Source: Phoronis australis
Taxonomy: Eukaryota > Animalia > Phoronida
DNA length: 64,000 bases
Assembly (NCBI GenBank): GCA_002633005.1
Contig: NMRA01000040.1
Coordinates: forward strand, 1,175,805 to 1,239,804
Reading direction: 5' to 3'
Below the pieces are notes generated by a model. The model did no database searches. It saw only the letters and a program-made list of their open reading frames with translations, and had not been told where the DNA came from. Shown one piece after another: positions 1-64,000 of the stretch. The position numbers were made by a program, and so were the translations under genes. Within the stretch, counting starts at the first letter, position 1. Each line of letters opens with the position of its first letter.

Positions 1-1267
1 AAGGATTAGGTGATTTGACATGGGATTAGTACAGTCTACAGCTAATTGTGACTGGCTCTGTTGGTCTATTCTGTAAAGCGTATTCCTGTTCATATCATTT
101 TAACTGTAAAGGTTATATTGTGGATGTGCTGCTGAGATGAGGTACAAGTTTCAGTTTTCTCAAAAACATTTGTGTAGCATTTTCACTGGATTTGATATAG
201 ATTTGAGATGTCAGTTCAGACTAAACATCAATAAAAATGGACTGGGTTACTATTTCTGCTTGGTATAAATTTCAGTCTGCACGCTATGAATATCGACGAG
301 ATTATAAAAAATAGTCTACCAATCCTGAGGCTGGCCTAGCTATGGAAAATATGACTAATATTTCAAGGCCTCTTTTCGTCAATATGTATACAAAAAGGAG
401 CTCAATTCTTGGTCTCATTTTCCATGTTTGGCTTGTTATGAACATCACCTCAGATTTGGAAACCCTAATACACCCCCTACTGTAAAAACGATTGCCACAC
501 ACGTGTGGTTATGTTCCATAGACACGAGAAAGTGGCAAAAACACAAGATTGGGCAAGTCTTTGAGAGATATTGCCATGTATTCAAACAAAGTGCATGATC
601 ACTCTAGATTTCTTTGCAAGATTCTTGCATCTATAGAATTTAACCCAAGTTTTGGTTATGTTGAAATAAGCCTTCTTGCTTCTCTTCAAACCAGTTAGAA
701 GTTTTCTGCACCAATTACAATTGGTCACAATTACTGTTCTTACATTATGGACTAAAATAGTTAATAAACCACCAACTTGGCATTCTTGCAACAGTTGAAT
801 TTGCAATTTCTTCTCTATACTAGGTTTACAACTGAAAAATGCTGCCCTATTTAGTTGGCTATGAAATGAAAATCTAAGGCCTTTTACTCTCATAAAAGTT
901 TTTACCTAGATAGGATTCTGTATCCCTCACCAATAAGGACAAACCATTAGTGACTGAAGAAAATGCTTCGGTTTTCTGAGGTTGCTCAACCCTTAAATCA
1001 CAAATTCAAAATTGGTGCATTGCCGGCTAGATCATTTGGCAACAATTTGAAATCAGATGAGCGTGTTAATGTTTTTAAACCCCAAAGCGCTCTAGTTAAC
1101 AATTTACCATTATTAGCCAAACAGCGGTGTAATGCCATTTTGACTGACTTAACTTGGGCCGTAACCTAGATGACAATGCAGCAACTGAAAGTTGTGACCA
1201 CCTGATGCCCACTGCTTACGTGTCAATTAAACGGAAGACTTAACCAGTGTGTACTCATTTGTTGCAG

Positions 1268-1364
1268 GTTCAAGCAATTGTTAAGGCAGGTAGCATGAGG
1301 GCCAAGAGCTCAAGATCGTCCATTCACGTGACCACATTTCAGTTAGCTACGGATGATGAACCTT
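1268..1364 (+). CDS. ANOS1: Anosmin-1-like gene, internal exon (end of a FN3 repeat); upstream exons not identified in this window
   Basis: ttgcag|GTTCAA...GAACCTT|gtaagt; 97 nt, phase 0-1; reads VQAIVKAGSMRAKSSRSSIHVTTFQLATDDEP, resembling the anosmin FN3 end (VQAI..G..R.KS..S.H.T as recalled from vertebrate anosmin). Confidence 0.8.
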
Positions 1365-3138
1365 GTAAGTGTAACTTCTGCAGTAATGTACTGTAACTTT
1401 CTCACCTTAGTTCATTAGCACTGTATAAATAGGTATAAAACAAAACTTTAGCATGAACATGTCACTAAACTGCTTAACCCCAGGTAGAGATGCAATGTCC
1501 TGATGACTGGCTATTCAAGGTTGTTTGCATTTGATGCGCCCACATGTTTTTATGTACCTACATATTTATATGTGGACACATTACGATGTCATTCACGCTC
1601 GTCTGTCCGGCGTCTGTAGCTGTATCTCCAAAACCCTTTTGACTAATGTTCATGAAATTTTGCACGTGCTCCTTTCATGGATGGGACAGCATGAATGAAC
1701 TTTCGGACGGATCCCACTAACGGTGTACCCCCTGGTGGCAACTTTAGTTTTTTACGTTTACCTCTGTATCGTCAAAGGTCCTCAACGTATTTGCGTAAAA
1801 TTTGGCATAAATCAGTGAGATGACACTATCCTCCCGTTTTCGAATGGATTCGACGTAATTTGTGCCACCTAGTGAACATCTTTACCATTTTCAAGTCTGT
1901 TTTTTTGGCATTCACCCTTTTATCAACCAAACCGCTCTGAGGATGATTGGAAAAATTAGCATGTATGTTCTTACCATGAAGAGGATGGCTCATGATGATT
2001 TTCCGACAACTTTTGACTACTGTGGGGCCTCCTAGTGGCAGTTTTGTTTTTTTGCGCCAATGGCTGTGTCTCCTAAACCGCTTGCAGGATCTTTACTAAA
2101 TTTAGCAAGTGTATTTATATGAATGTTGACAACAGACGATGACCACTTTCGGATCTGACGACCAGTGTGCCCCCTAGTGGCATATTTATTTTTTACGTTA
2201 TTACCGCTTATCTTCTAAGGTCCTCAATGGATTTTCAGGAAATTTGGATTACAAGAATCTATTGGTGAGATGATGCCATTTTCGAATGAAATCGAGGTAT
2301 TTTGCGCTACCATTTTTGCTGTTCTTGAGAGTTTTTTGGCATCTACCCCTCTGTCAACTGAACCATTCTAAGGATGATTTTGAAAATGTCGGTCTCAGTG
2401 TGAAGAGGATGGTTGATGATGACTGCTGTGGCATCTCCTAGTGGTAGTTTTGTTTTGTTTTGCGCCCATAGCTGTATCTCCTAAATCCACTGCAGAATCT
2501 TTAAATTTAGTACATGTATTTACGTGAAACAAACAACAGACGATGACTTTCAGGTGGATCCAACGAACGCTGTGACCCCTGTTGGCAATTTAATTATTTT
2601 CCGTTTTCGTTTGTTTCTCTGAAGTTCCTTGACAGATTTTTAAGAAATTTTATAAATAGTTTTTTTCGTTAACCTCTGTATCTTCAAAGGTCCTCAACGG
2701 ATTTTTATAAAATTTGGCATAAAGGCATCTATTAGTGAGATGATGCTATCTCTTTTTCCGGATGGATTTGATGTAGTTTGCGCCATTTTTACTGTTTTTG
2801 GCGTTCAGCCCTCTCTCAACCAAACCGCTCTAAGGATAATTATGAAAATTGGCATGTATGTTGTTACTATGAAGAGGATGGCTCATGATGATTTTCCGAC
2901 AACTTCGACTACTGTGGTGCCTCCTAGTGGAAGTTCTTTTGCGCCCGTAACTGTATCTCCTAAACCGATTGCAGGATCGTTATTAAAGTTAGTTGGTATA
3001 TTTATATGACGCTAACAGCAGATGACGACGTTTAGGCGGATCCAACGAACACTGTGCCCCTAGTGGCAATTTTTTTTTCGTTTTCTTTTGTTTCTCTGAA
3101 GTTTTATGAAATTTGGTGAATCGCTTTCTATTAAAGTA

Positions 3139-5421
3139 CGGTAAAGTCACGTGATTTTCGGACACTGAAAATTAATTCCAATAGAAAAAATTCATTCTTG
3201 GACGAATCTCGCGAAATATCATTTTGTGGTGTCCGAATTTGGCGGACCTCCAAATTTGGGTTTCCGCTAGTGTCCGAATTTCGTGGCCGGGTGTACATTA
3301 TTTCGAAGAGCTGTCGTAGTATCAACAATGCTGGCTAGGTCATTTGATAGCAGTATAATTGCAGGTAAATGAGACTCGAATGGTCTGAGCGATTAATTTT
3401 TGAAAATCTGGCTTTCCCAATAAGAAATGTGCGTCGTCGACGCACAAAGTCCGTTCCCAACAAGTGTTGGTTCTTCTTTTCAAAGATGTGCTTTCTCAAT
3501 ATGAAATATTCGGCTTGCATTTCCGATGCTCAAAAACCGCTCTCGGCAAGAGACGGAATCTTTTCAAAACTGCGCTATCTCACTTGAAATATCGGCCGGG
3601 CTGCGTTGTGAAGAGTCTTCCTGTTGACAAATATGGGCTTTTCAATGAGTGGGTCTGGTTTGCGTTGTTGACGCACATGAAACGTTACAGACAACCGATT
3701 CTGTTTTGTAAAAATGCGTTTTCTCAATAAAAAAATGTCGAGTTTGCGCTGTCAATGCATGGTTTCCCAATAAAAAGCTGGACTTGCGTATTCGGCGCAC
3801 AAAGAGGGTTCCCGACCATCAAAACATGCGCTTTCTCAATTTTAACGAATTTTGCATTAAACGTAACAGTAATGGATGTGGGAACGAGTTCAGTGAAGAA
3901 AGTGACGAACAATGACAAGAACATAGCATATATTTTTGTTTGTTAAACGTATCCATGCATTGTCTGCTGGTTACAAACCGAAACGCAAGTTAACTCTGAC
4001 ACGTTTATTTCCATATTATCTGAAAGCTCAGTTTCAACATAAAAACTTTGATTGAACAATTACCCAAAACAGATTAAAAAGACAATCATGATAATAAAAC
4101 GAGTAGTTTCTCATCTACTCGTGATCCCCATTTGTCGTCGTGGAAGTCGTCTGAATTGTTGAAGAAGCGCTGTCGTTCTACATGTTTAGGCCTACTGCAA
4201 ACGATGGGAATGCGTCGACTAGTACAGTGCTGCGCGGCTGAAGACACGATTAACTAACATATTGTATATATAAGGGCGTTGACTAGAAAGCAAATGCAAT
4301 TTNNNNNNNNNNNNNNNNNNNNNNNNNNNNNNNNNNNNNNNNNNNNNNNNNNNNNNNNNNNNNNNNNNNNNNNNNNNNNNNNNNNNNNNNNNNNNNNNNN
4401 NNNNNNNNNNNNNNNNNNNNNNNNNNNNNNNNNNNNNNNNNNNNNNNNNNNNNNNNNNNNNNNNNNNNNNNNNNNNNNNNNNNNNNNNNNNNNNNNNNNN
4501 NNNNNNNNNNNNNNNNNNNNNNNNNNNNNNNNNNNNNNNNNNNNNNNNNNNNNNNNNNNNNNNNNNNNNNNNNNNNNNNNNNNNNNNNNNNNNNNNNNNN
4601 NNNNNNNNNNNNNNNNNNNNNNNNNNNNNNNNNNNNNNNNNNNNNNNNNNNNNNNNNNNNNNNNNNNNNNNNNNNNNNNNNNNNNNNNNNNNNNNNNNNN
4701 NNNNNNNNNNNNNNNNNNNNNNNNNNNNNNNNNNNNNNNNNNNNNNNNNNNNNNNNNNNNNNNNNNNNNNNNNNNNNNNNNNNNNNNNNNNNNNNNNNNN
4801 NNNNNNNNNNNNNNNNNNNNNNNNNNNNNNNNNNNNNNNNNNNNNNNNNNNNNNNNNNNNNNNNNNNNNNNNNNNNNNNNNNNNNNNNNNNNNNNNNNNN
4901 NNNNNNNNNNNNNNNNNNNNNNNNNNNNNNNNNNNNNNNNNNNNNNNNNNNNNNNNNNNNNNNNNNNNNNNNNNNNNNNNNNNNNNNNNNNNNNNNNNNN
5001 NNNNNNNNNNNNNNNNNNNNNNNNNNNNNNNNNNNNNNNNNNNNNNNNNNNNNNNNNNNNNNNNNNNNNNNNNNNNNNNNNNNNNNNNNNNNNNNNNNNN
5101 NNNNNNNNNNNNNNNNNNNNNNNNNNNNNNNNCCCGTTACACCAATTCTCAGATTCAAGCCTTATAGAGTATTAATCATCCGTTGAACGCTTTAGTGACA
5201 TGGGAGTTGCGTCGATCCCAAATTAGCGTTTCTAAAATTTTCCTTGTCCGAAAGTCGCGGGGCAAAAATCCGACGTTTATGACATTGTCCGAAGTTCGAA
5301 GATCATTAAAAAACAGTTTTTGGACCTTGTACGAATTTCGTGGACTATGAAAAACTCATTTCGGAAATATTTATTCTTGGTCGAAAATGGCGGGCCGTCC
5401 GAAAATCACGCGACTTTACCG
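3139..5421. mobile_element. Non-autonomous Tc1/mariner (pogo/Tigger-like) DNA transposon
   Basis: TIRs CGGTAAAGTCACGTGATTTTCGGAC / GTCCGAAAATCACGCGACTTTACCG, TA on both sides (3137-38, 5422-23); removing it rejoins the host repeat unit. Confidence 0.85.
4303..5132. other. Assembly gap (run of N)
   Basis: Continuous N bases. Confidence 0.99.
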
Positions 5422-6402
5422 TAGCGATGGCATTTTCTCATTTTCAGATGGATTGGCCTTTTTTGTGCCATCTAGTGGCCATTTTTGTTAATGAACAACC
5501 CTAGAAGCATCCCGTTTGCGGTGCATTGGTGGGCGCATTTCAATACTCTGCGTTGCGCTTGTTTTTAGTGGAATTTTTAAAATCTGTTGAGGTCTTAAGA
5601 CTTGGAATGTTGTACATTCATAACCAGTTTTCTATTGACAATTTATAATTATAGCAAAAATGTCTTCTTTAGTCAGCATTGAATGCTTAGGCTAGAAATA
5701 CTATATGTCATTTTGTGTAGAATGGAATGTGTTGAAGTATTTGGGCAGCAAGTTTTATATGTTTTGGAATTTCACATGTGCCAAGGCACTGATAAGTGGA
5801 TGTTTAGCGAGGACATATCTGGTACTATTACGACACAATTGCAACCCGCAAATATGAATAACAGTGCACAGTCACATCATATTGTCAAAAATTTGTGTCT
5901 TGGATACTTTGCCCGTTAAGATAACCATGGGGTCATTTTAGTACTTGAAACTATCAAAACTGTGTGTTTGGATACTGAAAAACTGTACATGTATAAAGTA
6001 TAACAATCTGTGTTTCATAATAGAAGTTAGAAATAACCCATTATTGACTGTGGTTTAAGTTAAGCGTCTTTACTATTGGCGTTGCCGAAAAAAGGCTAAA
6101 TCATTGCGATGCTGAAGTCCAAACCACATTTTAAAACCATTCCCAGTAACTGGAAACGTTTCATTATAAAGAATGAGTTATGAACTCTAATTTTCAAAGA
6201 AGTCTAATTGTTATTGGCCACAAGTTGCAACTATTTGATTGAATGAGAAAAAAATGGTCACAGTCAAGTGTATATCGTTATTACAAGTTTAATGTGGTGA
6301 CGACTTATGTGAAGACTTTTGGCATTCCAATTTTAGGATGGGGTCTGATTTTAAGCATTGAGTTACACGAAAATGACGTAACAGTGGTTAATAAATGGGA
6401 AT

Positions 6403-6604
6403 ATCGTAAACATTTTAATGTCTGGTCAGCACGCCACCTGTGTTCATATCACGTGACCTAATGAATATAAAGAATTCTGCCCCAACTGGGACTCGAACCC
6501 AGGATCTAACGGTAACCATACAGACCCTCTAGTCTACTGAGCCACTGGGACCACTGGTCGAATTGGACTTAGTATTGGGCATCTCATTCTTGAACTCCTG
6601 AGTA
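6403..6604 (-). mobile_element. tRNA-related interspersed repeat, copy 1
   Basis: Minus strand has A-box TGGCTCAGTAG and B-box GGTTCGAGTCC; homologous over ~200 bp to 8391-8612 in opposite orientation. Confidence 0.7.
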
Positions 6605-8013
6605 AATATAAATTTGTAGATCTCAAACCAGCATGGAAATGTAGATCACAAATAAGATCTACATATTTATACACTTGGGAACCCAATGGTCGTCCGCCTA
6701 AGCATAAAACCGGCTTGTTATCATACTCACCAAATTATTCCATTTCAAAGTTATGCTCTGAATAGGATTTGATTTCTCTCTCACAAATATATAGTATTCG
6801 TTGATTCAAACGTTTTCTTTTACTTATGCCATGTTATTTCAACTGTGTACTGCTTTTCGGCAGCCATTTTATGATTCCTAAGGTCGCCATATGCTGCTGC
6901 CTTGTGAAAGAACAGAAAACCACGCAGAAAAAGGCCAAGAAAATAGTGGAAAGTGGTTTACAACAATTCTAGTTCAACCACAAACTGTTTTACTGGTATT
7001 TTATTGATTTTTAAATCGATTAAAATTGGTTCATAATTTCAGTTCTGGAAAATGAATCGCTATTGTTTTATTCCAGATAGATCTTCTATTTGTGTCCTCT
7101 TTGTTTGACTTTTTCCTCTTGTTGTTCTTAACACCACTTATCTCTGCTGTCTTTCTTTTTCTTTTCGGTTTTTCTTCATTCTCTGTTAACACCTTGTCAG
7201 CCAAAACAGAACTGTAACCCCGGCTTTGAAACTTGGTCAGCGGAAGTTGATCATTGAACCTCGATACAGTTGTTCTAATAAATTACCCGATATCGTAGTG
7301 TTTGATTTTTTTCTCACCTTTAACAGGCAATCATAAATAAATAAATGAATACCGAAGTTGCATTTGTATTTTATTGCTCAACCTCTTCTTTTATTTTTAA
7401 TTATGTCATGCTGTGTTGTGTGTAAAAATGCAACATAGTGAAATAAAGTTAATGTTTTACTTTATTGGTGGCCATTCTCTATCAAATCAAGTATTTTAAT
7501 TTACTTCAAATAAATCCAAAATTTCTTAAACAAGAATTTCAACATAAATGTTCAGCTCAGTTCTGTGTTTTGCAATAAAAAAAACAAGTGGACAATATTT
7601 TGATGACCAAGGCGTGGGCCGAAATTGTTAAGCACACAGCGTGTTGCATTTGTCTGTTGCGTTTTTCCTTTGGCCTAAGAGGTGTCGGTTAGTGGCTGGG
7701 ACAAATAGATACATTGCATAAACAATCCCAGTATTGTTTTTGTTCCGTCTGAAGAAAATTTAATTTCGAAAATATCTTCTGAAAATGAAGAAAAAAGTGC
7801 ATTAGTAAAATCTACAAATTTTTAAGTGGTCTCAAAAAACAGTCGGTAAATGCACTTGTTTTCGTCTCAGTTCTTCGATGCGTGTTAGTCCCGAGAGGTT
7901 AGTACCTAAGGCGCAGACACGACCATTCTAGATTGGAACGCTAAGTTCCACGTAGCTGCGCTGCACGCGAAAGGAGATGGCGGACAACCATTGGAGCCTG
8001 ATGACTATATCCG

Positions 8014-8015
<2 letters not shown>

Positions 8016-8053
<38 letters not shown>

Positions 8054-8237
8054 ATGCATCCTTCTGCTGCATCTGTGGCAGATTGTCACCCACCTTTACA
8101 GTGCAACATGTTATATAACTTTTGTAATTACTGATATCTGTAGTAGTTTAGTTTGTCATAATATATATGACCTTTTATCTCAACTACATGTGTTGTTTCA
8201 CTGTAAACTAGCTTCGGTATCGCTTCGCAGTTAGCGC

Positions 8238-8311
<74 letters not shown>

Positions 8312-8328
8312 TTATATATATATATATT

Positions 8329-8365
<37 letters not shown>

Positions 8366-8392
8366 ATTTATATATATATATATATATATATA
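8016..8392. repeat. (TA)n microsatellite split by a ~190 bp insert (8049-8238)
   Basis: TA runs at ~8016-8049 and ~8239-8392; the insert begins TGCG and ends CGCA. Confidence 0.9.
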
Positions 8393-8612
8393 CCCAAGAG
8401 TTCAAGGGTGAAATGCCCACTACTAAGTCTGATTTGATTTCTGTATTCGACTGGTTGTACCAATGGCTCAGTGGACTAGAGCATCTGCATGGTTAACAGA
8501 AGGTCCTGGTCTGAGTCCTGGTTGGGGCAGAAATTTTTTCAGACTCATATTCATTAGGTTATGTGATGTGGCCACAGCTGGCATGCTGACCAGACTTTAA
8601 AATGTTTACGAT
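8391..8612 (+). mobile_element. tRNA-related interspersed repeat, copy 2
   Basis: TGGCTCAGTGG A-box and degenerate B-box GGTCTGAGTCC; inverted homolog of 6403-6604. Confidence 0.7.
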
Positions 8613-8784
8613 GTACATTTCAGGCCAATTTCTGTTTTACATATTTGATAAATGGGAATATGTTGATGCAAGGAAAAGTTGATGATGCTGATTGGTGAGA
8701 TAAGTGATGACGAGTTAAGCATTATAACTTGCAGGGAATGTACACCTATACCCATGTTTTACCTTTGATAAACTTTGACTCCAG

Positions 8785-8919
8785 TTACACCCACCAGAGG
8801 TCACCCCAGTCTGATATTTGTGGGTAAGCCACGTCTGGACTCTGTTGAGGTGGGTGAGCCATACTACGACTCTGAGGAGAAAGATCTTAGAGCAGCCATC
8901 AGCTGGAGCCAACCCAAGG
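8785..8919 (+). CDS. ANOS1: Anosmin-1-like exon (start of next FN3 repeat)
   Basis: ctccag|TTACAC...CCAAGG|gtaggt; 135 nt, phase 1-1; (F)TPTRGHPSLIFVGKPRLDSVEVGEPYYDSEEKDLRAAISWSQPK matches the anosmin 'EVG.P[FY]Y...L.....W' motif. Confidence 0.85.
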
Positions 8920-9257
8920 GTAGGTGCAGGCCATGAACACATTTACCCTACAGATTAAAGTGTTTCAAATAGTGTAAAGTCGTCTTTTTGGAGCTTGTGC
9001 TATAGCTGTTGTTATCACCCTAAAAGTCATATCACCAATATCTGTAGTTAACTCACAAATATCAGAATACAAGAAACTTTTTGTTAAGTAAAATTATGTC
9101 ATTGCTTATGTTTTTCATTTTGTTCCAATGGGTGCATGTCCTGCTGATATCATACAAAGCATTATGTAGTATACCTATTTCAGGAAAATGGAGTCGGCTC
9201 TTCAGCGCTTGTGTGCAGTTGGCCTCCGTAATTATCACATGTCTCACTGTTCCTTAG

Positions 9258-9352
9258 GTGCTCAAGCTGACAAGTATTTAATTCGCTGGGAATGCTTAGA
9301 AGACAAGCAGTCAACTGATGGTGCTAAAAAGGCTAAGTTTGCCACAACACAT
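9258..9352 (+). CDS. ANOS1: Anosmin-1-like exon
   Basis: ccttag|GTGCTC...ACACAT|gtaagt; 95 nt, phase 1-0; (G)AQADKYLIRWECLEDKQSTDGAKKAKFATTH, like anosmin 'Y..RW.....TH'. Confidence 0.85.
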
Positions 9353-10217
9353 GTAAGTATGGCAGTTTTGTACAGAGCTTGATCTCTCTCAGTTTATGTT
9401 CTGTTAAAAACAAAAGAAATTTCGAAATGAAGTAAGTTAAGTTTCAGTACTCATTTCAGTGCTTCTTCAGATTTTTAGTGGCAATGTTTTCTTTGATGTA
9501 GTTTTGTACCCTAAACCACAATTTAATGTCAGAAACAACCCTGCCAGATTAGCTGTTAAAACACCCTCCTTAATCTGAACTGATGACCCAAATTTATGTC
9601 AATATTGTGAATGAAGCTACTGAAATCTAAAGCAGAAAATTGAAAAAAAATGCAACCTATCTGAGCGGCACCTCCACATTATCCCCCCAATACATTGAAT
9701 GCCCCCCTCCCAGCTGTTAAACTGAGACATTTAAATGAAAAGTTAGTTGTTTCAGTTGTTATATTTTCACACTTTGGCATGTACTATGTGCTTAGCTACC
9801 TTTTGCTTGAGGCTGCTGCATTAGAACATAGTTCTTTTCTCTGCGCCTAGACTTAGGGTAATGAGCACTTTAAATGCAGTAATTGGGATGATATGTAGTT
9901 CAAATTGTGATATTTTGTTATGGTTCGCTTGATTTTTTGAAATATTTAAATCATAATGAGTGGCCCACCCACTAGTTAATGTTCCCACTTTTAAACGTTT
10001 TGGATGTTGTTTTCAGTTCCTTGAAAATTCCTTGTTGTCCAGTAAATCAACTCCAGTATATTGTAAAGCAGCAATTCCCACACTTTGTTAGTTTGATTAG
10101 TTTAGCAGAAAATTGTCGGTTTGTTCATTTTTTTATTCAATTCATTTGGAAATTAATGTCGATTATCCTTTAATCAAAAGGAGAAACAACATATTCCAAA
10201 ATTGTCCAATTTTCCAG

Positions 10218-10395
10218 GAGTCTAGCTTCACATTATATGGTCTGCAGTACAACTGTCAGCACTCTGTCAAAGTAGACACTGTACTGAGGGACAAGAGCAA
10301 GGGTGACACAAGCTTAAAGTACTTTCCCACGCCTCTTTGCAGCGATGTTATTGTCATTGGCTACCAGCCACCTCACTGTGAGCACGAGGTCGCAA
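10218..10395 (+). CDS. ANOS1: Anosmin-1-like exon (FN3 C-terminal half plus Cys-containing linker)
   Basis: ttccag|GAGTCT...TCGCAA|gtaagt; 178 nt, phase 0-1; ESSFTLYGLQYNCQHSVKVDTVLRDKSKGDTSLKYFPTPLCSDVIVIGYQPPHCEHEVA with the anosmin-type 'L..L...C...V.V ... F.TP.CS......P..C' pattern. Confidence 0.9.
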
Positions 10396-12613
10396 GTAAG
10401 TCAAGTTTGTGTTTGTCAGGTTGTTTTAGATTTTCAAAATGCAGCAGTCTGTCCCTATCCTTTTACAGAAGGCTTTTTTCCACATAGATCAAGAAAATGA
10501 CAATGAAGTGCTTGTGAATTATCTACACCTTTTGTTTTGATTTCATACTGATGTCATATATGTATCTTGTGATAACAGTGAATCTACAGTCTGCATCTAT
10601 TTCTGCCTCTCGGGGCAATGTATTATTGCTATTTTCCTATTTGCTCACATTTTTTCTGTCATTATTGTCAGTTTTTGCCTGAAAATGGTGGTTTTAAGTC
10701 TTTTGAAATGTTGGATTAGTGTAAAAATCAAATATATGTGACTGTCAATGAACTTCATACTGTTTTTGTTGATAATTGCCTACAGATTATTCACTGGATA
10801 TTTTATTAAAACTCTACTTAACAATAATGGTTATCTATTTCTGTCTACTAGAGATTTTGAAAAGAAGAGAGACAAAATCAACAATTCTGATCAGACCATT
10901 GAGCATAGAAATTATGGAAGTTAGCAGTTTTGAATTTATAGATGCTTATGCTGCTTCTCTGTCGTTTCGTGGTGTCATGTTTGCTGTTAAAGTTGTCTCC
11001 AACCATATTTAGTGACCTCTATTCTAACTCGTATATCAAAAAAACTAAACTTTGTCAACTTGTAACAGTATGTATTTTCTGAAAGAAAAAAAGATTAGGC
11101 AATATCAAAATACCTTTATAGTAATGTACCACTATTATTTTTACGCAAAAACCTTTTTAAGTCAAAATTTTATCTTTAAGAAAGGTACATTTGTAGCAAA
11201 ATAACCCCTCGGTCGATTTTAATAAAACTTTTTTTAAATGAAAACTTCACCAGTTACCTCAAAAACGCTGTTAGGAATTTTCCATTTTATCTTTTCATTC
11301 GGTTTCTATGACAAATCAACTCACAAAACGTGAGGTATCTTTGTTAAAAAACGGAAGTCATATTCGTCTTTGTTACATTACGCAACAAATAGGCCTTTAT
11401 ATAGAAAATCCTAACAGCGTTTTTGTAACTGATGACTAAATATTAAATTAGGGAAGTTTCAGTGAAATCCACTGAGCCATTTTCGAGTTCAAATAAAGTC
11501 AATTTGCCGAAGCCGAGAAAAAGCCGATTAAACTGGGACGAGTGAAAATCTCAAAGTCATCGGTTAATTATTCGATGAAAACTTGTTTTTGGTACACATA
11601 ACCTATACAAGCCTTTAATATGTTCGCTATTTCAACATTCACTTGCAATTTCAACTGATTTTGCAGTGCATAATTAACTTAATTATCATTAAAATGTACC
11701 GTTTCTAGCTCACTCTTACTGTTGTTTGCAACCTATTTTTTATATAAATAGGTCTAGTTCATTGTTATACACATAGCCTGTACATGTTAGTGCTGGGAGA
11801 CTGATATGAAACCAGGTAAGAAATGGGTAACAAAAATCGAATCGGTGGTTAAAGCATGTCGTTAGCATGAGATCGAAACATTGAAATGTCAATTTATTAA
11901 TTGAATGAAGGAATTAAGGTGAGGATTTATCTCTTTTCACAATTTGTTGGGCTCATGACCACAGAGGCCTGAGGCAACCGTAACATTCATTCTCAACGCC
12001 AGTGGTCGTATGCATGTAGACGCACAACTCCCTTAGGATCAAAAGTCTGTTTTGTCTTTGTTTTCCCCGGCACCATTGTACCATAAGTACACCTCGTTTA
12101 CTCAATGTTATGGCGATTTTGTGAATGAAAGGACTGAGGGTACATGAAGCTGTTCTGTACCTGGCAGGAAATTCGATTTGATTGAAAGCCCTTTATCCTT
12201 TGACCTTGGATAAGTAGTAAACAAATATCAATGCGGTTGTGCGGTTCCAAGGTGGTTCTGTTAAATCTTTTTTTCTCGCTACGCAGTATATATTTTGTAT
12301 CTGAAGTTCCCCGAGAATGAAGATAAGGTATTTTACTAGACACATGAAATATTGTAAAAATGGCCATTTTTTGTGAAATCTCTCTTTTCAGTCCATTAAG
12401 TTAAAGTGTAAAAGGAACAGTGTGATTTCATGCAGTGCGTGCGTCCATTTCAGCATTTTGAAACTGCAATCCTTCATTGATCGTTGAGATTACACTGTGT
12501 AATACGTGTAAACATAGGTGAAACTTCATTGTTTTACATATTGTATCCACAGATTATGGTGCTTTCAACCTTTTCTTTGCTACACGACTTCATTGTAGTC
12601 CATGTTTTTCCAG

Positions 12614-12822
12614 AACAAAAAATACCAAGAATGCCACAGAAGGTGGGTTATTCTGTTCTCAGTTTGTCGCCACAAAACTCGAGTGTCGAGATTCGCTGGT
12701 CGCTTGACCCCACTGACATGGCAGCTACTGAGGTTCACGTAATCTGGGGCGAGTCCATAGGGACAGACACTCAACAGCTTACTATGGTGAAAGAGACAGC
12801 TTCTAGGATGGTGCTGAAGAGG
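12614..12822 (+). CDS. ANOS1: Anosmin-1-like exon (N-terminal half of last FN3)
   Basis: ttccag|AACAAA...AAGAGG|gtgagt; 209 nt, phase 1-0; (K)QKIPRMPQKVGYSVLSLSPQNSSVEIRWSLDPTDMAATEVHVIWGESIGTDTQQLTMVKETASRMVLKR. Confidence 0.88.
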
Positions 12823-12998
12823 GTGAGTAAAAAATAGAACCGGAAGCAGATGGGATTTGTGCAGTGCTACAAATGTGTTCAGTCCATAAATGGAGCCAAA
12901 TTTCTACTTTATCTGATGCCACCTTTCCCGTCTTTTAGAAAGAAACATCTTTGTTAATCTTTGTTTTTATTTCGATGAATTTTGAGGTTCATTTTCAA

Positions 12999-13633
12999 TT
13001 TTTATGTGCCCACATATTTTTATAGGCACATATGTTCTTAGTGTGAAAAGAATGGTTGACAATGATTTTCCAGTGACTGTGGCACCACCTAGTGTCAGTT
13101 TTGTTTTTTTGCTGTCTTAGTTGTATTTCTTAACCCATTGCAGGATCTTTGTTAAATTTATCAAGTGTATTTATATGAAGTTGACAATGGATGACAACTT
13201 TCTGACGCATCCGACGAATGCTGTTCCACCTAGTGGCAATTAAAATTTTCCTTCTTTCCTCTGTTTCTCTGAAGTTCCTTGATGGGGCTATAGAATCTTA
13301 TTGAAATCTGACAGGTGTGTTCCTATGGGGTTGACAACAGAGGGTGATGAATTTCGGACTGACTGGATTACTGCTGTGCCACCTAGTAGCAATTTTAGTT
13401 TTTTACGTTTGACTCTTTATCTTCTAAGGTCCTCAACTGATTTTCATGAAATTTGACACAAAGGCATTTATTAATGAGGTGACACTACCCTCCCGTTTTC
13501 GGATGGATTCGATGCATTTTGCATCATCTAGTGGCCATTTTTACTATTTTCGAGTCTGTTTTTTGACATCCGCCCCTCTATCAACCAAACCACTCTAAGG
13601 ATGATTGTGAAAACTGACATGTGTGTTCTTACC
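12999..13633. repeat. Second copy of the tandem-core (HINE-like) repeat family
   Basis: Same start TTTTTATGTGCCCACATATTT...GGCACAT and same core units (CCACCTAGTGGCA, GCAGGATCTTT..TAAATTTA) as 1547-3136. Confidence 0.75.
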
Positions 13634-14729
13634 AATGAGCTATATATATGCAGACAACACGACTATACTCGCAAGCCAGACAGCACGTGACACGCGGTCC
13701 ACCATATTGATGATGAACGCTATGTAAACAGAAGCACGGTGGCCTTATAGAAGCCGGGAAATTTTCAGAATGAAATTTGAAATTTTAAATACTAACAAGG
13801 TTTAAAATATTGGTAATATAAAGCAATGGCTGTACTTTGGGAGCAATTTTTTTGGTTATACAGAATTGATTAAACGCACGACACTTTTCATTGTTGACAG
13901 TCTTTATTCCGTTACGTTCATACTTTCGGAACAAAACTCTACTCTCAACTGAACATAGATAAAGTAACTGACCTACCAGTATAGTTAAAAGGCACACGAT
14001 ATTTCGAAACATACTCGTTTCATTCTCAAGTGAACATAAAAGGGCACAGTAATGCCACCACAGAGCATAAGCTGATAACACACACAGTGGGACACGGTGG
14101 GTGTGAAATACTGCAAAGAATGACTAATGAAGGGGGGTAACAGGAACTATTTTTCAGTTGTTTAAACCGGCAAGAAGATCAGCTGTCAAGGGGGCCGCTG
14201 CATCTCCAAAGTTTTTCGTCAGTGTCTAAAAATTCCTTGACCCGACGCCACTTGATTTACACTAAGTAAAAAAATTGAATAGAAACCCATGGAAATCGAA
14301 GCTCTCACAAACAACAGTATGCGTGCATGTAAAGTCATGTCATTGTATGCAATAATTGACCAATGGAACTGTACAGGTTTGTGTACATGTGCATACGGTA
14401 TTCAGAATTGAGGGCATGGATATGTTAACATTAAGTATTTCAATGAAAAAAATATGAATGCATAAAAGACACCAACAACAACTTGTACACGCACATATAC
14501 TTTGGTTAGCCGCGTGTGCCTGTGAACAGCACTGCTTGGGCGGTCAAAGCCGGAGGTCAAAGAATGCATTTGCACAGGCCCAATTTCCCGAAAGGTGATT
14601 GGAATTGTCTACTTCAGGTTATACCAAGGAATAATAATTATATCAATATGCAGATGTTTTTTCAAAAGTAAAATGCATGTATGGGGGGCTGAGGTGTCTC
14701 AAGAAAATATTACTTTAGTGATACGCTAA

Positions 14730-15060
14730 TGCCAAAGAGCTCATTAAGTCTTTGTAGAACTCTCCTTGCAACAGACGCATTCTCCTGCAATATTGTTACA
14801 TCATCCATAAACGCCCTGAGTCTCACCTCCCCCTGGAAGTTCCTCTTCATTGACACTTCTAATAATCATCTCCATTACCATTGCAAATGAGATAGGTGAA
14901 ATGGCATATGCCATTGCTATCCCTTGCTTCAGGCTCACATACTTTGTTGAATACTTTGCTGTAATGAAACGCAGCTTGAACTGATCAAAATACAACACTA
15001 AGAAACTTAGCAACCTTTGTGGAGTATGAAAAACTCCATTGCCAGTCTCAACATGCTTTG
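14730..15060 (-). pseudogene. Non-LTR retrotransposon reverse transcriptase fragment (Hero/R2-like)
   Basis: LKQGIAMAYAISPISFAMVMEMIIR then, after a frameshift, AFMDDVTIL...LQRLNEL: RT motifs 'GI..G..ISP..F' and 'FMDD'. Confidence 0.75.
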
Positions 15061-16264
15061 TGGAACAGAAAAAGCAATACAACAATGAATGATCCGGGTA
15101 GGATAATTTTCATAAAAAGTAAATGGTACTGGTGAGAAGCATCCAAAGCAGTAAAAAGGAGTGGACCAAAAACAGAACTCTTGCTTTTGCTATTGCTTTG
15201 GCTCTGAATTTTAATAGCTCTGTGCTTGTCTTGTTTGTTCAGTACCCGGTGTTAGCAGTGGAAGAAGGACCATGTTTGTTCATACAGTCAGTGTTTCACT
15301 GGGTAATCTGATAGAAAATTTTTTACCAGTTCACACATTGTGCTGAGTAATGGCTCAAGATGCTTTTGATTCAAAATGAGATGAAAGTGTAACAGATGCC
15401 GCATCATAGCAAAATCCAGACACATGTTCCAACACTACCCTTACTTGTAAAAACAACATTAGTCCAAATCCTTATGGTACACCAGTTCTGGCTAATATCC
15501 AATTCAGAAAAATGCTGGGAGCATAAAACACTTTCAGGCTTGATTCGTCAAGCAGCTTGCACCCATTTTTTACGCAAAGATTCATCTTTGGGAAACCTGC
15601 CACAAGAAATACCAGCAAAATATGAGAAATCCCAAATCAAGAGTTCACACAAAAAATATGTATTTTTACATAAAACGACTACTATTAAAATATAGTAGAA
15701 GAGTCAATAAGTCCAGATTATTTAACACTAGTTAAGGAAGGACTTTTTATTTAGTTATTCCTATAGGTGTCTCATAAACTGCAACAGACAGTGCTACAGT
15801 CTCACTAACAGTTGAGATTGTGGCCATCACATCTCTTGGCGCGAGCAGTGTAAAAATGGTCAGTTGCCGATTTGGGCAAATGAATGAAGGACTGATCGAA
15901 AAATGTTTGATTACAGAAGAATTTCTTCCAGTTGTAAGAATTGAAAGAGATAGACAGTCTCCTAATGTGTCCTTCTGTGCACAAAAGCTATTTATATCAA
16001 CGTGACTTAGATGGTTTAATCAGTGTAAGGCATAATTCGCCGAAAAGCTTACAGCATATGAAGGCCCTATGGGAGTGCCACCGTCTCTACTGCTAAGCGG
16101 TGGCAGTGCCTAAAACTACAAAGGAGAAGGGTGTCTGTGGAAGGTAGCATAAGATTGCTTCACTACAACAATGTAAAAATGGTTAAATGTGCAGCGAGTT
16201 CTTTCTTTCTCTTTTTTACACTTCACACTCAAAGTCAAATATTTCGGGGAGACACTTATGTACA

Positions 16265-16360
16265 ATGCTCGATTGTCTGCCAGTAAAGCCAGGATTCAAA
16301 CCCGGGTCTTCCAAAAAGGAGTCCAGAGCTCAATCCACTGCAACACACCATGGGCAGCCC
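16265..16360 (-). mobile_element. tRNA-derived SINE-like head
   Basis: Minus strand GTTGCAGTGGATTGAGC ... GGGTTTGAATCCTGGC (degenerate A and B boxes). Confidence 0.5.
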
Positions 16361-16824
16361 CCCCAGCCCCCTATGGTGCACTGCCCATGCACACTGTCTC
16401 CTCGTGGGGAATCCGGAACACTGGCCATGACATAAACATAAAAGGGGACACACTGACCTCTAGAATGTAAATTAAGGACAGCTGGGAGCTAAAGGTTTAC
16501 CACTGCTACTGGACAGGCTGAACTGCATTACACAGCGTCACACTGCACAACAGACACTGCGCAATTCGGGATCATCCTTCATTAAGTAATCAATTTCGTC
16601 AATATTCAGTCACAGTGACACACATGAAACATTAATATTTAAAAGCTCCGTGGAATAGTTACCTCTGTTTTTGTAGCTTTAGTTCTTTTGTCCAGCTGTT
16701 TTTGCAGTTAAATACTACACAGTACAAAGACAGATCGACTAACTTGGTTGGTCATCAAGATGACGGACCACTACACTCATCGTAAACATGTGACTTCAAC
16801 TCTTCTATATATTATCTCATTGGT

Positions 16825-18450
16825 TCTTATTATAAAGAAGACGGTTGACTGTTATTTTCCGATGACTTCGACTACTGTGGCGCCTCCTAGTGGCAGTTTT
16901 GTTTTTTGTCTCCATACCTCTATCTGGTAAGCCCTCTGCTGGATCTTTGCTAAATTTAGCACCTGTGTTTATATGAAGTTGACAATGGAAAGATGACAAC
17001 TTTCAGACAGATTCGACGAACATTGTCCCCTAGTGGCAGTTTCATTTTTTTCCACTTTCCTCTGTTTGTCTGCAGTTCCTTGACGAATTTTCATGAAATT
17101 TGGTAAATAGCTTTGTGTTAAAGAAATGATGACATTTTTCAGTTTCCATAAGGATTTGACGTATCATGCGCCATTTTGTGGCCATTGTTACTTTTTTCTA
17201 GTCTGTTTTTGGTATAAGCCCTCTGTCAAACGAACCACTCTTAGGATGATTGTGAAAACTGGCTTATTTGTTCTTAGTGTGAAGAGGATGTTTGACGATG
17301 ATTTTCCAACAACTTCAATTACTGTGGCACCTCCTAGTGACAGTTTTTTTGCACCTGTAGCTGTATCTCCTAAGCCGTCTGCAGGATCTTTATTAAATTT
17401 AGCAAGTGTATTGATATGACGTTGGCAACGGAAGACAACAACTTTCAGACGGATCCGACTAACGCAATGCCCCCAAGTGGCAATTTCATTTGTTTCCGTT
17501 TTCCTGGCTAAAGTTTCTTGACAGATTTTCCTGAATAGGTAAATAGCTTTCTATTTTGCACCATCTAGAGGCCATTTTTATGATACAAATGAACACCCCT
17601 GGAAGCACACCGTTTGTGCTTGCTGGTCCCCTACGTGCCTAGCCAGCACGCAGATATCACCTAGTGGCACGGGCTTTAGCATTGGTTGATGTAACCTCAG
17701 CAGTCATTGGTTAGCTTTACAACACTGTGAAAAAATGGCGGACTGTGAACCGAGACAGTCTTTGGTGTGAATGATTTTTAGCCTTGTCAAGCAAATGGCG
17801 TCGCAGCAACTATTTCGTTTCTGCAGTGATGTTTAATAGCCGCAAGCTTGAACCACATAAATGTACAATAAACACATATCTGGCCAATTAACCGGTGTGT
17901 TATTCATACTGTCTGAATAAAGGACAGTATCGTAAACAAAAGTCAGCGATAGTAGAAGATGCATTCCGAAAAGGCGCAACCACAAGTTCTAGGATTCACA
18001 TTTCCTGAACATAAATTTTAAGCACCGATTGTCTGTGCAACACACCACATTTACACTTCAGTCCATTAGTCATGCCAGCAAAACTATAGACTATCTATGA
18101 TGCCAGTTTGTTTGCCTAAAGCGCTGCCTGTTGAGAATTCGACTATCCAATCAGAAATGCCAGTGTAAAAAAATTTCCCGAGGAAAATTAAGTGATACCT
18201 GTGTGCTGGCTACTGACCACCTAGCTGCACTCAGGGAACCAGTGAGACCATTTGCTCCGCATTGCTCTTGTTATGAAATTTGGTAAATAGCTTTCTATTA
18301 AAGAAGCAGTGACATGTTGCCATTTTCGGATGGATGCAATTTTTTGTGCCTTTTAGTAGCCATTTTTAGGACAAAATTAACATCCCTTGAAGCACAATGT
18401 TTGTGGTGCATTCATGTGTGCATTTGAACACTTCGTGTTGCTCTTGTTTA
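16825..18450. repeat. Third cluster of the tandem-core (HINE-like) repeat family, with an unrelated insert at about 17625-18250
   Basis: Units ACTTCGACTACTGTGGCGCCTCCTAGTGGCAGTTTTG as at 2010-2050 and 2900-2940; terminal part ...CACTTCGTGTTGCTCTTGTTT resembles 5540-5565. Confidence 0.7.
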
Positions 18451-18967
18451 ATTTGCTGTGATGACTAGTCATCAAAAAGTATATTGCAGCAGGGGACCCA
18501 TATTTTCAATTCTGGGTGCATGGAAATGACAAGTCAGTGTTATTTTCCATCATACTGTTTACATGTCACCAAGTTATCTATGATGTCATTAGGTGTTCAC
18601 AAACCAACAACTGTTACACAATGCATTTAAAAATGTCAGCAGTGCAATGAGGTAGATGAAATCGTCTATGGATAGAGCATCTTCAGGCTCCCCATTGTGA
18701 TGATCTGTGATTGGTATTGTATGGTAGTTTCCCCACTGTCTTATTGGAAACAACTTTTGAAGGGCATCAGTTGATTCTTCTATCCATTATGAGTTAATTA
18801 GTCTCCTAGAGCTAATTTGTATTTACTTGGTCTAATTAGTTACGTTGCATCAATCTTGTGTTAACATATTCCTATTGAAGTTGACACTACTGAAGATGCA
18901 GCTTACAACTTTGAAGTACTCTAGTGAAATGGATAAAACTAAGTGAAATTGTTGCATCCATCTGCAG

Positions 18968-19103
18968 GGTATGAGTAAAGCTGTGATTTGTGGACTGAAG
19001 GCTGATAAGATATATCTGGTGCATTTACAAGCAGTCTCTGAAGACGGCATCAGTCACCCAACAGCTTTCGTGGTACCTGTGAGCAAGAATCCCCCAGCAA
19101 CTA
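18968..19103 (+). CDS. ANOS1: Anosmin-1-like exon (C-terminal half of last FN3)
   Basis: ctgcag|GGTATG...CAACTA|gtaagt; 136 nt, phase 0-1; GMSKAVICGLKADKIYLVHLQAVSEDGISHPTAFVVPVSKNPPAT has the FN3 'L.....Y.V.LQAV...G.S' signature. Confidence 0.88.
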
Positions 19104-19529
19104 GTAAGTAGTCTGTTACAGTCTTGGAGGGAGAGATGTCTACTGCAACTATTAAGTAAGGCTTTTGTGTGATGTTGGTAATTTATTAAAAAATCATTGT
19201 GGGTTTTCTGCAGTATACAAAGTGGTTTTTAAAATTCCCATGTTTTGATGGTATTCATGTTCAATGATGAATGAATTTCAGACAGAGAAACATTCTTGCA
19301 GTTTCTTGCTTTGGATCATTGTCACACAAGTTAGACTCCTGTCTGAAGTCTTGTTCCCTCTCTGAAACAGTTTAAACTGTTACATTTGCTTGTGAGCATT
19401 TTGGTTGATATTGAACTTGTAGTTCATTTAATGTACTTCGTCTGCAAGAGAAGACATTTCTTTTTTGAGTTCATTGAGTACACTCTGTTGCAGACCCACA
19501 AAGGGAGTTCTCTTTTGCAGTATCGCTTT

Positions 19530-19763
19530 AATTATTTTAAAAAAATAATTGCAGGCGGTCTGGTACACGCTGTACCAGATGTGCGCAGGCCACGCATGTG
19601 GGCCCATTGCTCTAATCACCTGGAACTATTTTTACGCTTTATTAATATATAGTTAAAACCAAGCTAAGGAGCTAGAAACCTGAATCAAGGGTCTAGCAGT
19701 GGGACTCGAACTCACGACCTCGAGTAAAGAAGGTGGGTACCTATCACACTAGGCCACACTGCC
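19530..19763 (-). mobile_element. tRNA-derived SINE in the last anosmin intron
   Basis: Minus strand GGCAGTGTGGCCTAGTGTGATAGG...GGTCGTGAGTTCGAGTCCCACTGCT (A box, B box), followed by a non-tRNA body and an AT-rich tail. Confidence 0.7.
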
Positions 19764-19933
19764 TCCTCATCACTTTAATTTGTACTCTTTGATTATTACT
19801 TTGCAAAGTTCCCTCAAGTGACTGGAATTGCTTGTAATTTCAGTCATCTTGAGTGGCTGTCCATTTTGTTTATAGTGCTGAAAACAGTTTCCTTTAGGAA
19901 TACCTAATTTATCACGTTAATGTTTACTTTCAG

Positions 19934-20070
19934 CAAAGAAAACACCACAGATTACAGTCAGGTTGTCCAATACAGCAAATGAACATTCACTATCAGTGGT
20001 GATGATTTGTCTGTTTCTAATGATGCAGCTACATGTAACTTGCAACATTCCTACCAGGGGGGCAGCCTAA
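19934..20070 (+). CDS. ANOS1: Anosmin-1-like terminal coding exon with hydrophobic C-terminal segment
   Basis: tttactttcag|CAAAGA...GCCTAA; phase 1; (T)KKTPQITVRLSNTANEHSLSVVMICLFLMMQLHVTCNIPTRGAA*. The seven exons sum to 987 nt and form an open frame. Confidence 0.72.
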
Positions 20071-21144
20071 TACAATGCAATGGTTGACATTTCTCTGTGA
20101 GTGGTGAAGCTCATGATGTCTACAAGGGTTGAGGTTACAACTTAATGCTATAAGTGGAAAATTAGGCCAAAGATGTTTGAACAGTCGCTGGCCAACAGCA
20201 ACCACAATGTGCACTTGATTGTTTCTAGAGATTTTGATAAACTGTAGACTTAGGGTCGGTTTTTCTCATTTTCTGCTGTTAAAAGTATCAGTTTTTGGTT
20301 GTCTGATATTTGTTTCTGGTACATTTTGATTTGAATCGCAGCTTGGTGCCTAGTGTTTCTGGTTTAAATCAGTTGTGAGGTGGCACTGAGGCAGTCATTT
20401 TCTCTTTACAGAGTTGTAGCTCTGGTGTGCTGAGACTGATGTTTTCAAATTTGTAGATAAATTTCTTGTTCGGAGCTACAAGTATAGTGTGTTACCAGTA
20501 TTCATTTCTCATTCTGTTCCTTGGTTATTTGAGTGTTTTATTGGCGTATCATTTTTTTATTCTTGTCATTTGTATATTTGACTTTGTACAAGCCTTTGTT
20601 TCTTTATCAGTTTTGTCATTAATATTTGACAACGATGATGTTGTCATTGTGAGGTTGTTGCTGTCGGTTGCGTCATAGTGCTCGGCCTCATCAGTGTCTG
20701 GTGGCATTATTGTCATCTGCTATGTAGCCAATGTTGGCATCATCATTTTCATTGTCGCTGACATCAATAATAATGACTTTGTGATTGTTGTTGAAGTGTC
20801 AGTCTTGCCGATAGTCCACTGTGTTCTGTCATCCTGTGCATCTGTGTTGCGGTTGTGAGCGTTGCTGTCACTGGTGTTGCATACTTTGTCAGTGTCTTTC
20901 CTTTTTCAATCAAATTTGCCAAAATGTTGCACCTCAAAGCACTTTCTGTTTTCTTACTGTTCTGACCCCTGGATTGTTATTTTTATTGACAAGTTGTTGG
21001 TATCACTCCCCAGATATAAGCCACAATACTGTTATCAATTTGTACTTGACTAATTGCAATTTGTACATATAATGTATAGACTTTGAATTGCTTCATCCCA
21101 CACTGCTAGTCTGTGTATATAAATATATAAACACTATGTTAATT

Positions 21145-21237
21145 AATAAAGTACATTATTGTGTAAAATATGTTAATAGTTACTATTCACCAAACTGTAT
21201 TTCTTTGTAAATACAGAGCGCTGTTCTGAATAATAAA
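21145..21237 (+). promoter_or_regulatory. Candidate polyadenylation signals of the anosmin-like gene
   Basis: AATAAA at 21145-21150 and 21232-21237, ~1.1 kb after the stop codon, following a U-rich 3'UTR-like region. Confidence 0.45.
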
Positions 21238-22435
21238 GCTGATCATTTCATGTGCTCTTAAACCTATGTTGTATTTTTACCTCATTATGATGCCACCAAT
21301 CTGTAGAACAAAAGTCTCACTATTACATTAAATCCCAGAGCTATGAGGACTAGCAATGTGAAAGGATGGTGTAACATGTTATCTCTTAGATGAACAGAAT
21401 AAAGTAACAGTTGGACGTTCCGATTGGTTGGATATTGAGAAATACAAAAGTACACTGCTCAATCTATAGAGAAATGCCTTGGTGGCTTGAGGCTGCTGTA
21501 ACTAGAAGAACACTCCTATGAAGTTCATGATTTCAGACTTGCTTACTCATAACTGTGTTAGACTGTTTTTTGAGAACTTGTAGGTATTTAGAGCAGTGTA
21601 AGAAACTGTTGAAAAGGGACTGAATGTAAATTTTGGTTTGAAATTGGTGAAATTATGCCACATACTCTCAACAAGGACCGTTACTCCTTCTGAAGGCCAT
21701 CAATTTAAATTGAGGGTCAAATGTATCAAAAATGTCATTGTTTATTTTCTGAAGGCTGTCTGCTGAGTGTCCTTATTGTCTATTTGCCTATTGCGAGCTG
21801 TTACTGGCTCTAAGCACTACTACGTCATCCTATCTTTTCAGTACATATATCTCATGTATATTATCATTCGAAATACACCAGATATTTTCATAGCCCAAAT
21901 TACACACCGAAAATGTTTTTTTATTATATCTGCTTTGTGATATTCTCATTAGAGGAGAACGGCAGTCCCTTTATGCCTCTACATATACATCATAAACTTA
22001 CTGTCATCTCTGTCTGAGCGTCCTAAGTCCTAAGTACCTCTTGAATGATAATTTTGCTAAAGTTGCAATTTTGGTTTTCCTTGCGTTTGTTTCATTGATA
22101 TTTATCAAGTTCCTTGATGCATGTTCATGAAATTTGACCAATAGGTTTCTATCACGTAGACGACAGCACAAGCCTTTATTCAGATGCAGTGGGGGATCTA
22201 GGATATCACAAGGGGGGCCCAACATTTTGTCTGAAAACATTTGTCCAAAGCACGATTAGATACGCATAGCACTGAATGGGGGAGGTCGAGAGGGGCCCCC
22301 CCTCCGTCCAGGAAAATTTTTCTGTTTTCTCTAAAAATCAAGCATTTTCCTTGATTCCTGAACTATCATCCAAGAAAAATAGGCAAAGAAAAGAAAAAAA
22401 ATTGGAAAACGTGTCAAACATAAAAACTGCAATTA

Positions 22436-22500
22436 TCACAGAGTCGAACTCACAACCTGGCGGATGGAGCGCGCGTGCTTTACCACTGCACCACCAGGAT
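22436..22500 (-). repeat. tRNA-like pseudogene or SINE head
   Basis: Minus strand TGGTGGTGCAGTGGTAAAGCAC...GTGAGTTCGACTC; no good acceptor stem. Confidence 0.5.
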
Positions 22501-23639
22501 TTCACTCGTAATTTGGTAATAAGAGACCTACTTGTTTATGGTCCACAGTGTTCGCGCGAAACCTACTTCTTTTTGTAATGCTTATTACACTTTTTATATT
22601 TTGTACAATCAGTTCGTAACAAATTTGTTGTATTTAAAATAGTCTTCAATTGCCCAAAAGACCAAATCCATTTTTTGTGTTGGCATTAATGACACGATTG
22701 CTTTGGAAATCATCTTAAGTTAAGGTTTGACAAAGAGAGAATTATGAGTTTCTGAGTGATTCACTAAGGCTTCGACTAAAATTCACATCTTATCAGCAGC
22801 TTCTGCTTTTTTATCGTCAATCAGATTCCATTTTCTTCAAGAAAATGAAGTAATTTTCTTCACTGCACAGGAAAGTAGACTACGGAAACGGAGTTGTAGT
22901 GTGCAGCGCCACTGCCGGTGGCTCGGTGGGCCAGAATTTGTAGGGCCTCTAGAAAATGGTTTTTGTGAGTACTTTAGGGGAGCAAGTTTATTTTGGTGTT
23001 TTTTAATTCATTTATTATAGTGTTTTCAAAATCTAAAAAGTTCCCACATATAAAGTTGGACATTTTTGAGAAATTTGAGTTTGAAGTTACCTAATAATCA
23101 CCAAAGAGCTTAGTAAACTTATATTTGTAAAAACAACAGTTTTGGTGACTTTTTTTGTAAAACAAGTAATATGGTCCCACCAGTGCCATTGTATTGAACA
23201 ATATTACACTCACATTACATGTTTTACTATTGTAGATTAATTGTAAACAGAGAAATTTAAAAAATGTAAAGAGACACCTAGTGACAAAAAATGCAAACTG
23301 AATGTTACTAGGGAGTTATTCTGGCATTGTCTGGCAACAAAAATAACACAAAACACTTGAGACTGGGCACAATTTGTGCCTCAATGACTAAAACATTGAC
23401 TAATGGTGTAAAATACAGCTTGTTTGCATAATACACCAGAAATATGTTATAGTACAAAAACAATATAGTTGAATGACTGATAGACTGTATGAAAATAATA
23501 GATTCTGACAGCGTTTATCAAGCAGTATGAGACAAATACATGACAACGATCAAAGTATGTACTTTCTATGACTTAATCAACAAATAAAATTAACTTTTTA
23601 ATACAAAAAAGGAAATAACGGGGTTGGGGGTCTATTTGG

Positions 23640-23990
23640 GGTTGACTTGTCAAAGAACTATCCAATGTTATGCAGTCAGTGTTGCTGATGTTACTACAGT
23701 TGTCACAGCTGCACATTTCTGTACAGTTTGACCCAGCATTGCAGCACAAACTCAGTTTCCCAGCACACATGTTCTTTTTGCACTTGCAGCATTCATAGTT
23801 TAGTACTGTCGACAGAGATGCGGGCATTGCCATACATTTTACCTGCAAAGCTCCACCGCCAAGATGCCAACTACAGTCGATTAGAGAAGGTACAGCACTG
23901 CACACTGGTGATTGGCCCGCAGGCAATGAAGGGTCAAACACTAAGTCCTTGTTTGGAGGCGGGCAGGATTTGGGCAAACGTTTGATTCAA
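23640..23990 (-). pseudogene. Academ-like DNA transposase C-terminal relic with tesmin/CXC-type Cys cluster
   Basis: PPNKDL...PSLIDCSW...L....M......VL..ECCKCKKNMCAGK.SLCCNAGSNCTEMCSCDNCSN matches the 'LPP...P...GW...C.C...C...C.C.....CT..C.C..C.N' ending of this family; disrupted upstream. Confidence 0.65.
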
Positions 23991-25042
23991 AATATGCTAT
24001 AATGGGCTGTGTTAGTTAGAGTCAGCAAGTGAATTATTGAACACTAACCTCAATTCACTTTCGTATCTCTTAGTCCGGCACAAACTACAACAGTGAGTAG
24101 CTTCAACAATATTTCTTAAGATTGCCTGTCTAAATAACTTCATGCACACCAGCTTTCTGAAGAACAGCTTCAAAGTCTTGCTTTAGTTTTGAAAGGCAAA
24201 TGACATCTCCATGTGTTAGAAGCTTTGATTCAAACATCTCTGAAAACTGTGGATTCGTCACTCTTCACAATCGTTGTCGTTCTATTTTTTATAGCATGAT
24301 GATCTGTGTTACTTGGCTTCTAAGACACAAGGTCTTTATCTTTGAATCTCATTTGCATATTCAGGGTTCTGGACTGAGCTGTTACTTGCGATTCAAGTCC
24401 AACTGAAAAAAACCTGAACTGTTAACACTAATTTAACATTCAAATATGAGTGAGTTGGCATGCAACTTTTTCAGACGGACTTATATCAGGAACTGATCCA
24501 CCACCAGCCTAACAAATTTACATGCCATCTGATCTGTCGCCTAAAAATGTTGATCGTCTAATAATTAGATTAGTTGATGCAACTGAAAATAAATCGGCTG
24601 ACATACCAGTGCAGTGATTGAAATTTAATTTTTTTAAATCAGATGCTCAAACCATAGTCAATCGATTTACACTTAAGGTAATCGACGTTTGACGAAATGG
24701 ACAGTGGCTTCCATCGTCTTCAAATTACGACTGCGACAATGGCCACTTAGGCACTTTAATTTAATTATCATTACAGCTACCTAAGTAATTAATATTTACA
24801 AAATATTGAGAAGAGGTTCCCCTATCCCAGGACTACAGCAGGGGATGATGGCCACTTGGGCATGTTGTTTGCAACCATCTACTACATTTAACCTTCTCAA
24901 AAATTTTTGATTTAAAGTGCTTTAAAATCACACCTACAGTATAACAAACGCCATATGATTATCCCTTAGCACAGTGTCGATGTAGCAACTGATCAATGGA
25001 GTGTTCAAAAAACAGGATTGCAGGAGTATTTGTTTAAACTGG

Positions 25043-26748
25043 TGTTCTGAATGTTGGTTTGTGTGGTCTCGTCGTGTTCGTCCGTGGGTTTCCGTCAGTG
25101 GCCGGATGTTGTAAAGTTCTAGTATTGTCACGTGACTGGGGAATCGAGAGCGCTCTGTTCGTGTGGCTCTCCTGCACGCAGGACTTCTGCGTTTGTGGAT
25201 CGTCATCTCAAGCATGTATTCAAGCTTTCATATGAGTAAAGGTAAGCTGCACGAGAACCTGCGTATTAAGTCACGACATTTGGCGTAGTTGCTACGTGCA
25301 GTTTTTACCTTTACACGGAGTGGTGCATAGTTCCAAGTAACTTTCGTGGATTTGTTTTTCCTTGTCGCTCGGTACCACCCGTGTCGTAACGGGTAGGTCA
25401 CTGAACACCGGTGTTCAGCTGTTTCGTTTATTACATTCTTCAGTCATCTACTCAGACTACTGGTGAGTTCTCTGTACCTTCAACTGAAGATGATAGTACT
25501 GTATCTAATCCAGTAGATAGTATTGAAGTTCCAGACTCATCAGTTGATCATATTGCATATGACTCATTGATTACTCAAGATGTTGCAGTTACTGTTTCAC
25601 AGAATGTCCCACTAACTGCAGGGGGGCTGTCTCAGCCTGATTTCATACAAGATGTGGCAGTGAGTAGGAACGTCTGTGTCTCTCCTGCAGCGTCAATTGG
25701 TGAGTCCGTTCCAGAGACCATAAAGATTAAGAAGAGTGCACTTGCATTTCTTCCCAAAGTAGACAAATGTGTTGGAACTAGGCAAGAAATTACGAATCCT
25801 GACTTCAACCCTATGCTAGCTACTCAGTCACTTTCTTCATGTGACCTTTGGCAAGACAGATTTCGGTCTGTCCGGCATTTTTGCTTCAGATGGTGCGGAT
25901 AATGAAAAGTTTGATCTGAAACCTGATGGCTGTTTGATTTATAACAATACAACATCTCCAAATGTTTTAAGTATTTCAGCTAAACAGTCCGCAGATACTG
26001 ATTTTTCTTTCAATATTAATCGGGAGGTCACGCAACCAGCAGATCTCATGTTCTGTCCACCAACTGTTAATTTTCTGTAGTAGCTTACTCTGCTACCTTG
26101 CTGTTGCTTGTTGTTTTGTGCACTATATGTTCTGTGTTCATTACTTGTTCATATGGTCCAAATGTTAATAGTTTTTTTTAAATATATAGTACAGTAAATT
26201 CTTCTTGTCACAAGTTTAATTTTATTGACCATATGTACCTTGTAACTAGTATTTTTCAATTTTTCAAGTATCGATCCCAGTCACGTACTTTTGTGAAGTG
26301 TTAAGTTTTTTTATTGTAAATCCGGCCACAAAGGTTTTAGTTACTCTAGTATTTTTCATAGTATAGTTCTTAATTTTTCATAATGTATATTAGACATTAG
26401 TGAGTTTATTTTTTACTATTTCATTAGTTAAGGGGAAGTAAAGGTTGGGTGGTGTTTTTTTATCATTCTTCTATTTAAGGAGGGGAGGAATGTTGTGAAT
26501 ATTGGTTTGTGTGGTCTCGTCTTTCGTGTTGTCTCGTGTGTTCGTGTTCGTCCGTGGGTTTCCGTCAGTGGCCGGATGATGTAAAGTTCTAGTATTGTCA
26601 CGTAATTGGGGAATCGAGAGTGCTCTGTTCGTGTGGCTCTGCTGCACGCAGGACGTCTGCGTTTGTGGATCGTCATCTCAAGCGTGTATTCAAGCTTTAA
26701 TATGAGTAAAGGTAAGCTGCACGAGAACCTGCGTATCAAGTCACAACT
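25043..26748 (+). mobile_element. Non-autonomous LTR retroelement (TRIM-like or internally deleted), 1.7 kb
   Basis: Direct repeats 25043-25278 (TGTT...GACA) and 26491-26748 (TGTT...AACT); PBS-like TGGCGTAGTTG at 25281; polypurine tract AAGGAGGGGAGGAA at 26477-26490; 4-bp TSD CTGG (25039-42, 26749-52); no gag/pol motifs inside. Confidence 0.9.
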
Positions 26749-27339
26749 CTGGGAACAAATGAAAACATTAACGACCTCCTCAGAGGCATCTCTCTACGCA
26801 GTACTTCTAAACTTATAGGAACATAATTTGCCGAAAAGTATCCAGCATATGGAGTGCCTATGGTATGATCACCGTCTCTACTGGGTTAGCGGTATTGTCT
26901 AAGGCCTAGGCAGCCAAGGGGCTGAAGAAGTTAAAAAAACAACTGGTGATAATACTGAAATACACCTGGAAAACACCCAAGATGTACCTTTCAAAAACAT
27001 GTACCTGTATTTGAAAGCTATACTTCTTTCTCTTTCTTGAAATATGGTCCATAATATACTTTTCCTGCAAACAAATGATGCAATCATGTCACTTCAGAAT
27101 GTTCCTATCTTGTTCAGGTTAATTGGGTGTTTCAGATTTTGGAAGTATAATTGATTTTCTTGGGAAATCTTGGATAACATCTGTATCACTTTCAGCAACT
27201 TCAGCTTTAGTACTACTGCTGGTGCCTTGAAACGTTGCTATGCCGTTCTATGTCCTTTCATTTTTTGGTCTGACACTTGGTCTTCTAGTCAACAGCACTC
27301 GGCAGTATACGTAATACAGTACTGTGTAGGCTATACCAG

Positions 27340-27741
27340 GGGCCGGTCTCTAATCTTTGTACTCGAAACGAACTCGAAACTATTTTTGGCAATTTCTCTG
27401 CTCCTTTTGTGCGAACTTAAGATAATTGGTTATAAGACTGTGCTCGAATACATTATAGTTTATGCATAGGAGTTTCTAGTTCAAGTTTGCCCTTGAAGAC
27501 CCTTGTATTCGTGCTACAAACTCGAGTAAAAACTCGAAATTTCGAGTTCAAACTCTAACTTATTGCTTTAATATTGGGTTTACGAACTGTGAACTTAGGG
27601 CAATAGATTATCTACGTAAGTTATTGTGTACTCGAGCTTAGAATAATAAGACACTTATCTTCAGTTCGCCCAAAAGTAGAGTAGAAAATGCCAAACCTAA
27701 CTTCGAGTTCTATTTCGAGTAAAAAGATTGGAGACCGGGCC
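27340..27741. mobile_element. PIF/Harbinger-like MITE
   Basis: TIRs GGGCCGGTCTCTAATCTTTGTACTCGAAA / TTTCGAGTAAAAAGATTGGAGACCGGGCC; 3-bp TSD CAG (27337-39, 27742-44); internal ACTCGA motifs. Confidence 0.8.
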
Positions 27742-28006
27742 CAGGATATGCAGCTGTTTTCTGCACAGACGTTTGTGACACCTCTTCTTCTTTTTGACCT
27801 ACTGATCTACAGAGTTCCACAGTCCATCAGCTTTCGTCAGGAAGCTTTCCTAAGCTTCTTTAGGCTCTGGCATCACAATTTTGTGCTCTTTGATAAACCT
27901 TGGAATTATACAAGCATCACACTCAATGGGAGCAGCCATATTGAAGTAACTAAGCACAACAATACAATCTGGCTCTCTGATTAGTCAATTCAATAGAAAA
28001 GCGCTA

Positions 28007-28166
28007 TGGTGGGTAATATTTACGGACTTCTCCGATGCTGATCGAGTGGCCTCGGTTGTGGTTTATTGTTTGGTTGAGTGGCCACTCCGGGAATACTCTT
28101 GAGTCTGATCGTCGGACGTTTCAAGCTGGTGCTGTGGTCATTGTTCATGCAGGTAGGTATTCTACA
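28007..28166 (+). repeat. 5' LTR of the Gypsy element
   Basis: Starts TGGTGGG after GCGCTA and ends ATTCTACA; 28047-28166 is near-identical to 34422-34538. Confidence 0.85.
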
Positions 28167-28169
28167 GAT

Positions 28170-28183
28170 TGGTGTCAGGAGTG
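28170..28183 (+). promoter_or_regulatory. Primer binding site (tRNA-Leu-like)
   Basis: TGGTGTCAGGAGTG 3 nt after the LTR end; complementary to a tRNA 3' CCA end; TGGTGTCAG is a common Leu-type PBS in animal Gypsy elements. Confidence 0.8.
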
Positions 28184-28382
28184 AAATGGTTACGGTATAG
28201 TATAGGTTTATACTTTAAAGATATGCTTTAGGTGTGTTAAAGGAAAGGGATTTGTATTCGGTTATTGGTTTTTTGTGTTTTGTTGGGAATATTGTTCAGT
28301 TATTGTGTGTGGCGGGAAAAGGGGTGTGGTTTGAATTTTGACAAGGTAATTAATACGGGGATAGTGTTTTTTTTTTTCTGCA

Positions 28383-29921
28383 ATGGCTGAGGAACAGGAG
28401 GATATTGTCTGTATTATAAATATTTTGAGAGGGTTATCGGTTGCGGCATTGGAGAAGGCGGAATTTTTGGATAATGAGGTTAGGTTACAGTTAATTACTT
28501 TGAAGCAGTGTTTGGTTAGAAGTGAAGTGCTGGACAAAACGGGTGTGGCGTTACACTGAGAATTTGTAAATACAAAGAGGGGCCAGATGAGGCATAGTAC
28601 ACCGGTGGATGCTTTACCTAGTTTTGATACGGTGGATTTTGTGGGGAGTGATGAGGATGAAGTGAAGAGTAAGGAGAGGGTGCGTACTTTGAATGTGAAA
28701 GGTGTGAGGGACGAGCGGTCCTGNGGGGGGGGGGGTAGAGGGGAGCGAGCAGGAAGACGAGGATCTGCAATGGGGTAGACGTGAGGTTATAAGTAAGCGG
28801 AGTGATAGGAGCAGACAAGGACAGAGCCGGAGGGATAGTGGTAGAGGTAAGATGCTGGGAGACGTATAATGGTAAGTCTAGTGGTCGGCATTTCATATGA
28901 AATTTAATAGGTATGCTGTTGGGCAAGGATGGTCGGATAGAGAGTGTCTGGATAATTTGATTTTTTGTTTGGAGGGTGCGGCGGGGGAGTTTTTTTGACT
29001 ATGTATTTAGAACGGAACGGGGAAAGTACATAAGTTTCGAGGCTTGCACGCAATTAGAGAAGAGATTTAGCTCGCTGGGGTCACCAGAGATAGTGCAGTT
29101 AGAGTTCATGGGTTTAGTGCAAGGTAAGAAGGAGTCGGTTCATGAATGGGGCGATAGGGTGTGGAGTATGGCGAGTAAGGCGTTTAGGGGGGTGCCAGAG
29201 GAATACATGATGAGACAGGCGGTGTTGAGGGTGTGCTACGGATCGTGGGATAAGGAGGCAGGGTTGAACGTAGCCATGATGCAGCCATGCAGTTTCGTTG
29301 GAGGAGGCAGTCTTGAAGTTACAGATGCAAACGCAGGTATAAAAAGGGCAATCTTGGGTAAAAATGGGCCTCGTCTGGCGGGTGATCCACTGAAAGTTCG
29401 GAAAGTTCAAAAAGAGGGTTTTGGGGATGATAGTGAGGAGGTCATGGAAAAGATTTTGAGACAGTTGGAGGAGTTGAAGCAGCAGATAAATTCTTCTACA
29501 TCTAGGCCGGGTCTAGCGGGGTTGTTATACGTGTGGACAGTTGGGACATTTCAGTCGGGAGTGCGGTCAGAATCGGGTGAAAGGAGTTCCTAGGGAGGTG
29601 CGGTGTCAGATATGTAGTAGAGTGGGTCACAAGGCTGATGAATGCTGGTCGAAATCGGGGGACAGGTCTAGAAATGTAAGAGAAGGAGGTCCGAATATAA
29701 GGTGTTTTGTGTGTGGGGTGTTTGGTCATGTGGCGAGAAATTGTCAGAGGGTGAAGAGTAATAAGAGTATTCGACGTACGGGTAAGGAGTCCCAGAGTAG
29801 TGGAGATGAAGGTAGCGTTGATGGAAGAGAAGATCAGGTGGAAGTACAAAGAAGTAATCAGAGAAGAAATGAAAGTTGTAGCGGTAGTGGTGCTTTAAAC
29901 GGCAGGGGATTGGAGAATTAG
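28383..29921 (+). pseudogene. gag: Gypsy gag (frameshifted) with three CCHC zinc knuckles
   Basis: ATG at 28383; capsid-like YNGKS...GW...LIFCLEGAA...LEKRF...LVQGKKESVHEWGDRV; knuckles CYTCGQLGHFSREC, CQICSRVGHKADEC, CFVCGVFGHVARNC. Confidence 0.9.
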
Positions 29922-32900
29922 GCCGACCTTCAATCCATTTTAAGGGTCTGGTTAAAAGGGCTGAGATTGAGATGATTGGTTGGAGAGATATAGGTGTAGT
30001 CAGAGAAGAAGATAGTGTGAAGTTGGAGGTAAAAAGAGTTAGTGCCGATAAGACGTGTTTTGTGGAGGTGGTGGTGGGAGGCAAGAAGTGTCAGGCAGTA
30101 TTGGATTGTGGCGCTCAGGTTACGGTGGTGTCTGATAAGTTTTACAACTCGTTGCCTTGTAAACCTAAGATTGTTAAAGCGGTGAAATGAGTACGGTTGG
30201 GAGAGATTTGGATATGGGAGGGTATGTGACGGAGATGGTATCCCTGCACATGGGTATTAAGGTACGGTAGTAGGTTATATGTAGCGCCGATTGAGGATGA
30301 TATGCTTTTGGGGTTGGATGTGATCAGAAGGAATGGTTTAATTTTGGACTTCAAGAAGTTAGTGGTCAAAGAAGGGAGGCATTCTTGTCGGATATTTAAG
30401 GGTCACGGGGGTGTGGAACGGACTGTTGAAGAGGAGGTGGTTTGTTCAGTTAAGCGGGTGGTGATTCCTCCTATGTCGGTTAAGGCGATTTGTGGTAAAA
30501 CGAAGGGGTATAGTCGTAGAGGATGTATTCGGCCAGTCAAAGAGTCAGGGGTGATGGTGAGACAGGAACCTTGTGTGGTTGAGGCTGGTAAAGTATGGGT
30601 ACATATAGTTAATTTTGCTAATGTATCTAAAGTGGTGAGAGCCAATGAAGTGGTTGCGATGGTCGGGGGTGAGGTTGATGACCACGTGGAGGTGTGTCAA
30701 GTGGAGGTTCAGGTTAATAAGGAGGGTGTTCCGGAGCATATTAGAGAGTTGTATGCCCGGTCTGTGGTTGATATGTCGGAGGAAAACGCATTAAAGGTGA
30801 AAGAGCTATTAGTAGAGTATCAAGATGTTTTTGCCAAGGGTGATTTTGATTTGGGTAGCTTTGAAGCTATTAAACATGAGATAGATGTGGGAGATTCCAG
30901 GCCTGTTAAGTTAAGGATGAGACGGACACCTATAGAGTTTGTGGAAGAAGAAAGGGCACATTTGAAAAAGATGCTGGAGGCAGGAATTATTAGAAGGTCA
31001 GTTTCGGAGTATGCGAGTGCTCCAGTTATTGTTAGGAAAAGAGATGGGTCGATTAGGTATGCGATCGATTATAGGGAATTGAATAAAGTGACTAAGAGAG
31101 ATACTACCCCCCTTCCGCTGATTGAGGAATGTATTGATTCGATGGCAGGAAGTAGTTTGTATAGCAAGTTGGATGCTAATTCGGCGTACTATCAGATAAA
31201 AGTTAAGGAGGGAGATGAACATAAGACGGCCTTTTTAACTAAAGAGGGGGTTTTCGAATTTGTTCGGATGCCTTTTGGATTGAAGAATAGTGGGGCGACA
31301 TACTCTCGGAGCATGTTTTTGGTGTTGGATGGTCTTTTGTGGGAGAAGGTGATCGCGTTCTTGGATGATATTTTGGTAGTAGGTTCGACGATGGATGATC
31401 ATTTGTCTAATCTTAAGTTAGTGTTGGAAAGGTTTAGAAAATATGGACTTCGTCTAAAGCCTAGGAAATGCGAGCTATTTAAAGAACAGGTTACTTTTTT
31501 GGGTCGGCAGGTTAGAGCGAATGAGCTGTTTATGGGTGAAGAGCATATAGCTTCGGTACAGGAGTGGAAGAAACCTGAGACTACCAAAGACGTGGAAAAA
31601 TTTTTGGGCTTTTGTAATTATCATAGAATGTTTATCAAGAATTTTGCAGAGATGGTAGCTCCTTTATACTTGATAACTGGGAAACAGAAGTATGTGTGGA
31701 GTGGTATTCAGCAGGAGGCTTTTGTTATGTTGAAGAAGGCGTTAACGTCACCACCAGTATTATCTTTGCCAAATAGGGAGGATCAGTTTGTTCTTGATGT
31801 TGATGCATCCAATTACGCTGTGGGGAATGAATTGATTCAGGTTCAAGGAGGGGTGGAAAGAGTAATTGCATATGGAAGTGCGGCGTTAACTAAGGAGCAG
31901 AAGAGATATTGTACTACACGGAAAGAGTTGTTGGCTGTTCTTAAGTTTGTGAGACAGTTTCGACATTACTTATTGGGGAAGCGTTTTACGGTAAGGACTG
32001 ATCATAATAGTTTGGTGTGGCTTTTGAATTTTAAGGAACCGAGGGATCAGTTGGCACGTTGGATGGAAGAATTGAGCCAATATGATTTTGAAATTGTATA
32101 TCGGTCAGGTAAGGCCCATGTGAATGCGGATGTTTTGTCTAGATTTAGTGGAAGAAGATAAATATGGATGTTATCAGGGGGATGTCAATGTCAAGGATTT
32201 GCCGTGTGGAGGCTGTAGGTATTGTGTGAGGGCGAGTCAGAAATGGGCTAACTTTGAGTCGCAAGTTAATGATGTAGTGCCTTTGGCTAGTAGGTCGGGA
32301 TCTACCAAGGTTCGGGAAGTCGGAGAGGTTGAAGGTGAGTGGTCGAGGTTATGTATTGAGTGTATGGAAGATTATGTAGTGTTTCGGGTGGGAAATGGAG
32401 GTAATGAGTATACGATATCGAGACGGAATGCTCAGGTGAATAATATCTCGGTGCTTGACAATATTGAGGAAGGGTGCTTAATAGTAGAACAAGAGAAGGA
32501 TGTTGGATTGAGGAATCTTAGGGAGTGGTTATTACAAGGTACGATGTTGGACAAAGGGGATATGTTTCTGCTGAGTAAGGGCGAAAAGAAACTTTTGGTT
32601 TATAAGGATAGATATCAGATAATACGAGGATTGTTAATGAAGAGGAATAAGAAGGGGGAACTGGTAATAGTGGTTCCGGAGACATTGAAAGGTCAAGTGT
32701 TGCGTTTGTATCATGATGTTCCATTGGCGGGGCATCAGGGGGTAGTGAGAACGTTGGCTAAGATTAAGGAAAGATATACGTGGCATGGGATGAGCAATGA
32801 TGTTCGGAAGTATGTGGAGGAATGTGTTCAGTGTAGTCTGGGGAAAAGAGCGAGCAGGAAGGCTAAGGCTCCGATGACTCAGTTTCATGCTGGTGTTCCT

Positions 32901-34011
32901 ATGGAGAGAGTGCATGTGGATTTTTTAGGGCCTTTAAGCAGGACGGAGAGGGGCAATGAGTATGTGTTAATGTTGGTGGATCAATTTACGAAGTGGGTTG
33001 AATGTGTGCCGTTGCCATCTCAGTCGGCCGAGGTGACAGCTAGGGCTGCAGTTAATGAGTTCTTTAGTCGTTTTGGATTCCCGTTGATTATTATGAGTGA
33101 TCAGGGGGCTAATTTCGAGAGTACGTTGTACAAGTCTATATGTGAATTGTTGCAAATTCATAAGAGTCGGACGACTGCATATCGGCCATCTTGTAATGGT
33201 CCGGTGGAGCGATTTTTAAAACAGAACACTGATGGATGCGCTTAGATGTTATTTTGATAAGCATCAAGGGGACTGGGATTTATTTTTACCCCAATTAGCT
33301 GGTGCGATGAGAGCGTCTGTCAACAGGAGCACGGGGTTTACGCCGAACATGTTAATGTTGGGGCGTGAGGTAAGTTCCCCGGCTGATTTAGTGTTTCCGG
33401 AGTCGTCCGTGTTGGATGGTGAGAGAAGAATGAGTGAGGTGGATTATGCGTCTAAGTTGGGGACGGTTCTCAGTGAAGTACATGAGATTGCTAGGAATTC
33501 TCTTAAAGCTAGTCAGAGGATTATGAAGAGAGACTATGACCTGAGTATTAACAGATTGGGTTTCCAGGTTGGGGAAGTGGTGATGTTGTTGGATGAGAGG
33601 GTTTGTAAAGATCCTAGGTTGTGTAAAAAGTTGATGCCATGTTGGAAGGGGCCGGCTATTATTGTGGCTAAATTGTCAGATTATGTGTTTCGGGTAAAGA
33701 CCAGGGATAGGGCAGTAGTGGTTAATCATGATAGAATGAAAAAGTGTAAATGGCCAGAGTACAGATTACCTTGGTGGGTAAAAAAGGTAAAGGATGATAT
33801 AGAAGTTATAGCGAGGTGGGCGGATGGAAGGGTTACAGGTAAATTGTATTGCATCTGTAGAGAACCTAATGATGGGACTTTAATGGTACAGTGTGATGGA
33901 TGTTCTGAGTGGTTTCATGCCCGGTGCATTGGAGCTAATGAGCAGGAGTTGCGTGATATAGAAGATTATATCTGTCCTATATGCCGTAATGATGGTTATG
34001 ATTATTTGTAG
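29900..34011 (+). pseudogene. pol: Gypsy pol (protease, RT, RNase H, integrase, C-terminal PHD finger), broken into several ORFs
   Basis: LDCGA protease; MPFGLKNS and FLDDILV RT; DVDASNYAVG/ELLAV/TDH RNase H; H-H-C-C zinc finger, HVDFLGP, SDQGANF and ERF integrase core; WKGP GPY/F-like motif; YCIC...CDGC..WFH..C...CPIC PHD. Confidence 0.95.
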
Positions 34012-34012
34012 G

Positions 34013-34279
34013 ATGGCTCAACGTGTGGTGGTCGAAGAGTTGACGGCAGCGTTGAGGAGGGAGCAGTTGGTCGAGCCATTTAAGGTGATATCGAGGCTAG
34101 TTGAAGGGGACCCGGGGTGGGAGATGGCAAGAAGGTTGGTGGTGAGGTTCAGGACGTTGGCTCGGAGAATGGGGGACAGTGAGTGGGAGGTGAAGGCTGA
34201 AGGTTTGGTGGGTTTGCTGGGGGAGGATGAGGAGTGGTTTACGGGGAGGAAGTCGGTTTGGACAGAGGCGTGTCAGTGA
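34013..34279 (+). CDS. Extra 88-aa ORF between pol and 3' LTR, unknown function, not env-like
   Basis: ATG 1 nt after the pol stop, preceded by acceptor-like ttatttgtag; MAQRVVVEELTAALRREQLVEPFKVISRLVEGDPGWEMARRLVVRFRTLARRMGDSEWEVKAEGLVGLLGEDEEWFTGRKSVWTEACQ. Confidence 0.5.
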   Translation: MAQRVVVEELTAALRREQLVEPFKVISRLVEGDPGWEMARRLVVRFRTLARRMGDSEWEVKAEGLVGLLGEDEEWFTGRKSVWTEACQ

Positions 34280-34403
34280 GCTGGATGTTGTTTTTTTGGG
34301 GAGGATATAGGGGCACGTGTTCGCTTTTGGCATTTGCCGAGGTGTGTTTATAGGAGGGAGTCTGGTTTCGTGTTGAAGTTGGTTCGTCAGTTGGGGGAGG
34401 TCT

Positions 34404-34538
34404 TGGTGGGAAGTGGGGATTTGGCCTCGGTTGTGGTTTATTGTTTGGTTGAGTGGCCACTCCGGGTCTACTCTTGAGTCTGATCGGACGTTTCAAGCTG
34501 GTGCTGTGGTCATTGTTCTTGCAGGTAGGTATTCTACA
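34404..34538 (+). repeat. 3' LTR of the Gypsy element
   Basis: Starts TGGTGGG after purine-rich GGGGGAGG, ends ATTCTACA followed by GCGCTA. Confidence 0.85.
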
Positions 34539-35139
34539 GCGCTACCAAGTGGCAGGAATGTGCATCATATTTTGTGCAACAAAAACACCTTTTTTAAAAA
34601 AATGCATGTGGAAGTGTAGACGTGGGAACTTTTTAGAATTTGATTTATAGGTATATATCTAGCCACATAGGAAAAACTAGGTTGCCCCCCCAAAGTACTC
34701 ACAAGGATGAACGCTATGAGATCTGGCCCACCTATATACGTAGCCATAGTTACCTTACGATTTAGTCTCCTGCACAGCCCCACGTGACGTCAGGTTGTGA
34801 GGCCCGGGAACCAGGTTACCTTAAAAGTGCGTCTACAAACGGCAGACGACATCGCTGAAAGCAGAGGTACCGAAGCCGACGTTGTTCTTCATGAAGTTTG
34901 CTAACACTGTGACAAAGCGTTCGAATATTATATTTTGAAGTAAAACTATCATCCAGGAATTTGTTACTTGTTGAAAGGTATTTAAAATTTCCAAACCACC
35001 GTCTCGGAACCCGTTTCACTCGTTCACTCGTTGGGGAATTATTAGTATCGTCAATCTTTACTACTTTAGCCTATCTCTTATAGTCTTTATATATTATAAT
35101 TCGAACTTTCGACTTTCCTTGGTCGTGCGGACAGTTTTG

Positions 35140-35850
35140 TCTCTATTAATTTAACTCGAACCATCCTCTCATCCACAAGCTTGGTGTGTTTCGCACTTTT
35201 AACCCGGCACAACTATCATTGGTGATCCTGTGGCTTAACTGAATTGCACCAAGCCCAAGGTAAGGAGGCTCTTGGCAGAATGATGCGGTTATCCAAGTTG
35301 GTCGTTCACCAAAGCGTAAAGATGAGAGAGGAGAAAAGTCAAAACTTGGGCAACCACCACCATGAATCCCCCAACTGGTGTGTTCATTCCCTACATTCGG
35401 GGACTTTCTGACCGCCTCAAAAGGACATTTATGATTTAAACAGTTTGACATTCAACCGTATAAACCGTTTAATTCTCTCCGTAGCCAACTGGTTAAAGTC
35501 AAGAACAAGACCCCCAAGGTTAATAAATTGTGTTGTCTATGGATTTCAATGTAAAGACCTCCAGTGCTCAGACAGCTATACAACTGAAACGAAACAGTCC
35601 ATTAAAAAATGCGTACTGTCACAACATCGTCGCTCTAGATACAGGGCACTTATGACTCGGATATTTTTAGCCATCTTTGCGCCACTGGACATGATTTCAA
35701 TACTGATGATGTCGCTATCTTAGACTGTGAGGACGATTTGATCACTGAAAAGGGTGTCAAGGAAGCTGAACGCATCGAGAGTTCATCTTTGAATAAAAGA
35801 GGTGGTTAAGGTTCCATCTGTCGCACGTGTGGGATGGTGTCCTGACCTCA
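35140..35850 (+). pseudogene. Penelope-like element relic (RT thumb and GIY-YIG endonuclease)
   Basis: FNSNHPLIHKLGVFRT, GYPSW, IPYIRGLSDRLKR, VVYGFQCKDLQCSDSYTTETKQ...QH, KGVKEA...SLNKRGG; several frameshifts. Confidence 0.85.
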
Positions 35851-37769
35851 ATGCTGCATCGTCTGGTTAAAACGCCACCTATTAGCCAGAATAATAGTAA
35901 CACCATTAGCCAAGCTGAAGTCCGTGAGCCAGAGACAGACGCAGTTTCGCTAACTCTGGTAAGTTTTATTTTAAATTCCAGTATTATTTTTTCTGAGTTG
36001 TGCTTGGACAGTAAGTAACAAATTTGCAGAACCTGCTGGACATTATACTGGGTACACAGATTATAGCTGACCATTGAATGTAGGGTATTTTGGTATCACC
36101 TTTGTGTGCAAAATTGTTAAAGTTACTGAAAATCTCATTATCATCAAGTGATGAATTCTGATTCAAAGTGTGAGGTCTTCCCCACAGCTTTCGTTTGGCT
36201 CATCAAAAACACTAGTGTCCGACAGGTGTCAGACATGTGAGCATTGACCTCAGTGACTAGTATAAGGCTAATTGTCAAACTTCGTGAACAACCTGTTGAT
36301 TAGAATCGCTCCCATGTCCAGACACTATTTATCATTACAGACTCATATATCACTGCTGAGCATGCGCAGTGTCTTTTCTCTTCCCTCCACGTTTCATAGT
36401 GTGTAGTTTGTAGACGTGTATTTTATAGCTCTCAATAAATTAGTTATGGATAACAAATCAACACAACCCCCCCCAAAATTAAATATTGGCATACCGTATT
36501 ATTCTAAAAAACCCTCGACCCTCTTGACCCTCGACCCATGGCCTCCAACCCCCTCGACCAAGTGACCCAGCTCCACTCATTCTGATCATAGAACAAGCAC
36601 TGACTTGCAGGACCAATGAATTGGGCGGTGAGCTTGGCTGGCTTTTCCCTGTTTTTTGCAATTAAGAGAGTCAATTCGGCAAGTTTGAAAGACAAAAACA
36701 GAAAAAAAAACAATGCGACCAAATCAAATCAAAGACCTACCAAAGTTACAAATGTCGTGCCGTCGTGTAATAGTCTCGTATGCTCTTCAGTGAATGGCAG
36801 ATTCAACATTTTTTGCGGAGAGTGCGAGGAACTGTCAAAACATTAGTAAATATGTTTTGAAAAAACAAACGGTTAACTAAAAAGTATTTTAATGTTATAT
36901 GAAGAATATTGTACACGAGTATACAGCAGAAAGCTAAAAATAAAAATGTGAAATTATGTACATTCACGTTAACGAACTCCCTCCTTAAGTTCAGTAGAGC
37001 TGGGCAGCCGCTCGTGGAGTTATTTCCGTGACAATGGTAGCGCACTTACAGGCACCAAGGAGTGTACGAAGAATAGGAGAGTTCACTGATCAGTGTCGTA
37101 GAAAGCTTTGCAGCCATCGGGGTTAAACTGTGGCAACCGACATAGGTGTGATGCCGGGGACAGTCAAGAAAAGTACTGCGAAATAAGAGAGAAATTCAAG
37201 AGAACACTTGACAACTGAGTGTCAGTGCAAGGTTTACTTTTTTAGGGCCCTGGCCAGGACATTGTTGTTAGGGTATGTCAGTGTTTTTGCAGCACAGGTC
37301 GTCTAAACACACTTGAAAATGTGTACTTAATCATTCATATACATGTATGTTTCTGAAAAATCAAGAAAATTTGTAAAGCGGAGCTATTGCGAAGCATATT
37401 AGTAAACTTTTAAATTCGGTGAGACAATTTTGCGAATGCAAATCTATATGTTTTTTTCCAGAGGCCGCTCTTAGACAAGGGATAATGAAGACAACTGTTG
37501 CTTTATTTTTTTACTCAAAATTGTGTATCACTTAAGAATAATAGGTACCTTTGAAATGAACAAAAATACACCTTAATACGAAACCCCCATCTCCCATGTT
37601 TCCCCAGTTACCCATCAAAAATCTGCGAGCATGCCTGTGGAAATTGCTAACATTCCGTTTTGATATATAAATTCACTGGTTTCTGGTTTACATGTTTATG
37701 GAGAATAGGTTAGTCAGTGGTCTCTAGAGGCATTGCAGTATAAGATAATCACTTACTTATAGAGAGGGT

Positions 37770-38240
37770 GTAGATTGGGTAGACGTTTCAACCTGGTCCG
37801 CCAGGTCTTTATCAATGAGTAAGGAGTTTCCCGCCTTTTGCTGGTTAAGAATATTCGATTACTCGGGAGCCTGAGGTAAGTGGAGACCTCGGTCCCGGTT
37901 CAAGAGAGGGCACTGAGTGCTGATGTTTATGGACTCTTCTAACTTGAGAGCATACCAATTCTGTTCTTTGGCTAAGATCTTGGATGATGCAAGGGAGATG
38001 GAATGTCCAGTTGCCAATATGTGTTACCCCACAGCTGTGGGTCTGTCTAGTTTCTGGTGTTCTTTGAATCTGGTTAGGAACGGTCTCTTGGTTTCTCCAA
38101 TGTAGGTGTGGTTGGGATCCTAGTCACATTTCAGCTGGTATATGACCCCACATTGTTTTGCCATCATGGTTGGGTCTTTGGGTCTGACTAGTAAGGAACG
38201 AAGAGTGTTGATGGGTTTCATATAGGAAGAAATTCCTTAT
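37770..38240 (-). pseudogene. Second Penelope-like element relic (GIY-YIG end and 3' region)
   Basis: Minus strand KPINTLRSLLVRPKDP...GVIYQLKCD*DPNHTYIGETKRPFLTRFKEH...TAVG*HILATGH...KILAKEQNW. Confidence 0.88.
37778..37820 (-). ncRNA. Degenerate minimal type I hammerhead ribozyme of the Penelope-like element
   Basis: Minus strand TTGATAAA-GACCTGG-CGGA-CCAGGTT-GAAACGTC: stem II, GAAA box, palindromic ACGT helix III and GUC site; the CUGANGA box has two substitutions. Confidence 0.6.
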
Positions 38241-38281
38241 ATTCTGCAAGTGTGTTGTAAGTGATTATCTTATACTCTGCT

Positions 38282-38879
38282 AAATCACAATCAAGGTACA
38301 TATTCCAGAGTTAACTGTGTTACGGTCTAAGATAATTTTTTTTGGTCTCTTACCAAATTCCAACTGAATCTCACGTGCAAAGAGTTATTTAGTTGCGCAA
38401 ACTAAAAAAAGAATCATCAAAATCGGACAATGTTTAAGAAATCTATGCATGTTTTTGTCTATGAATTTCATGCATTTTTAGCGTTACGAGTGGCCATTTT
38501 AAAAATTACAATTTTCAACTGTCAACAGTAGAAAAGAAATTTATTTTGTTAAGTAAGCAATTGCTTTGATATGACTGGGAATAACTTGAGTCACTTTCAG
38601 AATCACTTAGACAAAGTTGTGCTTAATCATTGAGAAATGGTATGGTTCATCATAAAACAGGCACTCGTTACGAAATTTGTGAATTCTGTGTTTCTAACCC
38701 TCACCTACTGTAAAGAAGGTTAAAGACTTAAGTTCACACTCTGTAATAAAAAGGTTCATGTGCAAAAATATTTTAGATTACACACCTGGAATGATGGTAC
38801 TTCAAAATAACCCAGCTTTACAGTTATACGACAACCTTCATTTTTCTCCAAAACTGAATATGGAACTTGATTGTGATTT
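38282..38879. mobile_element. MITE-like element
   Basis: Imperfect TIRs AAATCACAATCAAGGTACATATTC / GAATATGGAACTTGATTGTGATTT. Confidence 0.55.
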
Positions 38880-39379
38880 GCTGGATATTTGCAATTACAT
38901 GTTTATGTATCTACAAAAATGATAGATCCATAAACGATTTTCATCAATTAAGTGCTAATCTTGTAAGTATTGATGTTTCAGTGAATTAAGTTGAAGTCTG
39001 ATGTTGGAAAAACTCTATAATCTAATCCCCAAAAAGTGAAGTACACTTAGACGATTTTTGTCTATCTAAAATAACTCTCTAAGACAATGATGAACTTCGG
39101 ATAGTTCCCAAAAATGTACTCGCAATTCAAATAGCAATAAATGCATTGCTGTTTGACTTAGGTACAAGATAAGTGTAATGGTCCCAGCCTTGCGGCTTAA
39201 AGACGCCTGATGTAGTGCAAAAGGCTTGACTTAGATTCAAGATTAGTGTAAAGGGCCCGGCCTAATGCGGCCTGAACACGCCTGATGTACCGCAAAAGGC
39301 ATCAGGTCACCTGTACTCTTTTTTAGGTACAAGATTTGTCGTTTAAACTCACAAACACGAATCAAAAAGGAATTGAGTC

Positions 39380-41262
39380 GTAAAACCAAGGTAAACACAT
39401 TCACTCGTGCTGGGGTGCCATTTTGAACAGGATGAGCAACTGACCTGAATTTTTGCATGTGAATTCTCTAAGGTATGCTCTTTCATATGACCTGTAGCAA
39501 TTTTTTTCTTAGACTTACCGTTTTTGAGTTATTTGCATTTGAATTTCAAAAAAACCTGCTAAATTTGAAATTTTTTGAAAACCACGGAATTTTGTAAATC
39601 TACACCATTAGATAGAATTTTGAATGGGCTTTCTGAAGATGCTTTCCATTTTTCGCTAGGACCTCTACTTTTAGAATTATTTGAGATTTTCTGATAAGAC
39701 TGTTTCTTTGTTGACCATTTTGCTGCACTGTTGTTGGTTTACCTTCCATTGAACAAGACTAGCCTATTCCTTAATGATTTCTGACATCTTTGTTTGTTGT
39801 ATGATTGTTATCATCATGTTCATCATCGTCATCATCATCGTCGTCATCATCATCACCATTAAGGCCTTTTTAGTTATGTTCGCCAAGTGTCACTCCTCTA
39901 AGCACTTTCATTTCAATTGTTGCTTTCTTTCTCTTTATTTTGGAAAGTTAATCATTAATTAGCTTGTGTCGAACACAGCAGAATTTTTTGGTCAAAATCG
40001 ACTCGCATATGCCGAAGATATGCTTACATATCCATGAAGAGTTTCATTGAAGAACAGCACTGTGTGTGACATGGCATACAAATAGTGTCATCACCCTGAT
40101 TTGAGTTTCCAGTTGTGTAAATAGATTGGGCACTAGTAACCTATCTGACCTACGCTTGTAGACAGGCTAGTAATTACAATTCTGTTATCCATTTCAATAC
40201 AAAACATCAATATCAGTCAAAATATTATTTCACAGAAAGTTTCTAATGAATTACGAATCCCGATTTTCTGATAGCGCTGTTCCTTTGTTGACAGCTCTGC
40301 ACTGATGTTGGTTTAGCTTCTGTTGAATAAGACCAGGCCGCATTTTTCAACGTGCAGGGCTGAAAATTGGTACGATTGTTATAGCACACAAGCATCACAA
40401 CTGCACCGTAAATCTTTAACTTCCAGTTAAAGATGGCGGAAATATCGGCATTGGCACATGCGCACCTCGGTTAGTGGCCGAAAACGTTTTTTTCCTGTAG
40501 AGGGCGCATTGGCAAACCAATCACTTTCAAACTGGTCATGTGTTTGTTGAGTTTAATAAGCTTTTATAAAAAATTATTGAACCGAAAGTCACTTTCAAGA
40601 TGGCGGCTGTGGCGCATTTTCACCCTTTTCAATCTTTCTAAGGTCGCATTTTTAACGGGAAGAGCAAATGACGTGAATTTTTGCATGTGGATTCCTCGAA
40701 GTATGCTCTTTCAAAAGTTCTGAAATAACATTTTTCTCAGACTTACCGTTTTTGAATTACTTTGAATTTCAAAAAAACGCAAAATTTCAATTTTTTGAAA
40801 AAATTATGGAATGTTGCGAAACTATCAATTTAGATAGAGTTTGAAGTGGGCTTTCAGAAGATGTTTTCCATTTTTCGCTAAGATGTCTACTTTTCGAATT
40901 TTTTGAAATTTTCTGATAGCGCTGTTCCTTTGTTGAGCGATCTTACTGCATTGATGTTGGTTTAGTTTATTTGAACAAGACTGTAGTGTATTTCTTACTA
41001 ATTTATGACATCTAAGTTCGTCTTATGAATGTTATCATGTTCATTATCTCCGCCTTCATCGTCACGATCGTCGTCGTCGTCCTCCTCATCATCCTGTTTT
41101 CGCGTAATTTCGCCAAGTGTCGCTCCTCTGAGTGCGACGTGTGGATCAGAAAGTCCTGGAAGCCTATTGTTTTTGGTCATAATCGGATTCAAAATGGTGG
41201 ACGGGGCGGCCATTTTGTTTCCGATTTCGAATTCAAATGCTCATAGAGGCCGCATTTTTTTG
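39380..41262. repeat. Complex repeat with long (~0.7-1.2 kb) diverged units, left block
   Basis: Recurrent TTTTTGCATGTGGATTC, CTCAGACTTACCGTTTT, GGGCTTTCAGAAGATGTTTTCCATTTT, AAGATGGCGG and (TCA/TCG)n segments, shared with 48990-51655. Confidence 0.8.
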
Positions 41263-41264
41263 AG

Positions 41265-44200
41265 TTGAAACTTCCGTTATAAAAATGAACTAAAGTTTTC
41301 ATCGAAAAACTTAAGTTTTTGGTCTGAAAAACCTAAGTTTTCATTCAAAACTTAAGTATTTTGGAACAAGTTTTTTGGAACGAACATAAGTTTTCATAAC
41401 TTAAGTTTTTCAAAAACTTAAGTTTTCTGCAAACTTAAGGTTTAAAAACTTAAGTTTGTTCCAAAATACTTAAGTTTGTGGAAAACTTAAGTTTCAAAAA
41501 CTTTGGAAGAAGTTTCTAGTAACAAACATAAGTCATCAAAACTTTAGTTTTTGAAAACTAAGTTTTCCGAACATGAGTTTTCAAAGAACTAACTTTTGAA
41601 AACCGAAGTTTTCTAAAAGCAATAAGTTTCAATAGGACAGGCATTCTAAAATTTCGATTTTCACTAAAACAAGAGTGGAGTACGGTAACAAATTTAATGA
41701 TTCTCATAAAGATTTAATTAGCTAGAGTTCTATTAACATTTCATTAACAGTGATTAATAGCAGAAAATAAAATGCACTTCCTAAAATACACTAGTTCCTT
41801 AAAATAAGTGAACATAAGTGAAATATCAAAATCTTAAAAACCAGAAACATTTCAAAAATCAGTTCAATTAGTGTCATGCATACAATTCAGTGAAAACTAA
41901 ATGAGGCTAATAATATGTTCATATGGTCATATTCTCAGTCTATGACAATTAAGCGATAACTGAGGGAGCAAAATGGAATGTACAAACAGAGAAATCATTA
42001 CCAAATCATGAAACACAACCAAAGAAAATGTGATTACATAGCCAGGAAGGACTACAACAAAAGTCTACGTTTCAACAGCACAGACTTTTCCAACTAAAAT
42101 TACAGCAATGTCACCAAGAATAACAAATCACTTACCGTAAACGTTTGCGTTAACGCCCATGCTCAGTTAACCGCCCACCCCCTACTTTAGTTGGATTTTC
42201 AATTCAACCGTCCACTGCTCGGTTAAGCGCCCCCTGCGATTTTTGAAGATTTCCAGTTAAGCGCCCACCTCTCAGTTAAGCACCCATCCCCGACTTTTAA
42301 AGAATGAAGATTTAGCGCCCAGTGCTAAGGAAACCTGTGATTCCCCGACTTTTACAAAAAGATAGATGATCACAATGAGCGCAACAACGCCGGACCTCCG
42401 AGACGGTGGTTTAGCAATGTGAATTACAATACAAGTAAGGAGTTATTGTCTTGGGTCATGGACTCACTTCAAAATATAATACTTTAACGTTTTTGTCACT
42501 TTATTTTCTTCCCATGTTTGCAAAGTTTAAGAACGCCGCCGGCGTCAAAACCTCTGCTTTCAGCGACTTTGTCTGCCGCACTGAGTTTCGGTCTGCAGTG
42601 CACTAGATAAAATATATATTCGAAAAAATCAGGCCAGACAAATGTGACAATGATTTTGCCAACCCTCCAAATTCTCTTAAGGTTGGAAGCTGTAGTATTT
42701 TGAAGAAATCTCACAACTCACGAAAAGATGTCAAATTCTCATTTTGATAAATGTAACTGCCGGGTTATTGAGGATGTGTGGCGACCGAAGGGACAGTACA
42801 AGTGCCTTACTGGGTTACCGATTTCGTTGCTGCCTATCGATTTCTGAATTCAAAGGTTGGAAATAATTTATGTTTGTGTATGATCTTGAAGTAATAAAAA
42901 ACTGCTAGTGAAATTTTGTTTTTCGCTTATTGCATCTCAGTCAAACTGACGTTAGCAGATTTAACTAATGTCGTTGGCTGTTCTTTATTTTTTCTTGCGT
43001 CAGCCCCCGTGACAGTGTGAATTATGGTTTCCTCATTCCCTTTTTAGCCATCCAGAATAATTTTGTTTATACATTGGCCAGTTCCAGCCTGAACAAAAAT
43101 TCTTACCATTCGAGTCTGAAATATCCACGGCATAGATTGACTGAAAATTGGCAGTAGTGGGTAGGAGGTGCACGCAGCTAGCTACGGGCATGGGCTTAGG
43201 GAGCATGAAGCCGGGAAACATCCGAAGAACTGGGTCTTTTGTAACAACCGGTTAAAAGTACATAGTCACGCCCGTTCAGTCTGTTCCTTAGAATTGTCGC
43301 TATTCTATTTTGATGTGTGACTTGGTAGTGGTGTACGTGCGCAAGTTCCCACACTTTGGAGTGCATGTTACCTTGACATCAACGTGTGATTGACAGGTGA
43401 CTCACACGTAGGCCCTACGTGCATGCTGAATCCCGCCGCTATTGCGGCCATAAACAACGAGATGCATATTGAAAGAGGCTGTTATATTACTTGACGGCAT
43501 TTCCAAATCACGATTGTCAGCCGACTGAGACATTGCGCGCTAACAGTGGTACCGAACAGTGCCGCAGTGCGATATTGTAGGTGATGTAAATAGGATCTGG
43601 ACATCTTAGATGTAAAATAAATGTTTTTCCACCACGAACTTTGGTAAGGTGATCGTCTAAGAATGAATTGAAACATTGCTGTTTTGTGACGTTTTATCAC
43701 ATATTTATGCCGTGGCTCGAAATTTTGTTCTTGATTGACGAGTGGCTCACGACCGCTTAACCCCGATTCTTGTCTTACTTCTTTGCCGAGCATGTTTTGC
43801 GCAACGGCAAGTGAGCAATGCCGGGCAGTCGAGATAAAACAGCTGGCCGTAGAACCATACGCAGAAAATGTCATTGAGTCACGGAGTGTCGACTATAAAC
43901 ATCCCAAACACAAAAAACATCAAACTTTTATTACAACTGCTCTCCATGAACTTGACAGCTAGCACGAGGTGCACTTTAGCAAGATCACATCTTGAAATAG
44001 TAGCAATCAAAGTTGAGGCTGCGTGGTCACTGATCGTCTGCGCTCTACAGGGCAAAGTAACAAGACCGCAGGACAGCACGGGGCTATTACTCAGCAATTC
44101 TGTAAATTTAATAGTGAATAACTAATCTGAGGGCAATAGGACCTTTGTTGGGATCATCCGCTGTTATGACATGTTTTTGTCATGTGGCGAGGTGACGTTA

Positions 44201-47200
44201 AAGCTCTTTGAAAAATGCTACAGGTTCCGAGTACGTGTGTGCTGTGGGGACTCAGATCACGAGGTAAGATTAACCGCCCAGGGCGGTTGCTTGTCGTAAT
44301 AAGCGCCTATGTTCAGTTAACCGCCCACCCTGAATTTCTTGAAATTTCACGTTTACGCACCCATGTCTGGTTAACCCCCCACCCCCGATTTTTTGGGTTT
44401 GCCAATTTAACCGCCCAGGGCGTTAACCCGAAAATTTACGGTAATATGCAAAATCCAAGAATATCCGCAGAGACAAAAGCATAACATAAAGTGTAACAGG
44501 TAACTAAAAGTTTGTCGACAATGGCCACAGATCTGATTTTGGGAAGTACAATCCTTATGCTAGAAATAGTGCCTAGAATCACCTATCATTGTTTTCAACA
44601 ATCATAATAACAGTAAATCCAATACACTCAATGGTGCGAACAAATTTTACTAAAAGTAACCCTAAGTACAACCTGGTTATACGAGATGGAAATTAGAAAA
44701 CTTAGACCTTTGACCACAAAAATATTCTTTTTCCTTTAATTTAAAGCTACTGAACTACATACACATATCTATAGGGCCTTTCATACTAACATCGATGCGT
44801 CAAAGTTTTTTGGGAGTTAATGTCAGTATGAACGCTTAAACTTTGGTTCTGGAAGGAAGTTAATTTCGCACTAAATATGTGGATTTAAGTACTTAGCGTC
44901 AACGCTGCCACGCAGTATAAACGATCAACTTCAGTCTTATCGAAGTTATTGCCAGGGGCCACTGTTATCATTAACATTGCATCGTAGTGTGATGGCTAAT
45001 AGTTGCTTATACCTTGCTCTAATAATCACCAATCAATTTAAAAATAAGTTTTATATCAATTAACACATGTAAATGTTTCCAAATTGCCACATCTTAGCGT
45101 GCAGTGCTACCTTCGATCATGACAGTGTCACCTACTGTTTACTTCGAAGTTCATTAACTACCGAAGGCAGAATGAACGGTCCAGTTAACTTCGCAGTATA
45201 CGTCGATGTTCCGCTCAGACAAGAGTTAAGTCAATGTGAAAGGGCCCCATGCTAGACCACAAGCCACTTAATCTTCTTTAGCTGGATCTGCTCGCTTAGC
45301 TTCACAGGCAAATAATCCATGTTTTGTGACTACAAATGAGCGTTTCTGAGCTCAGATAACTGAATTCATAGGTTCATGAGCTGCAGTTCGTAATTGCTTA
45401 CGTTGTGTTGTCTGGGTAGCCTTCCTTATCCAAGGATTGTTGAAGGCACACTCTGCAATAAAGACAAATTTTAATAACAGACGGGTAAACGGTATCAGTA
45501 TAAGACAACTTAACTTACTGGACATTTACCGTGCTGTTCATACAACACTGATTTGTAAAACTTCCTGACTTATATACAGAGCCTAGAAAATAGTCTTCAA
45601 ACTCAAAATTTAACCAATCACTCTCCAGGATTCAAGTGCAAGACTAGTCTGCAAGTTTACTCCTAGCATGCAATGCAGTGGGTCAGTTTTCCACATACTG
45701 TTTTGAATGAAGTTTTAATCCTGGATTCGTGACATTAAAAGCAATTTTATTCTACACAACTTGAATACAAAACATGCACATGGTCACCTACCATGCTATC
45801 ACAATCTAGAACAAACTGTGCATATGACAAAACTTAGTGTGTTAATAAAAGTTGGACTTCAGGCTAACCAGGTATTGTGTTCTGTAACTTTTTAGTTCAA
45901 GTTCTATGACAAATTAATTAATATTTTTATCAAATGATGAAACTGTTGGCAACTGCAATAAACTACAATTCCCATTATTTTTATGAACTTTTCATTGTGT
46001 AATTCGTTAATCTGATGAGACAATGCACAACTCTACATAATGAGCAGAACTAGTTGTATTCTAACTAGCTGTCTCCAGCCAGTACAGAACTGAAATGTCT
46101 TCTTACTAATGTTTCATGGACATTTAGCCGGCACAACCAGGATTAGAACTGAAAGTTTAATTTTACATGTATACTTCCGCGTGTACTTTTTGAAACTTAT
46201 AGCAAAACCAAGAAGCTTTACATTGACTTCACCAATTGGCTACAAAAATCAGTGAGCTTGTTAAAGATTATAAGCCCAATTCATTGGCTAAACCAAGGAC
46301 AATTTCATATTGTTTCAAATTCTAACCCTGATAGCAGCTACCACCCCTGGGTGATTGTTTCGATGCAAATGTTTGGATGTCTAGTTCTTCCAAGTACTCC
46401 GCCAAGTTAATAGAGACCTGAAAACAATGAGATATTAGCAAACACAACGGTATGTGATAGTTTCTTAAGAATCCAGACATATTCCATTTACAGGGAATGT
46501 TCTCCAAGTAAAGATCAGGGGCGGTCGGGCGGATCCAGGATTTTGAGTTGGGGGGTTAAGGCAGAGTATTAGGTAGGGTTTTGCCCATCAGACATTCTCC
46601 CCCTGCCCCCTGCCTCCAAATGACAAAAGATCTTGTAGCGTTTTAGTGGGCTGGGGCCATGTCCCCTTAGCTGTCCTCTGAATCCACCATTGAAGATACT
46701 GGCATGGTCTTCACGAGAGGTCTTACGAAACCATAATAGTTTACAGTAAAAATAAAATTATCTCATGTACTACAGTAAACATAAAAATACTATATCCTGT
46801 ACTCCTACCAATCACTTTACTGGATGACATTTGCAAAGAGATTAAATTGAGGTTCCAAGCAAATTTCTTGAGGGAAAAGAATATGCCCCTACAGACATGG
46901 GGAGATCATTCTTGTCGCTCCATATTCAACTCAACTCAACTCTTAGGTAAAGTTGTACCCAGATTAACTATCACTTTCACAATGACACTGAAATATTTGA
47001 TTTCAATAAAACAAGTCGAACTCGCATTGAATGGGAAAATTTTAAGTCTGAATATGCAACCTTTTGCGACATTCCAGTATTCCACAACACAGTAAAAATT
47101 TGAAAGCATAATGCTCAATCTCAAAGTCAAATCACACAGATTTTCCTTATTTGCATTGAATTATTTGGTGCAATTAGATAAAAATTATGCATGTTTCACT

Positions 47201-48997
47201 GTGCATAACAATTGTTAACATGTTAACTGGTGAGAGTTCACTTGGGTACATTGTGACCTATGCCAGGGAGGTATTCCAGATAGGGTACTATGAGTGGAAT
47301 TGCATTCAATAACCTAGATTCTCCCGACAAACCTGAGCAAATCAGTCAAAATAGGCAATACAATAGTTACATTGGTGATTCTTAATTTTGAGACCCAGGC
47401 ACATGCGCTCACCAAGGGGAGGCTCGAATGAGCATCCCCCACTTGCCAAAGTGGGCATGAAAAGGTCAGCCTCATAGAAAAAAAAAATGAGAAACCGAGA
47501 CACAAGTCCACTAAAAAGCTGTAAATCAGGAATGCACTGTGCACAGCTCTGAATATACCCCGTTTTTTTAGTAAAAGGTCAACATGTCTAAAAATTTGAG
47601 CATCCCCCATATTTTAGGATTGGTGTGTGGATGAGGCAAGTGAACGTTGCAAATTATTGAACTGTCGTGATATGAGATTTCAAAATAAAGAGCTTCCAAG
47701 AATTACTACAAACATAGACATAAGCGCACACACAACCAATGCCAATATACCCAACTTGGGAAATGATTACACTTTGCCTTGGTTGCCGCCCCCCCCCCTT
47801 GCATTGATGCTCACTGACACAACCTCAGAAGACAGAAATATAATAAGAGTAATAGCTTTATGTGAACGTTATGGCTTCCTGTGATGGACCTCCAGAAGTA
47901 TATTACGCGTCAGATGTTTAGATAATTCACACACAGAATGAGTCCATGTCGGCATGTCGGTATGTGACAGCGTGACTCGTGAGTGGCTGACAATAACAAC
48001 TGAACTTAACACCTTCGTTGGAAATCACAGAACCGATTGTGGTCAATAGATTTTAGAACGCTCTCTGACACTAACCTGACTTTCAAAACTTCTGAAATGT
48101 CTTCTTGCTGGCTCTGCTCGTAGTAATATAAACTTCATTGTCGCGGGCTAACACACGACTTTTTCTTCGAGTTCAAACAGTTGACTTCCGGTGGAAACTG
48201 CCTTACAAATACAATCTCAGCACAAAGAAAACTTGCTCAATAACTATGTTTTTTAAAGAATTGCACGAGTTCTATTTATTACATTGTACTGACCAAGTCA
48301 GTGTCTCAGGGGATTAATATTGGGTGCATTCTTACTGCTGTTGGTCACCGGATGTTCGTCTACATTTAAATTCACAAAGACATGAGACAGTGATTATATA
48401 ATTGCACTAATTCTGTACTGACCCGTTTAAACGTTTGTCGTTTTATGGTTTGTATCTATATAAATGTTAAGGAAACATTCGGGCAACATTTTTATGAGAT
48501 GATGGGTTTTGCATGAGCAAGCAATGATTTTTTGTTGGAAAATAATGGGAAAAATTTTGAACCAAAAATTAAATATCTCACAATATTCAAATTTTAAAAA
48601 CTTGAAAATGTAAATTTTCATCACATAGAAACCTTAGTCAGAGTTTTTAGAAAATTCAAGTTTTCCACAAATGAAAAAAATCCAGTTTTTTGAAAAACTT
48701 AAGAAGTCAGGTAAACTTAAGTTTTTAAAATTACAAAAACTTTTTTTTGTCTTAAGTTAAGTTATCAGAAAAACCTTAAGTTTTGTTAGTATAAAAAACT
48801 GAAGTTTTCTTGAAAACTTAAGTTATTACTTGAAACTTAAGTTTATTTGTGAAAACTTAGTTTTACACCTAAAAAATCTTAAGTTTTCTGAAAAACTCAA
48901 GTTCTCTGAAAAACTTAACATTGCGCTGAAAAACTTTAGTTTTTGGCGAAAACTTAGTTTTAAAAACTTAAGTTTCTTTTAAAAACTTTTAGAGGGT
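41265..48997. mobile_element. Putative EnSpm/CACTA-like DNA transposon relic bounded by arrays of AAAACTTAAGTTTT
   Basis: Dense arrays of the palindrome at ~41285-41630 and ~48650-48990; splits the complex repeat into two blocks; right end TTTTAGAGGGTG resembles CAC.CTAAAA termini. Exact ends and TSD not resolved. Confidence 0.55.
42135..44441. mobile_element. Pogo/Tigger-like non-autonomous DNA transposon nested in the EnSpm-like element
   Basis: TIRs CCGTAAACGTTTGCGTTAACGCCC / GGGCGTTAACCCGAAAATTTACGG, TA on both sides (42133-34, 44442-43), subterminal TTAA(G/C)CGCCC repeats. Confidence 0.82.
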
Positions 48998-51655
48998 GCA
49001 TTGGCGAACCAATCACTTTCAAACTGGTCACGTGTTTCTTGCAATTGATCAGCTTTTATAAAATTTTGTTTAACCGGACGTCACGTTCAAGATGGCGGCT
49101 CTGGTGCATTTTCACCCATTTTCAATCATTCTGCTGTTGCCTTTTTAACGGGAAGAGCAAATGACCTGAATTTTTGCATGTGGATTCCTTGAAGTATGCT
49201 CTTTCAAAAGTTCTGCGATAACGGTTTTCTCAGACTTACCGTTTTCGAGTTATTTGATTTTGAATTTCAAAAAAACGCAAAATTTCAATTTTTTCGAAAA
49301 AATTATGGAATGTTGCGAAACTATCAGTGAATCTAGATAAAGTTTTGGACGGGCTTTCAGAAGATATTTTCCATTTTTCGCTACAACGTCTAACTTTTTA
49401 TATAATTCGACATTTTCTGGTAGCGCTGTTCCTTTGTTGCAATTTTTGACGTACAAGGTTATTGTTTTTGGTCATGATGGGATACAAAATGGCGGACGTG
49501 GCGGCCATTTTGTATCCGATTTCACAGTCAAATACTCGTAGAGGCCGCATTTCTCGACGTACATGGCTGAAAATCGGTACGATTATAGTAGAACGCATGT
49601 GCTACAAGTGTGCAGAAAATCGTTGACTTCTGGCCAAAGATGACGGATATATTGGAAGTGGCGCATGCGCACCCCGAAATATGGCCAAAAACGTTTTCTC
49701 CTGTAGAGGGCGCATTTGCAAACCAATCACTTTCAAACTGGTCACGTGTTTGTTGAGTTTAATAAGCTTTTATAAAAAATTATTGAACCGAAAGTCACTT
49801 TCAAGATGGCGGCTGTGGCGCATGTTCACATGGTTTCAATCGTTTTGGTGTCGCATTTTTAACGGGAAGAGCAACTGACAGGAATTTTTGCATGTGGATT
49901 CCTTGAAGTGTGGCCTTTCAAAAAGTCTGTGAGAGCGTATTTCTCAGACTTACCGTTTTCGAGTTATTTGACTTTGGATTTCAAAAAAACCAGCAAATTT
50001 TCAATTTTCTGGAAAATTTTTTGGATTTTTGCCAAACTACCACTTTAGATAGAGTTTTGAACCGTCTTTCAGAAGATATTTTCCATTTTGCGCTTCGACG
50101 TCTACTTTTTGACTTATCCGAGATTTTCGGATACCATTGTTCCAATTCGGTCACCTATGCAAGGACCCAGCTGGCTGACTTTCAGTTCATTTTGTTTTGG
50201 TTATGCCTAGTTGACCCAGACTGACCCAGCCAGCACTGTCCTACTGTAGACTGGACCGTCATGTTGCGCCATCTATTGTTCTTTATTGTAGTTGATTGTA
50301 TGCTCTCTATTTGATTTCTTCGCTAGTCACATGAATGTTATCGTGTTATTCATAATTGCCGCCTTGATCGTCCTTATTGTCGTCGTCCTCCTCATCGTCG
50401 TCTTTTTGATTAATTCTGTAAAGTATTGCTCCTCCGAGCGCTCTCGTTTTTTTTTATTTTATTTATTTTTTTGTTCGCACGATACATGTCGCAATTTTCA
50501 TCCGATCATCACGAAATTTGCACATAACATGTACTTTTGAAAGTACTGGAAGCCTATTGTTTTTCGTTATAATTGGATCCAAGATGGTGGATGTGGTGGC
50601 CATTTTGTTTTTGATTAAAGGTTCAAATGCTTCTGGAGGCTACAAGTTTTTACGTACAAGGCTAAGAATTGGCACAGTAAATGGACCGGAAGTGTGCTAC
50701 AAGTAGACCAGAAATTGTTTAGTTCCAGTTTAAGATGGCGGAAAAATCGGTGATCGCACATGTGCACCTCGATTTTGGCCTGGAAACATTTTCTCCTGTA
50801 GAGGGCGCATTATAGGGCCAATTCCTTCAATTTTTTTCAGATATTATTTTTTATGATCTGCTATTATATCAAGACAAAAAACCGGAAGTTGCTTTCAAGA
50901 TGGCGGATCTGGCGCATGTTGACCCATTTTCAGTCGTGCTGGAGTGCGATTTTAAAGAGGAAGAGAAAAAGACGTGAGTTTTTGCATGTGGATTCTTTGA
51001 GGTATACTCTTTCAAATGACCTGCAACAATTTTTTTCTCAGACTTACCGTTTTCGAGTTATTTGACTTTGAAATTCTTAAGAAAAACGCAAAATTTCTTT
51101 TTTTTTTCAAAAAATTTACAGAATTAAGCGATACCATCAGATTAGATAGAACTTTGAACAGGCTTTCAGAAGATGTTTTCCATTTTTTGCTAGGATGTCT
51201 ACTTTTCGAGTTATTTGAGATTTTCTGATAACACTGTTCCTTTGTTGATCGCTCTTTCTGCATTAATGTTGGTTTATCTTCTATTGAACTAGACTATAGC
51301 CTATTTCTTATTGATTTATGACATCGTCATATGAATGTTATGATGTTGTTCATAATTGCCACCACGATCACTATATTCGTCATCTTTGTCATCATCTCCG
51401 ACGTCATCTTTTCTTCAGTTAATTTCGCCAAGTGTCGCTCAAGACTGTAGCCTATTTCTTAGTGATTTCTGACCTCTACGTTTGTCATATGAATGATATC
51501 ATTACTTGCATTGTCCATCATTGCCACCATCGTCGTCATAGCTGTCATCTTCGTCATCATCTCTGTCGTCGTCTTTTCTCGTCATCTCTAACATGTTTTT
51601 TTGTTGTTAATTTTGCCAAGTTTCGCTCCTTGGAGTGCTTTCATTTTCTTATTTG
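48990..51655. repeat. Complex long-unit repeat, right block (about three more units)
   Basis: Units beginning AGAGGGYGCATT at ~48991, 49706 and 50801, each followed by TTCAAGATGGCGG and CTCAGACTTACCGTTTTCGAG. Confidence 0.8.
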
Positions 51656-51677
51656 ACAAAAATTGTTTTGATTAATT

Positions 51678-54600
51678 CAGTGGTGCAAAAAAGTTTAGCA
51701 CTTGATGTCGTAAATAGTATTCTGTGGCTCACTAGCATTGCCAGAAGTTGCTCGTAAACGTTCGGTAGTGTTTCATGACAAAAAACACCAGGCCCGGTCA
51801 ATGCTTCACAACTCCTAACTGGTGACTGATAGTCATTAATATTTTAATTACAACTATCTACATGAAGTTGAAATTATATTTCATTATTTTTTCGGACGTT
51901 ATGTTTCTACAAAAACAATGACTTAACGTCCTTCAATACAAATTGGTTCACCTCTCACTGGCCAGGCATTCCACCAAGGAGTCAGTAATACAATTGTACT
52001 ACACGTCTTGAATTCTCATGGCCTCCACTAGGGACGCCAGCATACGTGTGACGTCAGCAGTACAAAAGGGTTCTGGTCAACATTCACCATTCTGCTTGCT
52101 GTCATATTTGTTATGAGCTTGCCCGTAGGTGGTGCAGCAGTTAGTGGGAATAATAGAATTAGTTGAAAGCCTATTGTTGACCTCATGTTTGTCATCAGCC
52201 TGTCTGCAAGTGGGAACAGTTGCATTAGTTGAAATGCAGGTTTTGTATCTCTAAAATTGTGAGCATATTGCTGACATCATGTAGTTTAATTACTTGAAAT
52301 GCATGTTCTTTGTCTCTCAAGTTGTGAGCCTCTTGTTTAATGTTATCAGGCTGTCCACAGGTGGTGGAACCCTTAGTGGGAATAGTGGAATTAGTTGAAA
52401 TGTGTATTTGGTGTCTGGAAAAGTGGTGAGCCCTTTGTTGATGTCTTATTTGTTATCAGCCTGCCACCAGGTGGCGCAGCGATTAGTGGGAATAGTTGAG
52501 TTAGTTGAAATGTGCAGAATGGTGAATGTTGCATGACCAAGACCCTTTCGTCTCTCTGGCGTCACAGGCACGCTGGCGTCTCTACTAGAGGTCAACAAAC
52601 AGAGTTCATGGACAAGTTAGTGGAAACGAGGAGTGTACGTAGAATTGTTCAACACTCCTTTGTGGAATGCCTAGTGGCAATGGAGCCTGACAGGCGAACT
52701 TATTTGTATTGTAGGACATTGAGTCATTGTTTTTTGTTGAAACATAATGTCCGAAAAAATGAATGATGTATAATATCAACTTCATGTAGATAATTGTAAA
52801 TGTCATATTAAGTACTAGTCCACGAGAGCACCAGCCATGAGCGGCAAGGTGGGGGTCAGCCAATTTTCACCAAATTTGGCACATAGGTAGTCCTATAGGA
52901 TCTATACACAACGGTAAAATATTTCCTCATAATATTACGTTTTTCTTAAGTTATAGGCTCGAACACATTTTACGGCTTCGCAGCCATGTTTTCACGGTAT
53001 AAAAACTGTCCAGTTTTAACTGTTCATATTTTTCCTTGAATGAAAGCTATTGATTTATTATTCATTTGGCATTGTTTAGTGGTGCCTGTAGATTGTTACA
53101 CAGATGTCTTGAAACACGATTCCGATTTACCACCCTCATTTAGTAGTTTTACTACACTGCCCCCCGTTATGCCATTTTGAGGTTGTGTTCAGTACACTGC
53201 TGTACCAAATCTGCCCCCACTGTTATGAGAATGAAACTTAGCCAAAATGTTGACAAAACATGTTACTTTCATTTCATAAAATAAAAACTTTGTCAGCCAG
53301 TTTATTAGTTATATATTTTGGCACCTCAAATGTACTAAAATGAGAAATTTTCATATAACTGAAATCGATGCGTGAGCACCGTAAAATCCGATTGTCCTTC
53401 ATGTTTTTCGATATTTTGCAACAAGTTAGTTCCTCCTGAATGTTTTGAACGTTTTACTACTGATCACTTAGGGCTATAGTACCCCTAAATACCATACATG
53501 GCTCCATTTTGTAAAAAGCCGATTATGTCCTCCACAGTGAACAGGGTTAGACATGAACTCGACAAATGTAGGTTACATGTATTTTGATTTACAGTTGTTT
53601 TACTTTGCAATTTCCTCATGGGTATTTCTTCACACATATTCAAGTCAGATTTTCTGTTGATCAAATGTTCATGTAATGCATTGTAATATCAAATGAATGA
53701 CAAGTTAGGTTGCATGACCGCAATTTTTCCCACGACTTAAAACAAAAGACCGCAGAAATTTTCCTGACGAAATACCGGGTTTGCAGTTCTGTAAAAACAT
53801 TCGAATGACAAGACAAACTCCACCACTGGCCATGGCAACTCGTCGCATGTTTTTCACCCATCGGTCCTATCATTGTTTTCCTTTGTTGTGTCATTGTTAG
53901 ATGTAACAACACAGGTCGCATGGATATAGAACCTTGCGTACATCAGACCGTTGCCGATAAGTGCTCGTCATTATATCTTTATTATAACAACGGGAACAAT
54001 GAAGATGCTAATCTATTGTTCTCTATGCGACCAAGTTTCCCATGGATGACCACAGAAGAGGAATCCCAAAGTATCCACAAACAATGACCACGCACCGTAG
54101 TAACTATTACCGCGCACACGAATCCTTTCCGTGGAGCCTGAACACCAAATTTTTATATCCGTGTATTGTGTTGTATTGCTCATGGTACGGGTTCAGACTC
54201 TGTTGTATTAAGATTCCAATCCCCAACCCTGTAATATGTAGTTTGAGTAAAATTTCTAGACAATGCAGGTTTATGGATTTATTCTCCTTCAAATGAAGAG
54301 TAAAAATCAAATTCTGCACAGGTTTTTTAAAAGTAATCACTTATTGGAAGATCACACATCTAAAAAATAAGAAAATGTTTGACAATTTTATTCATTATCT
54401 TATTTGAAAATTGCCTACCTCACAGACAACTCATCTAAGTTGAAAATATTCCTTGTGAAAAAATATAAAATACCAACCAGAGACTTGCGTACTACAAAAT
54501 ATGTTTTCATAATACAATGCAAAGATAACTGTACAGTCAAAAGTGCAAATGTTATGACTCTAATAAAAAATTGCCTTCTAGATCTTTTCAACACTCTAAT

Positions 54601-57600
54601 TGCTACAGGACAGAGTCAACCACACAAAGCTCATAAAGTCAGGGAATTACATTTAAGGTGATGTAGTCTCACTGCGAAAAAGTGATTTCGCAATATCGCT
54701 GACAACACTGGAAATCTCTTCTTCACAAACTTGAGGTAGCTGTATTTACCACATCAATGTTCTTATCAAAACTAACCACCACAAAATGAAAAATTGGCTT
54801 GTTGGTTCCAATTAGGCAGCATTTTACAATGAAATGGTCATGAAAAAATACTTTTGCAACACGGTTTGCATTACAATTGCCCTACGATTACAGTTGTACA
54901 TACATACTAGACCCAGTAACAAAATTACCCATGGGAACCATAAAATGGTCAATTCGCCAAAAAAACAAGGAGCCACCAGAGCTAATGTGCCACTACTTTT
55001 CAGTACTACAACAAAAAATCATTTGAAGTGGACATAAACTCGCCTAAAATCACATAAAACAACTTTTGATTTAGACATTTTACCATCACGAAATAGGTAT
55101 TACTTCCAGGTCACTTTGAGCAATTTCAGAACTTTGAAAGATCTGGCAATATGCAATTGCTACCAGACTAATAATGTGCGATTTTATACACACAGCATGG
55201 TCTCAAGGAATAGCAAACTGTCAATTCGCTACAATTCCAGAAATCACTTCCCATCTGGATAAGGAACAAACTGAGCAAAGTTTATAGAGGTAAATGGTCT
55301 AAATCAAAACTTATTACCTCCTGGACAGAATATGGGTTTACAACCCAGGCAGAAAGATAAGTTAACAAAACCAGCCTAACTGCAACAGGGTCTCAAATTT
55401 CAGTAATATATACCCATTTACAAACAAAAATCTACAATGGTAAATAAAATGCGGAAACATAAATTCAGATCAATTACGCATCTTCAAGGAAAAGAAATAG
55501 TACAGAGGTCAGAAATCATCTAAATGTGATGGCGACACTGAGTAATCCTGTCAGACCAAAAAATCCAGTGGCTAAACAAAATGAACAATGTACCATTACC
55601 ATGTGGCCCAGGATCATAATCCGTGCCTGGACAAAAACTCAGTCTTAGACTAGGTAAATTTTAGACTTGTGCTGTTCACACAAGCAGTTCTGGTGCAAAC
55701 AAAGCTTGCGACAACACACAGGCCTACTTCCCTACACAGCTGTGCTGATACAATAATGCCCCCACTGGATTTAGCAGATCAGCCAGAGTATTTACAGGTC
55801 CAGCCACTGTACTGTTTCCTCCCATTGAATTTTTACAATGCTACATCCTTGACAATCGCAGATTGCCTCTTTCTATGCATACTCCACTTCCTCTGTCCCA
55901 GTTTCCCCACATTTGTTGAGAGTGGCCTATCTCAACAAATTACTTTGGACCTGTTGTGGTATAAGCCAGTAATCTTTGGCAAATGCTTTTTCCCCAACTC
56001 GTTCCTCAAGCTACAAATTCTCTTTTACATATCTTCTGGGAGTAGACTTTCCGGCCTCTCTCTAGCCCCCTCACTTAGTTGTCCAGAAGGGTATCTTCTC
56101 GCTGGTTGTGAAATTTTCCATACCCAACCTTTACTAATAATCGGCAAGTCTCCAACTTCAGCAGAAGCCACTTCTTCAGCATAAGCCTTTCCTGATTCCT
56201 AAAATTGTATTAATGAAAAATTAAACATATTAAATTTAATGTGGCCATTTCGGCTCACAAAATATGAATACCAAGCTAAAATAAGTGAAGGGACCAATAT
56301 TTTTGACGGCTTTAGCATGTTTAATTAACTTCACAATCGCAGAAAATCATTGGTAGACAAAACATACTCCCTAGTCTCTAAAAGTATTTCATGGGCAGAA
56401 GTCATGTTACACATTTGGTGGTTGTTATGAAAAGTTATGATGACAACCTTATTTTCTATGCCATTGTATACATGTAGTTGCATAAACATCAACACATTTG
56501 GATAAGATATGATTAAGCAATAAGGCCAAAGCTATAAGCAATCACTTTGTGTCAATAAAAGTATTTTTGCATGAATGACGGGCTTCTAAAAATATTCCTC
56601 AGGGTCAGACCCTGGAGTTTAGTGATTCCTACCTGAGCTCACACGAAGCAGGACGTTGAACCTTGACTTTAAACGTCTTTGGTAATTTTTCAGACCTCTA
56701 TCAGATTTCTCCTCTAGTGTGCAGTGGATGTTCTAAGTGTCTTTGGCGACGCCAACATATCTCGAGTGTTGTAACGATGATTCGGGCAAGTGAACCTAAT
56801 ACGGTAGATTATGTAGCTCCTGCTGCACACAGTGCCTCCGAGGCAGACACTGAGACAGACTACTCAGGAGGACACGTTCCACCTCCACATCAGCTCCACG
56901 TACTCTTATAAGGTGCTCAAATGTCTCGCTCTATACCTTGTGCATTTCCCTAGAGTTTCCAAAGTTGTTTCTCTCCGCAATTTGTAGAAATACCACATTC
57001 GATGCGACTGGCAGTGCCAGATAAATAGATAAATTCGCAAACCCGCACTTTAGGTCAGCCATCATTCAACTAACGCATTGTAAGCTTTAGTTTGGTATTC
57101 AGACGAATTGGATGAAGAAATTTAGTATAATTTATATTTTATTGGGAAATGCTAGTGTCCTTAAAATTAATTAAAAACATTTAAGCAAACCAATTGTTTT
57201 AATTGTTGTATTATACCACGGCATATTAATGCGTAGAAACGGCGCACAACTAGTGACTGGTTTAACATGACAAATACATATACGCGGTCTGAAAATAGTG
57301 AAATTCAGACACCTATTACCAAGCCTGCCTGAAGGGCTGACAAAGTTTTTATTGTATTAATTTCAAGGGCATGGAGTCTTCTACATGCCCATGTTATTAT
57401 TTTTAGTTTTCTCGCGGGGCAGCTTCGCTATAAGGGTACAACTTACTGCTGGTTTTTCACAAGACGGAAATGTGAGTCCACGGAAACAGTTCCAGTGTTA
57501 CCATGGTAACCGATATTGCAGTGTGGATGTCGTTTTTACTGACATTGGTCATGAACCTATCATGTGATATCAAAATTGTTCAGAAACGATTCTGTTTGAA

Positions 57601-58030
57601 GCAGAAACTGGAGTAGAAAATTTGGTCAAAAATGACTCATTCCACACAAAGAAATTGCCTCATTTTGCCCCCCAGAACACTTCCCTTGTATCTCCTAAAC
57701 CACCAAACTTTGTGGTGTCATACTTCACCCATTTTCTCTCATCCCTAATGTGATTTATCAGAGTAAACATGGATCTGAATGGCTGACCCCCCACCTTGCC
57801 GCTTGTTGGCTGTACAGTGGTCGGTGGATCCGTGGACTGATACTTAATGGTTATCAGTCACCAATTAGGAGTTGTGAAATGTTGCCGGCTATGGTGTGAG
57901 GCCAGTGTCTTTTTAACATGAAGCACTACGGAGAGTTTTCGAGCAACTTTTGCCAATATAGTTCTGGATATGCTAATAAACCACAGAATACTATTTACTA
58001 TATCAAGTGCTGAACTTTTTCACACCAATT
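51678..58030. mobile_element. Fold-back element with ~450 bp inverted arms; right arm split by a 5-kb insertion
   Basis: 51678-52100 is the inverted complement of 52510-52811 plus 57844-58030; centre (52110-52510) has tandem TTAGTGGGAATA...TTAGTTGAAATG units; left end CAGTGGTGCAAAAAAGTTT is Tc1-like. Confidence 0.75.
52812..57843 (-). mobile_element. TTAA-flanked DNA transposon with internally deleted transposase relic (tentatively Sola3-like)
   Basis: TTAA at 52808-11 and 57844-47; imperfect TIR GTA(CT/TC)AGTCCACG...AGCGGCAAGGTGGGGGTCAGCCA; minus-strand relics TCPNHRY...HPLH...DRGL (~56630-56800) and KGW...ARRY...LRNELGKK...YWLIPQQVQS (~55930-56200). Confidence 0.65.
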
Positions 58031-58532
58031 TATCAAAACAGTTTTGTCAAATAAGAAAGTCAGGTATAACCTGCCTAAAAATTTGCTGTAGCCGGGTTTG
58101 GGGAAAATATTATCTGGGGATGACAGCATTTGTATGCCAGGCCACAGACAGTGCTGTTCTTCAATGGAACTATTTACGGATGCGAATCTTTGGCAATTGT
58201 GAGTTGATTTTGAACAAAATCATACCGTTTTGGTTGACATTACTTCAAAAATTTTAAAGAAAATGAAATAACTGAATACTTGGCCACAGATCCACTCACA
58301 GACAGCAGCCGTCTTATCACTGCTGTAAATCAGATCAAAATTATTTATCATTTATTATTTACCTCAGAATTCAAGTTATATAAAATATCACAAATACATT
58401 CTTAATTCTTGAATTTTGAGGATTGACGAAAGTCACAATACAAAGAATCATTTGTTACAAATCTATCTGCGACTCGGCTGATGCTACTTAGTCCGTAATA
58501 GGCTAAATAAATGGTTAACTCGGTTGGCTAAT

Positions 58533-58660
58533 TCTCATGACCTCCAATGGGGGTGTCAGGATGCGTGTAACGTCAGAGAGACAAAAGGGTCTTGGTCAAC
58601 ATTCACCATTCTGCTTGAAATGCAGGTTCTGTGTCTCTATAGTTGTGAGCTTGTTGCTGA
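58533..58660. repeat. Fragment of the fold-back element family
   Basis: CAAAAGGGTCTTGGTCAACATTCACCATTCTGCTTG is shared with ~52063-52100. Confidence 0.7.
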
Positions 58661-59739
58661 GGTCATGTTTGTTATCTATACAACCAGTGTTCTGGTCCTC
58701 TACACAAGACTCGACATAATGAGCTGCAGGTCGCATTTGCAACCTGAAATTTTGAAATGCGAGCTGAGATTTTTGTCAGCTCATATCAAGTCGCAAAATG
58801 CGACATGGATTTTCCACCTTAGTGTCAGCAGATACCTGGCAAACATAAAGAAAATAGTGTGAATCTGATTGTTATTTGGTTGTTGCCAAATCAAGCTCAA
58901 AAGAACAGTAACTAAAAATAGCCATCCTGATAACTTGTAAGGATGTCGTGTGAACTTGGGATAACGCCAGAATTGATCTTTGACGCGTTGCATCAGCTAA
59001 CATTTTCAGCTACTTTTGCAAATTTCTGGATGCGCCGAAGAAAGTTTTGGACCACAACATAACACGTGATAAAAACGTCAGAAAACAGCGATGTATAGAT
59101 CTACTAATTCTTATGTGATCAGCGTACCAAACTTTGTGGTGGAAAAACATGTTAATTTTTCATTTCATGTAAGATGACCTTATTACATGTATCAAATATC
59201 CACAACAATATTCTGATATCGCACAACAGCACTGGTAGGTTAGCGGGCAAGTGATCTTGGTAGATGATCATGACTTGAACTTGTGCTACTCATTTTTTAT
59301 CGCATAAGACTGCAAATGTGAAACAACCCTATTAATCGCCAAAGGACAGCCACGTATTTACATTCAGCAAAGTAGTTTTTAAGTCATCAAGTTCTCAAAC
59401 CCTTTGCTTGTTTTTGGGGGCTACGTACGTGATGTATGATATGTCCATCACATGTTGTTGTCAGCCTTAAGTTTAAAGGCCTAATACCCAGAGATTTAAT
59501 CTCATTACTCTAACGCTGCGAAGAGTATACCAGCTTGGCTCTGTTAAGCACCCAGCGGTGCATCATAGGGAGCTGGAGGGGGGGACTATAGCCCCCACTT
59601 ATTTCAGTGATGTGCCTCCCATGCTATAATGGGCAGTGCATCATAAGGGGCTGAGGGACTATATTGTACCTCACTTATTTCATTGCTGTGGCACTCAAGG
59701 CTGCATGCTAATGGTTTATTTGACAATGAATTTAGTTAT

Positions 59740-60655
59740 TAGATTGCCAGCAGTTATAAAAAACCCAATGCTTTACAGTATTGTATGGGACCGATGTAGT
59801 CCAGAACTGATATTTTGCTGTTGCGATGTTTCTCCGGGTTGATTTTCCCCGTGTCCAATCGTCTAATGCCCATAGCCTGCTATTGTAACTAAACAGGTAG
59901 ATGTGAAATTGTGGTTAGCGAACTTTTTATTCTTCTCTTCATACAACCCCTGCCAATTTTTTGTACCTGTGCATGAAGTCACCATTTCACTTTTCTTTTC
60001 ACTAAGACATGTTTGTGTCTTCGATTTCCAGTATTTATAAAAATAAGAGAAATTGTAACATAGGGTGCGCATCTTTCTATCAATCGATTAGTAGGGCCCT
60101 ACTAAAGATTCTGACGTGACTCCACTATAATGGGTGCCAGTCTGAACTGTGGGCATTTAGTTGTAAATTCTCAAAAGTTAAAGGAGGATGTTTAGTAGTG
60201 CAGTGAGCGCATGCATGAGCTTAGCGGTTTTAAACCTGCATGTTTGCGGTAATAAGATATTGAAAGACTGCAATAGTAGGAAATGTTGTTACCTTATGAT
60301 TTTGCAAGGCAAGTTCGATCTAGTAGGGGTGATTTTCTGGTTGTCGTTACCACCCTGAATAATGTTTTTAATTGCCCGCATCAGTTGGAACAAGATTCTT
60401 TTCATTGGAGTCTGAAAATTTTATGACTTGGTCCGTGGAGCTTTGTGTATGAAGAGAAGAATAAAAAGTTCGCTAACCACAATTTCACATCTACCTGTTT
60501 AGTTGCAATATCTGGCTTATTGACATAGAACATCGAGCCTAGGAATCATCAACCTGGGAAATTTTTGAACAGGAAAATATCAGTTCTGGGCTACATTGGT
60601 CCCGGGGAATATCGTAAAGCATCAGTTCTTTTATAACCATTGGGAATCTATTGCA
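59740..60655. mobile_element. MITE with ~200 bp inverted arms
   Basis: AACTAAACAGGTAGATGTGAAATTGTGGTTAGCGAACTTTTTATTCTTCTCTTCATACA (~59887-59945) is exactly inverted at ~60446-60503; weaker inverted similarity extends outward. Confidence 0.8.
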
Positions 60656-62344
60656 AATGTACATTCTGGCGAGAACTTAATTGTGTAAATCATGTTTTGG
60701 GGTCAATGGGTTGGGAAATGTGACCAGCAGTTGTGTGGATGTCATCATTGTGTGGATTTTCAGAATTCAAAAATCAACTACAGTCCTGCCGTATTCTACA
60801 AATTCCTTCCCTTTTCATGCAGTAATGTAGAGTCAGTCATCACGTGCTTCGGCAAGAAGAGGGCTCCTTTTCGACTCCTCACAAAAACGTTCAAAAGCGA
60901 AGTTCAAGGTCGCAGCCATTCAACAACTGACACAATGCAGGTGTGTATCAGTCAGTCGAAGCAATCTTGAATTTTGTGACATTTAACTGTCATCCATTGC
61001 AAGTTGTTTACATGTGTGTTTGTAAAACCATAGTATACATCTTTTGGGTAGTGTCTAAAGCATTTGGAAAATATGAGACACTGTAGTGATTAATCTGTCA
61101 ATGATTAGTGAAATATTAAGAAACTCGGCAGAGAAAGAAAATGATAGTTAGGTAACTGATGGCAAAATTTTAAGTAGCCAGTCATTTTTGTCCTGATATT
61201 TTCTCTATTTTTACCCAGAAGTTGTTTTGCTGCTATTTTCAAAAGGTATTACTTGGGAGATTGTCTTACTTGAGCATATTTACAGATAGGCGAGTTCAGC
61301 TTGAATGATTAATGTTAATGATAACAACAGTCAAAATGTAAAATCAGTGGATAGTGTGGTACCGATGCACAACATGGTATCTGTCTTGAGAGTTGCCATT
61401 CACTTATTACATATTATAGACTAGTGTTGCGGAGTGTAGCAGCAGCACGGCTTGTGATAGTAAGACTTAAAAGAGGAAGATGGCGGCGACGGTAGTGCTG
61501 GCTGGGTGTCAAGATATGCACACACTTGGACAGGATATATGTGTCTGATGTGAGCAAGGGGAGGAGGGCAGGCTAATAGTGTGTACCCAGTGTGGACACT
61601 GTTGACACCCCTAGTGTGTCAGCATGAAGGTGAGTAAAGAATGACAGTGGGGTAGGGGTGGGGTTGGGGGTGCAAGAGGTGAGTGACAGACTAGACCTGT
61701 TGTGTTATGAGTGTGGTTGTCAACTAACTCATCTACTTCCTGACCATGGTACCCAAGGACACGTGAAAATGCAAACGGCAGATGTGCTATCCTGCTTTGA
61801 CACATGTAATAACATAGAATGACTGATATTCACGTTGAAGATTCTGTTCGTTCAAGAAGGTTTGTTTTACGGCTATTTAAACTAATTTTTAACTAGACTG
61901 GTCTGTGGCCAGGTTTTACTTTATTAGAAAACAGTGTGCAACTTAAAGCCTACTTTAAATGGTAGCACACATCAATTTTGTTCCTCCAATTGAGCACACC
62001 AATGCCATTTATTGCCAAATGTAATTAACGGTTAGGCTTATGATCTTACTTTTGTCTAGAGACTTTCTGAGTATCTTTACCTGGTATTATATTCACTTCC
62101 CTGTTCAGTACAACTACCTTAGCCATTATTTGTTTTGTATTCTGGTGGTGATTCAAAATGGCGTAAAAAGGCTACTTCACACGTCTGTCGACATGTTTCT
62201 GTTATAGTCATCAAGCCCTCACTGTTTACTATAATGATGCTGGTACCACTTGGGTGACTTCATTCCGGTAAAATGGCGCCTGCACAAAATGTGCGTTTTG
62301 TTGCTCTGTAAATTTTCAAAGTTATCTTCACCTTGTTGCTTGAA

Positions 62345-62987
62345 ATGGGATGTCCAAAAAGAGCCACATCATCTCCTGCGCCATAAGACGGCGAGGAAGT
62401 GCCAGAGAATGAACCCGAGTGGTTTTCATCATTAAAAACTGAGTTAAAAAGGTCTAATACGGAGATTATGAACGAGCTCGGTCACATAAAAGAATCATTA
62501 AACTTAGCCTTTAACACTGCGGAAGAAGCCTTAGCAAATTCCAAACAGTGTGTAGATAAAATTGCTGCATTGGAGAAAGAAAACGGGTATTTGAAATCCA
62601 AAATTATGTTTCTCGAAATGCATTCTAGAAGGAACAATCTCGTGTTTGTGGGGATCCTGCAATCCCAGGATATGCCGTGTGAAAACAGTTTATCTATAGT
62701 GCTAAAGCTATATATGGGCCTCGACAACATCTCCTTTGAAAGAGTGCACCCGATTGGCGATAAAGGTACCATCATTGCTAAGTTTTCATTCTATAAACAA
62801 CGACAACAAGTGTGGATGGAAAAGAGAAAGTTTCAAGGTTCGAAAATTTTTGTGAATGAGGACTTTCCACATGAGACTATTGTCAATCGATAATGCCTGA
62901 TACCTTTTCTCAAGTCAGCGAGACGGTGCCCGCATGTAAATAAAGTATGGCCGAATAGAGGTCGGTTGGTGATTGACGGCAAAACCT
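62345..62987 (+). pseudogene. LINE ORF1 relic (L1-ORF1/Transposase_22-like coiled-coil plus RRM), truncated by an insertion
   Basis: Coiled-coil region, then LEMHSRRNNLVFVGI, FERVHPIG, IIAKFSFYKQR, IFVNEDFP.E...R*.L.P, LVIDGKTY. Confidence 0.85.
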
Positions 62988-63391
62988 ATAGACCCTATTC
63001 ACGCCGACAGGAGCCGTGTTCCAAAACGAGGGTCGCTACGATAGCTCTGTTGGCTTATTGGCATAGTTCTGTGTTTCAGTCCGTTTTGTTCCGCGAACGG
63101 CTTGAAAAATACGGACACGCAACTGTCTGCTTTACAATCTCTAAAGACGTTGAGATTCGGAAGCGTTGGGTCGTTGCCATACGCCGCGACGAAGCAAAAT
63201 TTGTCCGTGTAAAATTTATAAATATTTTTGAAAAGTTAGATCATATTTTGTAGCATCTCGGTCAGTTGTCAAGCATCATAGTAACGACCGGAGAATGGGC
63301 CAGCCAGGCTGTGTTTTCATGACTACGGATTTAGGGGGGCGAATTGCTGACTAGCACACGTGCGCAACCAGGGAGTCTTGTGGGGTGAATA
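62988..63391 (+). mobile_element. Small DNA-transposon derivative with a THAP-domain remnant (Harbinger/ISL2EU-like)
   Basis: Begins ATAGACCCTATTCACGCCGACAGGA with a partial inverted match TCTTGTGGGGTGAATA near 63376-63391; encodes F..SKDVEIRKRWVVAIRRD (THAP 'FP.D...R..W..AI.R'). Confidence 0.55.
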
Positions 63392-64000
63392 AACAACGCA
63401 TAGGCGCTGAATGAACCCCGTTTACCGTTTTTTTTTCCAAAAAGGACAGGGTCCTCAATCCCTCAAATTTGGGGCCCAATATCGGCCCTATTCCCCTCAC
63501 AAAAATATTGAAATATCAGGCGAAATTCTCCCCACGAGGCATAAAAATTACCCTAATGAAAAATCTCTCTGAGGTCACGTCACCTGTAACCGCACATGTG
63601 ACAATTTTTAAGAGCACAAAAGGCTACTTAAAATTGAGACAGAGCCTATGAGAGCTTGCAACAGGGCGGGGGTGCTATTGGGAGGTAGATTGTTCCCGCC
63701 CTCACTCTGCGAAAAAATCGCTTCTCAGTAGGCACTGGTACCTTTCCCCTCGGATGAACGAGGCCCCTGCAGAGACATGATAACTATGATTGCATTGTCC
63801 AGTTAACTGAAATTGAGTTCTAAAACGAGGTTATGTTTTGGACGAACGAATTAGGTGTTTTAATTTTAAAATTCAACTTGGTCCAGATTGATATTTGAAA
63901 TCTAACACATGAAATAGACGTAAGAATTGTTACAACCAAGAAAGCAGAATTGATGGTCAAATAATTTTTATTTTCAATTACGAGCCTGGTTTTTTATTTT

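Follow-up and report, generated by a model that had tools for sequence, protein, structure and literature searches.

Can an LTR retrotransposon of animals carry its own reader of an active chromatin mark, and would such a reader influence where the element inserts? The question was raised by a locus of Phoronis australis (contig NMRA01000040.1), analyzed here within a stretch of 64,000 nucleotides that is called the window. A preliminary description had placed a PHD finger at the C-terminus of a Gypsy integrase in this locus, had compared it with the chromodomain of chromoviruses, and had proposed that the lineage may target H3K4-methylated chromatin.

Organization of the Element in the Window

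The interval 28005-34538 is a decayed copy of a Gypsy LTR retrotransposon with a PHD-tipped pol (Table 1). It belonged to Ty3/Gypsy in having protease, RT, RNase H and integrase in this order after gag, as well as two LTRs, a primer-binding site and a short target-site duplication. Upstream of the PHD finger, Pfam confirmed the order of zinc knuckles, protease, RT, RNase H, integrase H2C2 and rve. The matches to RVT_1 and RT_RNaseH reached E 2.9e-30 and E 2.4e-31, and those to protease families were near or below the cut-off. The 5' LTR started with TA, not TG. The primer-binding site, which we take to be of the tRNA-Leu type, was accompanied by no tRNA gene in a search of the window.

Table 1. 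Features of the element copy, in positions of the window.
Feature	Position	Strand	Evidence or remark
Left target-site duplication GCGC	28001..28004	.	Empty-site joint 27999>34538 and sequence
5' LTR, ~160 bp	28005..28166	+	Contains splice donor 28152/28153
Primer-binding site (TGG...)	28170..28183	+	Sequence
gag, multiple frame breaks, three CCHC knuckles	28383..29921	+	Pfam zf-CCHC E 3.4e-14
pol part 1: aspartic protease, RT (FLDD), RNase H	29888..32161	+	Pfam
pol part 2: integrase H2C2 domain and DDE core	32124..33245	+	Integrase_H2C2 E 5.7e-20, rve E 2.8e-13
pol part 3: end of integrase core, C-terminal domain (WKGPA), linker, PHD, stop	33220..34011	+	
PHD finger, C4HC3, Y-M-W cage residues, F after W	33844..33984	+	Pfam PHD E 2.5e-10
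Splice acceptor	34000..34012	+	AG 34010-34011 is the final two bases of the pol stop codon
ORF3 remnant: N-terminal helical domain, stop 34277-34279, weak start of Cys/His middle domain	34013..34425	+	
3' LTR, truncated	34422..34538	+	Lacks bases 1–42 of the 5' LTR
Right target-site duplication GCGC	34539..34542	.	Empty-site joint and sequence

Frame breaks were located by tblastn of five intact relatives against the window. The relatives matched gag in pieces in three frames, pol part 2 was flanked by frameshifts near 32146-32172 and near 33215-33220, and one stop codon separated protease from RT. With these changes the copy in the window is dead. An internal deletion ending in the 3' LTR extended back into ORF3. 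Other copies had no stop at 34277-34279, and their sequence diverged from that of the window after 34425; a deletion at this point removed the rest of ORF3 together with the beginning of the 3' LTR. A strong strand bias was observed in 28005-34538 (2205 G vs. 737 C, skew 0.50), and the skew of seven relatives was 0.06–0.14.

Several further features were noted in the window. A 168-codon frame on the plus strand at 62387-62893 presumably resembles LINE ORF1 (a coiled coil and then an RRM-like part). The AT-rich interval 4219-5186 was open in all six frames and is probably a simple repeat. Diverged direct repeats were present with a period of ~0.7–1.2 kb at 39400-41500 and 48800-51450, and with a period of ~0.4–0.9 kb at 1700-3000 and 13100-18300.

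PHD Finger at the Tip of the Integrase

The finger scored 40.7 bits against a Pfam cut-off of 24 and comprised residues 209–255 of the stop-to-stop frame 33220-34011. It lay on the plus strand and, as the preliminary description had stated, between the two LTRs, and it was a real PHD finger at the C-terminal tip of the integrase, the place that a chromodomain occupies in chromoviruses. No chromodomain was detected there by Pfam at E 0.05; the families found at this position were PHD families. The finger was indeed in frame with the C-terminal region of the integrase, but the motif in that region was WKGPA and not the GPY/F that had been reported, and Pfam Integrase_p58_C matched it below its cut-off (E 2.5e-4). 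The proposed fusion of integrase and PHD was continuous in intact relatives, whereas in the window the frameshift at the start of pol part 3 split the PHD frame from H2C2 and most of the DDE core, so that this copy cannot make the fusion protein. Other copies in the same organism, seen in contigs and a few reads, were free of the integrase break.

The best PDB matches of the finger in the window were PHF2, DIDO1, BPTF, CXXC1, Spp1 and PHF8 (E 7e-15 to 9e-12). A profile of 28 PHD rows gave E-values of 8e-22 for CXXC1, 1e-21 for PHF2, 9e-21 for BPTF and 3e-20 for DIDO1, and of 2e-7 for ING2; no ING protein did better than 2e-7. The subtype was thus PHF2/PHF8-CXXC1/Spp1-BPTF-DIDO, which upholds the BPTF and PHF8 likeness suggested before, but not that to ING, which ranked far lower. 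The PHD fingers of CXXC1, PHF2, BPTF and DIDO1 read H3K4me3, and the aromatic cage of such fingers is built from Y/F, M and W. The element finger had the C4HC3 zinc ligands of a reader-type PHD, and its cage positions (Y/F before C1, M, and W before His) aligned without gaps to PHF2, DIDO1, CXXC1 and BPTF. The cage residues were as claimed: the complete Y/F-M-W set was kept in 131 of 138 element fingers, a count in which the retention of W is partly preset because W forms part of the C4HC3 search pattern. The cage M was present in 138 of 139. The element finger is predicted from these alignments to be an H3K4me3 reader.

Absence of the finger from relatives, or a lack of constraint on it, had been named beforehand as evidence against a function; it was present in most relatives and constrained. 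Of 30 sequences with a PHD (the window and 29 loci), the 22 that had at least 200 stop-free codons were used to examine selection. Over 231 pairs, most of them with saturated pS and one of them identical, the mean pN/pS was 0.29/0.89 for the PHD, 0.31/0.85 for the integrase and 0.53/0.78 for the linker. The closest non-identical pair had a PHD pN of 0.013 and a pS of 0.39. These values indicate that the PHD is under purifying selection, with a constraint equal to that on the integrase. Among the base differences listed for the PHD in copies of P. australis, five of nine altered a residue, and one hit a zinc ligand (4/5 reads in RNA run X5, 1/5 in X6). Some transcribed copies therefore have a damaged finger.

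Distribution of the PHD Finger in the Lineage

A protein search with the integrase-PHD frame returned 138 longer proteins, and the C4HC3 pattern was found in 92 of the 120 listed. Since such a query favors PHD carriers, the search was repeated with the RT-RNase H part alone; the finger was again present in 92 of the best 120 pol proteins. Nine of the remaining 28 fitted a basic-tail pattern, and most of the others ended early or out of frame. When both searches were pooled (188 proteins), a full C4HC3 was found in 135, and in 131 of these it lay no more than 30 residues from the C-terminus. Judging from these records, the C-terminal placement is not a matter of chance. The PHD carriers spanned bivalve, gastropod and sea-urchin records, with Pinctada, Mytilus, Ostrea, Nucella and Lytechinus among the named hosts. 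Hits filed under bacterial MAGs are read here as host DNA. Viral contigs gave 68 pattern matches, none of which was confirmed.

The RT/RNase H tree comprised 147 rows, that is, the window and 146 of the 188 proteins, which matched over at least 380 residues; the tail and truncated labels were assigned by hand. One branch (SH-like 99) contained 125 rows, of which 106 including the window had the PHD, 19 were truncated and none was complete and PHD-less. The other branch contained 22 rows: 18 PHD-less rows with a basic tail, three with the PHD and one truncated. The same two-branch split was obtained in an IQ-TREE subsample of 44 rows, and a single origin of all PHD rows was not rejected (AU p 0.33). 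The PHD is the mark of a large RT clade. The trees were made up of search hits and had no outgroup, so gain and loss of the PHD are indistinguishable in them. The RT of the window was on a long branch.

The PHD-less proteins mostly terminated in a basic motif, T/S-R-x-G-R...P-x-x-L. At the pol end of the sister branch, an acidic linker and a tail of the kind T/S-R-x-G-R...P-x-x-L-x-D-Y replaced the PHD; such C-termini were seen in proteins P0104-P0111, P0119 and P0169-P0188 and in loci L011, L014, L017, L020 and L065. Basic tails of this sort may bind nucleosomes, and the tail of the sister elements is a possible alternative chromatin tether. Additional domains were noted in single relatives. 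A Tpt1/KptA RNA 2'-phosphotransferase domain was present in pol of P0141 and P0168; in P0141 (Pfam E 4e-43) it followed the integrase core and preceded the PHD. A helix-hairpin-helix was present at the gag N-terminus of P0140.

Third ORF with a TatD Nuclease Domain

A third, spliced ORF behind the PHD stop adds to what had been described. In the window, an ATG at 34013, just behind the stop of the PHD frame, opened a frame of 88 codons. A PHD with a stop was found in 29 of 68 related loci, most of which then had homologous ORFs directly behind it (up to 1085 residues). Among loci whose sequence continued for 3 kb or more behind the PHD, the N-domain of ORF3 was present in 15/15 and a downstream TatD in 14/15; with at least 400 bases, the counts were 24/28 and 18/28. 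A protein search with ORF3 gave 156 relatives, and the named hosts were Dreissena, Mya, Pecten, Argopecten, Ruditapes, Haliotis, Lingula and Strongylocentrotus.

Pfam TatD_DNase was detected in seven of the eight long ORF3s scanned (E 1e-27 to 1e-38); the eighth ran off its contig. The ORF3 profile scored an eel protein at 185 bits, bacterial YcfH at 143, human TATDN3 at 71 and human TATDN1 at 54. The record of the eel protein says hypothetical, and we take it to be TATDN2. Seven active-site positions of TatD, which are metal ligands, were checked and were retained in 123–127 of 127 rows. The relatives' ORF3 had HxH plus the ligands E, H, H and E/D in a TIM barrel, which places it in class II (YcfH/TATDN2/TATDN3) as that class is defined in the accessible part of PMC10085689. 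ORF3 of the fuller relatives thus encodes a predicted TatD nuclease. A TatD ORF3 was also present in the PHD-less loci L011, L014 and L065. It is thus distributed more widely than the PHD, and the two domains need not work together.

The AlphaFold model of ORF3 consisted of three confident domains with disordered linkers between them, and the last of these was the TatD barrel. The middle domain had a C-C-H-H pattern (pLDDT 92). Its sequence, in L029:6202-6669 and homologues, read C-x4-C...H-x4-H and continued into a helical bundle with an H-W motif; PHD-less relatives carried an additional Cys/His insert. No match to the middle domain was obtained among 48,161 chains (best Z 3.1) or among viral models (best E 1.2), which implies neither a new fold nor a function. 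ORF3 resembled env in its position and its spliced message. It was not an env of the errantivirus type, as Pfam found only TatD in it and the model showed three globular domains. In individual relatives, PF13837 (P0244) and a zinc knuckle (P0227) were observed on ORF3.

The copy in the window retained the front of this gene. The N-domain profile ranked the remnant first of 1819 window tiles (E 0.0016); shallower profiles had scored it at E 0.4–0.5. The match of the middle domain to the remnant was not significant (E 1.6), and the TatD profile, which matched 28 of the 68 loci, did not match the window. A search of the 88-residue ORF3 against 1.84 billion representatives gave four matches, all of them repeat proteins, which were rejected. 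No hit above 0.79 was obtained in Atlas searches with this ORF or with residues 1–325 of an intact ORF3.

Splicing of the Third Gene

RNA runs, included on their species label, contained a joint 28479>34028 with 12 letters between its two sides, in nine reads of X5 and nine of X6. The first mate of these spliced reads was always on the minus strand, and the joint was absent among those listed for the DNA run X1. The intron of this major form extended from GT at 28479 to AG at 34011, with its donor inside gag at 28478/28479. Further read ends were loose at 34010 (12 and 11 reads). The donor in the LTR was used in two reads of run X7 and, in a second count in which the reads were placed on the right LTR, in three reads of this run. 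An acceptor-like site preceded the ORF3 ATG in 15 of 24 loci, compared with 335 of 3474 other ATGs (9.6%; p 3e-10), at a score threshold of 7, just above the score of 6 of the window's own site. A stricter pattern found few sites and missed that of the window. In both splice forms, as derived from the sequence, an ATG in another frame precedes ORF3, which would therefore have to be translated by leaky scanning.

Insertion Site

The empty-site joint of Table 1 was represented by 45, 37 and 21 RNA reads in three runs, with 5–6 letters that fit either side, and by one DNA contig at a depth of 375; it revealed the GCGC duplication. The target was a high-copy repeat, with a flank depth in the thousands. 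Flank CpG o/e values of 0.65 and 0.84 were ordinary and within the range of the window. The target repeat (27750-28004 and 34539-34830) was transcribed. Beside it, at 27339-27745, there was a MITE-like element of ~400 bp with terminal inverted repeats, which reached a very high depth among the DNA contigs and was abundant in RNA reads. The 29 relative loci of at least 6 kb gave no clean LTR pair with flanks; these contigs look like collapsed ones. The single readable insertion site lends no support to targeting, although one old copy says little.

Relation to Known Elements

Gypsy elements with a histone-reader module at the end of the integrase are known from the chromoviruses, which share the Gypsy domain order with the lineage described here (Gao et al., 2008, as cited in the accessible part of PMC6673714). 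Chromoviruses, however, carry a chromodomain; the present lineage has a PHD with a predicted preference for the active mark H3K4me3 instead of a heterochromatic one, animal hosts and a spliced TatD gene. PHD fingers have been reported in CR1 LINEs, in Gypsy-7a of Chlamydomonas and other algal elements and in Ginger1, and an effect on insertion has been suggested (accessible parts of PMC6673714, PMC9940879, PMC2836005 and PMC8557442). Guidance of a transposon by its PHD has thus been proposed before, for elements other than the present one (PMC6673714, PMC9940879, as far as accessible). Gypsy-7a_cRei and REM1 are the most similar in having a Gypsy Gag-Pol with a PHD and a proposed influence on insertion (PMC9940879; Perez-Alegre, 2005, as cited there), but their host is a green alga, a figure legend puts the PHD before INT, and the accessible text of PMC9940879 mentions no TatD gene. 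Ginger1-9_HM also has a PHD C-terminal of a Gypsy-type integrase, although Ginger1 is a DNA transposon in which the PHD accompanies a Ulp1 protease domain (accessible part of PMC2836005). In CR1-type LINEs the PHD is carried in ORF1 (Kapitonov and Jurka, 2003, as cited in the accessible literature). CopiaMBD of arthropods is comparable as a captured host chromatin-reading domain with proposed steering of insertion, but it reads methylated DNA and belongs to the Copia superfamily, and its binding was tested (accessible part of PMC6673714).

For the third gene, the closest parallel is the non-env ORF3 with a 3'-5' nuclease in Juno and Vesta of bdelloid rotifers. That nuclease, however, has a DEDDy fold and not a TatD barrel, and the accessible part of PMC5408684 reports no PHD-tipped integrase. 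By sequence, the two captured domains were most similar to host proteins, namely to CXXC1/Spp1, PHF2/PHF8, BPTF and DIDO1 on the one hand and to TATDN2 on the other. Host TATDN2 has the class II HxH site and a long disordered region before TatD, as in the element ORF3; the latter adds the N-terminal helical domain and the Cys/His domain, both of which are lacking in the eel protein. According to the accessible parts of two reports, TATDN2 breaks down RNA within R-loops (PMC10711561), and germ cells require it (PMC12709183).

Methyltransferase-carrying elements have also been described (PMC5890265; bioRxiv 10.64898/2026.05.21.726589, as far as accessible), and the word PHD is absent from the main text of PMC5890265. 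Surveys of mollusc and annelid Gypsy elements set their clades (MolGy, Cigr-1, etc.) by RT, and the accessible main text of both contains neither PHD nor TatD (PMC6238403, PMC8556966); the lineage may therefore already have a MolGy-type name. In the literature covered, which lay outside Repbase, GyDB, Dfam and most subscription journals, no Gypsy clade of animals was found to be described with a PHD at the C-terminus or with TatD in ORF3.

Possible Role of the PHD Finger

We consider it somewhat probable (about 0.6) that the PHD attaches the integrase to nucleosomes methylated at H3K4 and gives insertion a bias towards active chromatin. The integrase, once released by proteolysis, would carry the finger on a variable linker, the Y/M/W cage would hold H3K4me2/3, and the integration complex would be tethered by the PHD to active chromatin. 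Insertions would then be biased to promoter-like nucleosomes or to the open, transcribed chromatin of germ cells, and the PHD-less sister branch may tether through its short basic tail. The third gene would be expressed from its own subgenomic RNA in the manner of env, and its TATDN2-like domain might trim 3' ends or the RNA of RNA:DNA hybrids, either while reverse transcription is under way or at insertion sites rich in R-loops.

That the finger binds methylated H3K4 only for retention on chromatin or in the nucleus, or for an action after insertion, with no bias in site, seems unlikely to us. In favor of this reading, the sole insertion site read was a repeat with no visible promoter, the sister branch manages without a PHD, and the same caveat was made for the MBD of Copia (accessible part of PMC6673714). 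However, the location of an old, fixed copy is shaped by selection after its insertion in addition to targeting, and it is from this position, at the tip of the integrase and behind a variable linker, that the chromodomains of chromoviruses steer insertion (Gao et al., 2008, as cited in the same source). It is less likely still that the ligand is something other than methyl-H3K4, such as unmodified H3, a host factor mimicking methyl-lysine, or a protein of the element, e.g., ORF3. PHD fingers have varied ligands, and ORF3 offers two confidently predicted domains with no assigned function; yet the cage positions all match those of methyl-lysine readers and are near invariant, and the nearest solved relatives are of the methyl-lysine-reader subtype.

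The broken copy in the window and the damaged finger of some copies in the organism could also be explained if the PHD were a passenger without effect, an exon captured from the host, or a chimera of assembly or annotation. This is highly improbable, since 135 independent proteins from bivalves, gastropods and sea urchins carry the PHD at the same place, pN was far below pS in the PHD, and reads and contigs spanned the integrase-PHD junction; on these data the reading is in substance refuted. Docking on H3K4-methylated nucleosomes could also be part of a larger scheme, which we regard as possible and on the whole doubtful: this animal Gypsy branch would be the active-chromatin mirror of the chromoviruses, in which a promoter-mark reader replaced an older basic tail and a spliced, R-loop-resolving TATDN2-type nuclease was added, so that the element seeks out promoters with H3K4me3 and removes RNA:DNA hybrids at these sites or in its replication intermediate.

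Implications

The proteins of these elements are a trap for annotation, as they are filed as 'COMPASS component SPP1', as a 'TatD family hydrolase' of bacterial MAGs, or as uncharacterised host genes. A chromatin reader of their own is known from few LTR elements, and in the tested case, that of the chromodomain, it points away from genes. If the present reading is true, a reader of an active-promoter mark would offer a natural system in which to test whether an element can direct itself towards genes with a domain that it encodes. The sister branch, which lives in the same animal groups without the PHD but with the third gene, would serve as an inherent control. Such a reader would be relevant to the remodeling of promoters by insertions in shellfish and sea urchins, as well as to the general problem of integration targeting.
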